The notes beneath the pieces are model-generated. The model was not told where the DNA came from, did no database searches, and saw only the letters and a list, made by a program, of their open reading frames with translations. Made by a program: the position numbers and the translations under genes. A DNA stretch of 64,000 nucleotides from NCBI GenBank assembly GCA_946965045.2, contig OX337230.1, positions 2,914,001 through 2,978,000 on the forward strand, given 5' to 3'. Positions 1 through 64,000 of this stretch are shown here, piece after piece. The stretch is from Epithemia pelagica. Taxonomy: Eukaryota > Protista > Bacillariophyta. Each line of letters begins with the position of its first letter. Within the stretch, counting starts at the first letter, position 1.

Positions 1-2293
1 TCGCCCCAATCAAAGCCTAGCGGAGAGAACGATGGAGACGAATCGTTGGCACCACCACCAGCAGCAGGAGCATCGGACGAATGGTTCGGCGCTACAATCA
101 GAAAAGAATGACAGAAAGGTGAGAGACTGATTTCGAATGAACAACAATCAGACAACAAACTTACGCGACGACTTCTTCGGCTGTTCCACTTTGTCTTCTG
201 GGGGGATGTACCAGTTTGCCGTCGAAGCCTTCAACTTCGACGCGGTAGAGACTTCTTGGTACTCATAATTAATCTCGGCCGATTTATGACGGCCAAAATT
301 CGTTGCCAAGACTTGTGGCACTCCGCAATTCGCCACTTTAGAGATGCCCGTTCTACGAGCAGTTCGACCGGTGAAGTTTCCATCTTCGGGGAACTTGCAT
401 CGAGCAGCCAGCGCCTTTGTGTTGTTCGCCGCGAAGTTGCTGCCGAGTTTGCCACCAGGACGCATACCCGTGGCCGGGTCGAACTTTTCTTGGGCACGGT
501 CCTTCACCAGGTCAGTCCAACCCAAGTGTTTGGACCCACATTTTCGGGCCGCGATGATTTTCTTTGGGGCTTCGTACAAAAACAAGAGTCCCTTCCAGCC
601 CGGCGGATGCGCTACCTTTCGGTAGTGCATAAATAGCTTATACGTACTCCACGGGTCTGCTTCGTTTTCTATGATCATGTTGGACAGCGAGTCATTCTCG
701 CGGCGAAACGTAGGCTTGGCTAGCGTCAATTTTACGTTCTTGTGGTGGCCAGCATCAAGTGGGATGATTGCTGGCTTGCCCGCATGTTCTCCGTACGACT
801 CATCTAAACGAGCTACGAATCGAAAGTCAGTAATCCTTGCTAAATGAATCTGAATAGAAGTAGCAAGAACATCAGTAGAGGTGAGAAAACCAGTAAGAAA
901 GCCCAACAATCAACCGTTTGGGTACGTACCTCTAAACAGCGAAAGCTAATATCGCGACAGAGCGAGTAGAAGAATAGCATTAGCAAGTCTTTGAAGACTT
1001 GGAACGGATTCAAGGGAGGATCTGCGAGGTTGCGGATGTGATACTGATCATCCATACACACGCTGGCCCGTTTCGGCAAGCGACCGAACTCGGGACGTGC
1101 TTTCGCCGTCTTTTTCCAAATCCATTCTAAATACGCTTGGTACGAACCTCTGCCCTTGAGGTCCGTTTGCCCGATGCACACGCCGTTGGCACACAGACAA
1201 GCAAACAGATGATTCCATACCTTCCCAGTCGTGTTGGGTTGGTAATGAAACTTTGGATCGTGGGGATCATCGCGCCCCTTGACATACCCCGCCATCCGAA
1301 GATTCATACAGAAGATAGCTAGCAAGGAGTTAAGTAGCCCCAACTTTCTTGGCGTCTTCGCCCCGCGTAGAGCAACGAACAACTTGGGGACTTTCAGTCC
1401 ATCTGATCGTTCAGGGTCGACCATTAGCTTTGCGAGTCCTCGGTAGTGTCGGTGTCGACAAAGCACATCTAAGAAACGCTGGACCGACTCTTGTTTTTCC
1501 TTCGAGTACGACTCGGAGCAGCCAGCAAGCTCGCGAACATCATAGCCATGATACTCGTCCGCAAATACTTCATCGCTGAGTTCAGCAAACTGACCGAAGT
1601 ATTCCAACAGGTTGTCGTCATGTGGTTCATCAAGTGGCAGAGTCTTGTATTCGGCAATTGAGATCTCGCCTTGCTCGTTCTCTTCGAGATGGCGTTGCTC
1701 CACCATTGCACGAGCAATGGTCTTCGTATGTAGTGGAGACGGAGGAGGAGGAGGGGCACGCCGAGCAAGAACACCACGTGCACGGGCATTTCGGCGGCTT
1801 CGAACGGAAACAGAAGGAACAAAATCTTCGTCCGCTTCAAGATCATCCATTTCCATTCCTTCAAAGATACTGTCATCATCGTCCGAATCGTCATCAAGGA
1901 ACGGATTCGTTTGATTGTTCCTGTGGAAAGCAAAGGAAGAATGTAAGAGGGTGGAAGATGCAACAATCAAATAGAGCGACAACGCAACAACGAACTCAAC
2001 AACGAACGCAACAACAACGAAACTTACTTTGAACGGTGGCGTCGACGGTGAAGAAGAGGAGGAAGATCATCGGGAGGCGGTGGGTTGTTCTCCTTGTCGG
2101 CTTCCGACGGAGGAGGTGGACGAGGAGGTGGATTCTTCTTCTTCGGTTTTTGCTTCTTGTTCTTGTTGGTCATTCGGCGAGCGACCTTTCGGACGGGGGA
2201 GGACGAAGTTGCAGTTGGTGATTTGCTGCTGGCTGCAGCCAGTTGCCGTTTGGAGCGACAAGTTGGCTGTTGCGAGGGAGGACTGTTGGCCAT
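1..2293 (-). CDS. Tyrosine recombinase of a Crypton-like DNA transposon, spliced, 3' end runs off the window start
   Basis: Exons 2293-2028, 1920-930, 849-165 and 91-<1 join in frame across GT-AG introns (2027-1921, 929-850, 164-92). Recombinase motifs: SFRCLE (Arg), GHHKN (Lys), FTGRTARRTG (HxxR position), GRHKS, INYEYQ (Tyr). Introns and no RT nearby favour Crypton over DIRS. Confidence 0.75.
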
Positions 2294-2862
2294 GGTCAAG
2301 AACTTCCTGTCGTTGTTGTCGAAATGGCAAAAGTATGAGAAATGACAGGAAATGGAAGGATTTGAGTGACCATTGGAGGGCAGGCGCGCAGGAAGAGGAC
2401 GAAATTGGAAGAAAGGAAGACTTTCCACCATGGGAATGACGAAAAGGACGAAACAACAATCAACTTACATTCTGTCGCACCGCTCAAGGAACCAAGGATC
2501 GGAATGCAAGCTATGGAGATCAACATCTCCTTTGCATTCGTCGATCCTTGGTTCCCAGGTCCCATGGTACCTGTCGACCGTTGGGTCGACCGGTACGAAG
2601 ACCATGGACGAGGGGTCTTCCCAAGGATCATCATTTGTCGACAACGTCGACATCGAAGACGAAGAAGACGACGACGACGATGCAAGAGAGATGGGAGACG
2701 CTGCGGTGCCACGATGGGATGCGGAGCGGGGCATGGGGCTGACAATGGGACGGCTCGTCATGGTGGCAACCCAACAATCAAATGGATGAGGAAACCACGA
2801 CGACGATAACAACGACAACAGCGCCTACAACGATGCCTCCCACAATTTCAAACAGGTCCCTA

Positions 2863-3055
2863 TGTAGCACCTAAGTATTTAGTTCGTCCCTAAATAGTGA
2901 GACCCTATGTGATCTTGTGTTCCTAAATAGTGAGAACCTAAGTGTCGTAAGTAATTTCCCCCAATATGTGACTACTTAGACTAAGTAGAGTGACGAGTTA
3001 AAAAAATCAACGGACGATAAGCCTAACAAAATATAAATCCTATGTGACACTTACA
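2863..3055 (-). repeat. AT-rich segment of short repeated motifs, possible LTR or element terminus
   Basis: cctaaatagtgaga at 2889-2902 and 2922-2935; several cctatgt/cctaagt motifs; TGTA...TACA ends; preceded on the minus strand by purine tract GAGGGGGGA. No second copy seen in the window. Confidence 0.35.
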
Positions 3056-3084
3056 TCCCCCCTCGGACGCAACGGAAGCGTACA

Positions 3085-3288
3085 ACATCTGCTCCTCGTC
3101 GTGATTCTCGTCGGGGGCACTTCTCGGGGGCCTAACTCCTCGGCGGGCAATAGGTCCTCGTCGTGTAATGCCCCAAATCCGCTTATAGCGGATTTGTTGG
3201 GCAGTACACTCCTCGGACCTATTGCCCTTCTCGGAGTTAGGCACCCCTCGTCGTGCCCACTCCTCGGATCACTCCTCGGAGCAGATGT
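3085..3288 (-). other. 204-nt rod-like hairpin with five repeated 5x5 purine-rich internal loops (candidate structured RNA or ssDNA element)
   Basis: Nested inverted repeats 3085-3095/3278-3288, 3101-3107/3266-3272, 3113-3120/3253-3260, 3126-3139/3233-3247, 3145-3157/3215-3227, 3175-3183/3187-3195, separated by 5-nt spacers reading GACGA/GAGGA/GAGAA/GCCGA on the minus strand. Confidence 0.8.
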
Positions 3289-3829
3289 AGAACTACTACC
3301 TATTCTGATTTCTTGAAGACCGGATCTCATTTCATGACATGCCACAGTCAAGTAACGTGGCTGAGTATCATTGATAGTGCGTCAGGATTATAAGTCTAGG
3401 TGTCAGAAACGTAGGCCACAAATAGGATGCTCCTAGTTCAATCTGGGATAAGTCACGTAAAACCCATGTGTCACAGTGGTTTGCAGTTTCATCCCAAGAT
3501 ATTGGATACTCGTATCCCATTTCCAGAAAAGATTTTGACTGCTACCTGTCAACTGAACACATGCGTCAGAATCAATACCTTACGTTTCTGACTCGCGTCT
3601 CACTCTGAATAACAAGTGCGACTAGATTATGAATTATGAATCTTTTATATTAAATAGAACTATCATCTGTTGATGTGACACAGAAAACGACAGACGCAAT
3701 GTCAACATCTGTTGGACTATTTGGAGTTTGTTGGTGAAGACAAGTTCTCAAAAAAATCGCGTGCTGAAACATCAATCCTGAGGATATCGATATCTCTCAT
3801 CCTATGGCTTGACTGAATTCAGTTTCATC

Positions 3830-4468
3830 ATGGAATCCCTTGAAATTGCCGAGTGTTTGCTTTCATTGAAAGAAGGCATAGATCACCCATGGCACCATAG
3901 AGATTCAGAGCATCAGACTATGCGGACGATCAACGCCTTACACAATTTCTACCGAAAAGTGGAAGATCTACAAAATTACAGGAAAAAATTCGGGAACTGC
4001 AATGTCCCACAAGTGTTTAAGGACAATCAACCTTTGGCTAACTGGTAAGTGTTTAATGCGTGTATTTGTAAATAAAATGACATGGTAATCCTAATAAGAA
4101 TGTTGTTAGGGTTGCACGCATCAGGCGGGAAAAGCAAAAATTTGATGAAGGACAAAGAACGATCCTTGACAAAGAGAGAATAGAGTTTCTCAACAATCTA
4201 GGATTTGATTGGGGTCAACGAAGAGGCAACGACCTGTGGAACAAGCATTACAACCAGCTCAAGATATTCCAACTCAAATATCATCACACAAGAGTGCCAA
4301 CAAAGTCAAAATTGCTGGGCCGTTGGGTTAGTACACAACGAGACCAGTACAAAAAGATGAAAATGGGGATGAAGTCACTCATTGACTCCAAGAAAAGTAG
4401 CTCTTCTTGAGCAATTGGAGTTTTGTTGGGATTGTGAAAAGCCTCAGGGTAAAGGTACCGGTTCTTAA
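3830..4468 (+). pseudogene. Helicase-associated (HA) domain protein with two HA repeats; apparent +1 frameshift
   Basis: LQNYRKKFGNCNVP...LANW, intron 4045-4109, then RIEFLNNLGFDW and WNKHYNQL...TRVP...LGRWVSTQR. The closing motif KVALLEQLEFCWD lies in a different frame after ATTGACT at 4381-4387. Confidence 0.75.
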
Positions 4469-5053
4469 TATAGTGAATGACTAGTTACTTTGTTGGTATC
4501 TTGGTCTTTGAGACGATGCCGCAGACTCTGTCGGATGGCGATCTCCCATGTCATGAAATGGCACCTATGTGCGCACCTATCACCCTTATGTCTGGCATCA
4601 GTTTCCTATCGGTTGACATCTTATCTCCAGGCAATCAACAGGTCTGTTCACAATAAAAACGGCTCTCATCCACTAGAGTGTTCAAAACTACCGGCTAATC
4701 CCTGAATTCCCGTAATTCTTTGGAAACCGGGACAACCCCGACACCATTTTTGTAAAAGTCATCTCTTTTCCATATAGTAATACAGCTTACCCCCAAAACA
4801 GTCAATGACACCTATACAGCCTTCACCCCGCCACGTTTTTTCCCAATATTCCCCTTCTATTTATTTCAGGGCAAACGGCGCCGTTATTTAATTTTTTTCC
4901 CTCAAACTTACACTCCGGATTTGTATTCTAATCTCTTCAATGTCGTTACGCTGGCAATGTGGTAAGCGTTCTTCCCCCTGCCGCAAATTCCCGGGGGGTC
5001 TGGTTACACCACAGTAAAACGCTTGTTTGGGGGCAATCAAAATTTGGACTTTC

Positions 5054-6233
5054 TACGAGCTGGTTCACGTTGCGAAGTGCATGAGTTTTTCAGAGTGGGA
5101 AATTGTATACTACACTTTAGCCTACAGTACCCCAGCGTTTCGAACCAGTTACTTTTTCATGCTCCTCACATTTTGTCGCGCACATATCGTAAAATGCAAA
5201 ATGCAATAACCACAAGTGACCGCTTCATGCGACAATGGCCAATCCCCGGGCCGAACGAGCAGCACCACCCAACCTAATCGATAGGATAGATATAAAAGTA
5301 GTAGGAAATCGTAGGGGTGTCGCTCGTTCGCACCTACGACTCAGTCTCCAGGGGCAGTGAACGTATTTCCACTGCTGAGCATCGTGGACAATCATTCTCC
5401 ATCTCCTTAGCTGTGCCCATAAAAACAAATTTAACCTACTTCGTCTACTAGTTGCAGCAGTTCTTGTGCTTGCGGCCATGAATGGCATCGTATTTGCCCA
5501 GACATCGGCCATCCCATTGTCATTGTCATGGGTGCTGTGCTCTGTGCTGCGGAAAATCACTATAGCATTTTATGTACGATTTTTTTCTTGTACAGTCTTC
5601 TACACTAATATACTCATGCACTACAAGCTGGTTCACGTTGCGAAGTGCATGAGTTTTTCAGAATGGGAAATTGTATACTACACTTTAGCCTACAGTACCC
5701 CAGCGTTTCGAGCCAGTTACTTTTTCATGCTCCTCACATTTTGTCGCGCACATATCGTAAAATGCAAAATGCAATAACCACAAGTGACCGCTTCATGCGA
5801 CAATGGCCAATCCGCGGGCGAAATGCGAAGCACCACCCAACATAATCGATAGGGTAGATATGAAAGCAGTAGGAAATCATAGGGGTGTCGCGCATTTCGA
5901 CCTGTAGTTCAGTCTCCACAAGGAGTGAACGTATTTCCACTGCTGAGCATCGTGGACAATCATTCTCCATCTCCTTAGCTGTGCCCATAAAAACAAATTT
6001 AACCTACTTCGTCTACTAGTTGCAGCAGTTCTTGTGCTTGCGGCCATGAATGGCATCGTATTTGCCCAAACATCGGCCGTCCCATTGTCATTGTCATGGG
6101 TGCTGTGCTCTGTGCTGCGGAAAATCACTATAGCATTTTATGTACGATTTTTTTCGGGTACAGTCTTCTACACTAATATAATCATGCACTACGCAACGTG
6201 AGCCAGCTTGTACGCAACGTGAGCCAGCTTGTA
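5054..6233. mobile_element. Outer MITE-like element (TA flanks, ~29-bp TIR), interrupted by a second family member
   Basis: TA-CGAGCTGGTTCACGTTGCGAAGTGCATGA at 5054. The right TIR is split into CTCATGCAC-TA (to 5623) and CGCAACGTGAGCCAGCTTG-TA (6213-6233). TA duplication suggests Tc1/mariner-type mobilisation. Confidence 0.75.
5622..6212. mobile_element. Inner MITE-like element (587 bp plus TA flanks)
   Basis: Left TA-CAAGCTGGTTCACGTTGCGAAGTGCATGA and right TCATGCACTACGCAACGTGAGCCAGCTTG-TA are inverted with two mismatches. Body is colinear with 5056-5621 at offset 568, with scattered substitutions. Confidence 0.8.
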
Positions 6234-6770
6234 TGGTTTCACCCCGTCCTAATACTACTACGAGAAACACAAAGAAAAAATGAGGATGATAGCAAGAAAA
6301 AAGAAAATCCAAAAAGAGGAAAAATCTGCTGGCGCGCAAAATCTCTTGTACTTCTACCCGTAGTGTTGTACATTTCATATGTAGTCAGAATTCCGTTGAA
6401 TCTGACTGACCTGTTTGCTGTTTTCATTGGATGTTTGTGAGTTTTTGTCGTTTTTTCCTTCATCTTTTTGTTGAGGTGCGTGTTGCGTCAACAAGAAGAC
6501 AGAACCAACAACAGTCCTTTCGTTACGGAAACTACCTAGATTGTTCTATACATTCAGAGCTTTGCAGAAGTGATCAATCTCAATAATTCACGTTTGACGA
6601 TCGATAGAGTGGAACGCTGAAGATCTCTCTGCTCCAACGGAGAAACGAATTCATCCCCTCTTTTACCGTTGCTTGCACAGACAGCGGTGGGACCTTTTCA
6701 GATCGACGGTCGAGTGATTGTCGAGGAATCTCGATTGCTTCCTCTGTTGCTTCTCGCAAGAAGCTTCTTC

Positions 6771-9700
6771 ATGTCCTCCAGCGGTCATTCACAGCGTAAT
6801 AACAGCTGGAATAACAGCACATTACGAAACAATCGGTTGTTTTTGTCCATGATTCAAGCCTCTGATTTAGATCACGGAGAAGATGCAGCGACCGACAATC
6901 TGGTTCGATTGGAAGAACAACAAAGCACGCATCCCAGTGATGACAGCAACAATTATCGGAGACAGGGGCAGTTTTCCGGCTCGTTCCGATCTCGACGTCT
7001 TCAACTGCAGCAGCAACAGCAACAGCCACTAAATCGAATTCGCCGGCTGTCCTTGGCCATTCCCAATCCAAATGCTGCGCTTGCATCCGAGGGAACTGTC
7101 AAAGAGGAAACCGTTCCCACTGGAAAGTTGCAAAGTTTGACACGACGGGTCATGAATGTGCAGAAACATGCCTCCTCGCCATCGCTTTTTTTGAAGAAGA
7201 TACTTCCACCCGAAACCGTACTGCAACGATAGAGTTTCCCTCGTCTCAATCGCAACGAAAACAACAACAGCAACAACAGTTTCGACAAGGACATCGAAAA
7301 ACACCGTCTGCTGCACATGAAATGTTGCAGTTGATGAACGAAGCAGTTCAGGATGGTCCAGACAAAACTGCGTCTCCCAATCAAGGTGGACCACAAAGCA
7401 ATGAGACCACCATGGTGGGAGGTGGTGGAGTAATTGTTGAGGGAGCCATGCATGGTACAGGTCGGAGCGAAGCTGATATGCTCTTTATGGCAGCTGATTT
7501 GGCACCCGCCAATCTACCTTACGTGACGCAAGATGACGAAACTACAGTTCTCAGCGATGTGAGCTTTGCGGATGGACACACCATGGATTGTCACAAGGAT
7601 ATTCACAACAACGATGACTACAATGAAAGATTGCCCTTACGACAGCCCACCTCGGCTGGCAATGGTCCTCGAGGTAAAGGGTTTTTTCAATATGGTACCG
7701 TAGCGGATGATATTCGCCAACATCGTGTGCTGCGAAGACAACAACGACGTAAAAACAGATTCTGGAGATCGGTTCGTCGTTGTCTCTGTTTCTATTTGTG
7801 CAATCCCCGATATTGGTGTTGGTTGTTCTACAATAACTTGATCAAATCGTACATGACATTTCTTGCGCTGCCGTGCTTTGTGGCGGCATGGGTATTGTTT
7901 TACAACTTGGGCAATCCGACGTTTGACTTCTTGCCGGATCAACAAACACACTTGTCATGGTGGTGCAGTTTCGTGGGTCGACAAATTCTAGTATTAGAAC
8001 TTAGTCGTTTCTCTCAGTGGCTCTTATTGGATTGTTTGGTTTTGGGCACTCGCATGTCGGTCCAGTGTATGGGTCCCTTGGTCACCCTCACAGCCATTCA
8101 AGCCAAGGGATGGCCCTTTGTCGTGTTTGCGTGGGGTGCCTGGGATATGGTGCTGTTGCATGGCAACAATGATTTTCAATTAAATTGGTTGTACTGGACG
8201 GAATGGGATATTTATCATTCGCAACCAGATGGGGTCGTCGAACTCTTGTCCAGTACCACGTACTTGCGTCTACTGCTAGTCATGGTTCTGGCTGGTCTGG
8301 CCACAACGGCCAAGCGAACGGCCGTGGCAATCTACTTTGGACGTCGACAATTAAGTAAGTACACCGACAGCGAAACATGATGGCTTCGGAGCTGCCTTTG
8401 AGTCATGAAAATGATCGAATCTGGATTTGTCTGACACACTTTTGATTTCGATCACTTGTACGAATATTAACACAGTGGAATTCAAACCACGGCTGGAAAA
8501 GTTGCTGGGGGACGTTGTATTGTTGAGTGAGGTCGCCACATTGGGGGAGGAAGCCGAAGTAGTCGTTGATCATCGGCCAGAAGAAACGGATGCAGGGAGT
8601 GCGTTTGATGGAGGAGGTAGTGCTGACGACGCCAAAACCATGGTGTTTAACAATGTACACTTTGTTAGTATTGGGGGTGATGACCAAGTTATGGCTTCGC
8701 CTCCAACCAACCATCACCATGGCTCAAGTAGCACCACCAACCTTGTCGATGCCATCGAGCAAAACGACCCGCCCCTTGAGGGACCACTGCTGGATACGAA
8801 TACTAGCATGTACAATTTACCGGAACAGATTCCAACCAACCTCTCCACTCCAGCAACAGTCATCAGTTCTGGAGACGAACGTCAATATCATGAGATGCGC
8901 CGTACTGTCAGTGGTTCGTTGCGAATGAAATCGTTGCTGGATCGATGGGAAGAACCAGAGATCAAGAATAATAAGGTACGTCCTTTCAGCAGTGACCAAG
9001 CCATTGCCCACAAGTACTAGTATACACTTTACATATGGATGAAAAACAACTGGCTCATCCTCTACTTCTCTGTTTTGTTCTTGGGATCATTCTCTCTCCT
9101 CCTTTCCCAACAGATCGCCCAGTCCTCTGCTATTGAGGATGTGCTTCGTTTCCGTCGAGCCTTGGCATGTATGGACGTAACCAACCCTTTTGGGGAGGCA
9201 TTCGGACCGGCAGACAACCGCGATGCCTGCATCGAATCTGCAAACGCTTTGTATTATCGCTTAATGAAATTGGACCCCTCGGGGTCTCACCTAGCCTTTG
9301 AAGTATTGGCATTGGCCATTGCCGAAGAGGATGTATCGGAAGACTATGAAATGAAGAAGAAGGCGTTTCGTCGACTGTTTCGTCCTGATGCAAAACGGGA
9401 ACTTCCGCTACTCGCCTTTGTTCAATCCTGTGATTCTGTGTACCGTCGACTGCGCTACTTCATCGCTTCAGTGAGGAACTCGTCAGTCCTTGATAAAGCG
9501 TTGGAAGATACTTTCAATGGACTGTTCTTCTTCGTACTGGCCCTACTTCTCATGTCAGTGATGCGGTTCAACCCATGGCCAATATTAGTGTCGGTTACAT
9601 CGTTGCTTGTTTCTATTTCATTCGCGCTCGGTCCCAGTGTAAGCAAGTATGTCGAAGTAAGTGCAACGAATGACTGTCGTGTGACCTCTTTTGATCGTAC

Positions 9701-10508
9701 CATTTGATTTGCTTATCTCACTAACTGGCCGTCGTTGTTCCAATATAAAAAGGGTGTTCTCCTTATCGCTGTTCGACGGTACGTACGCACAAGGTTGAGA
9801 AGATATGCTTTGTCTCATTGCTCTAACTGGTTGAAACTCTGTCTTCCGCGACCATATGATCTTGGGGATCGTATATTCATCAGTGATTCTAACTGCTTAG
9901 TGAATCCTGGTGTTTCGGAAAGCTGGTTTGTCGAAGGTAAGCGTAATCGATTCCAGAGAAGATGTTGAGAGAAAGTACGTTTGGGTCTCTTACTGGTTTG
10001 CTGAAAACAAAATTCTGTAGACATAAATCTGTGGTCGACGACTCTCCGTTATGCGCGGACCAATGAAGTTTCCACAATCAACAACTCGGCTATCACAGGG
10101 TCACGCATTGTCAATTGCAACCGATCGCCCAACGCAATTGTTGAGTTTGATTTCAATACTCACAGCTGTGTGTTGGAGGGGAACAAGATTGATCGGTTTC
10201 GGGCCGCGTTGGAAGGCTATGTCAGGGATCATCCCCGGACATGGGAAGCCTTAGCATATTTGCGACATGACGAATACAACACGGATACCGAACAAATCAC
10301 ACTGTGGCTCGCATTTCGTCATCGCAACAGTTGGCAATCTGCGGCTCGCATTCTCCAAAATCGAGGTCAGTTACTTCGATTTGTTTTCGAAACAGGCAAA
10401 GCGATGAAGGTCAACTTTCAAGCTCCGCCCGATGCTCGTGTCGTTTATCAAGGTGGAAGCTTAAACTCAATGGAGTTACCGGGCAAGATGAACTCCAGCA
10501 CTTCATAA
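6771..10508 (+). CDS. MscS-like (MSL) mechanosensitive ion channel, multi-exon
   Basis: Introns 8355-8475, 8976-9113, 9657-9752, 9779-9850 and 9937-10020 give SISFALG..V...VEGVLLIAVRRPYDLGDRI...WFVEDINLWSTTLR...NNSAI...IVNCNRSP, a typical MscS core. Two lesions noted: T7 run at 7186-7192 and a CG acceptor at 9849-9850. Confidence 0.9.
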
Positions 10509-11009
10509 ATTTTGTTTTGGTAGATGGGATAAAGCTGAAGGGGTTTTGGCATGATTTACTTTAATAGAATCCTTTGGTGATAGACGAACAAATGACGTTC
10601 TGCATGGATGCAACTCGTCTTTAGACAAGGGAGTGGATGCTATTGCCTCATAAGGTTTTCGTTTCAGTTCAGTACTTTGTTGTTTCGGTGATCAGAGTCA
10701 CGGCATCGACAGGAATATTACTTGAATGCTGGAAGATGATCAATATCACTCTGCTGTTTGCACACCAACTGATTTCCTCTTCTTTCACTACAAAGGAAGC
10801 GACAATTGCTGGCTCCATTCGTTCCCTCCTTGGAAGAAGAAAGCAATGCAAGATTCTCAACGGCAACGCATTTGCGCCCATTGTCCCATCTTGCATGTGG
10901 TTAGACAGTTTCTCCTTTCACTTCTTTCCCATGCCCCAAGGGTATAAGAATAAACGTTGTTCCAATAGCATACCATTCTTCTCTATAACCCACAGCAACT
11001 CAATCGCAA

Positions 11010-12419
11010 CCACCTTTCGGCACCTCGGTAGATGAATTGGATGACTCCGAAGGGCTGACGACAACAACCAATGGTTCCTGCTGCAACGAAACGGTGTGAG
11101 CATAATGAATTGCAGCAAATGTAAAAATGGGCCAGCACTTCTTGTAGGCTTACCATTTCCACGGGCCCCTCCCGTCGAGATGCAGGCGGATCAACATCTG
11201 ACCGTTGATGGTGTTCATTGACGAGCATCCACACACCAGCCATCAAAATGACAATACCCAAGGGATACAGGATCCAGCTCCAGAAAGTTTCCAAATGAGA
11301 AAAGGTGGCATAATGAACGGCCGACATCAGGCTGGCCGAAACGACAAAGGATCCGACAAACATGGCGGAAGAATACGTGGCATCGTATCGTTTCATACAG
11401 GCAGTTAAAAAGAGCAAGCCACCAAAGGCAGATCCTGCTGCAAGCAGAACCATAATGATCAAGTACCACGGCAAAGAAGCATTGGCCTGGTCGGCTCGGA
11501 CCGCCTTGAGAATGGTCAAGGAATCCTTCAAAAAATTTTGCAACCCGGTCACAGATCCTCCCGCGACACCCCAACTAAAGCGTTTGAGTTTGTCGTACTT
11601 CTCGTCGCGATTACTGTCACCATCCCCTTGAGGACGGTGCATCCAATACACAAGTGTTGCCATCCAGATGGCCAAGCCAACAACGTAAAGGATGAAGGGA
11701 GGATACCGATAGGATTGCCGCACATCTTCAACCGAAACTCCTTCGTCGTTGGTGTGATCTCCAAACGCGGCGACAATCGCTTCGCCGAGTACAATAAGCG
11801 CTGCGGCCGATACTTGGTGCAGGGTTGGACTTTCTCCAATCAAGGGTTGACTGAACAAAACAATCCAGACCAAGGTCAATCCCGAAAAGGGAGCCAAAAT
11901 AGAGGGAGACGCATAATTCATGGCCAAGACGGAACATGCTGGATTCAAAAATGTCATACCAATCATGCCACTGCCTCTCAATGTCAAGGCTAACCACATT
12001 TGCTTGTCACAGGTTTGTTGCGTCCCCTCATCACTCCAGTTTGTCGCTGTACTCCTTCGTCGTCGTCTGACACTGTCGACTTCGTCTGGAAAGTCTTCCA
12101 GAACGTCGTCTTGACCATGCGGGGGTGCTGCTGCAGGTCCACCATCTTCTTCTCTTCCTCCCAGTGAACCCCCTGAAGTACGTAATCGTACAAAGTCATT
12201 GGAAGGGGATCCTGGAGGTGACACTACCACTGGATCCAGTGCCGTGGTTGTGTCGTGTGGAGATTCCTCCGATGCGTTGCGGTTGTGAAGCTCGTCCTGA
12301 GCGGCACTTTCCATTAACCAGCTCTTTCGAATGGCCAATTTACTTGCTCCGCCAATAATGGAGGCCATGACAGAGAGACTGATCCCCTTGATCCAATCCG
12401 AGGCAGAAACGGTTGACAT
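11010..12419 (-). CDS. NIPA-type magnesium transporter (DMT superfamily)
   Basis: GISLSVMASIIGG...LAIRKSW, AMNYASPSILAPFSGLTLVW.VLFS..LIGE, multiple TM helices. Probable terminal intron after EGPVEM (GTAAGC donor) gives a last exon QEPLV...GGCD*. Confidence 0.85.
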
Positions 12420-13257
12420 GATGCTGACTCCTCTCTGGACAATGAATAAGCAGTCGTTCCATGCAGATTCTCAACAGTTGAAAGTTGAAAGCAAACGCCA
12501 TGCGGTATTGATTGTTGATGCCCCAACGCATGGAATGGAAAAGAGAACACGGAAGAGTCGTGACACGTGGATCACGTACACCTCATCAGTCCGGAAAGAG
12601 TCTTCTCTAAGAACAGATTATGAGATCACATCTTCTTTTTTCAGGGTAAACGCTAGTGCGTCGAAAGCTAAACAGGGAGTGCGCGTCCCACTTATGGACC
12701 GTCCACTGGACCGTTCGGAAACTTACTCCCAAGCGATTTATTCGAGAAGCGTGTCACATTCAATGAAATTCATTTCTATACTTGTACAATACTTCTCAGC
12801 TTAACCCGCTTGAGATTCTTCGAAGGAGCGTTGGGGTCGGGGCATATTGGTAATTGGTAACACCTTATTGGAAGATGTGCACGGCCAAAAGTTCATGCCG
12901 ACAACCATGGGGTAACAGAATTAACCTTACCATGACCATGACGAAGATGACGACTCCTAGATCTACTAGCTCTAACCATTGTACTCCGAACCTTTTTCTC
13001 TGCGGGCGAAAGACTTGGCGACAAAAGTAGTACAATATTCACACAATGCTCGCTCTAGAAAAAAATGTCACACTACAAATTCTCTTATTTCACAGGTCTC
13101 AATTTTGATTTGGCGTAGTTCCGTCATTTCCGTGCCCCTTTTCAACCTGGTACCAGTGGTGGTGATTGTTCGTCGTCTCTTCCCCTTTCTCTTGCGTTTA
13201 CTTTTACCGTTGGAAAGTGTCTGTGCACATACTAATAAGTAATGCATCTTGGTGGAC

Positions 13258-14739
13258 TTAGGAGACACTAAAGTAGTCGCCTCGTCCGACCGAGCCCCCA
13301 CGTCGAGTGCCATACAACATGCGACTGTCATTGTATTCGTAATTTCGTGAATTGCCCGTATTGTATCCATAGGTACCCGCGTTTTCATTGTAATAATAGG
13401 GCGATCCCGAACTGCGGTAATTGCCGGAAAAGTCGTCCCGGTAGTAGCCATTGCCACTGTTGTAGCGGCCATCATAACCGTAATTGTAGCCATAGCCATT
13501 GCCGTAACCGCCGTTGCGACCATAGACAAAGGGAGCCCGTTGTCCGGACGAGGAAGTGGACCAGAGGCGGCGACTGGCACCCGGTCCCGTACCGTAATAG
13601 CCACGATCACCACTGTAGGCATAATCGTTGTACTTGTAATAATCGTCGGCCTCGTAGGAATAACCGAGTCGGCGGTCGGGCGAAAGATACCCGTCCCGAC
13701 CACCCCCGTAGCCGTAGTTTTGACGAGAATACGGTGTAACCTTGGCGGAAATGGGAAATTCCACCGGTCCTACATTGCGAATCGCCACGGTACTTCCCCC
13801 AGCTCCACCGACATCGGGCGTGTCAATCACAAAGGAATGAGGGCGCTGTGCACCGTCTTGGACAGACACTTCGGCAACTTGCTTGGCCGAACCCGGACCT
13901 TGCCACAATTCCACAATGGCTTTGATGGGCATACCCTCCGATTCCAATTCGACCAAGACGCTGCCCACACTGCGATCAACAGGAAAGGTTCGCAAACTGT
14001 TGCCCCCTTGAATTCGCGTTCCCGTGGCCGTGACATGACCACGACGGCCCACGGCCGAGGAGGGTGTCGAAAAGACTTCGGCCTGCATGGGAAAGGCGTA
14101 CGGACCCGTGTTGCGAACCGACACGGCCGATCTAGCTCCACTGTACGAAGTCCCATCGACCTTGGTTCGGAAGGGACGCAACCGGCCATCTTCACTGTAC
14201 ACACGTACCTTGGTTGGTGTGTTGTCTGGACCGTCCCATTGTTCCAATTCGGCCTGCAGGGGACGACCGTCGGTATACAAGTTGACTTGTTGCGAGTTAT
14301 CGCGACCATAATAACCACCGTACGGATTCGAAAAGGTTTCACGCGAACCACCACCCTGGACGACGGTAGAGCCCTGGCGTTGCCATCCCAATTGCGGTCC
14401 TCCACCATATCCACCAATGGGACGTCGGCGGTAATCCGGAGGGTTTTGACGAGCTTCGGCATGCTGCCATCCCAATTGCGAATTGGAAAAGGAGGAGACC
14501 GGTGTATTGGGGACATAGTAACGAGCCAAATTGGATTGTCGTGGCAAGCCCGGAATTTCACCTGACCAACCCGGTGCACGAGAAGCGGTACGAACAGCGC
14601 CCGATGTGGGAGAGGCCGTTCCACGCAGTTCTTGATCGGAGGGAACAGAGGCCGAAAAGCCATGAGCTACATCCTCCAAGGCCAAAAATCCACACAAAAG
14701 TGTGGCAATCGATAAACCACTCGACAATTTGACCAACAT
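13258..14739 (-). CDS. Signal-peptide protein with two W-x-GP repeat domains and a Gly/Tyr-rich tail (diatom-type unknown)
   Basis: 493-aa ORF with hydrophobic leader ending AHG/FSAS. Repeats ELEQWDGPDNTP..VRVYSEDG..RP and VELWQGPGSAKQVAEVSVQDGAQRP. C-terminal GYGNGYGYNYGY low complexity. Confidence 0.7.
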   Translation of the reverse strand: MLVKLSSGLSIATLLCGFLALEDVAHGFSASVPSDQELRGTASPTSGAVRTASRAPGWSGEIPGLPRQSNLARYYVPNTPVSSFSNSQLGWQHAEARQNPPDYRRRPIGGYGGGPQLGWQRQGSTVVQGGGSRETFSNPYGGYYGRDNSQQVNLYTDGRPLQAELEQWDGPDNTPTKVRVYSEDGRLRPFRTKVDGTSYSGARSAVSVRNTGPYAFPMQAEVFSTPSSAVGRRGHVTATGTRIQGGNSLRTFPVDRSVGSVLVELESEGMPIKAIVELWQGPGSAKQVAEVSVQDGAQRPHSFVIDTPDVGGAGGSTVAIRNVGPVEFPISAKVTPYSRQNYGYGGGRDGYLSPDRRLGYSYEADDYYKYNDYAYSGDRGYYGTGPGASRRLWSTSSSGQRAPFVYGRNGGYGNGYGYNYGYDGRYNSGNGYYRDDFSGNYRSSGSPYYYNENAGTYGYNTGNSRNYEYNDSRMLYGTRRGGSVGRGDYFSVS

Positions 14740-15511
14740 GATTCAAACTAAATAGATTCTAGGTACTTGGCTCGTTGGTCAACTGATTGAATGAGAGAAA
14801 GTTGAAATGGAAAGGGTACAATCCGCAGCACTCCAACGCAGTATGAGGCAATGGTCAAACGAAACTTCTTGCTGCAGCAACCGTAATGGCACACTAGCCA
14901 AGACTTGAGAGCTGGCTCTGTCACACTACGTGACAAAGATTGCGTGCGATTCAACAACGACTTTTTGGTTGTTCGATTGTCCAATCCAAAAGACAAGGAC
15001 GACGACGACAGCAACGACAGATCCAAACAGATGGTGTTTCCCTTGCCACTTGCCATGGCAACACTACTTTATAGAGATCGACATGTCGTGTCCGCGTCCC
15101 ACCCGTGGCAGTTTGGCAATGTGGATGATCGAAGACATGCGCATTGAGATTTGTGTGGGAGGACAATGACGTGGCCTTTTCGTGACGTCATACTACTATC
15201 GAAGCTATAGTGAGAGATCTCCACCGGACATGAGACATTCGCATGGTCTGTTTTTTGTTTTGGACGGTAGAAAAATATTGTTCTAAATCAAAAGAAATTT
15301 GACAGATATATCATAGATTTTTTACATTTTTTAGATGTAAATTTGGGAATAACCGTATGGAGGTACCCCCGAAAACCCGAAATCGCAGGGTTGGATGACC
15401 ATGGGATTGTTTTCGTTCCCTTGGAATTTCAGCCATACCTTCTCCATTGGATCTCTTCTACATATACATCTTTCTTATTGCTTCTTCTTCCTCGGCTCCG
15501 CGGCTGTCGTC

Positions 15512-17161
15512 ATGTCCCGTTACTTTTCTACCAAAGATGGCGCACCAGGGTATATTGGTCCGAAGCGAGTGCTCTACGAACGAAAACCCGTTACGGATTT
15601 GTGGAACACACTAACTGTGGTTGCGAGGCAGCAATGGAAATGGAAGAATGTAGTCAACAAACATGATGACGCATTCTTGCAAGCTAAAACAAGACTTTTG
15701 CAGGTCTATGGACCTCCTGGTTCCGGAAAGACTTGCGCGACGTTTGGTTGGGCACGATCGGTTTGTGAGAAGTTCAGTGGCACCCGAGCCCTGTGGATTT
15801 CCTGCGCCGCTGAGGCGGTGAAATGTTGGTCAATCAAGCGAGAACAAGGCACAGGCACGGTGGTGGTCCGTGAGCAACCCACCCCACAAAATGCCAACGA
15901 AGCTGGGGATGCCATGATTGTAGTATTCGATGGCGTTCGCCCAGAAACGCTCAATCGATGGAGAGGCTTGATGAACGAGATTGCAAGGTTGGGGATTGCA
16001 GTGATTGCTGTGTCTTCTGAGGGAGTTTTCTTCCATGAAGGGGACTCGCAAGACACATTAAAAGTGGAACATTTTGTACCTTCGTGGACACTGGAAGAGG
16101 CTTTGGCAGCTTCGAATTCGAATGTTTTCTGGCAGACATGCTACAGAAACTTCTCAAATGCAATGCCGAACGATGATGCGACGCAGAGAAATGCAAAGGT
16201 ACAAGAAAAATTTCGGATTGCTGGAAATTCGGCCCGCTTCTTGTTTGACAGTCCAGAAAGCATTGTAGAGGACGAAATAAAAGCGAAGGCAAGGTCGTTG
16301 AACGGTATTGATACCTTAGAACATGCAGTCGGGAACCCTCGAAGCCGTGGAGCTGTCAACACCTTGATTGCACGTTTGCAAGAAGACAAGAACGGGCTTA
16401 CACCAGAACAAAGAGCCAATTTTCCAATGGATGCTGATTTATTGGCAGTTGCAGAGGTTTTTGATGATCTCAATTTCCGCCAGGAAGAGATGGACAACGA
16501 GGATTCTGTACCCCAGCTCGTTAGCGCATATGCATCCGGTGAAGTAGTCAAGAGTATTCCATCAACCATCGCAAGGTTGCGTTGGATTGCCGGCGCTCTT
16601 TCGAACAGAGTGATCGAAGCATACGCTTTTGAGGAACAACTGAAAAAAAGTCTTCGTCAGGCCAATCGCACCCCTCAACGCCATCTGCATGTATTGGGAC
16701 AGACAACCATTGGAAGCTCCACGGAACACCCTACGGATATTACCTATACTGTTGAGTATTTCATGCAATGCAAAGCAAGTGAGTTGAAACACACCTTGCA
16801 GAGCAACCACTTGCCAAATACCTGGATTTTTGTTTCCAAGAATCAAGGAGCTTTCGATGCCGTTCACGTACAATCGGAAACACACATACGCTTCGTTCAA
16901 TGCACTGTCGAAAAGGCGCACTCTTACTATTTGGATATCATTGACAGCCTCCTCCAGGTGATGGCCGAACAAGACATTCGTTGGACGCACATTGAATTCT
17001 TGGTTCTCCGACCTGATAGCGAACGTGGCACTCTTTTTTGTCTAGATCCAGCTCGAGGTGGTTTTCGGGACGACTATTTTCGGTTCGACGGTCAACCATG
17101 GGATCGTCGAGACTATCGCAACAACGTGAGGTATGCCCTTCTACAATGGACCGAGTTTTGA
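15512..17161 (+). CDS. Crinkler/RHS-type P-loop NTPase fused to a C-terminal PD-(D/E)xK-like nuclease
   Basis: Walker A GPPGSGKT, Walker B IVVFDG, VAVSS, FVPSWTLEE, GNSARFLF. C-terminal NQGAFDAVHV...IRFVQCTVEKAHS matches the CR-REase pattern. Intronless. Confidence 0.7.
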   Translation: MSRYFSTKDGAPGYIGPKRVLYERKPVTDLWNTLTVVARQQWKWKNVVNKHDDAFLQAKTRLLQVYGPPGSGKTCATFGWARSVCEKFSGTRALWISCAAEAVKCWSIKREQGTGTVVVREQPTPQNANEAGDAMIVVFDGVRPETLNRWRGLMNEIARLGIAVIAVSSEGVFFHEGDSQDTLKVEHFVPSWTLEEALAASNSNVFWQTCYRNFSNAMPNDDATQRNAKVQEKFRIAGNSARFLFDSPESIVEDEIKAKARSLNGIDTLEHAVGNPRSRGAVNTLIARLQEDKNGLTPEQRANFPMDADLLAVAEVFDDLNFRQEEMDNEDSVPQLVSAYASGEVVKSIPSTIARLRWIAGALSNRVIEAYAFEEQLKKSLRQANRTPQRHLHVLGQTTIGSSTEHPTDITYTVEYFMQCKASELKHTLQSNHLPNTWIFVSKNQGAFDAVHVQSETHIRFVQCTVEKAHSYYLDIIDSLLQVMAEQDIRWTHIEFLVLRPDSERGTLFCLDPARGGFRDDYFRFDGQPWDRRDYRNNVRYALLQWTEF

Positions 17162-17633
17162 TCATTATCGGGTCTCAAACCGTTCGTCAATACTTGCCCC
17201 AACGCCGGTGCTATCAATCTTTGCGCTGTTGGGTTTCACAAACATGTGCCTGTTTATGGATATAACGGACCAATGCCGGTCGAGGCGTCTAAGATTACAT
17301 CAAGCAAGCAATTCTGTTGTCGGGATCTCACTTCTGACAGATAATGTATCGTAAAGGTAGCTATCCGTATGGGTGCACCCTGGCTGAATCCAAACTGAAT
17401 AGTACCGATTGTCTTATCATTGTCGAGCCTCCACCCAGTGATGACGCTCTAAAAGTTATGGAGTCAACAGTCAACCTGGCTATAGAGCTAGAGGACTTCC
17501 GGGTAACTACCTTTTGCTATGTGCAAACGCATGGGGAAGACAATGCGCACCACTCGCTCCATCCACATATCCATCGTCGTGTGTTGGAAGACAATGTTAC
17601 GCTTTGCTTTAGCGACGGCAACCACAGAAACCA

Positions 17634-20053
17634 ATGGCGTCCTCACTAGAGGATGGCAGCGGCATTCAGAACAGGAAGGATACTGAGGCAGATCCGATCA
17701 TTTATCGCTTTGTGTGGGGAGATGAAAATGTGGACAATCAGGGGTGGGTCTTTTTTGACGTGGATCATACCGGTGGTGTGCATGACTTGTGGATGCAATA
17801 CACATCCGATTCCTCGCGACCAGTCCTGGTGCAGACGGCCGGCATTCCCATGTATGTGCCTGTAGCATTTTCAACTCGTCGTCCATCCACAACACCAGCC
17901 GAATTTTGGAAGGAAGGCACGTACGATCTCTTTCAAGCGGGACGGACTCGAGTTGGGTTTCAGGCTGTGGGAGAATGGCCCAACATTACAGCCTTTTACG
18001 TGGTGCCGCAACAACGACATGAGCTGGTGGAACGTACACGAAAGAAACTTCAACAGAGGAGTTATTTTGGGTTTACTCGTGAAATGAGCCGTGGTGGCAG
18101 TGAGAGCGAATCGAATGACAGAACCACAAACAACAGCACTCCTACCAATAGCAACAGTTGGTGGAAACAGTCGCCGACGGCTGTCACGCTTACCTTTGAA
18201 ATTGGCATGACTGATGTGGGCGCCGACTTTGAATATCAGTCCATTTCCTTGCAGGGGAAAACCATCAAGTTCACTTTTGGCGAAGCACACGATTGTCTGG
18301 CCCTCGATGGAGATCCGATTGGAGATCAGTACGGAGGAGAGAATTTTCCGCAAGTTGCTCGAGTGGATTCCAATCAAGTGATTCAATCGATGGCTCTGGG
18401 ACTGTCCACGTATTCGGGAGAAGCCGCCTTTCACAGTCTGTCTCTTTGTAATCAAAAGTCCAAACCCAAGCAAGACGAACAACGAATACTGGTTGGTGCC
18501 TTGTTGAAAACTCCTGTCTATATTTACGATCGCGACAAGTTGGGCCTGAATTTGTGGATCACGACAATTTGTGCACCACGAGGTCGCCCTGTGGCCCGAT
18601 ATGGCTTTACGCTGAGTTCGGATGATTGCATTGCCTTTAATGCCAAGGAATTTGATATCTTTTGGCAATGGCTTGTGACAATCAAGTACCAAATGGCATC
18701 GGCGGCCAATCCTAAATTGAAGCTAACAGAAGATGACATTGCCAACAAAATGTCATCTCTACGACAGTTTCTCTTAACATCCTTTTCAGGACAAGTAGCT
18801 TCCAATGATTCTTCGACCAGCACAATGATGAATGAGGGATGGTTGTATGGGACGAACTACCATGTTTGTCTAGTGTTTGACGTCTTCTCTCTCTTGCTCT
18901 ACAAAATGCCAGGATCAGACGAGGTCCATACAACCTTTTTTGTCAATGGTCAGCAATACGATTCGTCCAAGTTCTCGCGCCTGGAAGAAGTTCCCTTGCG
19001 GCGCAATGATATCTTGGCTTACGCGATTACCTCGGCCGCTCGAGATACCGATCTCTTGTATCAAATGGGACTCTTGCGACCATCAACAAGGCGGCGGGAC
19101 GGCGAGGTTGGAACTACCGTGGAACGAGAAGTGGAACCACTTCTCCAAACGGGACATTTATTCCCTGGTGACTATACCTCTACTCCCATGGCTCGCCGCG
19201 CCATGGTGATACTGGCCATGGCCGGACTGCGCAAAGCGGGCTTTACCATACTGACAGATGATATTTTTGGCTGGGATATTTATTCTCTGGCATCACAAAA
19301 ACGGTCGGGTTTGTCCTTCCATGACTACCTCAAGTTGAATGGGGCATCATTGGTATGCATGTTGATTCAAATCCTGGTTCCCCTCTTGCTATCTTATCGT
19401 GCCGTAACCGATGAAGATGATACGTTGACATGGGACACGTATGTGGCACGCATCATTTTCCTGCTCTATGCTGGATTCAAGGAAATGAGTACCTGGGGTA
19501 TTGACAGAGAAGAACGAGTCGTGGCCTGGCTATGCTTTTTTCCCGACTTTAGTACCAAAAAGTTGATCTGGGGTAGAGGCATCAATCAAATCTCCAAAGT
19601 CATCACGACGGTAGCGACCATTGGCCTAATTGTCAACTCTTATACAGGTACACAGGTTGCCATTCGAATTATCCTTTCTACAAATTCGTCTCAAACTCTC
19701 TCTTGATTTTGTTCTTTATTTGGCTACCAGTGTTTGATGTAACCCTCAATTCCCTTGCTCTCTACTACATTTTGGAACTGGACGACCAACTCGTGGATGA
19801 AACCGCGTTGGACCGGATACGAAACATTCAAGAGGAGCATTACCTCAATATTAAATCCAAGTTGGCCCTCGAGTACCGCCAACCACACTACGTCGACTTG
19901 CATCTACCCAAGATCCAAGAGCTTCCTGCAAGATACTTTCTTCTCGTGTCCAGAAGAGTGGGAGACTTTTCGCTTCTCATGCTCTGTGGCGCAGTACTCT
20001 TTTCAGCCATTGCACCATGGTTCGTCTCAAAAGGCGGCTTTGAGGGAGTATAA
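17634..20053 (+). CDS. Unknown protein with C-terminal multi-pass membrane region
   Basis: 690-aa ORF joined by intron 19648-19730 to VFDVTLNSLALYYILELDD. Several hydrophobic segments in the last 250 aa. No family recognised. Confidence 0.6.
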
Positions 20054-20662
20054 CTAACCGATTTGCTTCGATCCAGTGTTTTGGTGATTCACCTTTTGGA
20101 TCAACAAAAATTCCCCAAAAGTGTGCAGATCGGTATGTGTTGTCAACAACGTCATTTTTGTGATGCTCGAAATGTTTTGATGGAAACAAGTGCTTGTAAC
20201 TTGGTCGGGACTCTTCGTGATTATAATTGTTTGCTCAGTCTGAGGAAAAAGTACGTTTTGTGAATAGCAAATGCCGACAGACTCTTTCCGGCTCTCTCAG
20301 GACACGTGTGACTTTGGCCTAGCATTGAATGTGGATATGGAACTATCAATAATCTGATTGAATATGTACTGTTCAGCAAAAGAGACAGAAGCGACCATGC
20401 ATGAACAGTACGGAGTCAGTGACCTTGTCTGTCGATGCCAAACGAAGAGAACAAGTATAATGGTCCTACTCTAGGCAAATATAACACCAAATACTTTGAG
20501 AAATTGTCGACGCTTTTACTCAAAGATTTTGGTTATCCATCAAGAATAGAGACAAATAAAATTACCGGAATTCTGGATGTGGAGTCTCAAGAGAACCGCC
20601 AAAGCAGGTTGGCAAGGTGGACAGACGTAGAGAATTGAAGCCAATAAAAGAAATGACGGATT

Positions 20663-21451
20663 TTAATTCTCGGATCCGATGTTTATCGAATCGATCTTCA
20701 GGCTTTCATCTGAGTTGTCAGAGATGTGGGACTCCGACTTATCGGAGCTTTCTGAGCTGTTGCTCAGCGAGTACATCAAGGATTCCTGTGAAGTTTCCTC
20801 CAACACCTCATTGTTTGCCGAATTGTTGTTGGAGTGTTGAACTTCAGAACTTATACCTTGAGCTGGGAGCGAGACCACCGGGGTCATTCGCCGTTTCTCA
20901 TTCTTATGGGAAGTATCGTCCAACAACTCTTTGGGAACGTCGGATCCCCGCACTTGTTTCGTAATAAAACCAACCAAGGTCATAAGAAGATCATCTTCTT
21001 TCCATTTGTCGAAGTTTTCATGGAGCCATTTAAGCGTCTCAATATTTTGGTCGGCATTGTGGCGCTCCTTTATACCAAATGAGCACATCTGGAGAGCCAA
21101 GCAAACCTCTTCTTGGGCAAAATCATTGGAGAAAGTAACAAGTGTTGCCAAAAGGTTCTTGATATCTTCTTTCTCTTCTTCTGAGAACATCTGAGCGTGG
21201 TGTTTCTTCTGATTCTGTATCTTATTCGCTTGCTTCTTCCTTTCGCGTCTGTCTCTTTGCGCAGTGAATCGTTTGTTGGCCTTTTCGTCTTCCTTGTCCC
21301 AATTCAAACCGGAGAAGCGAACTCCTTTTTCATGAGATGGTGAAACGACGCTACCAGCTTCCTGCGTTCCTTTTATTCCAGAGGCAGGAGAGTGATCTAC
21401 CTGTATTGGGAGCGGATGGTGCTCAAAATCCAGCATCGTTTCGTTTTCCAT
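20663..21451 (-). CDS. Hypothetical protein (charged coiled segment, Ser/Asp-rich tail)
   Basis: 262-aa ATG-started ORF with protein-like composition; no recognisable domain. Confidence 0.45.
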   Translation of the reverse strand: MENETMLDFEHHPLPIQVDHSPASGIKGTQEAGSVVSPSHEKGVRFSGLNWDKEDEKANKRFTAQRDRRERKKQANKIQNQKKHHAQMFSEEEKEDIKNLLATLVTFSNDFAQEEVCLALQMCSFGIKERHNADQNIETLKWLHENFDKWKEDDLLMTLVGFITKQVRGSDVPKELLDDTSHKNEKRRMTPVVSLPAQGISSEVQHSNNNSANNEVLEETSQESLMYSLSNSSESSDKSESHISDNSDESLKIDSINIGSEN

Positions 21452-21694
21452 GGTAGAAACGTCTTTGTTCGAATGCTTCCAAGCTGCGTGTTGTAAGCGA
21501 TAATTTCAGATTTTCGTGTGCGATCCTGCGATCGAATACACTCCCTACCGGTGGATACGGGACTCACTCGTGACACAAACCGACATTATTTTCCAATCAC
21601 GGTCGGTGGTGCAGTCCCCTCTGGCTATGACTCAGAAAGTTATCTGCGACCGAGTGTGTTGTCGTCATTTTTTGGACTCTGACAGAAGAGAAAT

Positions 21695-23293
21695 ATGATG
21701 AAAATGAAGATTGGAACCGGTCCTTGTTCGACGCAATCATGGTGGAGACTCAAGATTTTGGCTCTTGGACTGCTGCTTGATTATAGCTACGCCTTTGTCT
21801 CAAGGACGAAGCATCAATGGCGTCATCCTTCCGGGTTGGCCGCGCAAGTGCGCGATCAGGACCCGGTACTATCCCCGTCGTCTCATCGAACTCCGATCAA
21901 CGCGGATGCCCTGGAACAAGCACTCAAGAGTTGCACATCTTCGCGCGAAGCTAGAAAAGCCTTGGAGAGTGCTTTGTCTTGTTCTCAAGATGACAATTAT
22001 GCATCACCAACTCTCTTTGGCTCCATCAATCTTCCGCCACCGGACGCCGCCACGAGGGTGATTTCGGATGGAGATTTGGCCATCCAAACTCGAATGGTCA
22101 ATAAGAAATACAACATAATGGACTTGATTGAGCTTTCGGGAGATAGAGATGCAGATCGGGCTTCCCTGTCGATTGTGTGTTTAACCATTGCCAGCACTCT
22201 GTCTGCCATTGCGGCCAACCAGAATTTACCGGGCCCTGAAATCCTGCGTTTCCTCGTTGTTTGGTTGTTTAGTTTCGCGCCCTTGTTCTTTGTTGGCTAC
22301 GGGATTGCCACGCCGTCTAATCTACAAGCTCTCTTGGTGTCCATCCAACGTCAACTCTTTCCGTCCTATCGACAGCGAACCATTCAACACGAGGCAGGAC
22401 ATTTTCTCATGGGTCATTTGCTGGGTTATCCTATTCAAAGTTATACTGCAAATGCGGTAAAGAATGCTGTTTCTTTCTATCCATTGAGAGATACCGGACT
22501 TGCGCGAGAAAAAGCAGAGCTAATGGGCTTTGATGCCTCGAAAAGGCCTCTTCCTTCTGAACCAGAGGAGAGATCGGTTGACCCCTCCTTTTTTGGCCCT
22601 GACGGTCGAGGGGCGGAAACCGTGGAACGGTATTCTGTGCTTCGATCCAGCAAGAATGCAACCGATAATCCATTTCTGAAATTGGCTTCCATCAACGAGC
22701 CAACGGAATCCTGGCCCTACCGAGGCTTTGACGAAGCAACCCTTGGTCAGCTTGCCATTGTTAGTGTTGCCGGTGTCTGTGCCGAGATTCTGGCCTTTGG
22801 AAACGCTGAGGGTGGAGTGGCAGATTTAGGCCAACTCCGTCAAATATTTTTATCGGCCGAGACGGAAATGACGGAAAACGAAGTCGAGAATCGTATCCGC
22901 TTTGCATTGGGTTACACCATGAGCCAATTGCGATGTCATTTGGGAGCGTTGGATGCCGTTGCGGATGTTATGGAGAAGGATGGATCCATTGTGGAGTGTG
23001 TTGAAGCCATTGAATCGTGTACCAATGTGAATGGTCAGGATGGTATATTAGGCGATTACGAACGACGTCGTCGCGATGCGTTTCGAAACGAAAAGGCCGG
23101 TTTCTTGGAGCGAATTCTCTTGGGAAGTGTCAAGAGTATCGATGAAGAAGAAGACAGATATGTAGTTGGAAAACAAGGAGGCGGTCGAAAGCAGACGTTT
23201 CGACTCACTGGTGACGATCCATTCTATGCCGCTATCGGTGTAGCTTTGGTGTTCTTTATTTGGGCAAGTACAGGGGGTCTGAGCCTTCATTAG
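21695..23293 (+). CDS. Plastid-targeted M41/FtsH-like zinc peptidase without AAA domain (VIR3-like)
   Basis: Leader ending YSYA/FVSR, two TM helices, RTIQHEAGHFLMGHLLGYPI (HExxH), VAGVCAE..AFGNAEGGVAD. Confidence 0.8.
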   Translation: MMKMKIGTGPCSTQSWWRLKILALGLLLDYSYAFVSRTKHQWRHPSGLAAQVRDQDPVLSPSSHRTPINADALEQALKSCTSSREARKALESALSCSQDDNYASPTLFGSINLPPPDAATRVISDGDLAIQTRMVNKKYNIMDLIELSGDRDADRASLSIVCLTIASTLSAIAANQNLPGPEILRFLVVWLFSFAPLFFVGYGIATPSNLQALLVSIQRQLFPSYRQRTIQHEAGHFLMGHLLGYPIQSYTANAVKNAVSFYPLRDTGLAREKAELMGFDASKRPLPSEPEERSVDPSFFGPDGRGAETVERYSVLRSSKNATDNPFLKLASINEPTESWPYRGFDEATLGQLAIVSVAGVCAEILAFGNAEGGVADLGQLRQIFLSAETEMTENEVENRIRFALGYTMSQLRCHLGALDAVADVMEKDGSIVECVEAIESCTNVNGQDGILGDYERRRRDAFRNEKAGFLERILLGSVKSIDEEEDRYVVGKQGGGRKQTFRLTGDDPFYAAIGVALVFFIWASTGGLSLH

Positions 23294-24119
23294 ACGTTCT
23301 TGCCTGGTATCAAAGCCTTATATCACACCTTGTTCAATGGTTGCGCTGATCGTGGCCCATTTTGTCGGAGAGGCCGCCCTTCGGAGAAACGAATCTGGGC
23401 CAGGATTCCTCTTGTTCCCGGAGGACCGGAGGAAAGTGATCCAGGTACCTTAACAGGGAGAGAATGGCACTGAATGTGGAGATCCGGTCCGTTTTCCACA
23501 GCCGAAAATTCCCACACAAAAATTTGAAATGTCGATGCTCGATCTTCCAAAGCAGGGCTCGTCCATCGAGTGCCAGTTAGATGAGAGGAAATCAGTCAGC
23601 CGGGACATCTTCTTCCCTGCAGTTTATGTGCCACCTCGATCGGGCTGAAAGCTGCTCTGCTTAGGGGACAAGAAGAGCTACTAGAAGCGGTTTGGCCCAG
23701 CTTTCTTGATTGTCCTGAAACTGTGAAGGAGAAATTGACAATATCTTTATTCCTTTGGGTAGAACCACTCAGTATTCATCCATAAATATAGGTGATCTCT
23801 TTGCCAACCTAGGGTGCTCCGATCCTAGGAATTAGGGAAGTAAGCTATAATATACATCGATCCCGGCGATTACTTCCCCATAGTCTTTCCAGAATAGGAG
23901 TAGCACGTAATCGTGGTTTTAAATGACAGAGGCGCGCGGGGAGTTGCCCCCGTTCGAGATTCTTCCCTCCAAAAACAAGAGAAACGGTCACAAATCTCAA
24001 GCACATCGATCGAATTCATGCCGACAACCTTGTCACACGTCTTCCTCATTGAAACTTCCTTCTTCTTCATGACCATTACAGACAGCTCGTACGCGAATTC
24101 GTGCCAATGATATAACATA

Positions 24120-25520
24120 ATGTCTCTTCATGACCATAAGAAGGATGGAAGCACTTCGGATCGACTTCAGATAGAATGCTCCGTCGTGGAAGAATCTCCT
24201 AGCTCTGCGCATCTCCAACAGCGCCCATGCACTCTTCCTGAATCACTTCCAGATCTCAGCGAGGCATCTATGGTCACTGAACCAACGATATATTACAAGC
24301 TGTCGCGATTCTGGAGTCGATCAGCAGGAAACACCCTCTCATTTGATCATCTACTGCTATTGGCAACCATTGTCGTGTGGTTCCTCGTCGGTGTGGTGGC
24401 CATTGTGACAACAAAGCTTCTTGCCACGTCATGGCAAGTACCACCATTACTATTGACAACCCAACAGATGATCCTGAGCTCATCGCTCCTGCGAGTACTG
24501 CTTGGTGTATTCTCCCACGTTCAGCCGTGGCCATCATCGTCACATTCAACGGTGACGAGAAGCGACAGAGCGATTCACAATGGAGACTACCAAGACGATG
24601 TAGTCGATTCTCGAGAATCATTGTCCTCAGAGAAACGAGTGTCGGGGGTTTATTTCAACCTTGATTTTGTTCTTACTGGGTTTTTCAACTCGTTGGACAT
24701 TCTTGCTTCGAATTCTGCTTTCTATGCGTCTGCTGCCAGCTTTGTGGAAACCGTGAAGGCAAGCGAACCTATTACAACAACAATCGTTGCTCTTGTATGG
24801 AGAATCGATCACCTGTTTCCTCAGGAGGGATGTGCTCTGCTGGTTCTCATTCTCGGAGTACTGTTGTCAACTTATGACAATGCTCATTCGGAAAACTCAA
24901 GTGCTCCTGCATTGACAACGGAAGAATCTGAGACTTCCCTCGAACTTTCCGTTCGAACCGCGCTAACAGTCATGGTGGCGAATCTTTGTTTTGCCTTTCG
25001 TGCGCTTTGTCAGAAGCGATATAGGGCAAACACGGAGCTACTTCAACTGAACGATGTGAACCTACTTTTCAGGCTTCAACAAATTGGCGCCGTTACTTTA
25101 TTGCTCCCCTCCTTCATTGCACATGGGGGGATCATTCTCCATGCTGTGACCATGTCAACGGAAGTAAAGCTCAGATATGTGACTTTGGCATTTGCCAATG
25201 CAGCCTGCTTTGCTGTATACAATGGAGCGTCATGCTACGTTCTCAGCAATGTATCCGTTCTTCATCACTCAGGTTTGAACTGCTTGCGGCGAATGTTTGT
25301 GACACTCTCAACTTGTCTCGTGTTTGGAATCTCCATGTCCCCAGTGGGAATCACGGGAATCATTTTGTGCTTTACGGGGTTTGTTGCGTTCACTCATGCC
25401 CGAACAAAACGAACTTTGCCTCCGTCTCCAGGTTCGAAAAAGACGACGAATGTTGGGGATTGGCCAGAGAGTCCGACCTCTGGTCCCTTGAATCTCAAAG
25501 TCGAGAGCTCACAGGTCTAG
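24120..25520 (+). CDS. Triose-phosphate/nucleotide-sugar transporter family (DMT)
   Basis: IVTTKLL...PLLLT..QM, SFVETVKASEPITT, ANLCFAFRA..QK, YN.AS.YVLS.VS.L.HS..NCLRR; about 10 TM segments. Confidence 0.85.
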   Translation: MSLHDHKKDGSTSDRLQIECSVVEESPSSAHLQQRPCTLPESLPDLSEASMVTEPTIYYKLSRFWSRSAGNTLSFDHLLLLATIVVWFLVGVVAIVTTKLLATSWQVPPLLLTTQQMILSSSLLRVLLGVFSHVQPWPSSSHSTVTRSDRAIHNGDYQDDVVDSRESLSSEKRVSGVYFNLDFVLTGFFNSLDILASNSAFYASAASFVETVKASEPITTTIVALVWRIDHLFPQEGCALLVLILGVLLSTYDNAHSENSSAPALTTEESETSLELSVRTALTVMVANLCFAFRALCQKRYRANTELLQLNDVNLLFRLQQIGAVTLLLPSFIAHGGIILHAVTMSTEVKLRYVTLAFANAACFAVYNGASCYVLSNVSVLHHSGLNCLRRMFVTLSTCLVFGISMSPVGITGIILCFTGFVAFTHARTKRTLPPSPGSKKTTNVGDWPESPTSGPLNLKVESSQV

Positions 25521-25582
25521 AGGCTTGATTCTGGCTTGAATCTCAAAGTCGAGAGCTCACAGGTCTAGAGGCTTGATTCTGG
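25487..25582 (+). repeat. Perfect 48-bp tandem duplication spanning the transporter stop codon
   Basis: cttgaatctcaaagtcgagagctcacaggtctagaggcttgattctgg at 25487-25534 and 25535-25582. Confidence 0.95.
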
Positions 25583-26984
25583 TAGTACAGCTGGACAGGG
25601 CACTAAAACCTGCAACATCGAGAGCCTTATTCCTACTGCTTGTAGTTCATAATTACTTGGTAGTTTAAAATCACTTTGGGGAGAAGCAAATGGCTTTACC
25701 ACGGCTTGGACTTTGCGATGCAATAAGGAATTGATGTGCTCTATTCAGATTTACTGCAGATTTTGAACAGCTGCATCTCGTTTCATCTCCCTGAATTTGA
25801 AACCAGCATCCTTTGTCACAGCGAAACAGCGAATTGAATTCGCTTTGTTTATTCGCATCATTCAGCTGATTGAAGTTTCTTAATCATCCATGAGTAGCTA
25901 TTGGACAATGGGGTCATCCGAGCCCGTAATACTTGAGCAGAGAGCTTTGCGAGGATCACTGTGGAATCATTCCCTGGTCTCTGACTCCTAAGGGGTTGCA
26001 GAGAATTTTTGGATAACAGCCTTGTACGACGGTTGAAGTCCTCCCTTTCCGTTCATTGAAGTACCAAAGTAGACAGAAAGAGACTGATATTTCGGCGACG
26101 AGGCAGACCTGGTGTGAGAGATGGAAGGGAAAGTTCAATGGTCTCGTCGGAAGGAGTACGAAGTAACGGGTTTCATATCTGTACGATTCATGGAATAGAG
26201 CGATGCTGAAATCATTGCAAGATGCCACACGCTCTGTCAAGGCCAGCAAATCCAAGATTTACATTCCTGACCAGTATTTCGTAGTCTCCAATTCCCCAAT
26301 TCTCGATTGGCACATTCATTGTTGGATTGTGCGACCATGAAACGGTCCGCTGGCGTGTGGGGGAACTCACGCGAGTAACAGGCACGCTTGCATGCACCTT
26401 CACTCTTCCCGTCCTCACAAAACACAAGATTACAGAGAAGAAGGACAGCAATGAGCAACCCCATCGTTCCATTGATTGTTCATCGTCATGGGAAATCTAG
26501 TGTGAAGGTGCTAATAAGATAATACGAACCTCAGACCAACAAAGAACATGAAGGCTCAAACTGTGTCAATTTAAATTATCAGAAGGATGAGTGTCTTGTC
26601 TTGAGTATGGTCAAAGGCAACAAGTGAAAGACCACACATGAAAAGACCACCGTGTTGAAGGGGAAGCACCCGTGAAGAAACGCAAGAGAAGAATCGACCA
26701 GGTCCAGAAACTATATTGAAGTAGTTAGACGCAATTTGAAGAATTAGCTGAGACCTGGCCCCACTGAGAACCACGCGAAATTTAAAGGTTGGTGTACAAA
26801 CAATGGATACCGCTATGATACCGCCGGCCTGATCCGTAGTGGTGAATAAAATCTGAGCCTTCTGCCGTTCCTCTCACCATGCTGGACGTGTGTCTATAAA
26901 TCATTCGACTCTTTCCTTTTGCAGGCACTCTCTTTGAAAAATGTCGTGGAAGAGCACAGAGCAGGGAATACTAATCTTCCAGAA

Positions 26985-27956
26985 TCATGCTGACGGATCA
27001 TCCAGTCGAAAAATTTCATCCATACTCTTGCGCAACGAGGGATGTAATACGTGGGGACATTCTTCAAATAAGAGCATGGACAATCCCCAAATCAAGCCAG
27101 CACTCCATCGATACGACGATGGAAACCACTGTGAAAGAGACGACAATGATGACGACGACTCTCGTGGCAATACTTTGCGGTGATCTTTCTCGTCGTGACG
27201 GCCGGTACTGTAGCTGCCCCATAGTCGTTTGACCATGCCAATAGTCACGCGACTGGCCAAATACAAGAGAATTTGATAATTGAGGGGGGTGTAGGTACCC
27301 CAAGCTAAGGAGCCACTCACGACTCCAGCGAGCAAGGCATGATGCGGACGTTGCGGATATCCTGCATCCGCTGAGGGAGGGGATGTTGGTGATCGCAAGT
27401 TGTTCGTAGAGGAGGTTGCTGAAGAGTGATCCCATATGCCATGCACTGTAGATGGGTTTCGAGAATGCCATCAATGGATTGCGGGTTGGTGAGAAAGAAA
27501 TTCGCAAAACGGAGGATGGTAAACACGGCACCATACATCACGACAAACTTGCATTATGCGAAGGCCTTTTCTCTATTGTGAGACACATTAATGTTTCGAC
27601 GTACAAATAAAAGAAAGGAGGGACTCAGCCCTTCTTATTATGGTCGTTGAACTGGACGGCAACGATCCTTGTCGTTGTATTCGTATTGCTCTGTTTGGTC
27701 GATTGTGAAAATGATACTTTAAGAGAGCCAAGAGAATCTTATAGGTGGCGGCAAACACAGCCAATCGAGAGGCATGGGCCATGGTTTGTTTGGCAATGTA
27801 TCTCATCTTGCCATGCAAAGTCGGTAACCGAGGAAACAACAAGGTCATAATCAAGGTATGAGGGAAACGTATTTTGACGCCATATCGAGCGCCACCCAGC
27901 AAGCCTCTCAGAATTGCTTGCAATTCGTCGGCAACAGCAGATGACAGGGATGCCAT
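26985..27956 (-). CDS. PXMP4: Peroxisomal membrane protein 4 (PMP24, Tim17 family)
   Basis: GARYGVKIRFPHTLIM, HASRLAVFAATYK, intron 27604-27446, HALLAG..SG..AWG....NYQILLYLASRV, WGLSMLLFE....L..SL..SM. Confidence 0.85.
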
Positions 27957-28179
27957 TGTCATTCTCATTCGTTTGGCTAACATTGTCGCACCGAAGTTGA
28001 GGCAGTTAGTCACCCGGACGTATCAGCAGAAACGGTCCGTGAATGGGCTGAGTCTTGGGTACTGGATCACTCACCTTAAGTTACCCTATTTTTGACCAAA
28101 AAAGACCCAGTCGAACAACTATTCGTATTAGTAGCATGATCGATCTCAAAAGCATATCTACATGTGTTCGTTTCATTCT

Positions 28180-30010
28180 CTAGATCATTCCACGTTCGAT
28201 TTGCCATACGTCGCCCTTCGGCCCCGATCGCTTGGCAACAACCTTGTCAATAAGATCGATTTCATCATTTGTTAATTGGAAGGTGTGCGTTTGGACGTTT
28301 TCCATCAAATGACTTTGATTCCGCACACCAATCAGCACCGAGGCGACACCTGGTGTTTGCAGGACATAGCGTTGGGCCACGTTGGCTACAGTCGCAGCGG
28401 AGCATCGACCATCATCTTGTACTTGTTTCGCAATCATTTGCATGGTCTCCAACAACTCTTGGACCAAACTCCAGGATCCGAAACGGCGTGCTGTCGCTGT
28501 ATACAATCGCATACTTGCTGTGGTTTTGGATTCTTCTGCCGTTAAGGGCTCGTTGCGACGACCTAAATATTGGTTGGACAAAATACCACTTGCAACAGTC
28601 CCAAAGGCTATCAAACCAACATTGTTTTCGGCACACCATTCGGTCATTCCGGACTGGACGGGTCTACGGTCCAAGGCAGACAATTGCACTTGATGCGAAA
28701 CAATGGGAACGCCAGCTTTGACCAATTCCTGTAACCGTGGCAAATCAAAATTGGTCGCACCAATCTCCTGAATGTATCCTTCCTCTTTTAGCTCGGTTAA
28801 ATACAGTGCTACGTCCACATAGCTGTATCACCAAATCGAGAACACAAGAAAGGAAAAAGAGATAACGAGAAGAAAGAGACATAGAAAGAGACATTTGAAA
28901 TGCTCAATGTGAGACGGAGTGACTCGACTGGTCACGCGCAAAAGAAAGGCAACTAGACAACAGGGAGCAAAACAACATGCAGTAATCCCTTTATGTGTCT
29001 CCTGACGTATCTTTGAAGGACGAAGGAGTACGTACCGTTTGATATCGTAGTCACTCCAAAAGAACTGTACCAGGGGTAGTTTGGATACTTGCAATCGTTC
29101 GCATTGTTGTAGGATTCGTTGTTTGACTTCGGCACGATCAATGTCAAACAGGAAGCGGAAACAACAAAATTTGGTGCATGGAACTGGGGCAGGAAGAGCC
29201 CCATTGTTGCCGGATTGTCCGACAAACTGTCCGACCACGCGCTCCGAGGGTCCATAAATATCGGCCGTATCCAAGGTATTAATACCGGCATTCCAATGGG
29301 CCTTCATATTCGCCAAGGCATCCGATTCTAAAGGCGCCAGGAAATGATTGCGGAGGGATTTTGGAATTAAATGAGATACACTCATTGAACGACAACGACA
29401 AATACCACAGAATATTACGATACGTACCTTTGTATCGACCATGACCTCCGGCCAGTTGCCAATATCCTTGAATGGTGCGACTCACGTACAAGCTTCCCTT
29501 TCCCAATTGGACTTGAGGGACAACAATTTTGCTCGTTGTTTCGGCTGCGTTGGCCACGGCCACCGAGGGTCCCAGTTCTAGTCCGGCGGATTCTCGACGA
29601 GGCAAATACAATCCGCTTGGTGTTTTTGTGGCAGTGGTGGCAGCGGTCCAGGCTGCCATGGTGGTCGCTGTCATTTGTCCCAGCACCTGTCGTCGATGAC
29701 GTGAAGTTGTTTCACTGTTGGATGGGGACGACGACGAAATGGTTGGACCATTTGATGGAGCCTCTTGTCCGGACCCTTCGTCACATTGCGCTGGATCCAG
29801 TGGCCCTGAGAACAACGCCCATTGTGGCGAATGATGGATTGAAGTGTGCCTTGTTGGCGATAGTTGCCGCAAAGTTCTAGTTCTTGGTTGAAAGCCACCA
29901 ACAAAAACACCAAAGTTACTGCTGAAAGCGTTCAGCATAAATATATTGGGGAAAAGTAACATGACTGCTGATATTGGAAGTACGACAGCTTGTGCTGAGA
30001 AGAACACCAT
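28180..30010 (-). CDS. Plastid-targeted aldo/keto reductase, 3 exons
   Basis: Introns 29427-29328 and 29035-28823. GYWQLAGGHG, TLDTADIYGPSE, CTKF, LVQFFW, IGATNFD, SHQVQLSALDRRP, IAFGTVASGILS. Leader ending NA/F. Confidence 0.9.
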
Positions 30011-30355
30011 GGTTTAATGGTAAATGTAACCTCGCCCTGATTCTTCTCTTCGTGTGTTGTCACGATGGAAGATTTTGGTGCGTCAGTGAGTCACGCGTAT
30101 CAACGACTCCTGTAATGCTCCATGTGCTCTCGGTTTATGTTTTCCTCAAGTGATGCCCGGGACTCCTCCGAGGAGTAGGAGTAATTTCTTTTGCGGTCTT
30201 TTGTTGCTCAAGAAGCTTTGGAAATGGTTTAGAAGCAACGAAGCTACTATTTTGCCTTCGCTGTGAGTTCATAAAATGCTAGCTTCATTGGTGCCTGCTT
30301 TATAATATCTCTCTAGCTTGTAGAGAGGGGACAAGAATCGCAATATGTGTTCCCG
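29890..30355. repeat. 466-bp direct repeat, copy A (AKR first codons plus upstream region)
   Basis: Matches 32077-32542 at constant offset 2187, with three substitutions seen by eye. Confidence 0.95.
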
Positions 30356-32076
30356 CATCTTGTTGCTTCCTTCCCACCAGGATTTGGAAGACTTCAAAAC
30401 TTTGCCTTCGGTCCACCAAAATGGCCAACCCATCGCCGCCCGTTCATTCCGTCACAGTACACTTGATTCTGAGGACTCCGTGGTGGTCGGAGGAGTGCTA
30501 GCACCTTTAGTTGGAGGTGCACACCGGCTTGAGTTTGCCATGTTGGTGCCATGCAGTGTATCATGACCGTGGTTTCCTAAACCACCGGCCCAGATAACTA
30601 TAGACAATAGAGTACAAGTATGAAAAGCACGGCTAACTGTGGGGGAGTTTTTCGGCCCCCGGAGTCCGTATTGTCCACGTCGTCGTCGTTCACCAACCAA
30701 TTCTACTCTTCTTTGGTTGTGGCGACTTTTCGATGTCTACTTGTGGACGCCATGGCTCCTATGGATGCAACATGAGATCTCGAGCTGGAAGACCAGACGA
30801 CGACCTAGCTCTGGCTATCCTCTCGGGTATGTGCGACCAAAGCGCAAGAAACGAACAACACTACAACACCTAGTTGCTCAAGCAACTAAGATCAACACCG
30901 AGGGCAGGGATGACCAACGATCATCACAAGCCCGAACAACTACCTTTGACTCAGACACGATGACCATTCTGGTCGATATTGCCGCGTCAGCCTGTATTAC
31001 AAACCAGTTGAGTGACTTCATCGAGCCACCTAAATCTGTACAGGTTCAAGTCACAGGTATTAGCAAGAAGCAAGCGATGGCCACTAAGAAAGGCACAGTG
31101 GCCTGGCGAATTGAAGACGATGATGGCCAACAGAATAAATTTGTTATTAGGAACACTTACTGTGTTCCTGATGCACCACATCGACTCCTATGCCCTCAAC
31201 AGTGGGCACAGCAAGCAAACGACCACGTACCAACACCAGAGGGAACTGGATGCATGACCACAAGCAGGCATGTGATCTTGTTCTGGGACCAACGACGGCA
31301 TCGAAAGACCATTCCCTTGGACACAAAGCTAAACATTGGCTTTCTGCATTCGGCCCCTGGGTGCAAACAGTTTGCTGCATTTGTTGCGTCACACGAAATG
31401 GATCACAACTTGGAGTCCAACCAAAACTTGTCCATTTTCGAAACCCACATCATACCAGATGATGAGGAAGCAACACAACATGAACAGGACGACAATGACT
31501 TGTCGCTGCAGCCTCCAGATCCTGTGGAACCGTCTAGACCGACGGATCCACCAATCAACCGATCAGTGAGCCATCCTGTTCAAACTGTCGACGTAACAGA
31601 AGTCGACTTTGACCTTTCTGAAGGACCCCATGTCATACCAGATGACAAAGAGCCAACAACCATTGATCCTCAGGATGAGTTGTTGCGGTGGCATTATCGT
31701 TTGGGCCACCTTTCTTTTAAGAGAATTCTACAAATGGCACGACAAAGTATCCTAACTAAGAAATTGTTGAATGCCAAGGTGCCCATCTGCCCTGCATGCC
31801 AATATGGCAAGATGACCCGTCGTCCATGGAAGACCAAAGGACAAGCGCAAAGATCTCGTGTCAAAGCAGTGACCAGGCCTGGACAAGTTGTGTCAGTCGA
31901 TCAACTCGAATCCACCACAGTGGGATTTGTGGCACAACTCAAGGGTAGACTCACACTGCGACGCTATAAATATACGACTGTATTTGTGGATCAGTTCTCG
32001 CGACTGTCCTTCGTATACTTACAGTATCGCCTGACGAGTGAAGAGACTGTCTTGGCCAAGCATGCGTTTGGTTGGT
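30356..32076 (+). mobile_element. Truncated Ty1/copia fragment (protease-like, GAG-pre-integrase, integrase N-part)
   Basis: LVDIAASACITN, LLRWHYRLGHLSF...CPACQYGK, PGQVVSVDQLES, TVFVDQFSRLSFV; cut off before the remaining catalytic residues. In-frame TGA stops at 30564 and 30621 upstream. No LTRs. Confidence 0.9.
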
Positions 32077-32542
32077 GAAAGCCATCAACAAAAACACTAA
32101 AGTTACTGCTGAAAGCGTTCAGCATAAATATATTGGGGAAAAGTAACATGACTGCTGATATTGGAAGTACGACAGCTTGTGCTGAGAAGAACACCATGGT
32201 TTAATGGTAAATGTAACCTCGCCCTGATTCTTCTCTTCGTGTGTTGTCACGATGGAAGATTTTGGTGCGTCAGTGAGTCACGCGTATCAACGACTCCTGT
32301 AATGCTCCATGTGCTCTCGGTTTATGTTTTCCTCAAGTGATGCCCGGGACTCCTCCGAGGAGTAGGAGTAATTTCTTTTGCGGTCTTTTGTTGCTCAAGA
32401 AGCTTTGGAAATGGTTAAGAAGCAACGAAGCTACTATTTTGCCTTCGCTGTGAGTTCATAAAATGCTAGCTTCATTGGTGCCTGCTTTATAATATCTCTC
32501 TAGCTTGTAGAGAGGGGACAAGAATCGCAATATGTGTTCCCG
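32077..32542. repeat. 466-bp direct repeat, copy B
   Basis: Second copy of 29890-30355. Yields ORF 31991-32197, with the AKR leader fused to antisense integrase sequence. Confidence 0.95.
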
Positions 32543-32915
32543 TTAATTCTTCATGTCCTTTACAAGCAAACATAGCAGCAGACAGTATCAGCACCTTGCC
32601 TGAAGTCGATGTTTCACGGGTAAGGTGTTCAGGGTTCAGGTGGAGGAAATCCAGGGCAGAGGAAATCCCATTGCCAACTGCCAATGAGCACAAGGTGAAC
32701 TCAACGCGTTGGTCCGAAACATGAGAATGCATGGGGTCGCCTTTTGGTAGCCTCTTATTTCTGCATCGCCCGACGCACAGACCATTTACCCGACCCCACC
32801 CATCAATCGAGATCTTCCAACAATTGTCACAAAGATACACACCAACCCACCGCCGCTGTCCCTCTGAAGCGATCCCAAAGTCAGATTGACCAACACCAAC
32901 GCACATATTTCAACA

Positions 32916-33395
32916 ATGGCGTCCATTGGCAATGCGAAGCAGCTTGTCCGAAAGTTTACCATACTTCCTAAGACATTGTATCGAATCCAAGCTCGGTTAC
33001 CGGTGAAACTCCGTGACTATGAAACGCAAATGGCCAAAGGCCGCGCTTCGTTTGATCTAAAAATACACGAAGATGGTTTGGTCCACCCGGCTCATGGTGA
33101 TGAGTGGATTGGTCCGAATGGCATGTCCTTGCGTCCGGCGACAGACACCATGCTCGGAATTCTCGAGGATTTCAAGGGTGAACCCACCATCTTTCGTTTG
33201 AACGAAGGTCTTCGCTTGCCTGACAATCTCATTGTTATTCACGAACGAGACGATCACTGGTCGATGCAAACGAGAGAACCAACTTCATTGGAAGATCTCA
33301 ACCAATCCTTGACTGAACTACTGGAAGATGCACCGAAGCAAACAAGGGAGCAATTTCAAGAACAAATGGAGGACTTGGATGATCAAGATAATTGA
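32916..33395 (+). CDS. Tse2-like ADP-ribosyltransferase toxin-family protein
   Basis: PKTLYRIQ...LRDYETQ...SFDL...DGLVHP...GPNGMSLRP...LP..LIVIHERDDHWSMQ..EP.SLEDLN..LTE matches my recollection of the eukaryotic (mostly fungal) ADPRTs_Tse2 family. Intronless, 159 aa. Confidence 0.7.
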   Translation: MASIGNAKQLVRKFTILPKTLYRIQARLPVKLRDYETQMAKGRASFDLKIHEDGLVHPAHGDEWIGPNGMSLRPATDTMLGILEDFKGEPTIFRLNEGLRLPDNLIVIHERDDHWSMQTREPTSLEDLNQSLTELLEDAPKQTREQFQEQMEDLDDQDN

Positions 33396-33886
33396 AAGCG
33401 TTAGTCCAAGAGAAAGTCAATTTCCCTCAACGACTTGATTTAGATCAGTGCTGAGAATGCAAGTACAAGATGCTCACATGGGCGCGTTTCCGATATTGTG
33501 TTGTTCATTCGTGTAGGCTGCCAAGAAATGTCGAATATTCGTAGACTTTAGACTTTCAAATCATAGTCTTCAAACCAGTTTTATAAAAGAATAATAAAAC
33601 CTACTTCCTGTAGAGTTCCACTGTTGATGAATTGAAAGCACAATGGTATGATTGTTCCACCACAGGAAGAAGCGATGAACGATCAACAGATTTGTTGATC
33701 GACAAAGAAATACACAAAAGAAACTATCGAAACGGGGATTGAATGCATCGGGTGGTTCCTGAGTATATGGCACAGACGGAACCCTGGATATTCTTCACAG
33801 ATATCAGCTCTCATATACTGTTCTTAAATTACTCGGGAGTGGTCGTTTTGCTTGGTTACCCGTTGGGCTTGGAGACTGCACCCAGT

Positions 33887-35656
33887 TTAACGTGCAAACG
33901 AGGCCCTTGGCGATTTTCGGAGACTCTCATAGGTGGTAGGCATTTCCATCTTGCAATAGGCTTCACTTCTCATTCTTGCAGTCGGTGTCATCTCCCGAGG
34001 AGAAGTCTCCGAAAATGAAAAGGCATAAGACGAAGAGGAGGGAGAACGTGGTGGTCCACCATAACCACCACTAGTCGTTCTCGACGAAGCATTAGGAGAC
34101 AAGGAACGTCTACCATGTGCAATTGCAGCTGCAGAAAATGTAGGAGGACATGATCTTGGACTTGGACGTGGATGTGGAGGTGGTACCAAATCCAACGAGA
34201 CATCTTGCGTTTCCTCATGTTCATCTTCGGTAGGAAATCCGTTTGATTCGAAGGACTCACTCGAAGGATGAGTATCAGATGCTTTAGGCGACGCTCGTTT
34301 GCGCTGATGATTCAAGGCAAGTCCAGAAAGTTTGGACACTGCAACGTTCAATTTCGGTTCCATCGCGGAGGCAGTCGGGAGGGGCGGAGCCCATTTAGGC
34401 CGTTCGATGGCCTTTCTGCGCTCTTCGGCTTCCTTCTCTGCAAGTTCCTTGGCAGCTCTCGCTTTGATGTAGGCTTGTTGCAAGGTTTTTAAATAGACAC
34501 GAGCACGGGCCCTGGCATGTTCCTCTTGTGGAGTCAAAACACGTCGTTCCTGAGACAGGGATCGAGCTCGACGGGGTGGTACAGACGGTGGCTTTGATAC
34601 TTGCTTGAACCTTCGACGCGCTTGTTCCTGCTCAAATCGTTCCTTGGCCGAAAGGCGAGTGGATTTCTTCTCCCCATACTTGTCGAGATTGACGGGAGTC
34701 TCGCCCTGTAACTTTTGTTCTTGCATGTTCTTTAAACGTTCCAACACTGTCCCATACCGACTGGCCGAAGAAGCAAACGACGAAGCCGAGGCAGTTCGTC
34801 GGACACCGCGGTGCGCGGGAGACAACGGTGCTTGTCTTGGGGATGAAGATGGATTGCTTGCATTCCGCGGAGAAGAAGAATAAGCGGTCGGAGATGCAGG
34901 AAACGACGGTACAACGACTGGAATAGCGCGTTGCGGTCTTTGAAGGGGGTAGGTGGAGGCGGAACCACCACTGCTATAGGGTTGCACCGCCGAACTAGAT
35001 GACAAGCATGGAATGGACCCAGATTTGCGCATCGGATGCGACGATGAATCCCTGTAAGCACATGGTTTCTCAATAGATTCATCAACCATCCAGTCGGACG
35101 AAGACAAAGTGTCCTCGTGGGAACCTGCCGAACAAGAAGAAGCACAGCAGCTTCCCTGATGCACGACTACTTCGTGAGGCTTTCCAATAGACTCATGAGA
35201 GTATGTGTTGATAGAAAGCGAAGAAGAGTTGGGATGATAAACCATGGAAGGAGGCTTACCCTGCGCACTGTGGCGGAACTGGTGGTTTGCTCCATGTTCC
35301 AATTCGTATGCTGGATGAGAAACACACGTCTCTCGATGGGAAGCTTTGTGTAATTGGTCTTTTACTACCCGGTATTGTTTGAGGCGTTCCATTTCTTGTT
35401 GGATTTCATCGACCACCACTAATGGAGCCACGGGGCGTCGAGGGGCAGGTGAACTTGTCGTTGTAGATCGCCCTGCCATGCCGGGTGGAGTGGGAGGATG
35501 ATTGTATTTGTTTGTGTTCGTAGTCTGTTGGTAAGTGCTTTTCTGGTTGTTGGTCTGTTGGTGGGTGTTGCTCTGGTTGATGCTCTGCTGGTACATGACT
35601 TTCGCCTGCTGGTAGGGATATTGCCTCGACAGGATCATACTTGTGCTCAGATTCAT
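33887..35656 (-). CDS. Hypothetical Ser/Pro/Arg-rich low-complexity protein with a coiled-coil segment
   Basis: 589-aa ORF; charged helix RARVYLKTLQQAYIKARAAKELAEKEAEERRK; no domain recognised. Confidence 0.55.
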   Translation of the reverse strand: MNLSTSMILSRQYPYQQAKVMYQQSINQSNTHQQTNNQKSTYQQTTNTNKYNHPPTPPGMAGRSTTTSSPAPRRPVAPLVVVDEIQQEMERLKQYRVVKDQLHKASHRETCVSHPAYELEHGANHQFRHSAQGKPPSMVYHPNSSSLSINTYSHESIGKPHEVVVHQGSCCASSCSAGSHEDTLSSSDWMVDESIEKPCAYRDSSSHPMRKSGSIPCLSSSSAVQPYSSGGSASTYPLQRPQRAIPVVVPSFPASPTAYSSSPRNASNPSSSPRQAPLSPAHRGVRRTASASSFASSASRYGTVLERLKNMQEQKLQGETPVNLDKYGEKKSTRLSAKERFEQEQARRRFKQVSKPPSVPPRRARSLSQERRVLTPQEEHARARARVYLKTLQQAYIKARAAKELAEKEAEERRKAIERPKWAPPLPTASAMEPKLNVAVSKLSGLALNHQRKRASPKASDTHPSSESFESNGFPTEDEHEETQDVSLDLVPPPHPRPSPRSCPPTFSAAAIAHGRRSLSPNASSRTTSGGYGGPPRSPSSSSYAFSFSETSPREMTPTARMRSEAYCKMEMPTTYESLRKSPRASFAR

Positions 35657-37108
35657 TTTGGGAGCTTTGGATGTCGTATCGTGCTGAGGAGAGACGGTGA
35701 AAGTGCGGCTAGCTCAAACGATGAACACACACAAATCCCTCTCTCGCTCTTCTCGATGGATGAGAACACTCTGCAGAAGCAAGCAGCGCAAAGGTTAGAA
35801 ACAGATTGAAATACTGGATTTTCTCATGCTCTGTTCAAAAGATTTACACAAAACAGCCATTGGGAAAGATCCCCTGTTCCACATCGCCACCGGAATCCAC
35901 CGACCTACCGTACTCTTTATACACGAATAAATTCTCGAGAGTCAAAGCAAGAAGTCCTCTTTCTTGACTACAGTTCCTGGATGGCTTCCTTATGGGATCT
36001 TCCGCTCAGCATCGCAACACAATCGATCGATTGTGTGGACCACTTGAAAGGACGATTCATAAAACAAAAGAAGGTGCAACTCCGGTCGAATCGGACACAT
36101 CCATGATATAGCCCCATGTCGTCCCCATCCGATGAATCTCTAAGTCGTCACGCCGGGCGGCGAACTTACCTCCATTACATAGAAGAAAGCGACTGATTTA
36201 TTCCTTTCCGGATGTCGTACGGAGGATTCGTTGGCGACTTTGGTACTCGTATTTTTTAGTCCACTTAACGATCCTGGGGGGATATATAGGAGAGCTCTTG
36301 GACTGCCCGCGCGTTTTGGGGGAATGAAAATCCTAAATATTTCTTCCTTCGTCTCGTACCAAACCATCGCCACATTTTCGCATTTGGTGTTATAAAAAAT
36401 ATCAAGAACATTGAGCATTGGGATGGTGAGCAATGAGCTTCCTGCACCATCGTTCGCATGAACTTCTGCTTTATTAGGTCTCCAAGTCTCTTTCACATGC
36501 TATCCAATATCCAGTTCTATTTGCTTGTTGATCTGAGTCTGGGGTCTCCAACAAGAAACTTGTCCTTGAGAAAGGCACAAACACTTTGACAAAGACAGAA
36601 CAGCCCTTCGTGACTTGGTGTGGAACTCCTGAGCTCTTGGGTAGCATGATTTGATCGAATTATTGTGGGTAGATTCGATATGTCGAGGTCGTTACCTATA
36701 TGAGAATGATTGTTCATCAAGTAGAGAAAGTGCTTCTATAGACCGATTGCTTGAGCGAATGATGAAATAGTCCAGCCTGGAGAAGATGCCTCAGTGTCTG
36801 GTCGGCACGGAACCATATTGAGAATGGCAAATCGTAACTCAAATAGACCTTTTCCTGTCATTAGTTAGACTTCCATGTCCAGGTTTGTTTGATCTCGTGA
36901 ACGGAAATAAGAGACTTATTCTACCAAACTAGAAATACATCTCCTCTTTGCGTTCAGCTTTTATCCTTTATCCTTGCTAATCATCTATATGCTTCACTAG
37001 GTGAATTTGTCTTGTTTCAAATGAGGAAAACCGTTTGGCGAATGGTTGAGACCTTTCAGTTGGTGGAAAGAACTACATCCATATGTATGGCGCTCATGGC
37101 TGCAACCG

Positions 37109-40048
37109 TTATGTAGTTGCCGTGGCTTGAAACACAGGGTTGGTTTTTGTCACTGGCCACGGCCCTGTCATGTGCCATGTGGACTCGTCGATAACAATAC
37201 TCATATTTCCTACCGGTCCTTTTTGTGCAGGCTTTTCACTAGTCTCATCCCTGTTTTTCATAAATGAAGATGAAGTTGCGCGTTGTCGAGGGGGAGTTTT
37301 CTCTCCATACTCCGCATCTAGTTTGGGGTCTTGTGGAACAGTGAGTGCTAAGGGACGTTGGTTTTCGGGACTTCGATGACGATTCAAGGGCGAACCGTTG
37401 CGCCGATGAGTATCGACAGGCGAGAAAGGCACATGTGACGTAAACGTCCAAGGTTGTCGATGCTGGGTGGACCGCATCGGCGATTTATCTTGCTGTGGCT
37501 CTCCTGTACCTTTCAGAATCGTTCCCGTAGTATCGCGACTGGTACTGCGGCTTCGGCCACTGATACTGGCTACCTTGTCCCCATACTTAGCATCCAAGAG
37601 GAACTTGGGACCCTGCGGTACCGTCAGCGGTTTCGTGCTTCGTTGAATCGGTTTGGGAGGGGACAAGGAACGACGAGTGTAAGTTAACGACTGAGTTCGT
37701 TCCACCACACGACGTTCTGTATGCAGAGTGGGTCCACGCGGAACCGTCGTTTGCTTTGTCAAAGTTGTTGGATCCGTGGATTGATGACTATGTTGGCGGA
37801 CGTGCCTAGACGGAGGCTCGGAAAGAACCATTGGACCTCGTACTGGTGAACGCCCTTGACGTGCCTCCTTTTCTGTTGTTGGAGTTTGTTTCGCCGCTTG
37901 GTCTCTGGTACTTTTTGAAGCTTTCGGCGAAAACGGAACATTATTCGACCGCCGAAATAGGTGTCGCGGGGGGCTTGCAATAGGTTTGTCGTTTGGACTA
38001 TCGTTGTGATCATCCTTGCTTTGTAAACGATCATTTGCATCGGTGGTGGTTGTCGTCTTGGTGGTTGGCTTGGAGGATGAAGATAGCTGGACGTTGGAAG
38101 CATCTGGCTGTTCCTTTTGGTCTTGCAATCGTTGTCGAATCATGGTGCGGAAACGGGCTCGCATGTGTCCTTCATGTGCCGACATGCGGAGCCCTCGCTT
38201 GGGTTTGTCTGTCGCGTCCAGAGGACCACTCTGTTCTTCCTGCTGCGGTGACAGTGGACCGGCACGACGGAATGATTGTCTTTGACGCCATCCGCGTGGT
38301 ACTTCTGGACCCTGTTGTTGGCCTTTTGTCGGAGGTTTCTCTTGACCTTTATTGGCTGCCCCTGCATCTTTGTTCTCTCGCCATGCTCGAAGAAGATGAA
38401 GACGTGAGCGAGAACCAGCAGGAGTACGGGACGACGGATGGGCATCCGTCGTCTGTTTCGGTTGTTGCTTCTTTGGGCGTGTGTCTGGTGATTGTATGAT
38501 CACATACATGGGAATATCTGGCTCATTATGCCGATTTTCATCTCTGGGTCTCGGGTACCGAGAATTAGACGCTCGCAGGGGTGACGAAGATGACACTGAC
38601 AACAAAGCCTTTCGGCGTTGCTGCAGTCGCATTCGACGACGAGCAATGCTACTGCCACACGACGAGAGTGAGGAAACGCCATCATCCAAAGGAACGTTCG
38701 TGTCCTTTTCCTCGTTGTCCGCCTCGTCTGACGCAATCAAGTTCTCATTGTTCCCGGCGATCGCCTCATTATTTTCGTTGCTCTTATCTGGGTCTTTAGC
38801 CAACAACGACTCTTGAAATACATCTTGTGTTGGATAGTCATCATTGCTCTCTTTGGTGGCAACTGAAACGTTGTTGGTCGCTTCCTTGTGGGCAGCGTCT
38901 TTTGTTGTTGTAGGCGCCATCCACCAGGACCTTTGAAACAAATCCGGAGAGGTTAACAGTGGAGGTGGCACCAACTCTGGTTGTTCTTCGTGCGCCTGCA
39001 CGGATTCCGATTCTTGCTCGGGGATAGTTGGATGCACCTTGAGGCCTTCCTGGGTATACGATGGAGTGGATGGGTCCTCTCGAGATTGATCCTCCTTTGT
39101 GTTGACAGCAGGAATAGTGGATGGTTGAATGGTAGTGTCTTTCGAGGAGGGTTTTTCAAACACGACACATTCTTCAGGCTTCTCCTTTGCTTCAGTAGGA
39201 GAATGGCCCTTGTCAACGATGCTTGAAGTGGACCCTTGCGTTGGCCGAGCATCAAATTCCACACATTCCTCTTCATCTTGTTGGACTTCCTTCAAGAGTT
39301 CCACACTAGCCATTTTATCATCCGCCTTGTGGTGGAGGTCTTCATCCGCGTCTTCACTTTCAATCACGACCACATGCTGTGGAGAAGTTCCTTCCTCGTC
39401 CTCCACCTCCTCGCTGCTCTTGTAACGATCTGTGGATGTAATGGTCTCCGCTTCTTTTTCTTCCAATGAGCTGTGACGATGATCTTCGTTGTCCGGTGAG
39501 CGAGATGTTTGTGGATCCACTGCACCAACCCCAATGGATTGTACGCGCGGTGGAGGTGGAAGACGACCGTCATGCGACGAGGAGTTGTTCTGGGAGAAGT
39601 CTTTGGGAATGGAAATGGTGGTATCCGGTGGAAGGATCAATTCGTTTCGTTTGCGGATTCGTGCCGAACGTCGTCCTCGTCCTTCCTGTTTGGATTCGTC
39701 TTCAGCTTTTTCGTGCTGCTTTTCGTTCACCTGGGACGAGGACACCTCTGGTTTGTTGGTTGTCTTGGTAGTCCAGCTGGTGAAGGCTTGAGCGAGTCGC
39801 GAATCTTGCAAACTGGAAAAGAACGACCCTTTTCGAGGAGGAGTTGTGGTTGTATCCGTTGGTGTACCAGACGTTGGTATCTTACTAGACGTTGATGTCT
39901 CGTTTGGGGGATGTGGATGGGTACCATCAACTGGAGCACCAGCAGGAGAATCCTGTGAATAGGATTCCACTTCGACGCTCTGGCTGGCCGTTGTTGTTGT
40001 TGTTGTTGTTGCAGTGCCACTACGGGCAGTTGAGGCAGGAGAATCCAT
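37109..40048 (-). CDS. Large disordered protein with TPX2-like LTVPxxP motifs
   Basis: Long open frame (likely start MDSPAST at 40048). C-terminal TTVPRGPTLHT, LTVPQGPKFLLDAKYG and LTVPQDPKLDAEYG. Confidence 0.55.
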   Translation of the reverse strand: MDSPASTARSGTATTTTTTTASQSVEVESYSQDSPAGAPVDGTHPHPPNETSTSSKIPTSGTPTDTTTTPPRKGSFFSSLQDSRLAQAFTSWTTKTTNKPEVSSSQVNEKQHEKAEDESKQEGRGRRSARIRKRNELILPPDTTISIPKDFSQNNSSSHDGRLPPPPRVQSIGVGAVDPQTSRSPDNEDHRHSSLEEKEAETITSTDRYKSSEEVEDEEGTSPQHVVVIESEDADEDLHHKADDKMASVELLKEVQQDEEECVEFDARPTQGSTSSIVDKGHSPTEAKEKPEECVVFEKPSSKDTTIQPSTIPAVNTKEDQSREDPSTPSYTQEGLKVHPTIPEQESESVQAHEEQPELVPPPLLTSPDLFQRSWWMAPTTTKDAAHKEATNNVSVATKESNDDYPTQDVFQESLLAKDPDKSNENNEAIAGNNENLIASDEADNEEKDTNVPLDDGVSSLSSCGSSIARRRMRLQQRRKALLSVSSSSPLRASNSRYPRPRDENRHNEPDIPMYVIIQSPDTRPKKQQPKQTTDAHPSSRTPAGSRSRLHLLRAWRENKDAGAANKGQEKPPTKGQQQGPEVPRGWRQRQSFRRAGPLSPQQEEQSGPLDATDKPKRGLRMSAHEGHMRARFRTMIRQRLQDQKEQPDASNVQLSSSSKPTTKTTTTTDANDRLQSKDDHNDSPNDKPIASPPRHLFRRSNNVPFSPKASKSTRDQAAKQTPTTEKEARQGRSPVRGPMVLSEPPSRHVRQHSHQSTDPTTLTKQTTVPRGPTLHTERRVVERTQSLTYTRRSLSPPKPIQRSTKPLTVPQGPKFLLDAKYGDKVASISGRSRSTSRDTTGTILKGTGEPQQDKSPMRSTQHRQPWTFTSHVPFSPVDTHRRNGSPLNRHRSPENQRPLALTVPQDPKLDAEYGEKTPPRQRATSSSFMKNRDETSEKPAQKGPVGNMSIVIDESTWHMTGPWPVTKTNPVFQATATT

Positions 40049-41385
40049 GGTGTAGCAGTAACTTTGTGGTTTTGACCGATATGCTCGTTGGTTTGTTCCG
40101 GTCGAACTGGTTGGTTCTGTTTTGTGAAGAAATAGGAGCTGCAATCTCACTCCACTCGTGCGTTCGGAGTCCCAAAAAATTATAAAATATCTCTCTCCGA
40201 TCTTTTTTTCTGGGGGAATGATGTTTCTGACACGAGAATCTGTTCTACTCCGATAGAAGAGGTTCGCTGAACTCCTTGTTCGCCGTCTTGAATAATTAGA
40301 TTGGGAGTGACAGTCTAAGAAGTCGCCAAAGGATCTTGTCTTTGCAGCGCAATAAGAGGGGTTGTTCACCAATCCAGTACAAAGACACAGGTTCCGATCG
40401 AAAAAAAGTAGATCTTCCAACTCCCTGATGGATCGTACACCATGAAAGACACAGTCTCCCCCTTTTTCCTATTCTTGGATGATTGTGGTGACAATCTTTC
40501 GCTGCTTCTCGTCCTGATGACAATCTTGTCTTTGTATATCTATTGCTGTCGACCCGACGACCAGTTGCCGTCCGGCCACGGTGCAGCTCTTCCAGTTCGC
40601 GTTTCGGTTGGTGTGGAGGATTCTTGTGTTGAGTCTATCTATCCATCCATGAGTCGACAATGCTCGGACGTGAGACAATCGGCACCCTAGTACTGCCTTC
40701 GACCAGTTGTTTGTATCTTGGTTAGAACATCCACACGCAAGGCACTCGTGTGTTCCATCGTCGTTGGACTTGATGGCGTTGGACAGTTGGATGTTGCCTG
40801 TTGCCTCAGTCATGCCTCATTCTTTCGGGGGCAGATCTGAGTTGTTGGTGAACGCGTGTGCCAACGGAAGCACTCTACAGTTTGTGCTACACCATCAAAA
40901 CCCGGCGAGCGACTTTTCTATGTATCGAACAAGGCACGTGACACATTCAACGGGCGGTCCACTTATGGGGAGTCGCACGAGCATGCGAGCACATAAGGTT
41001 ACAATACGAAAAAGCAGGTCACCCCATGTGGGACCAAGACTTGCTACGCCCACAAAACACGAAATGAAGCCGTAGCTCGTAGACTAGCTCCCCCTCCTAG
41101 CTAGAGGAGTGTTGTATTCGAATCCACAAGACAGGATGGAACAGTATGACCGGATGTGATTCTCGACTGCAGAGTTAGGTTGCGAAATGCGAAATCCTCA
41201 ACTTACATGTCCAATGTGTAAATCCGTGGTTTGTAGCGCAATGGCCGCAACAGCAACTAAAAACGAGGATACAAGCAGGTGCCAGGAGCAATCGTTTTAC
41301 ATTCAATTGTGTAGGCATAGAAGCAGGGGACTGTTTTCGACCTTCAACATACCAGACGGCCATCTATAGAAAATTCATGCTTGTT

Positions 41386-42974
41386 TCAACAATTCAACCA
41401 AGGCGTTTGATTATCTTCCACGGGATATCCCCAATACTCCATGGCTTCCTTCATATCAGCACAGGGACTTTCGGCCAAGGGATCTTCGGAAACAAATTTA
41501 CCAGTGACATCCAAGGTATTGTAAAAGTGCACTCGCAGCTCCTCATACAAGCCTTCCTTAGACCGGGGCAATCCTTCGGCAAATTCAATGGCATTGGTCC
41601 GGTCTTTGGCATTGAACAAAATCAAATCTCCCACAGCAACACTCTGGGGATCATCCTTGGTTTCCGTCGCCACGTGCAAGGGACCGGTGGCAATGACACG
41701 TTCGCTGCGAATCAAATATTCCAATTGTTCTTCTTCCAGTGTTTTGGTCACTATGGCAGTGGTGGCCGACGCTAGTTCCACGTCTTCCAGTAAGCCCTTT
41801 TCCATTTCTTGTCGAATCGACGTTGTTCCACCGCTGCTGCTACTAGCGCCACCACCGGCGTGGTCCAGGGCCAAACACATGCACGGATATCCAAACCGAC
41901 CATCGTCAATTCGCAAGGTATAATCGCGAATATGTCGCCATCGATAAAGGGGGATCTGAGACAAATCACCACCCGTCAATTTTTGAATAATGGGTTCCTT
42001 TTGTATAAACTCATGAACATATTCGAGCTTCTTGGATTCCATGCACATTGCATGTCCAACAACACGGCTCAAATCCGAAGACAATCTTTTGTCAAGATGG
42101 TAAAAGGAACAAACGAGACAAAGTGCCAAAAAGCAAGTGTGTTTAATGGGTTTTCGACGCAGGCAAGGCAAACGAAAGGACACAACAAATTCGACAGAAG
42201 ACAATGTGTGAGCGGCAGTGCATCGTTCAGCCCTCGCAGAGAACCACGATTTGCCAACGTCCACAAAGGAAACATATAAATGCTTGAGTAAGCTTGTATG
42301 GTTTGCACGTACATGGGTAGACTCCACAAGACATCGACCATGGATTGAGTATTGAAGGTTTCATTGTACAAATTAGCCTTGCGACAATACATGACATGAT
42401 CTTCAGTCAATTCAATTCGTTGATAAAACAATTCCAAGGTGTCTGTTTCAGGCTCCAACAAACGATCCCACACAAAGGACACAAAGCGATTGCCGGCATT
42501 CTTGGACATGGGAACGGGCGACAATTCCACCGTCGGAGCATTGGCCATGTCATCGTCATCGTTGTCGTCGCCTTCGTCCTCATTGTTACCAAACATGGAA
42601 TTGGAGGAATCGTCATCATCATCCGAATCACCGTCCTTGGAGGAATATTCCGATCCATCGGCCGCAAAGGTGGAAAACAACACGGATACGTGTCGTCGAT
42701 TCGAAATACTGTATGGTCGCAGATATTGGTCTTTGAATAAATTCGTGTTGAAATTCGTTGTGGTTCTGGTGGCTGTGCTTGTCCTCGTGGGTGAGACGGA
42801 GGATTTACCGAAGTATTGGGGTATAGAAATTGCTGTTCTTATACCAAAGGCTTGACAAGGTTCCACCACAAGTAGGCACGATACCACAAAAAGAACACCA
42901 GCCAGGCATGACAAAACGATGACATGGGAGCGTCGGCGAGGCCGTTTCAGATCAATCTGGATCCTTCGTTCCAT
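41386..42974 (-). CDS. Plastid-targeted protein with YciI-like C-terminal domain, 2 exons
   Basis: Leader ending CQA/FG; intron 42312-42086 restores the frame. QLEYL...VIATGPL...VGDLILFNA.DR..AIEFA..LP...GLY resembles YciI/YCII. Confidence 0.65.
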
Positions 42975-43599
42975 TCTGCTAGACTAAAGCGCCCGCAGCG
43001 ATCTTTCTCTGTCCTCGAAAGCACAAGTGGAGTCAAATCTCCTTGGAACCTTTGGATCGTCTCTTTTCTTCGAGAACGGAAGTGTGTCTTCCACGAGATA
43101 TTTGATGGATTTCAGATGGCCAGTTCGTCTGTAAGGCGTCCGGGAGATGGACGATCGCTATGCATGCTACCTTTACCTGCACAGTTACAATGAATATGTA
43201 CTTCAAGGTAGAGGAGCAATCCTATTACTCCTAGGTAGGGGTCCATCATGAACGGCACAACGCCAAGTTAAGACGCCACATGCCGTCATTTATCTACCGC
43301 CACCATGCCCACCTAGCAGGAAGAGTTTTGGGTTCCGTATGTACAAGAATAAGAGAGACGACGGGCGACCGCCGTCGTGTGACCATGCATGTCGACCCTC
43401 ATAAAAGAAGAATGGGACGATGACATCAAGTTCGAGACGAACAATGGCCCTACAATGACACCAGCTTGAGCGTCCTGTCTGTTCAAAATTGATGTCACTG
43501 CCAGAGAATATTTCATCCTGAGTCTTTGCAATTTGCAACTAGAAAGACGCAAGTAGTTGAACAAGACAGAGAAGTTCTAAAGTACAGGTGTAGCCTAGC

Positions 43600-45693
43600 T
43601 TAGACATTCAAATGCATTGATTCGGATGCAGTGCATGTAGCAAACATCTCAAACTTTCCAGTTAGGAAATAATACATCTTTTTCCTGCACAATGATGCAT
43701 TCGAAAGGTCAAGGTTTTGCTCTGATTCCGTTGTCTTGAACATCCTATTCAAGAAAGCTAGATGGCCAGCTGCTGCAACGCTGCTACAAAGAATCGATGG
43801 GGAAGAGAATGCTATCATTTGCTCTGTGAAAAGCACCTTGTCCGCGACTCTCTTCAAACTTGGCACCCCACTTGTCATGTTCTCCCCAGCAAGCAAGGGC
43901 AATTTGAGGAGTGCGCATCCAGTGACAGCAAGAGTCTTGTCATCGACAGTCACATGATCATCTTTCGTCACAGCAGAGTGTCCAACGTAATCAAGTGTCC
44001 TGCATTCCAGAAGCATCGTTTTGGCATGTTTTCCGTAACTGAAAGATGATATCACATGGGTAATGACAATAATCACACCTCGTCGAACAAGTAGGAGGAC
44101 GATCGCTTCTTTCGCGGACTCGGTACCAAGCACCGAAAGCCAAGTCTGTGCTAGTTGGAGGAGGAGACATGCCCCTAGAAGAGGGACTGAGATTTCCAAT
44201 CGTTTGTCCGCAAGTGCATTTGATCGGAAAATCAACATGAACGAAGCTGCAATCGGATTCAGGACGCTTGCACTGGCAACAAGTGCAGCCCAATTCGATA
44301 CCGGTATCAAATAGATTTCCCAGCTTTGTGCGAACCAATAATGCACCACCTCGTCCGTGAGTACCAGAAACGCAATTATCACGATGTATCTCTTGGTATA
44401 CCACTGCGAGTTCTTCATCATTCCAGCTATCGTTTTGTCTGTATATGAAAACATGATGCTAAATAGTCCCACGAAGCAGCAAATGATTGGGATATACAAT
44501 GATATCCATTTATCATTTTTCGTTGAACCGAATGTGAATGCCAAAAGAACAGCTACAATGCAAATGTAGTTGGTTTTCAGCTCGGGTTCTTGTGGAATGG
44601 ATACGGTAACTGATGGAAGCAACGGCTCATGGGCAAGTTCTGAGGGCTCACCAAGATCTTCCGTATTTGCGTTGTTCGATATGACCACATCACTGTTGCT
44701 CGCTTCTTCGGGAATATCCGCCTCCTTTATCAGTGATTGGAGGATGGCCGCAACCCCAACAAGTAGAATACCAGTAGCGGCAGCTTGCACTGGAGGCCGA
44801 ACTCCAAACATGAGTGCTGGAAAGCAAAGACATTCGACCACTCGGCCCATCTTGAGAGCCCAATACCCAACTGTGGCAGTGGGTTCCAAGTAGAGACGCA
44901 CGCGACTGACAACATGCAGTAAAAATCCAACCGCCAGAGGGATGATTGGATGCCATGTGCATTCCCCAGTGAAAACTGGAATTGCTTGCAACAGTATACC
45001 AACTCCTCCAACCACGAATGAAACAAGGACAGCGGGTTTACTGCCAATTACAACTGGAAGGACTCGTTCTTTTGCCGATCCATCAAAAAGATCCTTGAAC
45101 ACTCCAACAATATTCATGTTGATGTCAATGCAGAAAATTGACAGAGCAGCAATGTACACCATTCGAGGTAGTCCGAAGACGTGATAGCTCTCGTCACCAC
45201 CATTGGTAGTGTTAGCAGGAACAGACACTACAAAGGCCCCATAAAGTGGACACAATGCAAGAGCCGCTGGCATGAGCAAATGATGAATCAATGAAATTTT
45301 CTTGAGGAAGGAGTACCATCTCGTCAGCAAAAACCAAAGAAAAGCCACCAGAGCAGACGAGGGAGAAATGACATAGGAGAGGGCACAAGTCAGTGCACCA
45401 CAGAAAACTCCGTTGACTAAAACAAAGTGAGGAGTGAACTTTCCCGCAGGAATAGGCCGAAATGAAGCATTGGTGGCATCGGTATCTCGATCTTCATAAT
45501 CATTGAATGATTGAATAGCAGTGGTGGCAAAGAATGCCATAATGGTCAGAAAGGCATAGTGCCATGGAGCAAGGTTCTGTTGGTCTTGAGTTGCAATGAA
45601 GGCTCCAACAAGGATAGCGGAAAGAGGAATTGGGAAATTGAAGACTCGGACAAGACTTAACCAAGACATGACGGCATCTTTAGCGGATGACAT
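43600..45693 (-). CDS. UbiA-family prenyltransferase with long C-terminal membrane extension
   Basis: AIQSFNDYEDRDTD (NDxxDxxxD), RPIPAG, second Asp motif FKDLFD...RVLPVVIG. About 9 TM in the first 320 aa, then about 350 extra aa with further TM helices. Confidence 0.88.
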   Translation of the reverse strand: MSSAKDAVMSWLSLVRVFNFPIPLSAILVGAFIATQDQQNLAPWHYAFLTIMAFFATTAIQSFNDYEDRDTDATNASFRPIPAGKFTPHFVLVNGVFCGALTCALSYVISPSSALVAFLWFLLTRWYSFLKKISLIHHLLMPAALALCPLYGAFVVSVPANTTNGGDESYHVFGLPRMVYIAALSIFCIDINMNIVGVFKDLFDGSAKERVLPVVIGSKPAVLVSFVVGGVGILLQAIPVFTGECTWHPIIPLAVGFLLHVVSRVRLYLEPTATVGYWALKMGRVVECLCFPALMFGVRPPVQAAATGILLVGVAAILQSLIKEADIPEEASNSDVVISNNANTEDLGEPSELAHEPLLPSVTVSIPQEPELKTNYICIVAVLLAFTFGSTKNDKWISLYIPIICCFVGLFSIMFSYTDKTIAGMMKNSQWYTKRYIVIIAFLVLTDEVVHYWFAQSWEIYLIPVSNWAALVASASVLNPIAASFMLIFRSNALADKRLEISVPLLGACLLLQLAQTWLSVLGTESAKEAIVLLLVRRGVIIVITHVISSFSYGKHAKTMLLECRTLDYVGHSAVTKDDHVTVDDKTLAVTGCALLKLPLLAGENMTSGVPSLKRVADKVLFTEQMIAFSSPSILCSSVAAAGHLAFLNRMFKTTESEQNLDLSNASLCRKKMYYFLTGKFEMFATCTASESMHLNV

Positions 45694-46646
45694 GATGCGC
45701 TTTTATGACGGGACGGTGGTGGTGGTAGGGTCTTGAGACTGATATTAAGATCTACAGAGTGAATCAGGGCAAGTTCATGAAGTTGCCGAGCGTAGCAACC
45801 GAGACGACCGATACTTGACTAAATGCCCCAGTGCGATTTGGATTATGGTACATGAGGGATAGAATGCTCATTCCGTTTTTCCGGGCAGAACAAAGCGCCA
45901 CTAGCATTGTGAATTGATAATTGAAAACTCATGCATGGCGGCGATGTGGCTCTCCAGTCTCCATTTGTTAGTCCAGTAAGGTTCTAGACGGGTTCGAGGT
46001 TCGAGGCTCGAGTCCACGTCAATTATCAGAATTATTATTACACAATGCTATGAATGCTATGGCGCCTTGTCCGGGTGTCGGTGTCCCATGTCCCTGCCGA
46101 TGACGTCAGAGGGTGTGTCGATTCGCGTCAATATTATTGTGGATTGTGGAAATAGTCTTCCTTCATCAATGAACTTGACGAAAACCAGGAAATCATCTCC
46201 TACATGACGACGTCGTTTCTATGGTAGACGTGAATACGAAGAATTGGCTCTTTCTCTTCTCTCTCATTCTATTTGAAGATGTGCCCTGTTGGTAATTGGC
46301 AAACCCTTTGAGATCGCATCTCGCATCAAGTGTCAAGTGCTTTTGCATCCATCTCACTGTTGAAACGAAGACAATGGGCAAAGAGGGATTCCTTCATTCC
46401 CGAGTGTCGTAGCCAGATGGCCACATCTCCGTCACTCTAGTGACGTCGCACATGGCCAGGCCTATGAGTCATATGCGCAGGCCCTGATGTACGGAAAGGC
46501 AAATGACCCTTCCCTTTCCAGGGCCTCTCCTCGTGCTCATTCTTCGTAGCTAATCGATAAGGAAGTTGTTCTTCAAACAAGCGCGTTTTGCGTTGCATCA
46601 TTTGCACGCAACCTCTGTTGCTTTCACACTCACCGCAGAAGTAAAT

Positions 46647-47978
46647 ATGCCGTTCTCATCACACAACGATCAGAACTCAACTACTCCTAATAACATGAAA
46701 AATCAACGCGCTTGCATACCCTTTCCTCTCGGAGGAGGAGTCAAGATTGTCGGTGCCCCTTCGGCTTCTTTCCAGAGAACGAATTCACACAGGAAGAAGT
46801 TGGACTGATGCTTGGTGTGAAGAATGAAAAAGTGTGGAAACTTCTTCGATGCAAGCATATTCGTACCAGAAGACTTCTTGCTTTGAAACATCCTGTTCCT
46901 GGGTCTTCCTCATCATGTGGTGTGTCAGCCCCAAACGCTGTGACGCGACAAGAACTCTTCCACGAAGGCTTCCAAACATTTGGGATGGACGCCGTCCTCA
47001 ACGCACTCTCGGAAGCTCACATGATGGCCAGTCAGATCGACATAATAGCCAGTGTGACGAGTACAGGACTAGCTCTTCCGGGACTGTCTGCCATGCTGAT
47101 GCGAAGAATACCGTTCAAGAGAGATACACAACGAACGGACATTGTTGGTATGGGTTGCAATGCTGGACTAAGTGGCCACAATGATGTTGCAAAGTCTGGC
47201 CAGATCTAGAAATAGATCTTGCTTCGGTTTGCTACTTTGTTTCGAAACAAACAGTACTATGTTCGTCTCTGGGGACACCACAGGCAACGGCATTGTAAAT
47301 TCACTTTTTGGTGATGGTGCTGTGGCCCTCATCTTGGAAGCTACACCTGATGACAAGGACATTACACCAAGCATTGGCTCGCAACCAAGCCACGTACCTA
47401 CTACCCCTTCTCCGAGTATCTGGCTGTCTGACTTTGAGTCCTACACTTTACCGGAGTACTTTGAAGACATGCTCTATGCCGTGGATGCGGAATCAAAGCT
47501 GCAGCATTTTTTGCTCAGCAAGCGGATTCCAATGGCTATGGGTGAAAGTGCTTGTCTACCAGTGCGGAAACTGCTGGCACGTCATGGATTGGAGCCAACG
47601 GATGTGGACCACTGGGTATCTCATGCTGGGGGAGCCAAGGTTATGGAGCTTGTTGCCCAAGGACTCGGCATCAATGTCGAAGGTCACATGCGGCACACAC
47701 TCAGTGTGATGCGGGACTACGGAAATCTCTCGAGTGGCTCCTTTCTGGTCAGCCTGAAACGGCTGTTTGAGGAACATGATCGGATTGGGAACATGACTCA
47801 TGGGGATAAAATGATCCTTCTCTCTATGGGCCCCGGGGCAACCATTGAAGTGGCTTTTGCAGTTGTCGATGGAAACGAAGGGAACGGGCCATCATTTCGA
47901 CGACATGGCATGAATGCTCACCCAATTGGCAGTCAAAAGCAGGTACTGGAATCCGAGAGATACCATCGAACTAGTTAG
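46647..47978 (+). CDS. Type III polyketide synthase, DpgA-like; two compensating frameshifts in this sequence
   Basis: VKIVG...FTQEEV, VTSTGLALPGLSA, RTDIVGMGCNAGL (Cys), VNSLFGDGA, HWVSHAGGAKV (His), RDYGNLSSGSFL (Asn), MGPGATIE. Frame breaks at about 46769-46771 and 47174-47177. No introns. Confidence 0.88.
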
Positions 47979-48058
47979 ACCAAACATTTGGTACAAGCAT
48001 AATGTACTCCAATCTCCTTGGAGTACTCCTATGTTATACTCAGGGTTAACGCCATTCG

Positions 48059-48118
48059 TAAGCGAGTAGCGTATAGCTGTCTCCCATATAAGCGAGACAG
48101 CTATACGCTACTCGCTTA
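48059..48118. repeat. Left subterminal palindrome of piggyBac (25-bp perfect arms, 10-nt loop)
   Basis: taagcgagtagcgtatagctgtctc (48059-48083) / gagacagctatacgctactcgctta (48094-48118). Confidence 0.95.
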
Positions 48119-49187
48119 ACTTCGACTTTCATTAACTTCATCAAAAACCAAATTCTGTCAAATCTGACTTCTTCGTTGGAAAGATCTTGAAATTCTGAAT
48201 AACTTCATTTATGGTAGTCTACAGTAAATACACAGTCATTAGCGTGATATTTCGCTTTGAAAAATTGACGATTTTCCTCAATTTTGTTCATTTCGATCAT
48301 CCTTCGCCCATGGCCCAACTTTGTACTCTTATACATATCTACCATTTGGGCCAATCGTTGCAGGATTCTCCATTCCGACGGTCCATATAGTGAAGAAGAC
48401 GTCCACGAAAGGCAATGTCGTCTGCAGTTGTACCTACGGAGAACGACGATCACGAGTCCTCACAGCAGAATTCGTCACAGTCACTCCTCGATGAAGATAC
48501 TGATCAACCCGTCGCACCTCGAGCCCATACCTATCCAGATTCTTCCCAACCTATTGGTAGAGATCATCACCAACCTCATGTTGACAATGATCAAGATGAT
48601 GCTGTCGCTATTTCTGCATCACCACAACCAATAGCGAATGCGGATGGCGAGCCACCCGTCGATGCTGAGCGACCTGTTCCACCTCCACCTCCACACCCTG
48701 TCGGAAATATTGCACAAGGACAAGAAACAAATACCGAGACACAAGAACTATTACCCGAAGGGGAAAGTCTTCCGGCCCATTTGCCCGAACGAGGTCAATC
48801 CACTAAGCCACGTTCCCGATTTAGCTACTCGAAACGGTATCTCGTCTCACCTGACGATTTTTGGATTCATCCAAACTTCCACGAGGAATTTTGTCGTCGC
48901 TTTCGTCCCAACCCTACAAACCGTCCTATAAATCTCGTTGGGAAAATTGCAGAGTGTCCTACGAAGAAGAATGGAAATGTATATTCCATTGTATGGGACA
49001 ATTCAACACTCTCATCTCTCGAGGTTCCACAGAATTGGATCAAATCTCAATTCACCTCCAACTCGACAGTAAAAGACAAACTTTGTCAATGTATTCAAGA
49101 ATACAACCCAAGTCAACATGGCCAGGGAAACCAACCATCTCAAACACAACAATCGCAACAAACAAGCCAGTTGCAAACGCACCAACC

Positions 49188-49945
49188 TGATAAACTTCTC
49201 TCGATTCAACAGGGGTTAGACAGGTAGGTAGGATAGGTAAAAGGCTCGCTGAGCCAACAATCGAATCACCAACCGATACAACAATCCTCCACGGGTCAGA
49301 GAAGAGTTGCAAGTCGAAGTCCGCCGTGGGTGGGGGCAGTCGGTCCACTGATAAGAGGTTAGTCTTAAGATGAGTGTTAAAATGGTGATATTAATGATTG
49401 TGAGACGATTACTAACTAAGGTGGTTGATGGTGCCGAAGTCCTGGCTCTTGTATACGGCCATGGATCTGGTGTGATAGGTCCTCACTGGTTGGAGTAGAC
49501 CGGCATTGGTGTATATTGAATGTATAGGGTGATGGATAACATGTATGGGATGCAACAGCTCTTGCTTTGTCGTGGTATAAGTCTTGTCCTGGGCACGTTG
49601 CTGTTTGCATTCTTGGATTTGTGGGAACAGAGATATGGTCTCGCGTGATCGTGATTCGTGCTTTGATTACATAGACCGTTAGGTCGAATCGTGGATGCGC
49701 GTACTCGGATAGTAGAGGCGCGCACTTGATAGTTTTGGGCGCGCAGGTGTTGGGCCATAGTTAATATCCGAGCGGTCGCCGATAACGCGTGCAATGCGAG
49801 CATGCCGTGGCCAAATTTATACTTCCGCGAGCATGCCGACATTCTTTTCTCACTTTTAGGAAAATGTCATCGGATGCCATAAAATACTAGCATCATTCGA
49901 TGAGTTGTAGGTTTCGCCACCTAGTTTTCGGTGAGAATCCTAACA
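49188..49945 (-). repeat. 3' LTR (758 bp)
   Basis: TGTTAGG...TTTATCA on the minus strand; two substitutions versus the 5' LTR seen by eye. Confidence 0.97.
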
Positions 49946-52900
49946 CTCCCCACAATTCGTCGAATGAGGATTGTCAATTCCCTCATCACTTTCCTGGATT
50001 TTTCCTCTCCAGAATAACAAAGATCTGAGCATGGGCCAAACTGCGGCGAATTCCCAATGTTTACTGAGGATATCAGCTGGGTTTGTCTTTCCATCTTTCC
50101 AGTAGAATGCGACGTACTTTGCAGCGATAGCTTCACGGACTCGGTGATAGGATAGGAGATGGTGCCTCTTGGAGATGATTGAGTGTGGTGTGGTGCTATT
50201 GATAACGACAGAGCGGTTATCTCCAAACATGTAACTCTTCTCTCGCAGAGGGACTCCCAAGTATTGGAGTGTAAGGCGTAGCTCCGTGATCTGATCAACT
50301 GCAGTCCTTGCGGCAACAAATTCAGATCCATACGTGGCTGTTTCCACTGTGGCTTGTCGCTTACTGTACCAGTCCACGGGTGTACCATTTACAAAATGCA
50401 GGATGGCTGTAACTGCTTTCCCAGTAACCATATCATGCATGAGATTTGCGTCGACATAATGTATAGTTGTCACAAAACGCCCAAGTGGGGTTGGACAGTC
50501 CTCAGGGATACGTTCCTTGGCGTCCATGTATACGGTACGACTCCAATCGTATTCTTGGATAGGTAAAGCTGATAAATCTGGCTCCCCAGTGCGGAATCTG
50601 ATAGACCCATCAGGAAATGACATGAGGTATCCATAGATGCGTTTAGCTCGCTTCAAATGACCAATCCTTGGAGCGGCTCTGAACCTTGATAGAGTCATGG
50701 TAGCAGGAAAGACATCAAAACGGCCAATGGTAATTAGCCATTGCAGTTGTCCAATAAGAGTCTGGAAATGCTGGGTCCCTTCTTCATCTAAGAGCTCAGA
50801 GTCATTGAGTTCAGGATGATTGTTAGCAATGACTGGCGGCTTTGCTTTCTTGGGTTTCTCATTGAACAATCGTTCATAGGTATCCATCATCTTCTCGATG
50901 TACTTTCGTGGGTCAGACACAAGTGTACCGTCTGGATCTTTGGTATAACGACACCCCAAATGATACTCGATAGGTCCGACTCCTTTGAGTTTGAAGTTGT
51001 ATTTTTCTGTAAAGATCTTGCAGACAGCTTCAGGGTCCATGGCAACGATAGCTAAGTCATCAACATATACAGCGATATATTCATAACAGTCTTCTCCAGG
51101 AGCCTTCTTCATCCAAATATCAGGGTCAGCCTTGCTTGGAGAAAATCCCATATCAATGAGAACATCAAACAGTTTGTCATGCCAGCGAGCACCTGAGGAT
51201 TTGAGACCATATAATGCCTTGTAGATGATCAAGATATGTCCTTCTAACTCCTTGAACTCTGGTCCTGCAATGATGAAAATCTTCTCTCCTGTCAATGCTT
51301 CTAGGTATGCGTTCCCAATATCTGCTCCCCATATTTCCATGTCGTTCATGGTTCCAAGAAATATGGCAATGCGAAGGTTGCGAATGGAGACAACCCCTGA
51401 ATAGATGGTCTCAATGGGTTCCTTGGTGAGATGTCCATCTGCGACAAGTCGTGCCTTGTGCCTTCCGTCATGCTTGACATCAAAGACCAGATGTACTCTT
51501 ATCTTATGATATCCTTCTGGTGCATTGGCCAATTTCCCATTAATGAACTTGGCTTTTCCATGGTCCTTGAAAGTGTTATACGATTGGATCTGTGAGAGTT
51601 CCAATTCTGTTGCGTCTTGCCATTTCGTGTTCCCAAATTGCTTGTCTAGTTCCACTGCTTCTTCATAGGTGCGAGGTACTTGGAAACCAAACTTGTACTT
51701 GATAGAGCGACGAACTTGTTTGATCCTGGATTGTTTAGCTGCTCGAATGAGTCTTTTGCTCGTCTTGAAGTATCGCTTGAGATGTTTCCATCCAGGTAGA
51801 TCCAGCAAACCATTTTTCTTGGCATAGATGGCGACTGTGATGGGGTCATCATTTGCAATAAGAGATAGAGGTTCGTATGTCGTCTCCCCAGTCTCCCAAT
51901 CAACAAGGACATTATCTTTACTCCCTTTATAGTCTGGGTCGCTTGAGTTCAAAGGTCCTTGGTGTGCAATAACGTCTCTGAATCGGAAGAGACTATCCCC
52001 TGTCGTTTGGGCTTGATTATCCCTTTCAATGTATTCCATGAGCTGGTTGTAGGAGATCATCTCATCAACATTGGAGTTAGACTTGCGAAAGATATATTTG
52101 AGTCGATCTTCTTGTTTGGTTGCATCTTGTTCCAGGTCGACAACTCGTTTGATTACTCGTGCTCGGTGGCGCTCCCCATTCTCTTCAGTGTCACAAAGGA
52201 ATGTGCGTCCAACTAAATCGTCGTAGTCAATTGTTGGCATAGGTGTGGATGGGTCTTCACTTCTGCTGCGAATAAAGACAGTGTCACCTTGCTTGTCAGT
52301 GGGTTTATGCGGCGACTCCTCCCCTGAAGAGATATCCACACGAAGGTTGGGGGTAGTGGAGGCAACGCGACGGACAGCGGAACGGTAGATGATGACGTTG
52401 TCGGCAGTGAGGATCTTCCAAGTAAAGGCATCACCAACATTGTGGGCAAAACCAACCCAGTGGCCAATCTTCTCGTCGGGAGACGAAGGGTAAGAACCGG
52501 ATGTAGGTTCAGAAGGGTCGACACGATAGTAGACCTCATCCCAGAAAGGAAAGAAAAGGAGATGGGTAATGTCGGGTGGGGTACCGGTAAGAGCCTCAAG
52601 AGGGGTGCGGCCAGAGTGGGTGGGAGAGGAAGTGTGATTGAGGAGGTCACACACATATTCTAAACAAAGTAACCATGCAGAAGCAGGGCAACCAGAGGCA
52701 TTCATGATAGCATTGGTCATACGCTTAACGGTCTGGTAGCGGTTCTCAGCTTTGTTCTGGTGTTGATGATAGGGCTCGGAACGGTATTCACCAATCAGAA
52801 GGGTGCGAAGAATATCCTTGACCTTGTGGGAAATAAGTGACGAACCACCATCACTGATCAAAGTCTCCATGACACCACGTGTACGAATGTTATCCTGGAG

Positions 52901-55621
52901 GGTATTGACGAATTGCTTGGTAGACTTGATACCATAAATGTCAGTAACCAAAGTATCACGACCAACAAAAATCTGAGCAATCTTGCCACCATGGTTAACA
53001 GCCGGGGTGTCGGAGAAGATGGAGTCAGTGGCAACGGGTTCATGCCGTCGTGGTAGGTTAAGGATAGGATTCCGGGCCTTAAAGTGTTTCTTCAAGGTAT
53101 CCTGGTCAAAGGAAATGTGTCCATGACGAGTTGTATGCTTGAACGTATCGGCGATTACGTCTTCCGATTGCCACCCAAAGAAAGGGCGAAATTTCTTCCA
53201 GTCGTATTGTTCCTTGTAGAGTTTGTGGACAGACGCATGAAGTGTGGGGTCGTTGCCATGTTGATCAGCATAGATGGAAAAGAAGGAAGGTGTATCGGGA
53301 CCATGATCATATGGGAGATCAAGGAGGAGATTCAAAGTGCATACAACGCGATCGGTATACTCCCCATATTGGTCATAGGGGTACGTTTCCATACTACCAT
53401 CAGTCTCCACAGATGTCCAGTTCGGTGCAGGGTCTTGATGGGGGTCTGGATGGGTATGGTCAAGTACAGAAGGATCCCAGATATGGGGTGAAGTGAACAC
53501 AATATGCGGATATTTATCCATATCGTCATCAGAAGGGATTCCCAGAGATTGAATGTATGCAAGGCCATCCTTGATTCGTAAGGGCAATGCACGTCCATCA
53601 AGGGTAGTAATGCGTTGTTTGCCATCAACCTTGACGGATCGTTCGTCGACAGATAGGCCGAAATGTTCAAATTGCGCTGGGGCATGGATAGATAAACCCT
53701 TTCCATAGTGGGCATACTCATTGAAGATACCAATAATGGGTCCATCACTTGTATCAAACTTGGCAGCACAGGTAACAACTGGAAGGCCAGTCAATTCATG
53801 ATTGTCAATACCTACGATGGTAATATGACGTCCGGTTTTGGCAAGGATACGCATGTCAGATCCTGCAAGGCCTCCATTGGCACCTCGATCGATGAGTTGA
53901 TTACCAGAAAAGGTGGATTTACGGGAGAATAGATATCGTGACATATGAACCTTTTGCTTGTGATCAGCAGAAGACTTGAACTTGACTTTAGGACTTGACT
54001 TTGTCGTAGAAGTTGACAAGATGTTGCTGAGGTCAGATGCTGGATGATTGATATCTGTCGATGCAATAGCCTGGTGTACGAACTGGGTAACCGGATCAGA
54101 GGATGTATCGAATGGATCTTGTTCTGGTGCATCTTGATGGGTATCATCGATGTTGGTGGCATCAGGATCAGGGTCCGGTTCAGGATCAATGTCAAGAGAA
54201 TGTGTTTGGACCTTGCGTGGAGTTGTCGGGGAATCTTGGACGGATTTATTGAAGTCGACAATGATTTGCCGATCCTCTTCAGAGAGTTTAAACCATACAT
54301 CCCTTGGAAGGCTGATTTTCGACGAAGTTGGGGACTTTTCGGATTGGATATTCGTGTTGTTGATCTGGTAGTCAGGGGGCTCCACTGGTTCAAAAGGTTC
54401 ATCCAACTGAAATTCATGTTGCTTTACATGACGACGGCGGTTAGACGCAGAAGTTCGGGTAGCTTGGTCATGGTCAAAAGCAGCATCAAGAAGCAGGCGG
54501 AAATATGATTGATAACAGAGAGACTTGGCTCCAGATTTTGTGTTGACAACGTTATCCAAGATCTTGACTCGTCTTAAATCAGGTACCTTTTCAACAGCTT
54601 GCATAAGGAAGGTCATCCTTGTATGGTCATGGATACGATCCGACAGTGGTACAAGGTTATCCAGAAGTCGTAGCTGTTCTTGAAAATGTAGGAGAAACTG
54701 ACGAGTTGTACCACGCCAAGAGTCATCCAGTCGAAGATTCGAAATGTAGCTTGTTAGGCGTAACACTTCTCGCTTAGCTAGATCAGATTCAGTGTGTAGA
54801 ACATGGAGTTTCTTCAAGACGGCTCTTGCATCTTCATCATGTTCATGTTCTCGAACATATGCTCTTCCTTGGTCGGTTTGGATAATACGTACAAGTACAG
54901 AATAGACAAAGACTTGTTGTTCTCGGAAAAGTAACTCTGCGCATTCGTCATCCTTGGGTACCTTGTAATCGAAATCAAGAACATTCGACAATCCTTGTGC
55001 TTTCGCAGTTGATTTGAATACACGCCAAAACGAATCAAAGTATCGTTCGTCTTTGAATGATTCAAATGCTGTTGCATCTCTTTTGGTTCCTTTCTTGAAA
55101 GCAGAGAGATCTAACATGGATTGAGATGTTGTAGAGGATGTAGTGGGAGATCGGGATGATACGGAGTGTGCAGGTGATTTCAGAGGAGAAACTGGGTCTT
55201 GGTTCATACCAGACTTGGTAAAGTCGGTGTTGATCCTCCAATCGTCATATTGGTCCCTCGTGAGGTTCATCCATGTAGCACGGGGTAGTTTTCCATGTTG
55301 GAGTTGCCGTTGTTGTAGTAACCAATATGCCATTAGTTTGAGTTGTAATCTTGTACTTGTCTGTAGGTCGTTGACTTGTTTTCCAACCTTGTATTGCATG
55401 AGATCCTTGAGTGTCTCCTCGGGATCAGTTGCAACATGGTCGAGGACATGAAGGATATGTTCAAAACCATGATGTCGCATCCACTTTTGAAGTGATTGGG
55501 CTCGTTCATCATTACAACCAAAGATGCCTTTAGTTATATGGTCGAAGAGATCTTGGTTGGTTATATGACTTGACTTGTCCTCAGGAGGAGTAAACGGTGT
55601 CTTGGGTGATTGAGGATCCAT
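49940..55621 (-). CDS. Copia gag-pol polyprotein (protease, integrase, RT, RNase H)
   Basis: 1893-aa uninterrupted ORF: IDRGANGG (protease), ATDSIF / ISDGG / AENRY (integrase), ADIGNAYL / YVDD (RT), YVDANL / EFVA / GDN / ADILSK (RNase H). Confidence 0.97.
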   Translation of the reverse strand: MDPQSPKTPFTPPEDKSSHITNQDLFDHITKGIFGCNDERAQSLQKWMRHHGFEHILHVLDHVATDPEETLKDLMQYKVGKQVNDLQTSTRLQLKLMAYWLLQQRQLQHGKLPRATWMNLTRDQYDDWRINTDFTKSGMNQDPVSPLKSPAHSVSSRSPTTSSTTSQSMLDLSAFKKGTKRDATAFESFKDERYFDSFWRVFKSTAKAQGLSNVLDFDYKVPKDDECAELLFREQQVFVYSVLVRIIQTDQGRAYVREHEHDEDARAVLKKLHVLHTESDLAKREVLRLTSYISNLRLDDSWRGTTRQFLLHFQEQLRLLDNLVPLSDRIHDHTRMTFLMQAVEKVPDLRRVKILDNVVNTKSGAKSLCYQSYFRLLLDAAFDHDQATRTSASNRRRHVKQHEFQLDEPFEPVEPPDYQINNTNIQSEKSPTSSKISLPRDVWFKLSEEDRQIIVDFNKSVQDSPTTPRKVQTHSLDIDPEPDPDPDATNIDDTHQDAPEQDPFDTSSDPVTQFVHQAIASTDINHPASDLSNILSTSTTKSSPKVKFKSSADHKQKVHMSRYLFSRKSTFSGNQLIDRGANGGLAGSDMRILAKTGRHITIVGIDNHELTGLPVVTCAAKFDTSDGPIIGIFNEYAHYGKGLSIHAPAQFEHFGLSVDERSVKVDGKQRITTLDGRALPLRIKDGLAYIQSLGIPSDDDMDKYPHIVFTSPHIWDPSVLDHTHPDPHQDPAPNWTSVETDGSMETYPYDQYGEYTDRVVCTLNLLLDLPYDHGPDTPSFFSIYADQHGNDPTLHASVHKLYKEQYDWKKFRPFFGWQSEDVIADTFKHTTRHGHISFDQDTLKKHFKARNPILNLPRRHEPVATDSIFSDTPAVNHGGKIAQIFVGRDTLVTDIYGIKSTKQFVNTLQDNIRTRGVMETLISDGGSSLISHKVKDILRTLLIGEYRSEPYHQHQNKAENRYQTVKRMTNAIMNASGCPASAWLLCLEYVCDLLNHTSSPTHSGRTPLEALTGTPPDITHLLFFPFWDEVYYRVDPSEPTSGSYPSSPDEKIGHWVGFAHNVGDAFTWKILTADNVIIYRSAVRRVASTTPNLRVDISSGEESPHKPTDKQGDTVFIRSRSEDPSTPMPTIDYDDLVGRTFLCDTEENGERHRARVIKRVVDLEQDATKQEDRLKYIFRKSNSNVDEMISYNQLMEYIERDNQAQTTGDSLFRFRDVIAHQGPLNSSDPDYKGSKDNVLVDWETGETTYEPLSLIANDDPITVAIYAKKNGLLDLPGWKHLKRYFKTSKRLIRAAKQSRIKQVRRSIKYKFGFQVPRTYEEAVELDKQFGNTKWQDATELELSQIQSYNTFKDHGKAKFINGKLANAPEGYHKIRVHLVFDVKHDGRHKARLVADGHLTKEPIETIYSGVVSIRNLRIAIFLGTMNDMEIWGADIGNAYLEALTGEKIFIIAGPEFKELEGHILIIYKALYGLKSSGARWHDKLFDVLIDMGFSPSKADPDIWMKKAPGEDCYEYIAVYVDDLAIVAMDPEAVCKIFTEKYNFKLKGVGPIEYHLGCRYTKDPDGTLVSDPRKYIEKMMDTYERLFNEKPKKAKPPVIANNHPELNDSELLDEEGTQHFQTLIGQLQWLITIGRFDVFPATMTLSRFRAAPRIGHLKRAKRIYGYLMSFPDGSIRFRTGEPDLSALPIQEYDWSRTVYMDAKERIPEDCPTPLGRFVTTIHYVDANLMHDMVTGKAVTAILHFVNGTPVDWYSKRQATVETATYGSEFVAARTAVDQITELRLTLQYLGVPLREKSYMFGDNRSVVINSTTPHSIISKRHHLLSYHRVREAIAAKYVAFYWKDGKTNPADILSKHWEFAAVWPMLRSLLFWRGKIQESDEGIDNPHSTNCGEC

Positions 55622-55935
55622 GGTGTTATTTGGTTGGTTCGATGTTTATTTAATGTGCGGTGTGATGTGGTTTATTTAATGTGTGATGTGATGTGAACCC
55701 GGATGTACCACGTGTGCCACGTATGTACCACGTATGTGATACCCGGATGTGTGTTGTGATGTGCGACTCCTGGAAATTTCCGTTGATTCCGACAAATTTT
55801 CGCCGAGTTTCAACAAATTTTCGCCGAATTTTCGCGATTTGACGGGAATGTGTGGCGTGTTGTGCGACCAAGGGTACCCGGATGTGCGGAACTCGGTTTT
55901 GTGCCTGGTTTGGTGTAGAAACTACGTAAAGTTAC

Positions 55936-56691
55936 TTATTCTTGGTCACTTTCGGCTCGGTACTGAAGACGAGATGCGGAATCGGTCACTGTAGTGGCTA
56001 GTTCTTCAACGTCGTCGTCTTCCAACAAGTGGTTCACGTGTTGAGTGAAGAGAGGGTAGATAGTCGCACGGAAATCCTGGCAGAGATGGATCTCGTGAAC
56101 AAAGGAGACGTACTCGTCGAGACGAGTAGTCGGGGTAGGTAGCGGATTCGTCGTTGAGTTGACGATCCAGATGGTGTGGAAGTAGTTGGTTGGACGTTCA
56201 AAGGAGATGAATCGGATACGGATGGGTTCCACAGGGTTGCCCAACAGGGCTTGGACAATGAAACGGCGTCTCGAGCACTGGTACAAGAGGTCGAGAAGTC
56301 GTTGGATGTCCTCAAGGTCAGTCACGGGTTGGACGGACTGGAAATCGATCTCGCGTTCGGTTGTGGAACGGATCACGTCGGGGTCGGTAGTCGACTCAGA
56401 CGGCTCGCGGAAGTGTCGGATATGCGCAGTAAGAAGACGGCTCGTACGTCGGGTGCGAGTAGGGTTCAAACGGCGAGGCGGAGTCGAAGGGTGAGTCGGA
56501 ATCGAAGGAGGCTGGACCACTTGGTCCGGGGTCTGGAAGGGATTCGGAGCACTGGCCTGAGTCGGGGTCTGTTTAGGAGTTTCAATCAAGGGCTCGCCCG
56601 GATGGGACACGGGTGGATGGAGTTCCTCCCCGCTTTGCTGGAAGGAATGAAAGATGTGTCGAATAGAGAGGTTGGAATCGTCGTGAGACAT
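55936..56691 (-). CDS. Extra ORF in the Copia 5' leader (251 aa, unknown)
   Basis: ATG at 56691, between the PBS and gag, same strand. Pro/Thr-rich N-half and globular-looking C-half. Confidence 0.55.
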   Translation of the reverse strand: MSHDDSNLSIRHIFHSFQQSGEELHPPVSHPGEPLIETPKQTPTQASAPNPFQTPDQVVQPPSIPTHPSTPPRRLNPTRTRRTSRLLTAHIRHFREPSESTTDPDVIRSTTEREIDFQSVQPVTDLEDIQRLLDLLYQCSRRRFIVQALLGNPVEPIRIRFISFERPTNYFHTIWIVNSTTNPLPTPTTRLDEYVSFVHEIHLCQDFRATIYPLFTQHVNHLLEDDDVEELATTVTDSASRLQYRAESDQE

Positions 56692-56715
56692 CGAAAGCTT
56701 CTCGGAAATAAACGA

Positions 56716-56729
56716 TGAGACTGTTAATC
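56716..56729 (-). promoter_or_regulatory. Putative primer-binding site complementary to a tRNA-Asn(GUU) anticodon arm
   Basis: Plus strand TGAGA-CTGTTAA-TC abuts the LTR and has the form 5-bp stem, C-U-GUU-A-A loop, start of the complementary stem. Confidence 0.6.
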
Positions 56730-57487
56730 TGATAAACTTCTCTCGATTCAACAGGGGTTAGACAGGTAGGTAGGATAGGTAAAAGGCTCGCTGAGCCGAC
56801 AATCGAATCACCAACCGATACAACAATCCTCCACGGGTCAGAGAAGAGTTGCAAGTCGAAGTCCGCCGTGGGTGGGGGCAGTCGGTCCACTGATAAGAGG
56901 TTAGTCTTAAGATGAGTGTTAAAATGGTGATATTAATGATTGTGAGACGATTACTAACTAAGGTGGTTGATGGTGCCGAAGTCCTGGCTCTTGTATACGG
57001 CCATGGATCTGGTGTGATAGGTCCTCACTGGTTGGAGTAGACCGGCATTGGTGTATATTGAATGTATAGGGTGATGGATAACATGTATGGGATGCAACAG
57101 CTCTTGCTTTGTCGTGGTATAAGTCTTGTCCTGGGCACGTTGCTGTTTGCATTCTTGGATTTGTGGGAACAGAGATATGGTCTCGCGTGATCGTGATTCG
57201 TGCTTTGATTACATAGACCGTTAGGTCGAATCGTGGATGCGCGTACTCGGATAGTAGAGGCGCGCACTTGATAGTTTTGGGCGCGCACGTGTTGGGCCAT
57301 AGTTAATATCCGAGCGGTCGCCGATAACGCGTGCAATGCGAGCATGCCGTGGCCAAATTTATACTTCCGCGAGCATGCCGACATTCTTTTCTCACTTTTA
57401 GGAAAATGTCATCGGATGCCATAAAATACTAGCATCATTCGATGAGTTGTAGGTTTCGCCACCTAGTTTTCGGTGAGAATCCTAACA
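56730..57487 (-). repeat. 5' LTR (758 bp)
   Basis: Near-identical to 49188-49945. Confidence 0.97.
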
Positions 57488-60238
57488 CAACCAAACCCAA
57501 CTTCTGTGGTGGCGACTCAACAGAACAATTCTACGAACAACAACAATGCACAACCTCCTGTTGTTCAGCGTCGCGGATCAACACAACAGCCTCCACCTCC
57601 TTCCACAGCAGAGCGCGCACGACACCGAGCCGCAATCAGGAATGTTCCGGAATCTTCTCTTAGACGCTCTCCTCGCCGTCATTCTCGTCGCAGCTCAACA
57701 TCCAACCCGCCATCCACTCAAGAAAGAGCCCAAGGGCGGGCAGCTCTAATGACTGCTCCTAACGGCGGCCCTTCTCCATCAGAAAATGGGAACGATGAAA
57801 ACAACGATACTCCAACCACCCAAGTTCCAACCCGTCTTTTCGGCAGTACAAGTACTTCTGTCTCTACAAGAGCTACGGCAGCTGCACGGCGACAGCGTCG
57901 ACAGGAAGAAAACACAGAAGACGATGCATCAGAGAATGGGGAAGATTCTTCGTCTGACGAGGACGACAATGGTGGGTATGAACTGGATTTCAATGCCACA
58001 GTTGATAGGAATGTCGATCCCTTAGATGACTATGACGACAATGATGACAATAATGAAGACGAAGAAAATGTTGTCCAAAGCGACGACTCGGAATCAACAG
58101 ACGACGACGATGATCCCAACAATTCAACAAATCTGAAAGTGCTCATAGACAATCTACAATGGCACTACCGGACCGTTGGTCAGTCAGACAGTGTTTTCGA
58201 CTGGGTGGGACAAGAACGACACCATCGATCGATGTTTCGAGGAAGTGACGGGTTGAAGGCCGGTGTTGCAAATTCGTTCAATACTCCCTTTGATTGTTTG
58301 CGCAATGTTGGTGGACTTTCGAAGTCTCTGATTTCGGACATGGCAGCAGCAACCAATCGTTACTTCCATCAAAAAATCCGTCCTAAGCTCATGGGTCGGC
58401 GTGGTTATAATCACTCACAGAAGTGGAAGGATGTCACTATCCAAGAAATGACAAGGTTTCTTGGTATCATCTTGATGATGTCGTTGAGACCACTCGACAG
58501 TGGTGGTTATGCATCCTATTTCAACACCTCCAATCGAATGTACAGTCTTGGCACTGCCATCCCATCGGTAGAAATTCTCGACAGTACCGGCTGGGCGTCT
58601 AAGTACATGCGTTTGGCTCGGTTTCGCCAAATAAGGGGAGCCTTCCATCCCGAATCAAAAGGCGCCGCACGTGGGGGGGACAAATGTTACCAATTGCGTA
58701 AACTTATACAGGCAGTCAATGCAGCTTCGAAGAGGTCTTTTATCATTCCTCAAGATCTTTCGTTTGATGAAGGTGGAATTGGTTGTCGGTCTAGATACTG
58801 TCCAGTGCGTCAGTACAACAAGGACAAACCTGCCAAATTCCGAGTTGATTTCTTTATTTTGGCGTCGTCTACAAGTTACGCCATTTTACACATGGATGTG
58901 TATCAAGGCAAAAATGCCACGAACTCCTACATCAGGCATGAAGCACGGCGCCTTCCTACTACGATGAAGGCTGTTGTTAACGCTTGCTACGCGTTGGAGC
59001 TAAACAAGGAGACCAATGGCTTCAGGCATTTGTCTATGGATAATAGATATGCGGCACCACAACTTCTTGTGATTCTACGAGATCGCCTCAAAGTTCTTGC
59101 CACCGGAACAGTACGAGTCAACAGGGTCGGTTGGAGCAAATCACTGATGAATCTGAAAAAAACAAAAACCAACCGAGGCACAATGAAGCTTGCACATGAC
59201 AAAGTGAATGGTGTTATCATTGGACAATGGGTTGACTCCAAAGTTGTCAACTTTGTGTCAACATACGAGAACATTGGTACCGGACAAGTGCAACGTCAAG
59301 TGGGCCCAAACAAGGAAAGCTTCAACTGCCCACAAATGCTGATTCGATACCAGACTAACATGGGTGGAATCGACAATGGTGACCAAATGAGGTGCCATAT
59401 GGGCGGTTTTGCCACCCATGTCCACTTCAAGAAATGGTACAAGAAAGCCGGTCTGGGGATCATGGACATCATGCTACTGAATTCGTTCATTGCATGGAAC
59501 ATGTCCGCTGGTGACAGGGTACGGTCCAGACGCACGAAGCTATCAAGGCACGAGTTCTACACAGTCGTCGCTCAGGAGATGTGCAGTTATGTGCATGCAG
59601 ACGAAGTTGATGCATTGGCTCGACGGACTGGAGTACAGAGAAACACCGCATGCGAGGATGGTCACTACCCCGTTCCCATTGATACTTCGAAACGGATGGG
59701 ATGTGCCGTTTGTTTGTTGGAGCATCGGTGGAAACGTAAGGAGATTGGAATGAAAGGTCTGTTTTCAAATGTAGGCCAATGTGCCAAGTGCGGAATTGTG
59801 GCACACCTGGTGACATGTAAGGACGACCGGGAGGATGGATGGAAAATTCATAAGCTACCACAATTCGCGAACCATACTTGCTTTGAAATCCTCCATTCGA
59901 CACATGGCAGGGAAATGTTTATGTGTCGTTCGACAAGTGGCGAGGATGGCAGATACAAGTACACAACAAAAAAAAACCACCCTTTTGTAATGGCCTTGCG
60001 AGAAAAGCATGGTTTGTCCCCAGAATACACAAGGAAAAGACGACGCAGTACTGGCAGTGAAAACATGCAAGAGGACAATGAGGAAGCCAATGACAACAAC
60101 GGAAACGAGAACGACAACAACGACGACACTGAAAGCAATGAAGACGAAACCACCGATATCCATGAACTGTAAAGACCATACTAATCTAAGTAAAGAAGAG
60201 AGCATTTCGTAGTTCACAGTACATGTTTAGTAGGCTAT

Positions 60239-60869
60239 TTAGGCATCGCCATCAGTGGGAGCAGGTCGGAAACCCACATACTGTTCATCCGTGTTTTCAT
60301 TTGGAAAGTTTTCACGGACGAAATCTACCAAACAATCCGGCAGTGGAACTCGGTTGCCACGTCCAAGGGGACCGTGAAGCTTATTCGACAAGCGCCGATA
60401 TAGCTGGTATCGAATTGCACGGTTCGACTCACCTTTGTTTCTGAGATGCATGGCGATTTCATGAATGTAGCTAAGGTGTTCGACAACAACGCAAGGGTTT
60501 TGCTGGCAGATAGAGCACACGTTTTCCCAGTACATGTATCCATGCGATTTTGTGCGCGGCATGTTGTTGTTTAGCTCGTAGAGAATCTTCTCGATGCTTT
60601 CCGGGCAAGCATATTCAATGGGAATGTACCTTGTTTCGGTAGCTTCAGAAGTCTCGTCGATGACTATTCCCTGTTCCCCAGTTACCAACACTTGCGATTT
60701 CTTGAGGGTAAAGGGAACCATCACGCCACTGCGTGGTACACTGTTGTCGTCGAGGGTCGACTCTGCGATTTCGACGGAATCAATGAGATCTGCGAAACAA
60801 GGTGAGGTGAGAATGAAGAAAAAGGACTTCACTGACTGAATTCTTGAAAGAAAAGAACTCACCGTCCAT
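60239..60869 (-). CDS. piggyBac accessory gene with CxxC and KolX/P2X7-ballast-like motif (185 aa, 2 exons)
   Basis: ATG 60869, intron 60862-60790 (GTGAGT...CAG). CSICQQNPC...NRAIRYQLYR...LHGPLGRGNRVPLPDCLVDFVRENFP...YVGF. Lies inside the TIRs, convergent with the transposase. Confidence 0.7.
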
Positions 60870-60998
60870 GATCTTCTGATAGGATGTTGTAGATTGATCG
60901 TAGCCTTCAATGAATGAGGGATGAATGAGGGGAAAAAAAGATACTGTGGTCATTGCTTAACACGGTTCTGTTAGTGTTTTAAGGAGGGAGACAACTAA

Positions 60999-61054
60999 GC
61001 GAGTAGCACGTTGTCTCCCATAAACTTTATGGGAGACAACTATATGCTACTCGC
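60999..61054. repeat. Right subterminal palindrome of piggyBac
   Basis: gttgtctcccataaa (61010-61024) / tttatgggagacaac (61026-61040), flanked by gcgagtagca / tgctactcgc; homologous to the left palindrome. Confidence 0.92.
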
Positions 61055-61613
61055 ATAAGCTTAACACCCGTTCTTTACGAATGGCGTTAAGCTAGACTAT
61101 CCGTATTCATCTGATGTGTTATTTTCGGCTAGTAGGAGTAGTACTCCTAGAGATAATAGAATCTCTGTCGTGAATCTACATACCGATCACCGACCCGACT
61201 CACGACCAAGACCAGAATCCAACGGAAACGGACGCAGACACGAATGTCATTGCATGGGTACACATACACATAGATACGAGTACGAGTATTGTTTGTAGTA
61301 CTGGTAAATACGTACTCGTACTCGCAATGACAGGTTGCTTCTTTGGCGCACTGACACGCATGCCGCGCTTCTGTCACATCGGGTGTCCACGGAAAGACAC
61401 ATCAGACATTTTCGCGACCGATCGGCACACACATCATCTCCACATGCATTCTCGTCCAATTGTTTTTCCAGACACTCCTTATTGAAATTGAATCTCCTGA
61501 GGCTCAAGTCTTGGCCTCATTCTTTGACGGACTCATAGGGTCAAGAGAGCCGGGAGAGGGAGAGAGTCTGAATTCTGCGCTCTGCTTTGTCTTCACTTTG
61601 AAGCCATTGGACC

Positions 61614-64000
61614 ATGGCGACAAAGACTGCCGCATTGCGCGCCACGGCCTCGACCTTTGTGCCATCGTCCGCCACTGTCGACAAGGACACTTTGACTGCT
61701 TCTACGAAAGCTCCGACCAACCAAACCAAAAACCTGTCCTCTGTAATGACGCAACCTCCCTCAATGAAGACTACCTCGTCGTCGACGGTGAGTACAACGA
61801 CTCCTACCACATCGAGCAGTACCTCATTGGACGAAGCATCGACCCGGGAACTGGAAACTCCTCAGAAACAAGTCAAAGACGATGAAGATTTCAAGTTATT
61901 TACTGGAACTGCGACTCCTGTAGATAAAGAAGAACGAAAGCAGCAACAACAACAGCCAGAAACGGGTTCAGAAGAATCTGTACCACCACTGTGCCAGGAG
62001 AAGGACATTGCCGACAAGGACACAAAGCACGAGGAATCTCCTTCCTCGAACGAACCAACAAACGAGTCAAAGGAATCTTTGGCATCAACAACCATTTCGC
62101 CAGGTGATGAAGTGTCTATTGCTCAGGAGGATGTCGATAAAACAGAGTCATCATCTACGCCGCCGTCCTCTAGCACTGCCCCAAATAGTGATCGCTTCGT
62201 TTCTCCAAAGGATTTTGATTTGCTCAAGGTGGTTGGTATGGGTGCCTTTGGAAAAGTCTTGCAAGTGCGCAATCGACAAAACAAACATGTCTTGGCCATG
62301 AAGGTTATTTCCAAACGCGTTCTCAAACGCAAGAGTGGCTATGTGGAAAATATCCGGGCCGAACGTGATATATTGACTCGCGTGAGCAATCATCCCTTTG
62401 TGGTTACCATGCATTGTTCCTTTCAAACCAAGGAAAAGTTGTTCTTAATCATGGACTTCTTGGCTGGAGGAGAATTGTTTTTGCGATTGGGACGAGAAGG
62501 CATTTTTCTGGAAAAGACGGCGGCCTTTTATTTGGCGGAAATTGTCTTGGCATTGGATCATTTGCATATTATGGGAGTCTTGCATCGCGATTTGAAACCC
62601 GAAAATATCTTGTTGGGCAGCGATGGACATGTCTGCTTGACTGACTTTGGACTTGCCAAAGACTTTAGAGGACCGCGCGGGGGCGGGAACAAGACAAATC
62701 AAACCGAGGAACGTTCGTCTTCGGTGACACCAGACGAGGAGGAAGAAACAAACGAAGAATCGTTTCGTGCATTGACGATTTGTGGAACCCAGGTAAGGGA
62801 AGATTCGTTTGTCAACAAGAGGAAGAAATCATGCGATCCTTTTCTCTGCTTTTTGAATGCTCATGTTGGCTTGTCTCTGTGTTGATTGAATGAATCACTA
62901 GGAATACATGGCACCAGAGATGCTGGCGAGACAGGGCTATGGACGGGCGGCCGACTATTGGAGTTTGGGTTGCATTGCCTTTGAAATGTTGTCAGGCCTG
63001 CCTCCGTTTCAACGAAAACGTAATGAGGGGAGCAAGGATTTGTTTCGTAAAATCATGTCAGAAAAAGTGAAAATGCCATCGGGTGCCTCCGCTGAAGCCT
63101 GTAAGTTACTCAAAGGACTACTGAATCGTAATGTCCTGGCTCGATTGGGTACAGCCAAGAGCACCATGTTTGAAACAGGAGGTGTTGCTGGATTAAAGGC
63201 ACAGAGATTCTTTAGTGTCAAGGGATACATTACTGATTGGGATTTGCTGGAAAAGAAACAAATGACACCACCAGAAAACTTGTCCGTTGAAGGAGAAAAC
63301 GATTTGCAGCATTTTCACTCTGATTTTACCAATATGACGTTGCCTCGGTCCGTCGTGGAAATGAATCGAGATGATTTTCATCCTCGAAGAGTCGAGTCGG
63401 ATTTGTTTCGTGGATTTTCCTTTATTCAACAAGACTTTGAATTGCCACAACGAGATGAAATGACCCTCAAAACCTATTGGGAAGCCCAAGCAGAAGGTGA
63501 TGGTGAATCCGTTTCCGACGTGGCCTCGAGCAAAGTCGAAGAGCCGACTGAAGCGACAGATGCACAACCGGAGAAAAAGAAACGACCACCCCGCAAACGC
63601 AAGAAAAAGAACAATGCCAACCAAAAGGATGGAGTCGAGTCTGTGCCAACTACGCCTGCACCATCGACAGTAGGTGCACCGAGCAGTAATGGGGAGGCGG
63701 AAGAAGATGCAGCCGCAAGAGACCTTGACGCCCAAACTTCAACCAGGGACACCGCTACGATATTGTCGGCGAATGCAACAGGTGAGGAAAAGAGTACAGT
63801 AGCCAATGCTCAGCAGTCCACACAAAGTAATGAGCAGACAGGAAAGCCTTCTTCGTCTAGTAACAACGATGCCATGTCAGCAAAACCGTCGAGTTCAAAT
63901 CAGCAAAACAAGGGTGCTTGGTCTCAAACAGGACAACAGCAGAAGCCAATTACACCACTTACTGCATCACCCCGTCAAACGACCCAAAATACACAAGAGA
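61614..64000 (+). CDS. AGC-family Ser/Thr kinase, S6K/RSK-like (runs off the window end)
   Basis: GMGAFGKV, AMKVISK, HRDLKPEN, DFGLAK, TICGTQ, intron 62793-62901, EYMAPE, DYWSLG, and hydrophobic motif FRGFSF. Confidence 0.93.

Follow-up and report, generated by a model that had tools for sequence, protein, structure and literature searches.

What is the 204-nt hairpin that lies beside a recombinase gene at positions 3085 to 3288 of the window (the whole 64-kb stretch of DNA that was analysed), and does it work as RNA or as DNA? A sequence-only reading had described it as a strand-specific rod with repeated internal loops and had proposed a selected protein-binding or packaging/export scaffold, close to an LTR-like segment and upstream of the recombinase gene. 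Folding of both strands, a check suggested by that reading, was carried out with RNA parameters. The minus strand (3288-3085) formed a single unbranched rod at -138.1 kcal/mol (z -16.8), an energy matched by 0 of 200 shuffles, and the plus strand folded at -124.8 kcal/mol (z -14.0). When both strands of the 64-kb window were scanned for folds of up to 220 nt, none was more stable than the rod. Both folding and the pair table reproduced the length, coordinates and five 5x5 loop sequences first described, as well as the Watson-Crick pair at the center of each loop (G-C four times, flipped C-G once). The parts of the rod are as follows.

3085..3288, minus strand: rod hairpin of 204 nt with 76 Watson-Crick pairs and five 5x5 loops, each made of tandem G-A, one central pair and tandem G-A
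3277-3273/3100-3096, minus strand: strands of loop 1, central pair 3275:3098
3265-3261/3112-3108, minus strand: strands of loop 2, central pair 3263:3110
3252-3248/3125-3121, minus strand: strands of loop 3, central pair 3250:3123 (the flipped C-G)
3232-3228/3144-3140, minus strand: strands of loop 4, central pair 3230:3142
3214-3210/3162-3158, minus strand: strands of loop 5, central pair 3212:3160
3174..3196, minus strand: apical 10-bp stem with a 3-nt loop, variable in length and sequence among copies (variants, and loose ends at 3165-3200)

On the minus strand the loops read GAGGA/GACGA (three times), GACGA/GAGAA and GAGAA/GCCGA, and their spacing is irregular, the 5' strands beginning 12, 13, 20 and 18 nt apart. 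The CGAG/CGAC motifs within the rod are all oriented alike, and an eleventh CGAG lies outside it at 3065. None of the 76 pairs is G-U, and the longest uninterrupted helix is 13 bp. The 23 opposed mismatches on this strand comprise 18 G-A, 2 A-C, 2 C-T and 1 A-A, giving a G-A to C-T bias of 18:2 (binomial p 0.0004). Random decay of a perfect palindrome was simulated under three transition biases, with 200,000 runs for each. At least 18 mismatches of one type were reached in none of the 600,000 runs (maximum 15), ruling out neutral palindrome decay and upholding the earlier view of a selected structure. The claim of strand specificity stood in part: the mismatch census and the RNA parameters favor the minus strand, but DNA parameters gave nearly equal energies for the two strands (-68.8 vs -66.7). 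DNA energy parameters give no bonus for tandem sheared G-A. Because the DNA energies are so close, the strand preference is drawn from the mismatch census and known G-A chemistry. Two adjacent G-A pairs are described, in an excerpt of PMC11014236, as leaving B-DNA stability unperturbed. These results support a rod structure that is non-random and biased to one strand, and that is not a decayed palindrome.

We then compared the rod with known structured RNAs. In agreement with the sequence-only reading, which had recognized no RNA family here, Rfam returned no family at gathering score: the six matches at an E of 10 or less within 2400-4000 all scored far below gathering, and the best score inside the rod was 11.9 bits. 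A search with the hairpin pattern gave 0 matches in viral contigs and in prokaryote genomes. Kink-turns contain tandem sheared G-A with a 3-nt bulge; this bulge is absent from the rod loops, which are symmetric, and kink-turn identity is ruled out. Elsewhere in the window, two nearly perfect palindromes (48036-48118 and 61008-61100), related to each other, with arms of 25-30 bp and devoid of G-A loops, constitute a second small repeat family.

To learn where the hairpin unit ends, public contigs of runs X1, X3, X4 and X5 were aligned to the window; the hairpin region was analysed with X1, X3 and X4, no hairpin piece being among those listed from X5. Summed contig depth, which is not equal to copy number, dropped about tenfold in runs X1 and X3, from about 1940-2010 at 3282-3302 to 157-187 at 3303-3323. 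The contigs listed in X1 and X3 stop at 3296, and one X4 contig continues past 3296 into an unlike flank. The hairpin is a repeat, and the shared sequence terminates at 3296, 8 nt outside the rod. The depth step, the contig ends and the different X4 flank give the common terminus with differing flanks that dispersed copies of a Crypton show. Two features bracket the rod.

3289..3296, minus strand: element terminus, its first 8 nt, beginning GTAG; copies share sequence to 3296 and then differ
3057..3084, minus strand: tail common to the repeat family, with the eleventh CGAG and a purine tract; depth above 1800 over 3051-3092

X3 contigs also diverge to either side of 3349-3350, roughly 50 bp beyond the element end, which suggests another insertion in a different haplotype or copy. 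A further inverted-repeat element, at 5053-6232, is bounded by TA on either side, contains a tandem duplication of 568 bp and presumably resembles a MITE; X1, X3 and X4 contigs join across it (an empty or shorter form), and its depth is very high.

The purine tract had been read together with an LTR-like segment. The tract is present, but the segment is without a second copy in the window. Were the rod a packaging signal in the 3' untranslated part of an LTR retrotransposon, it would precede the polypurine tract and the LTR, and the minus strand does carry a purine run followed by TG some 20 nt 3' of the rod. We nevertheless regard this explanation as extremely improbable. The LTR/polypurine-tract context fails because there is no second LTR copy (the segment 2751-3800 occurs once in the 64-kb window) and because the repeat stops at 3296, beyond the rod and 8 nt upstream of it, where pol would belong; the two LTR pairs that the window does contain are unrelated in sequence. 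With no paired LTRs around the rod, an LTR retrotransposon context is largely ruled out.

Those two pairs belong to other elements. One, of at least 617 bp and 99.5% identical, surrounds a 1901-aa minus-strand ORF at 49184-57342, in an element that we take to be copia-like. The other (29884-32542; 472 bp, 99.2% identical) is LTR-like and surrounds a 484-aa retroelement-like ORF fragment. A 901-aa minus-strand ORF at 57467-60172 presumably resembles a piggyBac-type transposase.

We investigated whether the hairpin varies among copies in a way that preserves its fold. Copy variation was read from unphased contig fragments and is not a covariation test. Among the 14 substitution rows inside the rod, three (3168, 3259 and 3267) convert the three isolated mismatches of this copy to pairs. 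At 3168, where the window has A, all X1 and X3 contigs covering the base read C, which restores the stem pair; the A in the window is either a private change or an assembly error. Four substitutions fall in loops (3097, 3099, 3109 and 3144), and three of them yield loop forms like those of the window (G to A, or GCCGA); the one at 3144 closes part of loop 4. Four others, in stems (3089, 3094, 3166 and 3175), have no listed partner change, and the remaining three lie in the apical loop (two) and at a bulge (one). In the loose ends, 5-nt pyrimidine loops are retained between replaced stems, and a matching stem change appears on both arms (CGTAAC left, GTTACG right). The loose ends also have the central pair of loop 3 in opposite states on each arm, both states being present. 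This variation suggests selection on the fold.

Next, we focused on the recombinase gene, which is encoded on the same strand as the G-A-rich side of the rod.

2468..2761, minus strand: exon 1; first ATG at 2761, spliced contig beginning at 2751
2027..2305, minus strand: exon 2; basic, proline-rich, of low complexity
930..1919, minus strand: exon 3; N-terminal helical domain and the putative first catalytic Arg (codon 941-939, its role assigned from motif position)
165..849, minus strand: exon 4; catalytic domain, with RxxR replacing HxxR (366-355), His (288-286) and Tyr (261-259)
1..91, minus strand: exon 5; runs off the window

One X4 contig, which runs from 2751 past the window start, lacks the four GT-AG introns, and the joined reading frame has 775 codons without a stop. 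X4 is regarded as RNA-derived solely from this one contig lacking the four introns. The contig extends 838 nt beyond the window start, placing the other end of the element outside the window. In the same contig runs, a diverged paralogue of the gene is seen at 446-919 (84 differences). Within coding exon 1, two strong hairpins lie at 2484-2605 (region 2425-2640 folds at -93 kcal/mol).

The window recombinase exons were not named by Pfam or NCBIfam, and DUF3504 gave no match. Searches with the catalytic exon found 81 relatives. Ten of these were looked up: both organism-named ones are diatom proteins, and several others form clusters of 2-8 members on long contigs. Weak Phage_integrase matches, below cut-off, occurred in 4 of 21 relatives. 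A 42-row profile searched against PDB had XerA as its sole match (E 0.077), with RxxR, His and Tyr aligned to HxxR, His and Tyr of XerA. In these rows the second Arg, the last His and the Tyr are each present in 39 of 42, Arg replaces the first His in 38 of the 42, and the position of the first Arg is assigned from its motif alone. For the window's own catalytic exon, the model was of low confidence (pLDDT 55) and had no Foldseek match at E <=0.001. A relative, P0028, 36% and 33% identical to two window exons, gave a model with pLDDT 83.8 and a best Foldseek E of 0.0017; it aligned best with Cre (Z 15.8, rmsd 5.6, 303 aligned), then with Xer, IntI (Z 12.4) and QRICH1 (Z 10.9). The gene is predicted to encode a tyrosine recombinase, as a Crypton would; with Arg for the first His of the R-H-R-Y catalytic tetrad of Cryptons, the enzyme is a putative one. 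In recombinase scans, none of 66 candidates from viral contigs and none of 122 from prokaryote genomes was confirmed, against one of 272 from metagenomes. This one, L001 (37%), has no G-A rod on either strand, but its sequence extends just 2.27 kb upstream of the matched exon; the window rod lies 2.25-2.45 kb upstream, so that L001 ends where the rod would be.

We examined whether the hairpin and the gene belong to one element. The gene starts 324 nt from the rod, as counted to its first ATG at 2761, and not at the distance of about 800 bp given by the sequence-only reading; the association itself appears likely from the spliced contig and the continuity of the repeat. In X1, every bin of 2820-3302 has a depth of at least 384, versus 145-202 in three of six bins right of 3302, and diverged repeat pieces lie at 2822-2911, 2888-2974 and 2979-3067, i.e., leftward toward the gene. 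No contig among those listed bridges hairpin and gene by 31 bases on each side. We conclude that hairpin and recombinase gene probably form one element. In a different arrangement, an independent foldback of 240 bp, or the terminus of an HUH-mobilized repeat, Helitron-like or otherwise (3057-3296), would have landed before the recombinase gene. This would agree with the depth, which is higher over 3051-3302 than over 2820-3050 in most bins, and with two X3 contigs that turn to unlike sequence left of 3057; this departure fits a separate 240-bp unit or shorter derivatives, as either would produce it. We consider such an arrangement very unlikely: no target duplication surrounds 3057-3296, the diverged repeat pieces run on through the promoter region toward the gene, and no HUH or helicase motor gene adjoins, the neighbor having helicase-associated HA domains only. 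The gene pieces with these domains (PF03457) adjoin the element end at 3782-4410 on the plus strand.

The rod might instead act as RNA, be it as a leader, as a non-coding transcript, or as a duplex whose interruptions let it evade small-RNA processing. Its G-A strand has the same sense as the gene, RNA parameters favor that strand by 13 kcal/mol, uninterrupted helices reach only 13 bp, and an arm of another hairpin copy occurs in a contig of X4, the run that also holds the spliced contig. A role as RNA nevertheless seems decidedly unlikely, given that G-U is absent from all 76 pairs, that the spliced contig starts at 2751, downstream of the rod, that the rod abuts the element end with no space for an internal promoter, and that nothing in Rfam came near gathering score. 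The RNA packaging/export scaffold once proposed found no support, since the spliced contig leaves out the rod and the sole hairpin piece in X4 is one arm of another copy. A protein-binding scaffold is plausible, and more likely in DNA than in RNA.

Between hairpin and gene we found a second array of repeats.

2860..3047, plus strand: eight direct copies of the 7-nt motif CTAWRTR, versus 0.06 expected per 210 nt and strand

The pattern was chosen after inspecting the sequence, and the repeats are candidate duplex binding sites or promoter elements. This array bears on whether the same transposon end is read as duplex DNA, the CGAG/CGAC motifs being direct-repeat binding sites within an inverted repeat and the one-strand fold a by-product or only a transient cruciform. 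The common direction of all motifs, the eleventh CGAG beyond the rod at 3065, the second direct-repeat array and the double-stranded circle assumed by the Crypton model (PMC13565253, in excerpt) would agree with duplex recognition. Duplex sites, however, need not face their partners exactly, yet these motifs do; nor would the central base have to stay complementary, flipping together in loop 3, or stems be repaired in other copies. We therefore regard duplex recognition as rather unlikely.

Taking as directly established the fold pattern, the 3296 boundary, the spliced, intact gene and the Cre-like fold modeled for relative P0028, we put at about even chances the reading of the rod as the 5' end of a Crypton-like DNA transposon, bound as a folded single minus strand by the recombinase. 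Recognition of the single strand is inferred by comparison with integron attC. The rod takes up bases 8-212 of the repeated element, and its minus strand would fold when the duplex opens. Tandem G-A pairs would make this strand a near-continuous helix, leaving the plus strand with open T-C loops, so that one strand would be selected. The recombinase might then cut near the rod foot during replication or transcription, and the cut end might be joined to the far end or to a short target. Replication would resolve the product, and copy number could thereby rise. Gene-less derivatives keeping the end would account for the greater contig depth of the hairpin relative to the gene.

More broadly, and with somewhat less than even confidence, we propose that a diatom Crypton-like lineage moves by single-strand recombination, in which an RxxR tyrosine recombinase would read a terminal hairpin of 200 nt that folds on one strand only, owing to its double tandem G-A loops. 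This would be a eukaryotic counterpart of attC recombination and would explain Crypton copy gain. Against the full reading stand the two X3 contigs that depart at 3057, the neutral DNA energies and the four unmatched stem changes; against likeness to attC, the P0028 model aligns with IntI (Z 12.4) no better than with Xer and less well than with Cre. The locus provides a precisely placed end together with a recombinase gene that is spliced and intact, and it yields a sharp prediction, namely that the folded G-A strand is the substrate. If this is true, single-strand recombination by tyrosine recombinases reaches eukaryotes, and a structure-specific recombinase could serve as a tool. If the single-strand reading is false, the rod is still a selected structure, hitherto undescribed, at the end of a diatom transposon.

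Finally, we compared the element with known systems. The sequence-only reading had asked whether copies travel with Crypton or LTR elements; a Crypton-like element is likely, but the LTR context fails. Active Cryptons such as CryptonF-1_cRei excise yet gain copies (PMC9977147, in excerpt), although the published model is one of cut-and-rejoin through a double-stranded circle, and the mechanism of transposition is, according to the available part of a 2026 review (PMC13565253), without experimental demonstration. Like a Crypton, the present element has a tyrosine recombinase gene adjoining its end, with Cre and Crypton-derived QRICH1 among its fold neighbors, and it may have the shorter derivatives with a common terminus that are typical of Cryptons and more abundant in them (PMC3212892, in excerpt). 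Unlike it, RxxR stands in place of HxxR, and DUF3504 gave no match. Long terminal inverted repeats are not a feature of Cryptons. Crypton ends are short direct repeats, of 4-6 bp, or nothing (PMC3212892, Kojima and Jurka 2011; PMC13465315); the available parts of PMC3212892 do not mention palindromes or a 200-nt mismatch rod. The ends given there for CryptonS (e.g., CryptonS-1_PTri of Phaeodactylum) are TATGG, TTACTG and CTGTAAG, whereas the terminus here is GTAG, not TATGG or CTGTAAG, and one end only is seen. Positions 1-3296 hold no reverse transcriptase, and the element runs off the window. The element is filed as likely Crypton-like, its membership established in part only. We found no description of long mismatch hairpins at Crypton ends in the literature searched; subscription papers, including the original Crypton description, and Repbase entries may bear on the point. 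The window contributes the doubled loop (two tandems around one pair), the exact terminus and the intact spliced gene.

HUH elements with hairpin ends (IS200/IS605, Helitrons and Replitrons) likewise place a strand-specific hairpin at the transposon end, but their hairpins are small and their enzyme is an HUH nuclease, whereas the neighbor here is a tyrosine recombinase (PMC10288648 and PMC13565253, both in excerpt). In satellite III, adjacent sheared G-A pairs also stack into a helix (PMC11014236, in excerpt); the rod differs in having no G-G intercalation and in flanking one Watson-Crick pair with two tandems in symmetric loops.

A parallel in function is the integron attC site with its recombinase IntI: rod and attC site are both imperfect palindromes with a variable apical part, and in both the choice of the strand offered to a tyrosine recombinase would depend on asymmetries. 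The attC core is GTTRRRY/RYYYAAC at the stem foot. GTTRRRY is absent from the foot of the rod, which is GTAGTTCT on the minus strand. The attC sites, part of a bacterial cassette system, recombine as one folded strand picked by structural features, namely extrahelical bases and an unpaired spacer and not repeated tandem G-A loops (PMC2727003, in excerpt). The likeness between rod and attC is one of functional analogy, not kinship.

Follow-up and report, generated by a model that had tools for sequence, protein, structure and literature searches.

A UbiA prenyltransferase fusion beside a type III polyketide synthase pseudogene in Epithemia pelagica: a probable remnant of a bacterial-type module

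The window analysed here, a stretch of 64,000 nucleotides of the Epithemia pelagica genome, contains an open reading frame (ORF) for a UbiA-type prenyltransferase and the remains of a type III polyketide synthase (PKS) gene. The two lie head-to-head, as the earlier note had described, with the UbiA frame on the minus strand and the PKS on the plus strand. The features of the locus are as follows:

43600-45693, minus strand: UbiA::X, intact ORF of 697 aa with the Pfam UbiA match at aa 25-266
44689-45693, minus strand: UbiA domain, aa 1-335, with both Asp-rich motifs
43603-44613, minus strand: domain X, aa 361-697, predicted to form six long helices, plus a helical C-terminal part
45694-46646: divergent intergenic region, 953 bp from ATG to ATG in the sequence
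46647-47978, plus strand: type III PKS remnant, with Chal_sti_synt_N and Chal_sti_synt_C matches
46647-46768, plus strand: segment 1 of the PKS, read in frame 0 up to a 1-nt deletion within a T-run
46772-47176, plus strand: segment 2 of the PKS, read in frame 2 up to an 11-nt deletion; contains the catalytic Cys codon (47156-47158) and Pfam Chal_sti_synt_N
47181-47978, plus strand: segment 3 of the PKS, read in frame 0; contains the His codon (47622-47624), the Asn codon (47724-47726) and Pfam Chal_sti_synt_C
47452-47457: site of the haplotype B copia insertion in the PKS, with 6 bp duplicated there
48050-61085: 13-kb block without a counterpart in haplotype B, with a copia element as well as a piggyBac-like transposase
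49184-57488: copia-like sequence containing a 1893-aa ORF (49940-55621) with RVT_2
57473-60172: piggyBac-like transposase ORF, DDE_Tnp_1_7

The locus is heavy with transposons. The earlier note had placed the pair among intron-containing housekeeping genes; the neighbours scanned comprise the copia element, a kinase, the piggyBac-like transposase and ORFs without annotation. Base composition at the gene pair resembles that of the remainder of the window. A YCII-like neighbour gave a weak match (23.9 bits vs a cut-off of 24); as a candidate cyclase partner it was set aside, the match being weak and the gene being absent beside UbiA in other loci.

The UbiA domain is readily recognised by Pfam (PF01040, aa 25-266, 86.3 bits vs a cut-off of 34.2). 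By contrast, the NCBIfam models for housekeeping UbiA enzymes (4-HB polyprenyltransferase, MqnP, chlorophyll synthase and DGGGP synthase) all scored far under their cut-offs, the best being DGGGP synthase with 69.8 vs 296 bits. On these scores the protein does not group with the Coq2, MenA or chlorophyll synthase types, which bears out the view that it is not a housekeeping enzyme. Both Asp-rich motifs, NDYEDxxxD and DxNMN...KDxxD...E, are invariant in the subfamily alignment, as are the residues N64, D65, D68, D72, D190, K200, D201 and E209. Against bacterial and metagenome proteins 294-346 aa long, the domain shows 39-47% identity. Full-length UbiA::X homologues of 680-701 aa occur in Seminavis robusta and in another diatom-like assembly. 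The five eukaryote-like fusion proteins come out as a single clade of the UbiA tree (100/100), and this clade joins the UbiA proteins of bacterial operons at 100/99. A metagenome scan for further UbiA loci returned five short contigs only. Judged by its sequence, UbiA::X is a member of a rare UbiA subfamily, fused to an unannotated and predicted membrane domain, which we call X.

Domain X matched no Pfam family at E values up to 10. Its invariant residues include E264, Q265, S271, H284 and R178 (X numbering). Among 1.84 billion representatives it found 17 matches, three of which appear spurious: P0149 and P0151 are large Ig/fn3-repeat proteins, and the third is a tiny fragment. An AlphaFold model of the domain (pLDDT 79.6, pTM 0.80) had no fold match in four libraries (Foldseek against PDB and AFDB clusters, Atlas shape, and VIA-align wide); the best VIA-align wide hit had a Z of 4.0, with nothing usable, and the best Atlas feature score, 0.89, was under the trust level. 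A counterpart of X does exist as a separate gene in a Verrucomicrobiales operon (locus L019), where the stand-alone product of 306 aa is 33% identical to domain X, is homologous to aa 424-653 of the window protein (E from ~4e-20 to 5e-19) and scores 400 bits against the X profile.

The PKS exceeds the gathering scores of both Pfam families (PF00195, 32.4 vs 27; PF02797, 44.7 vs 27). Its Cys-His-Asn triad aligns with the catalytic residues of the solved Pks11 and THNS (1u0m), the Cys being placed by alignment to Pks11 and THNS (1u0m) being used for segment 3; the triad is kept in all PKS relatives (motif table). The earlier note had quoted this triad together with DpgA-type motifs, and all of these were found in the PKS. 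Orthology of the enzyme to DpgA did not survive. DpgA (NF042429), the enzyme of glycopeptide clusters that makes 3,5-dihydroxyphenylacetyl-CoA, belongs to the same broad bacterial-type superclade, with ~40% identity to the PKS and the motifs GMGCNAG, VNSLFGDG and RDYGNLSSGSF in common. However, these motifs are common to the whole PKS superclade, non-DpgA clades included (motif table), and in the trees the PKS and the named DpgA enzymes form separate, well-supported clades. NF042429 was the top-scoring model for the PKS, yet the scores of the window pieces (74 + 158 bits) and of intact orthologues (224-290 bits) lie below its cut-off of 425 bits, while a true DpgA (P0078) reached 642 bits. A shared clade of PKS and DpgA was rejected by the AU test with p 6.8e-69, for a group that was defined only once the first tree was in view. 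Scores, trees and AU test together rule out orthology to DpgA. As for DpgB, DpgC and DpgD partners, no crotonase-like or dioxygenase-like domains were found in ORFs of at least 150 aa between 29 and 63 kb.

The genomic context of the bacterial relatives is informative about the pairing. Bacterial UbiA orthologues, with 42-47% identity to the UbiA domain, have a type III PKS a few bases downstream (loci L012-14; L018, from Enhygromyxa salina; and L019, from a Verrucomicrobiales MAG), and altogether, at four to five independent loci from Enhygromyxa, the Verrucomicrobiales MAG and metagenome contigs, the nearest bacterial relatives of this UbiA immediately precede a type III PKS gene. The gene order in L019 is UbiA, PKS, then the stand-alone X; X was not found in the operons L012, L018, L022 and L023. 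In L022 and L023, UbiA adjoins a PKS that has 37-38% identity to the diatom type. Three of the bacterial operons have a PKS from another subfamily, with just 21-26% identity to the diatom enzyme, so the diatom PKS is not an orthologue of the PKS in those operons. The closest bacterial relative among those whose context was read (P0024) has a solitary PKS, and one UbiA relative (L010) lies in a cluster without a PKS. Since the same gene set recurs as operons in bacteria, the UbiA-PKS pairing looks functional in origin. The proposal that the two genes belong together is thus plausible, given these loci and the fusion of the third operon gene, X, to the diatom UbiA. The earlier note had also raised horizontal transfer, and a bacterial origin is plausible for both the PKS and UbiA.

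We consider it fairly probable that the locus is what remains, in a state of decay, of a bacterial-type PKS/UbiA/X module in which the PKS makes a phenolic polyketide and UbiA prenylates it. In the ancestral module, a soluble type III PKS would supply the phenolic polyketide, and this product would presumably be the substrate of the membrane-bound UbiA enzyme. The module was probably acquired from bacteria. In diatom-like genomes, UbiA is fused to the membrane domain X, whose role may be that of a tailoring enzyme or exporter, or of a docking site for the PKS.

A different account would make the two genes chance or historical neighbours, with UbiA::X acting on some other substrate next to an unrelated PKS that is being lost. 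The linkage expected elsewhere by the earlier note was recovered in part: in the second diatom-like assembly UbiA::X and the PKS share one contig, ~100 kb apart, but in Seminavis the genes are on different contigs. Two further eukaryote-like PKS loci have no UbiA within 8-10 kb. The unlinked state in Seminavis suits a chance association, and so do an intact and transcribed UbiA::X beside a dead PKS, the difference between the diatom PKS clade and the PKS of the operons with the closest UbiA, and the UbiA relative clustered without any PKS. Against it, four to five independent loci in bacteria bring this rare UbiA subfamily together with a type III PKS, two of them with the diatom-like PKS type; the genes are adjacent here and linked over 100 kb in another assembly; and the PKS clade is present in all three diatom-like genomes that hold UbiA::X (3/3). 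Weighing these points, we regard mere neighbourhood as rather unlikely.

The preferred reading, that of a module in decay, draws on the state of the PKS gene. The earlier note had described two intronless genes; this stands for UbiA, whose ORF is intact, but the PKS is not a single open frame and is split over three. Compared with haplotype B, the window lacks one T in the T-run at 46768/9 (T3 here, T4 in haplotype B) and 11 nt after 47176; these 11 nt occur both in haplotype B and in sequencing run X2. The loss of the single nucleotide leads to a stop at 46806-46808. The gaps are deletions, since putting the lost letters back yields residues alignable with orthologues, and introns, as a source of the frame changes, are ruled out by the presence of these letters in haplotype B. 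Haplotype B is itself broken, in a different way: its PKS has another 1-nt deletion and a copia insertion, with matches to window 46270-47457 and 47452-48049 flanking ~6.4 kb of copia sequence on L005, which then skips from window position 48049 to 61086 at 99.7% identity. These two broken loci are the sole ones of the species in the protein collection, which includes no intact PKS copy from this species. Both haplotypes carry the PKS as a pseudogene.

The expression data concern a single probable RNA run (X4). Its contigs are collinear with 43768-45848 without gaps, at a depth of ~10; as they reach 45848, the UbiA 5' UTR would be at least 155 nt long. Depth was 0 in all bins of 45972-48300, which take in the intergenic sequence beyond 45972 and the PKS in full, in a run whose library type is not on record and whose contigs show presence, not absence. 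On the window haplotype, UbiA::X is thus apparently still intact and transcribed. The suggestion that the pair is co-expressed found no backing here, as this sole run covers UbiA and not the PKS. The persistence of an intact UbiA::X while the PKS decays would also be compatible with an independent function of UbiA::X.

The earlier note had gone further and seen an active two-gene cluster, in which a DpgA-like enzyme and UbiA, driven by a shared bidirectional promoter, make a prenylated resorcinol-type product. The head-to-head arrangement across 953 bp, the conserved catalytic residues, the rank of DpgA as best-scoring NCBIfam model and the known UbiA-PKS operons of bacteria all speak in its favour. 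It must, however, contend with two frameshifts leading to an early stop and a second haplotype that is broken as well, with zero PKS signal in the probable RNA run, with DpgA scores far under the cut-off and an AU test against a shared clade, and with scanned neighbours that include no DpgB/C/D-like or other tailoring genes. For this genome the idea is already largely refuted, and we consider it very improbable; the first interpretation as a whole, a two-gene meroterpenoid cluster, is partly supported. That assembly errors account for the frameshifts, in an organism whose PKS is intact, can be dismissed as scarcely credible. One lesion does fall within a short T-run, where such errors are typical, but the public sequencing runs contradict the idea: a contig of run X1 has zero differences from window 46595-47457 (X1 may be the window's own source sample), run X3 contains both T-run lengths so that both allele states appear in the runs, and neither an 11-nt deletion nor the insertion of a retrotransposon is a typical sequencing mistake.

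Returning to the decaying module, we infer that the pathway has stopped at this locus in this organism. With the PKS dead on both haplotypes, a frame-repaired copy would probe ancestral and not current activity. Intact versions exist in the L019 operon (L019:7929-10994) and in the Seminavis pair Sro194_g082740 and Sro366_g127560. Together, the operon structure and the gene fusion define a testable set of partners: the PKS clade, UbiA and the orphan membrane domain X. It is tempting to speculate that UbiA, the type III PKS and X constitute an undescribed three-part pathway for prenylated phenolic lipids, found in Verrucomicrobiota, Myxococcota and a few pennate diatoms (the latter with UbiA and X fused), with X as a new-fold membrane enzyme or coupling subunit, and that this pathway is being lost in the window; we put this forward tentatively, and with somewhat less than even confidence.

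Diatom type III PKSs are known from sequence surveys only, with neither product nor cluster; the reports are in silico and describe no clusters (PMC7284882, PMC8329260), and the Nitzschia inconspicua paper states that no cluster was recognised. Among the closest known systems is the Agq cluster of Actinoplanes missouriensis, which combines the type III PKS AgqA with the UbiA-like prenyltransferase AgqD, the PKS product being an alkylresorcinol that is subsequently prenylated (Awakawa et al. 2011, as cited in PMC7587189 and PMC10896814). In Micromonospora, losA has similar genes around it (PMC7587189). The likeness consists in a type III PKS gene adjoining a membrane UbiA gene; the Epithemia locus differs in the fused domain X, the eukaryotic host and the PKS pseudogene, and no hydroxylase or methyltransferase domains were present among the neighbours scanned. 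Ectocarpus PKS1 (PDB 4b0n) is also a type III PKS of a stramenopile alga and is thought to be derived from bacteria, but the C-terminal piece of the Epithemia PKS matches 4b0n only distantly (E 2e-12). Although its genes are not clustered in this manner and belong to unrelated subfamilies, the plant cannabinoid route follows the same logic, in that the product of a type III PKS, a tetraketide synthase, is prenylated by a membrane aromatic prenyltransferase of the UbiA type.

The gene pair consists of two divergent genes:

43600-45693, minus strand: UbiA-family open reading frame of 697 residues (open reading frame scan; Pfam UbiA at residues 25-266)
46647 (start codon), plus strand: type III polyketide synthase (PKS) with chalcone/stilbene synthase N- and C-terminal domains (Pfam), in open reading frames of more than one frame

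With the PKS start codon at 46647, the divergent spacer is 953 bp, and the base composition of the pair is like that of its surroundings. In an alignment, the PKS Cys, His and Asn match the catalytic residues of the solved Pks11 and THNS. A domain scan of the larger open reading frames flanking the pair found no methyltransferase, hydroxylase, crotonase or other tailoring domain. The gene adjoining the UbiA 3' end (41386-42974, minus strand) comprises two overlapping open reading frames, via an intron or a frameshift, and ends in a YCII-like domain of borderline score (23.9 bits; cut-off 24). At the other loci, no such neighbour of UbiA was found. In a PDB search, the PKS region around the catalytic His (47560-47660) resembled TAL-effector repeats in numerous weak, recurring matches, with whole-sequence E values down to 1.9e-14 that are summed over weak stretches; the similarity to the TALE repeat consensus looks accidental.

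The public assembly ENA ERZ21939226 contains the window's contig, ctg1314l, and a second contig, ctg1347l, which matches 46270-48049 at 98-99.7% identity and then resumes at 61086-64000, indicating that it is the other haplotype of the locus (haplotype B). Over the 5.3 kb or more upstream of 46270, haplotype B and the window are unrelated. Compared to haplotype B, the window PKS lacks one T at 46768/9, leading to a stop at 46806-46808, and 11 nt after 47176. Since the two losses sum to 12 nt, the last segment is back in the first frame, with about 135 codons out of frame between them. Assembler error was rejected as the source of the breakage, as public sequencing runs agree with the lesions: a contig from run X1 covers 46595-47457 with zero differences, and runs X2 and X3 display alternative states of the lesions. 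Introns were likewise rejected, because the missing letters encode residues that align with orthologues; these are therefore lesions. The haplotype B PKS carries a different 1-nt deletion, at window position 46836, and, at 47452-47457, a copia insertion accompanied by duplication of 6 bp. Exact look-ups for the species returned these two broken PKS loci only. Both genes described in the earlier note are real, but the damage to the PKS, with its frame-breaking deletions, was understated, and the proposal that the pair is active today is not supported, the PKS being broken on both haplotypes. At 49184-57488 the window carries a copia-type retrotransposon whose 1893-aa polyprotein is intact. This element is absent from haplotype B at the same place; its near-identical copy (98-99%) at 3638-10047 of the haplotype B locus (L005), within the PKS, indicates that the element was active recently.

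The window UbiA protein is the only complete allele of three, and its C-terminal tail aligns with homologues. In the haplotype B allele (P0175), on the same contig as the haplotype B PKS, 13 unrelated residues stand in place of the first 11, and the last ~50 are absent. A third allele or copy (P0174), on a third contig (1,726,739 bp), also lacks the C-terminal ~50 residues, and no PKS fragment from that contig was found in the protein collection. Loose ends at 45658 in the public runs would fit an insertion at that point. Contigs of run X4, from a different sample whose library type is not on record, cover 43768-45848 at a depth of about 10, with depth 0 in all bins of 45972-48300, which take in the entire PKS and the greater part of the spacer. 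This pattern fits RNA, in which case the UbiA transcript would be intronless, with none detectable for the PKS, although contigs cannot prove absence. Co-expression of the two genes finds no support here.

Every PKS motif quoted in the earlier note is present in the window; these motifs are common to all the PKS clades compared, DpgA and non-DpgA. The closest relatives are 50-54% identical (including Seminavis robusta Sro194_g082740), and the Licmophora paradoxa PKS, in the same clade, 44%. Next come bacterial-type relatives (40-46% identity), some bearing the NCBI name DpgA. NCBIfam DpgA is the best-scoring model. Its cut-off is 425 bits; the window pieces score 74 + 158, intact orthologues 224-290 and a true DpgA 642. 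Two trees, one of 106 rows and a careful one of 58, place the window PKS inside a eukaryote-like clade of 13 rows (support 100/100), nested in a group with bacterial and metagenomic rows; the named DpgA enzymes make up a separate clade. Forcing this group, which was named after the first tree was seen, together with DpgA costs 124 log-likelihood units (AU p 7e-69). The DpgA identity was therefore rejected. The sister-group PKS P0024 lies in a clearly bacterial gene context, which fits an old bacterial origin of the PKS.

No housekeeping UbiA model in NCBIfam came near its cut-off for the window protein. Residues 1-335 match proteins 294-346 aa long from bacteria and metagenomes at 39-45% identity, with conservation of both Asp-rich motifs. 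Domain X, the C-terminal ~340 residues, matches no Pfam family. Only four full-length relatives were found, among them Seminavis Sro366_g127560 and P0125. In P0125 (ENA contig of 20,429 bp), which belongs to the same UbiA clade, an N-terminal sulfotransferase domain is fused upstream of UbiA, instead of X. In Paractinoplanes lichenicola (L028), a sulfotransferase, followed by a cytochrome-b5 desaturase, adjoins a related PKS; together, the two cases hint at sulfated products. Among 1.84 billion representatives, domain X had 17 matches, three of which look spurious (two Ig/fn3-repeat proteins and one tiny fragment). Its AlphaFold model (pLDDT 79.6, pTM 0.80) had no match in the PDB, AFDB clusters or Atlas (best VIA-align Z 4.0). 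X also occurs beyond diatoms and bacteria: the green alga Cymbomonas tetramitiformis has an annotated stand-alone homologue (P0153, KAK3248646.1).

Linkage in eukaryotes varies: the two genes are adjacent in Epithemia pelagica and separated by about 100 kb on a single contig of another diatom-like assembly, but on different contigs in Seminavis, and two further eukaryote-like PKS genes have no UbiA within 8-10 kb. The question of a link is decided by the contexts of the bacterial UbiA relatives. A type III PKS comes immediately after UbiA in L012-14 (bacterial or metagenome loci), Enhygromyxa salina (L018) and a Verrucomicrobiales MAG (L019). In L019 a third gene, overlapping the PKS, encodes a 306-aa membrane protein homologous to X, indicating that the diatom-like UbiA::X is a fusion of two operon partners. 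In the UbiA tree, the eukaryote-like fusions group with the operon UbiAs (100/99). The PKS of L012, L018 and L019 are of a remote subfamily, sharing 21-26% identity with the diatom PKS, and those behind UbiA in two further such loci, L022 and L023, are 37-38% identical to the diatom type. For one further UbiA relative, no PKS was present up to 8 kb away. The ENA contigs given for a short L019-group UbiA (P0136) and for a stand-alone X (P0144) are both exactly 7,529 bp long and probably one and the same, which would be a second UbiA/X cluster. A bacterial UbiA of the same subfamily (L010:1-17005), without a PKS, lies in a cluster with a polyprenyl synthase, three aminotransferases, inositol-1-phosphate synthase, an AP-endonuclease-2/TIM-barrel protein (PF01261) and SCP2 proteins, with a squalene-hopene cyclase adjoining.

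This comparative evidence, above all the bacterial UbiA-PKS operons, supports a putative functional pairing of UbiA and PKS, and it likewise supports a bacterial origin, in line with the horizontal transfer that the earlier note held possible; the product is not predictable from it. Of greatest interest is the orphan domain X, with the operon and fusion evidence tying it to UbiA and PKS. A literature search found no description of a UbiA-PKS-X operon, and reports of diatom type III PKS genes are in silico only, with no clusters recognised (PMC7284882, PMC8329260). The closest known system is the Agq cluster of Actinoplanes, in which a type III PKS makes alkylresorcinols that are subsequently prenylated (PMC7587189, PMC10896814); the likeness to the window pair would lie in a type III PKS product that is then prenylated.
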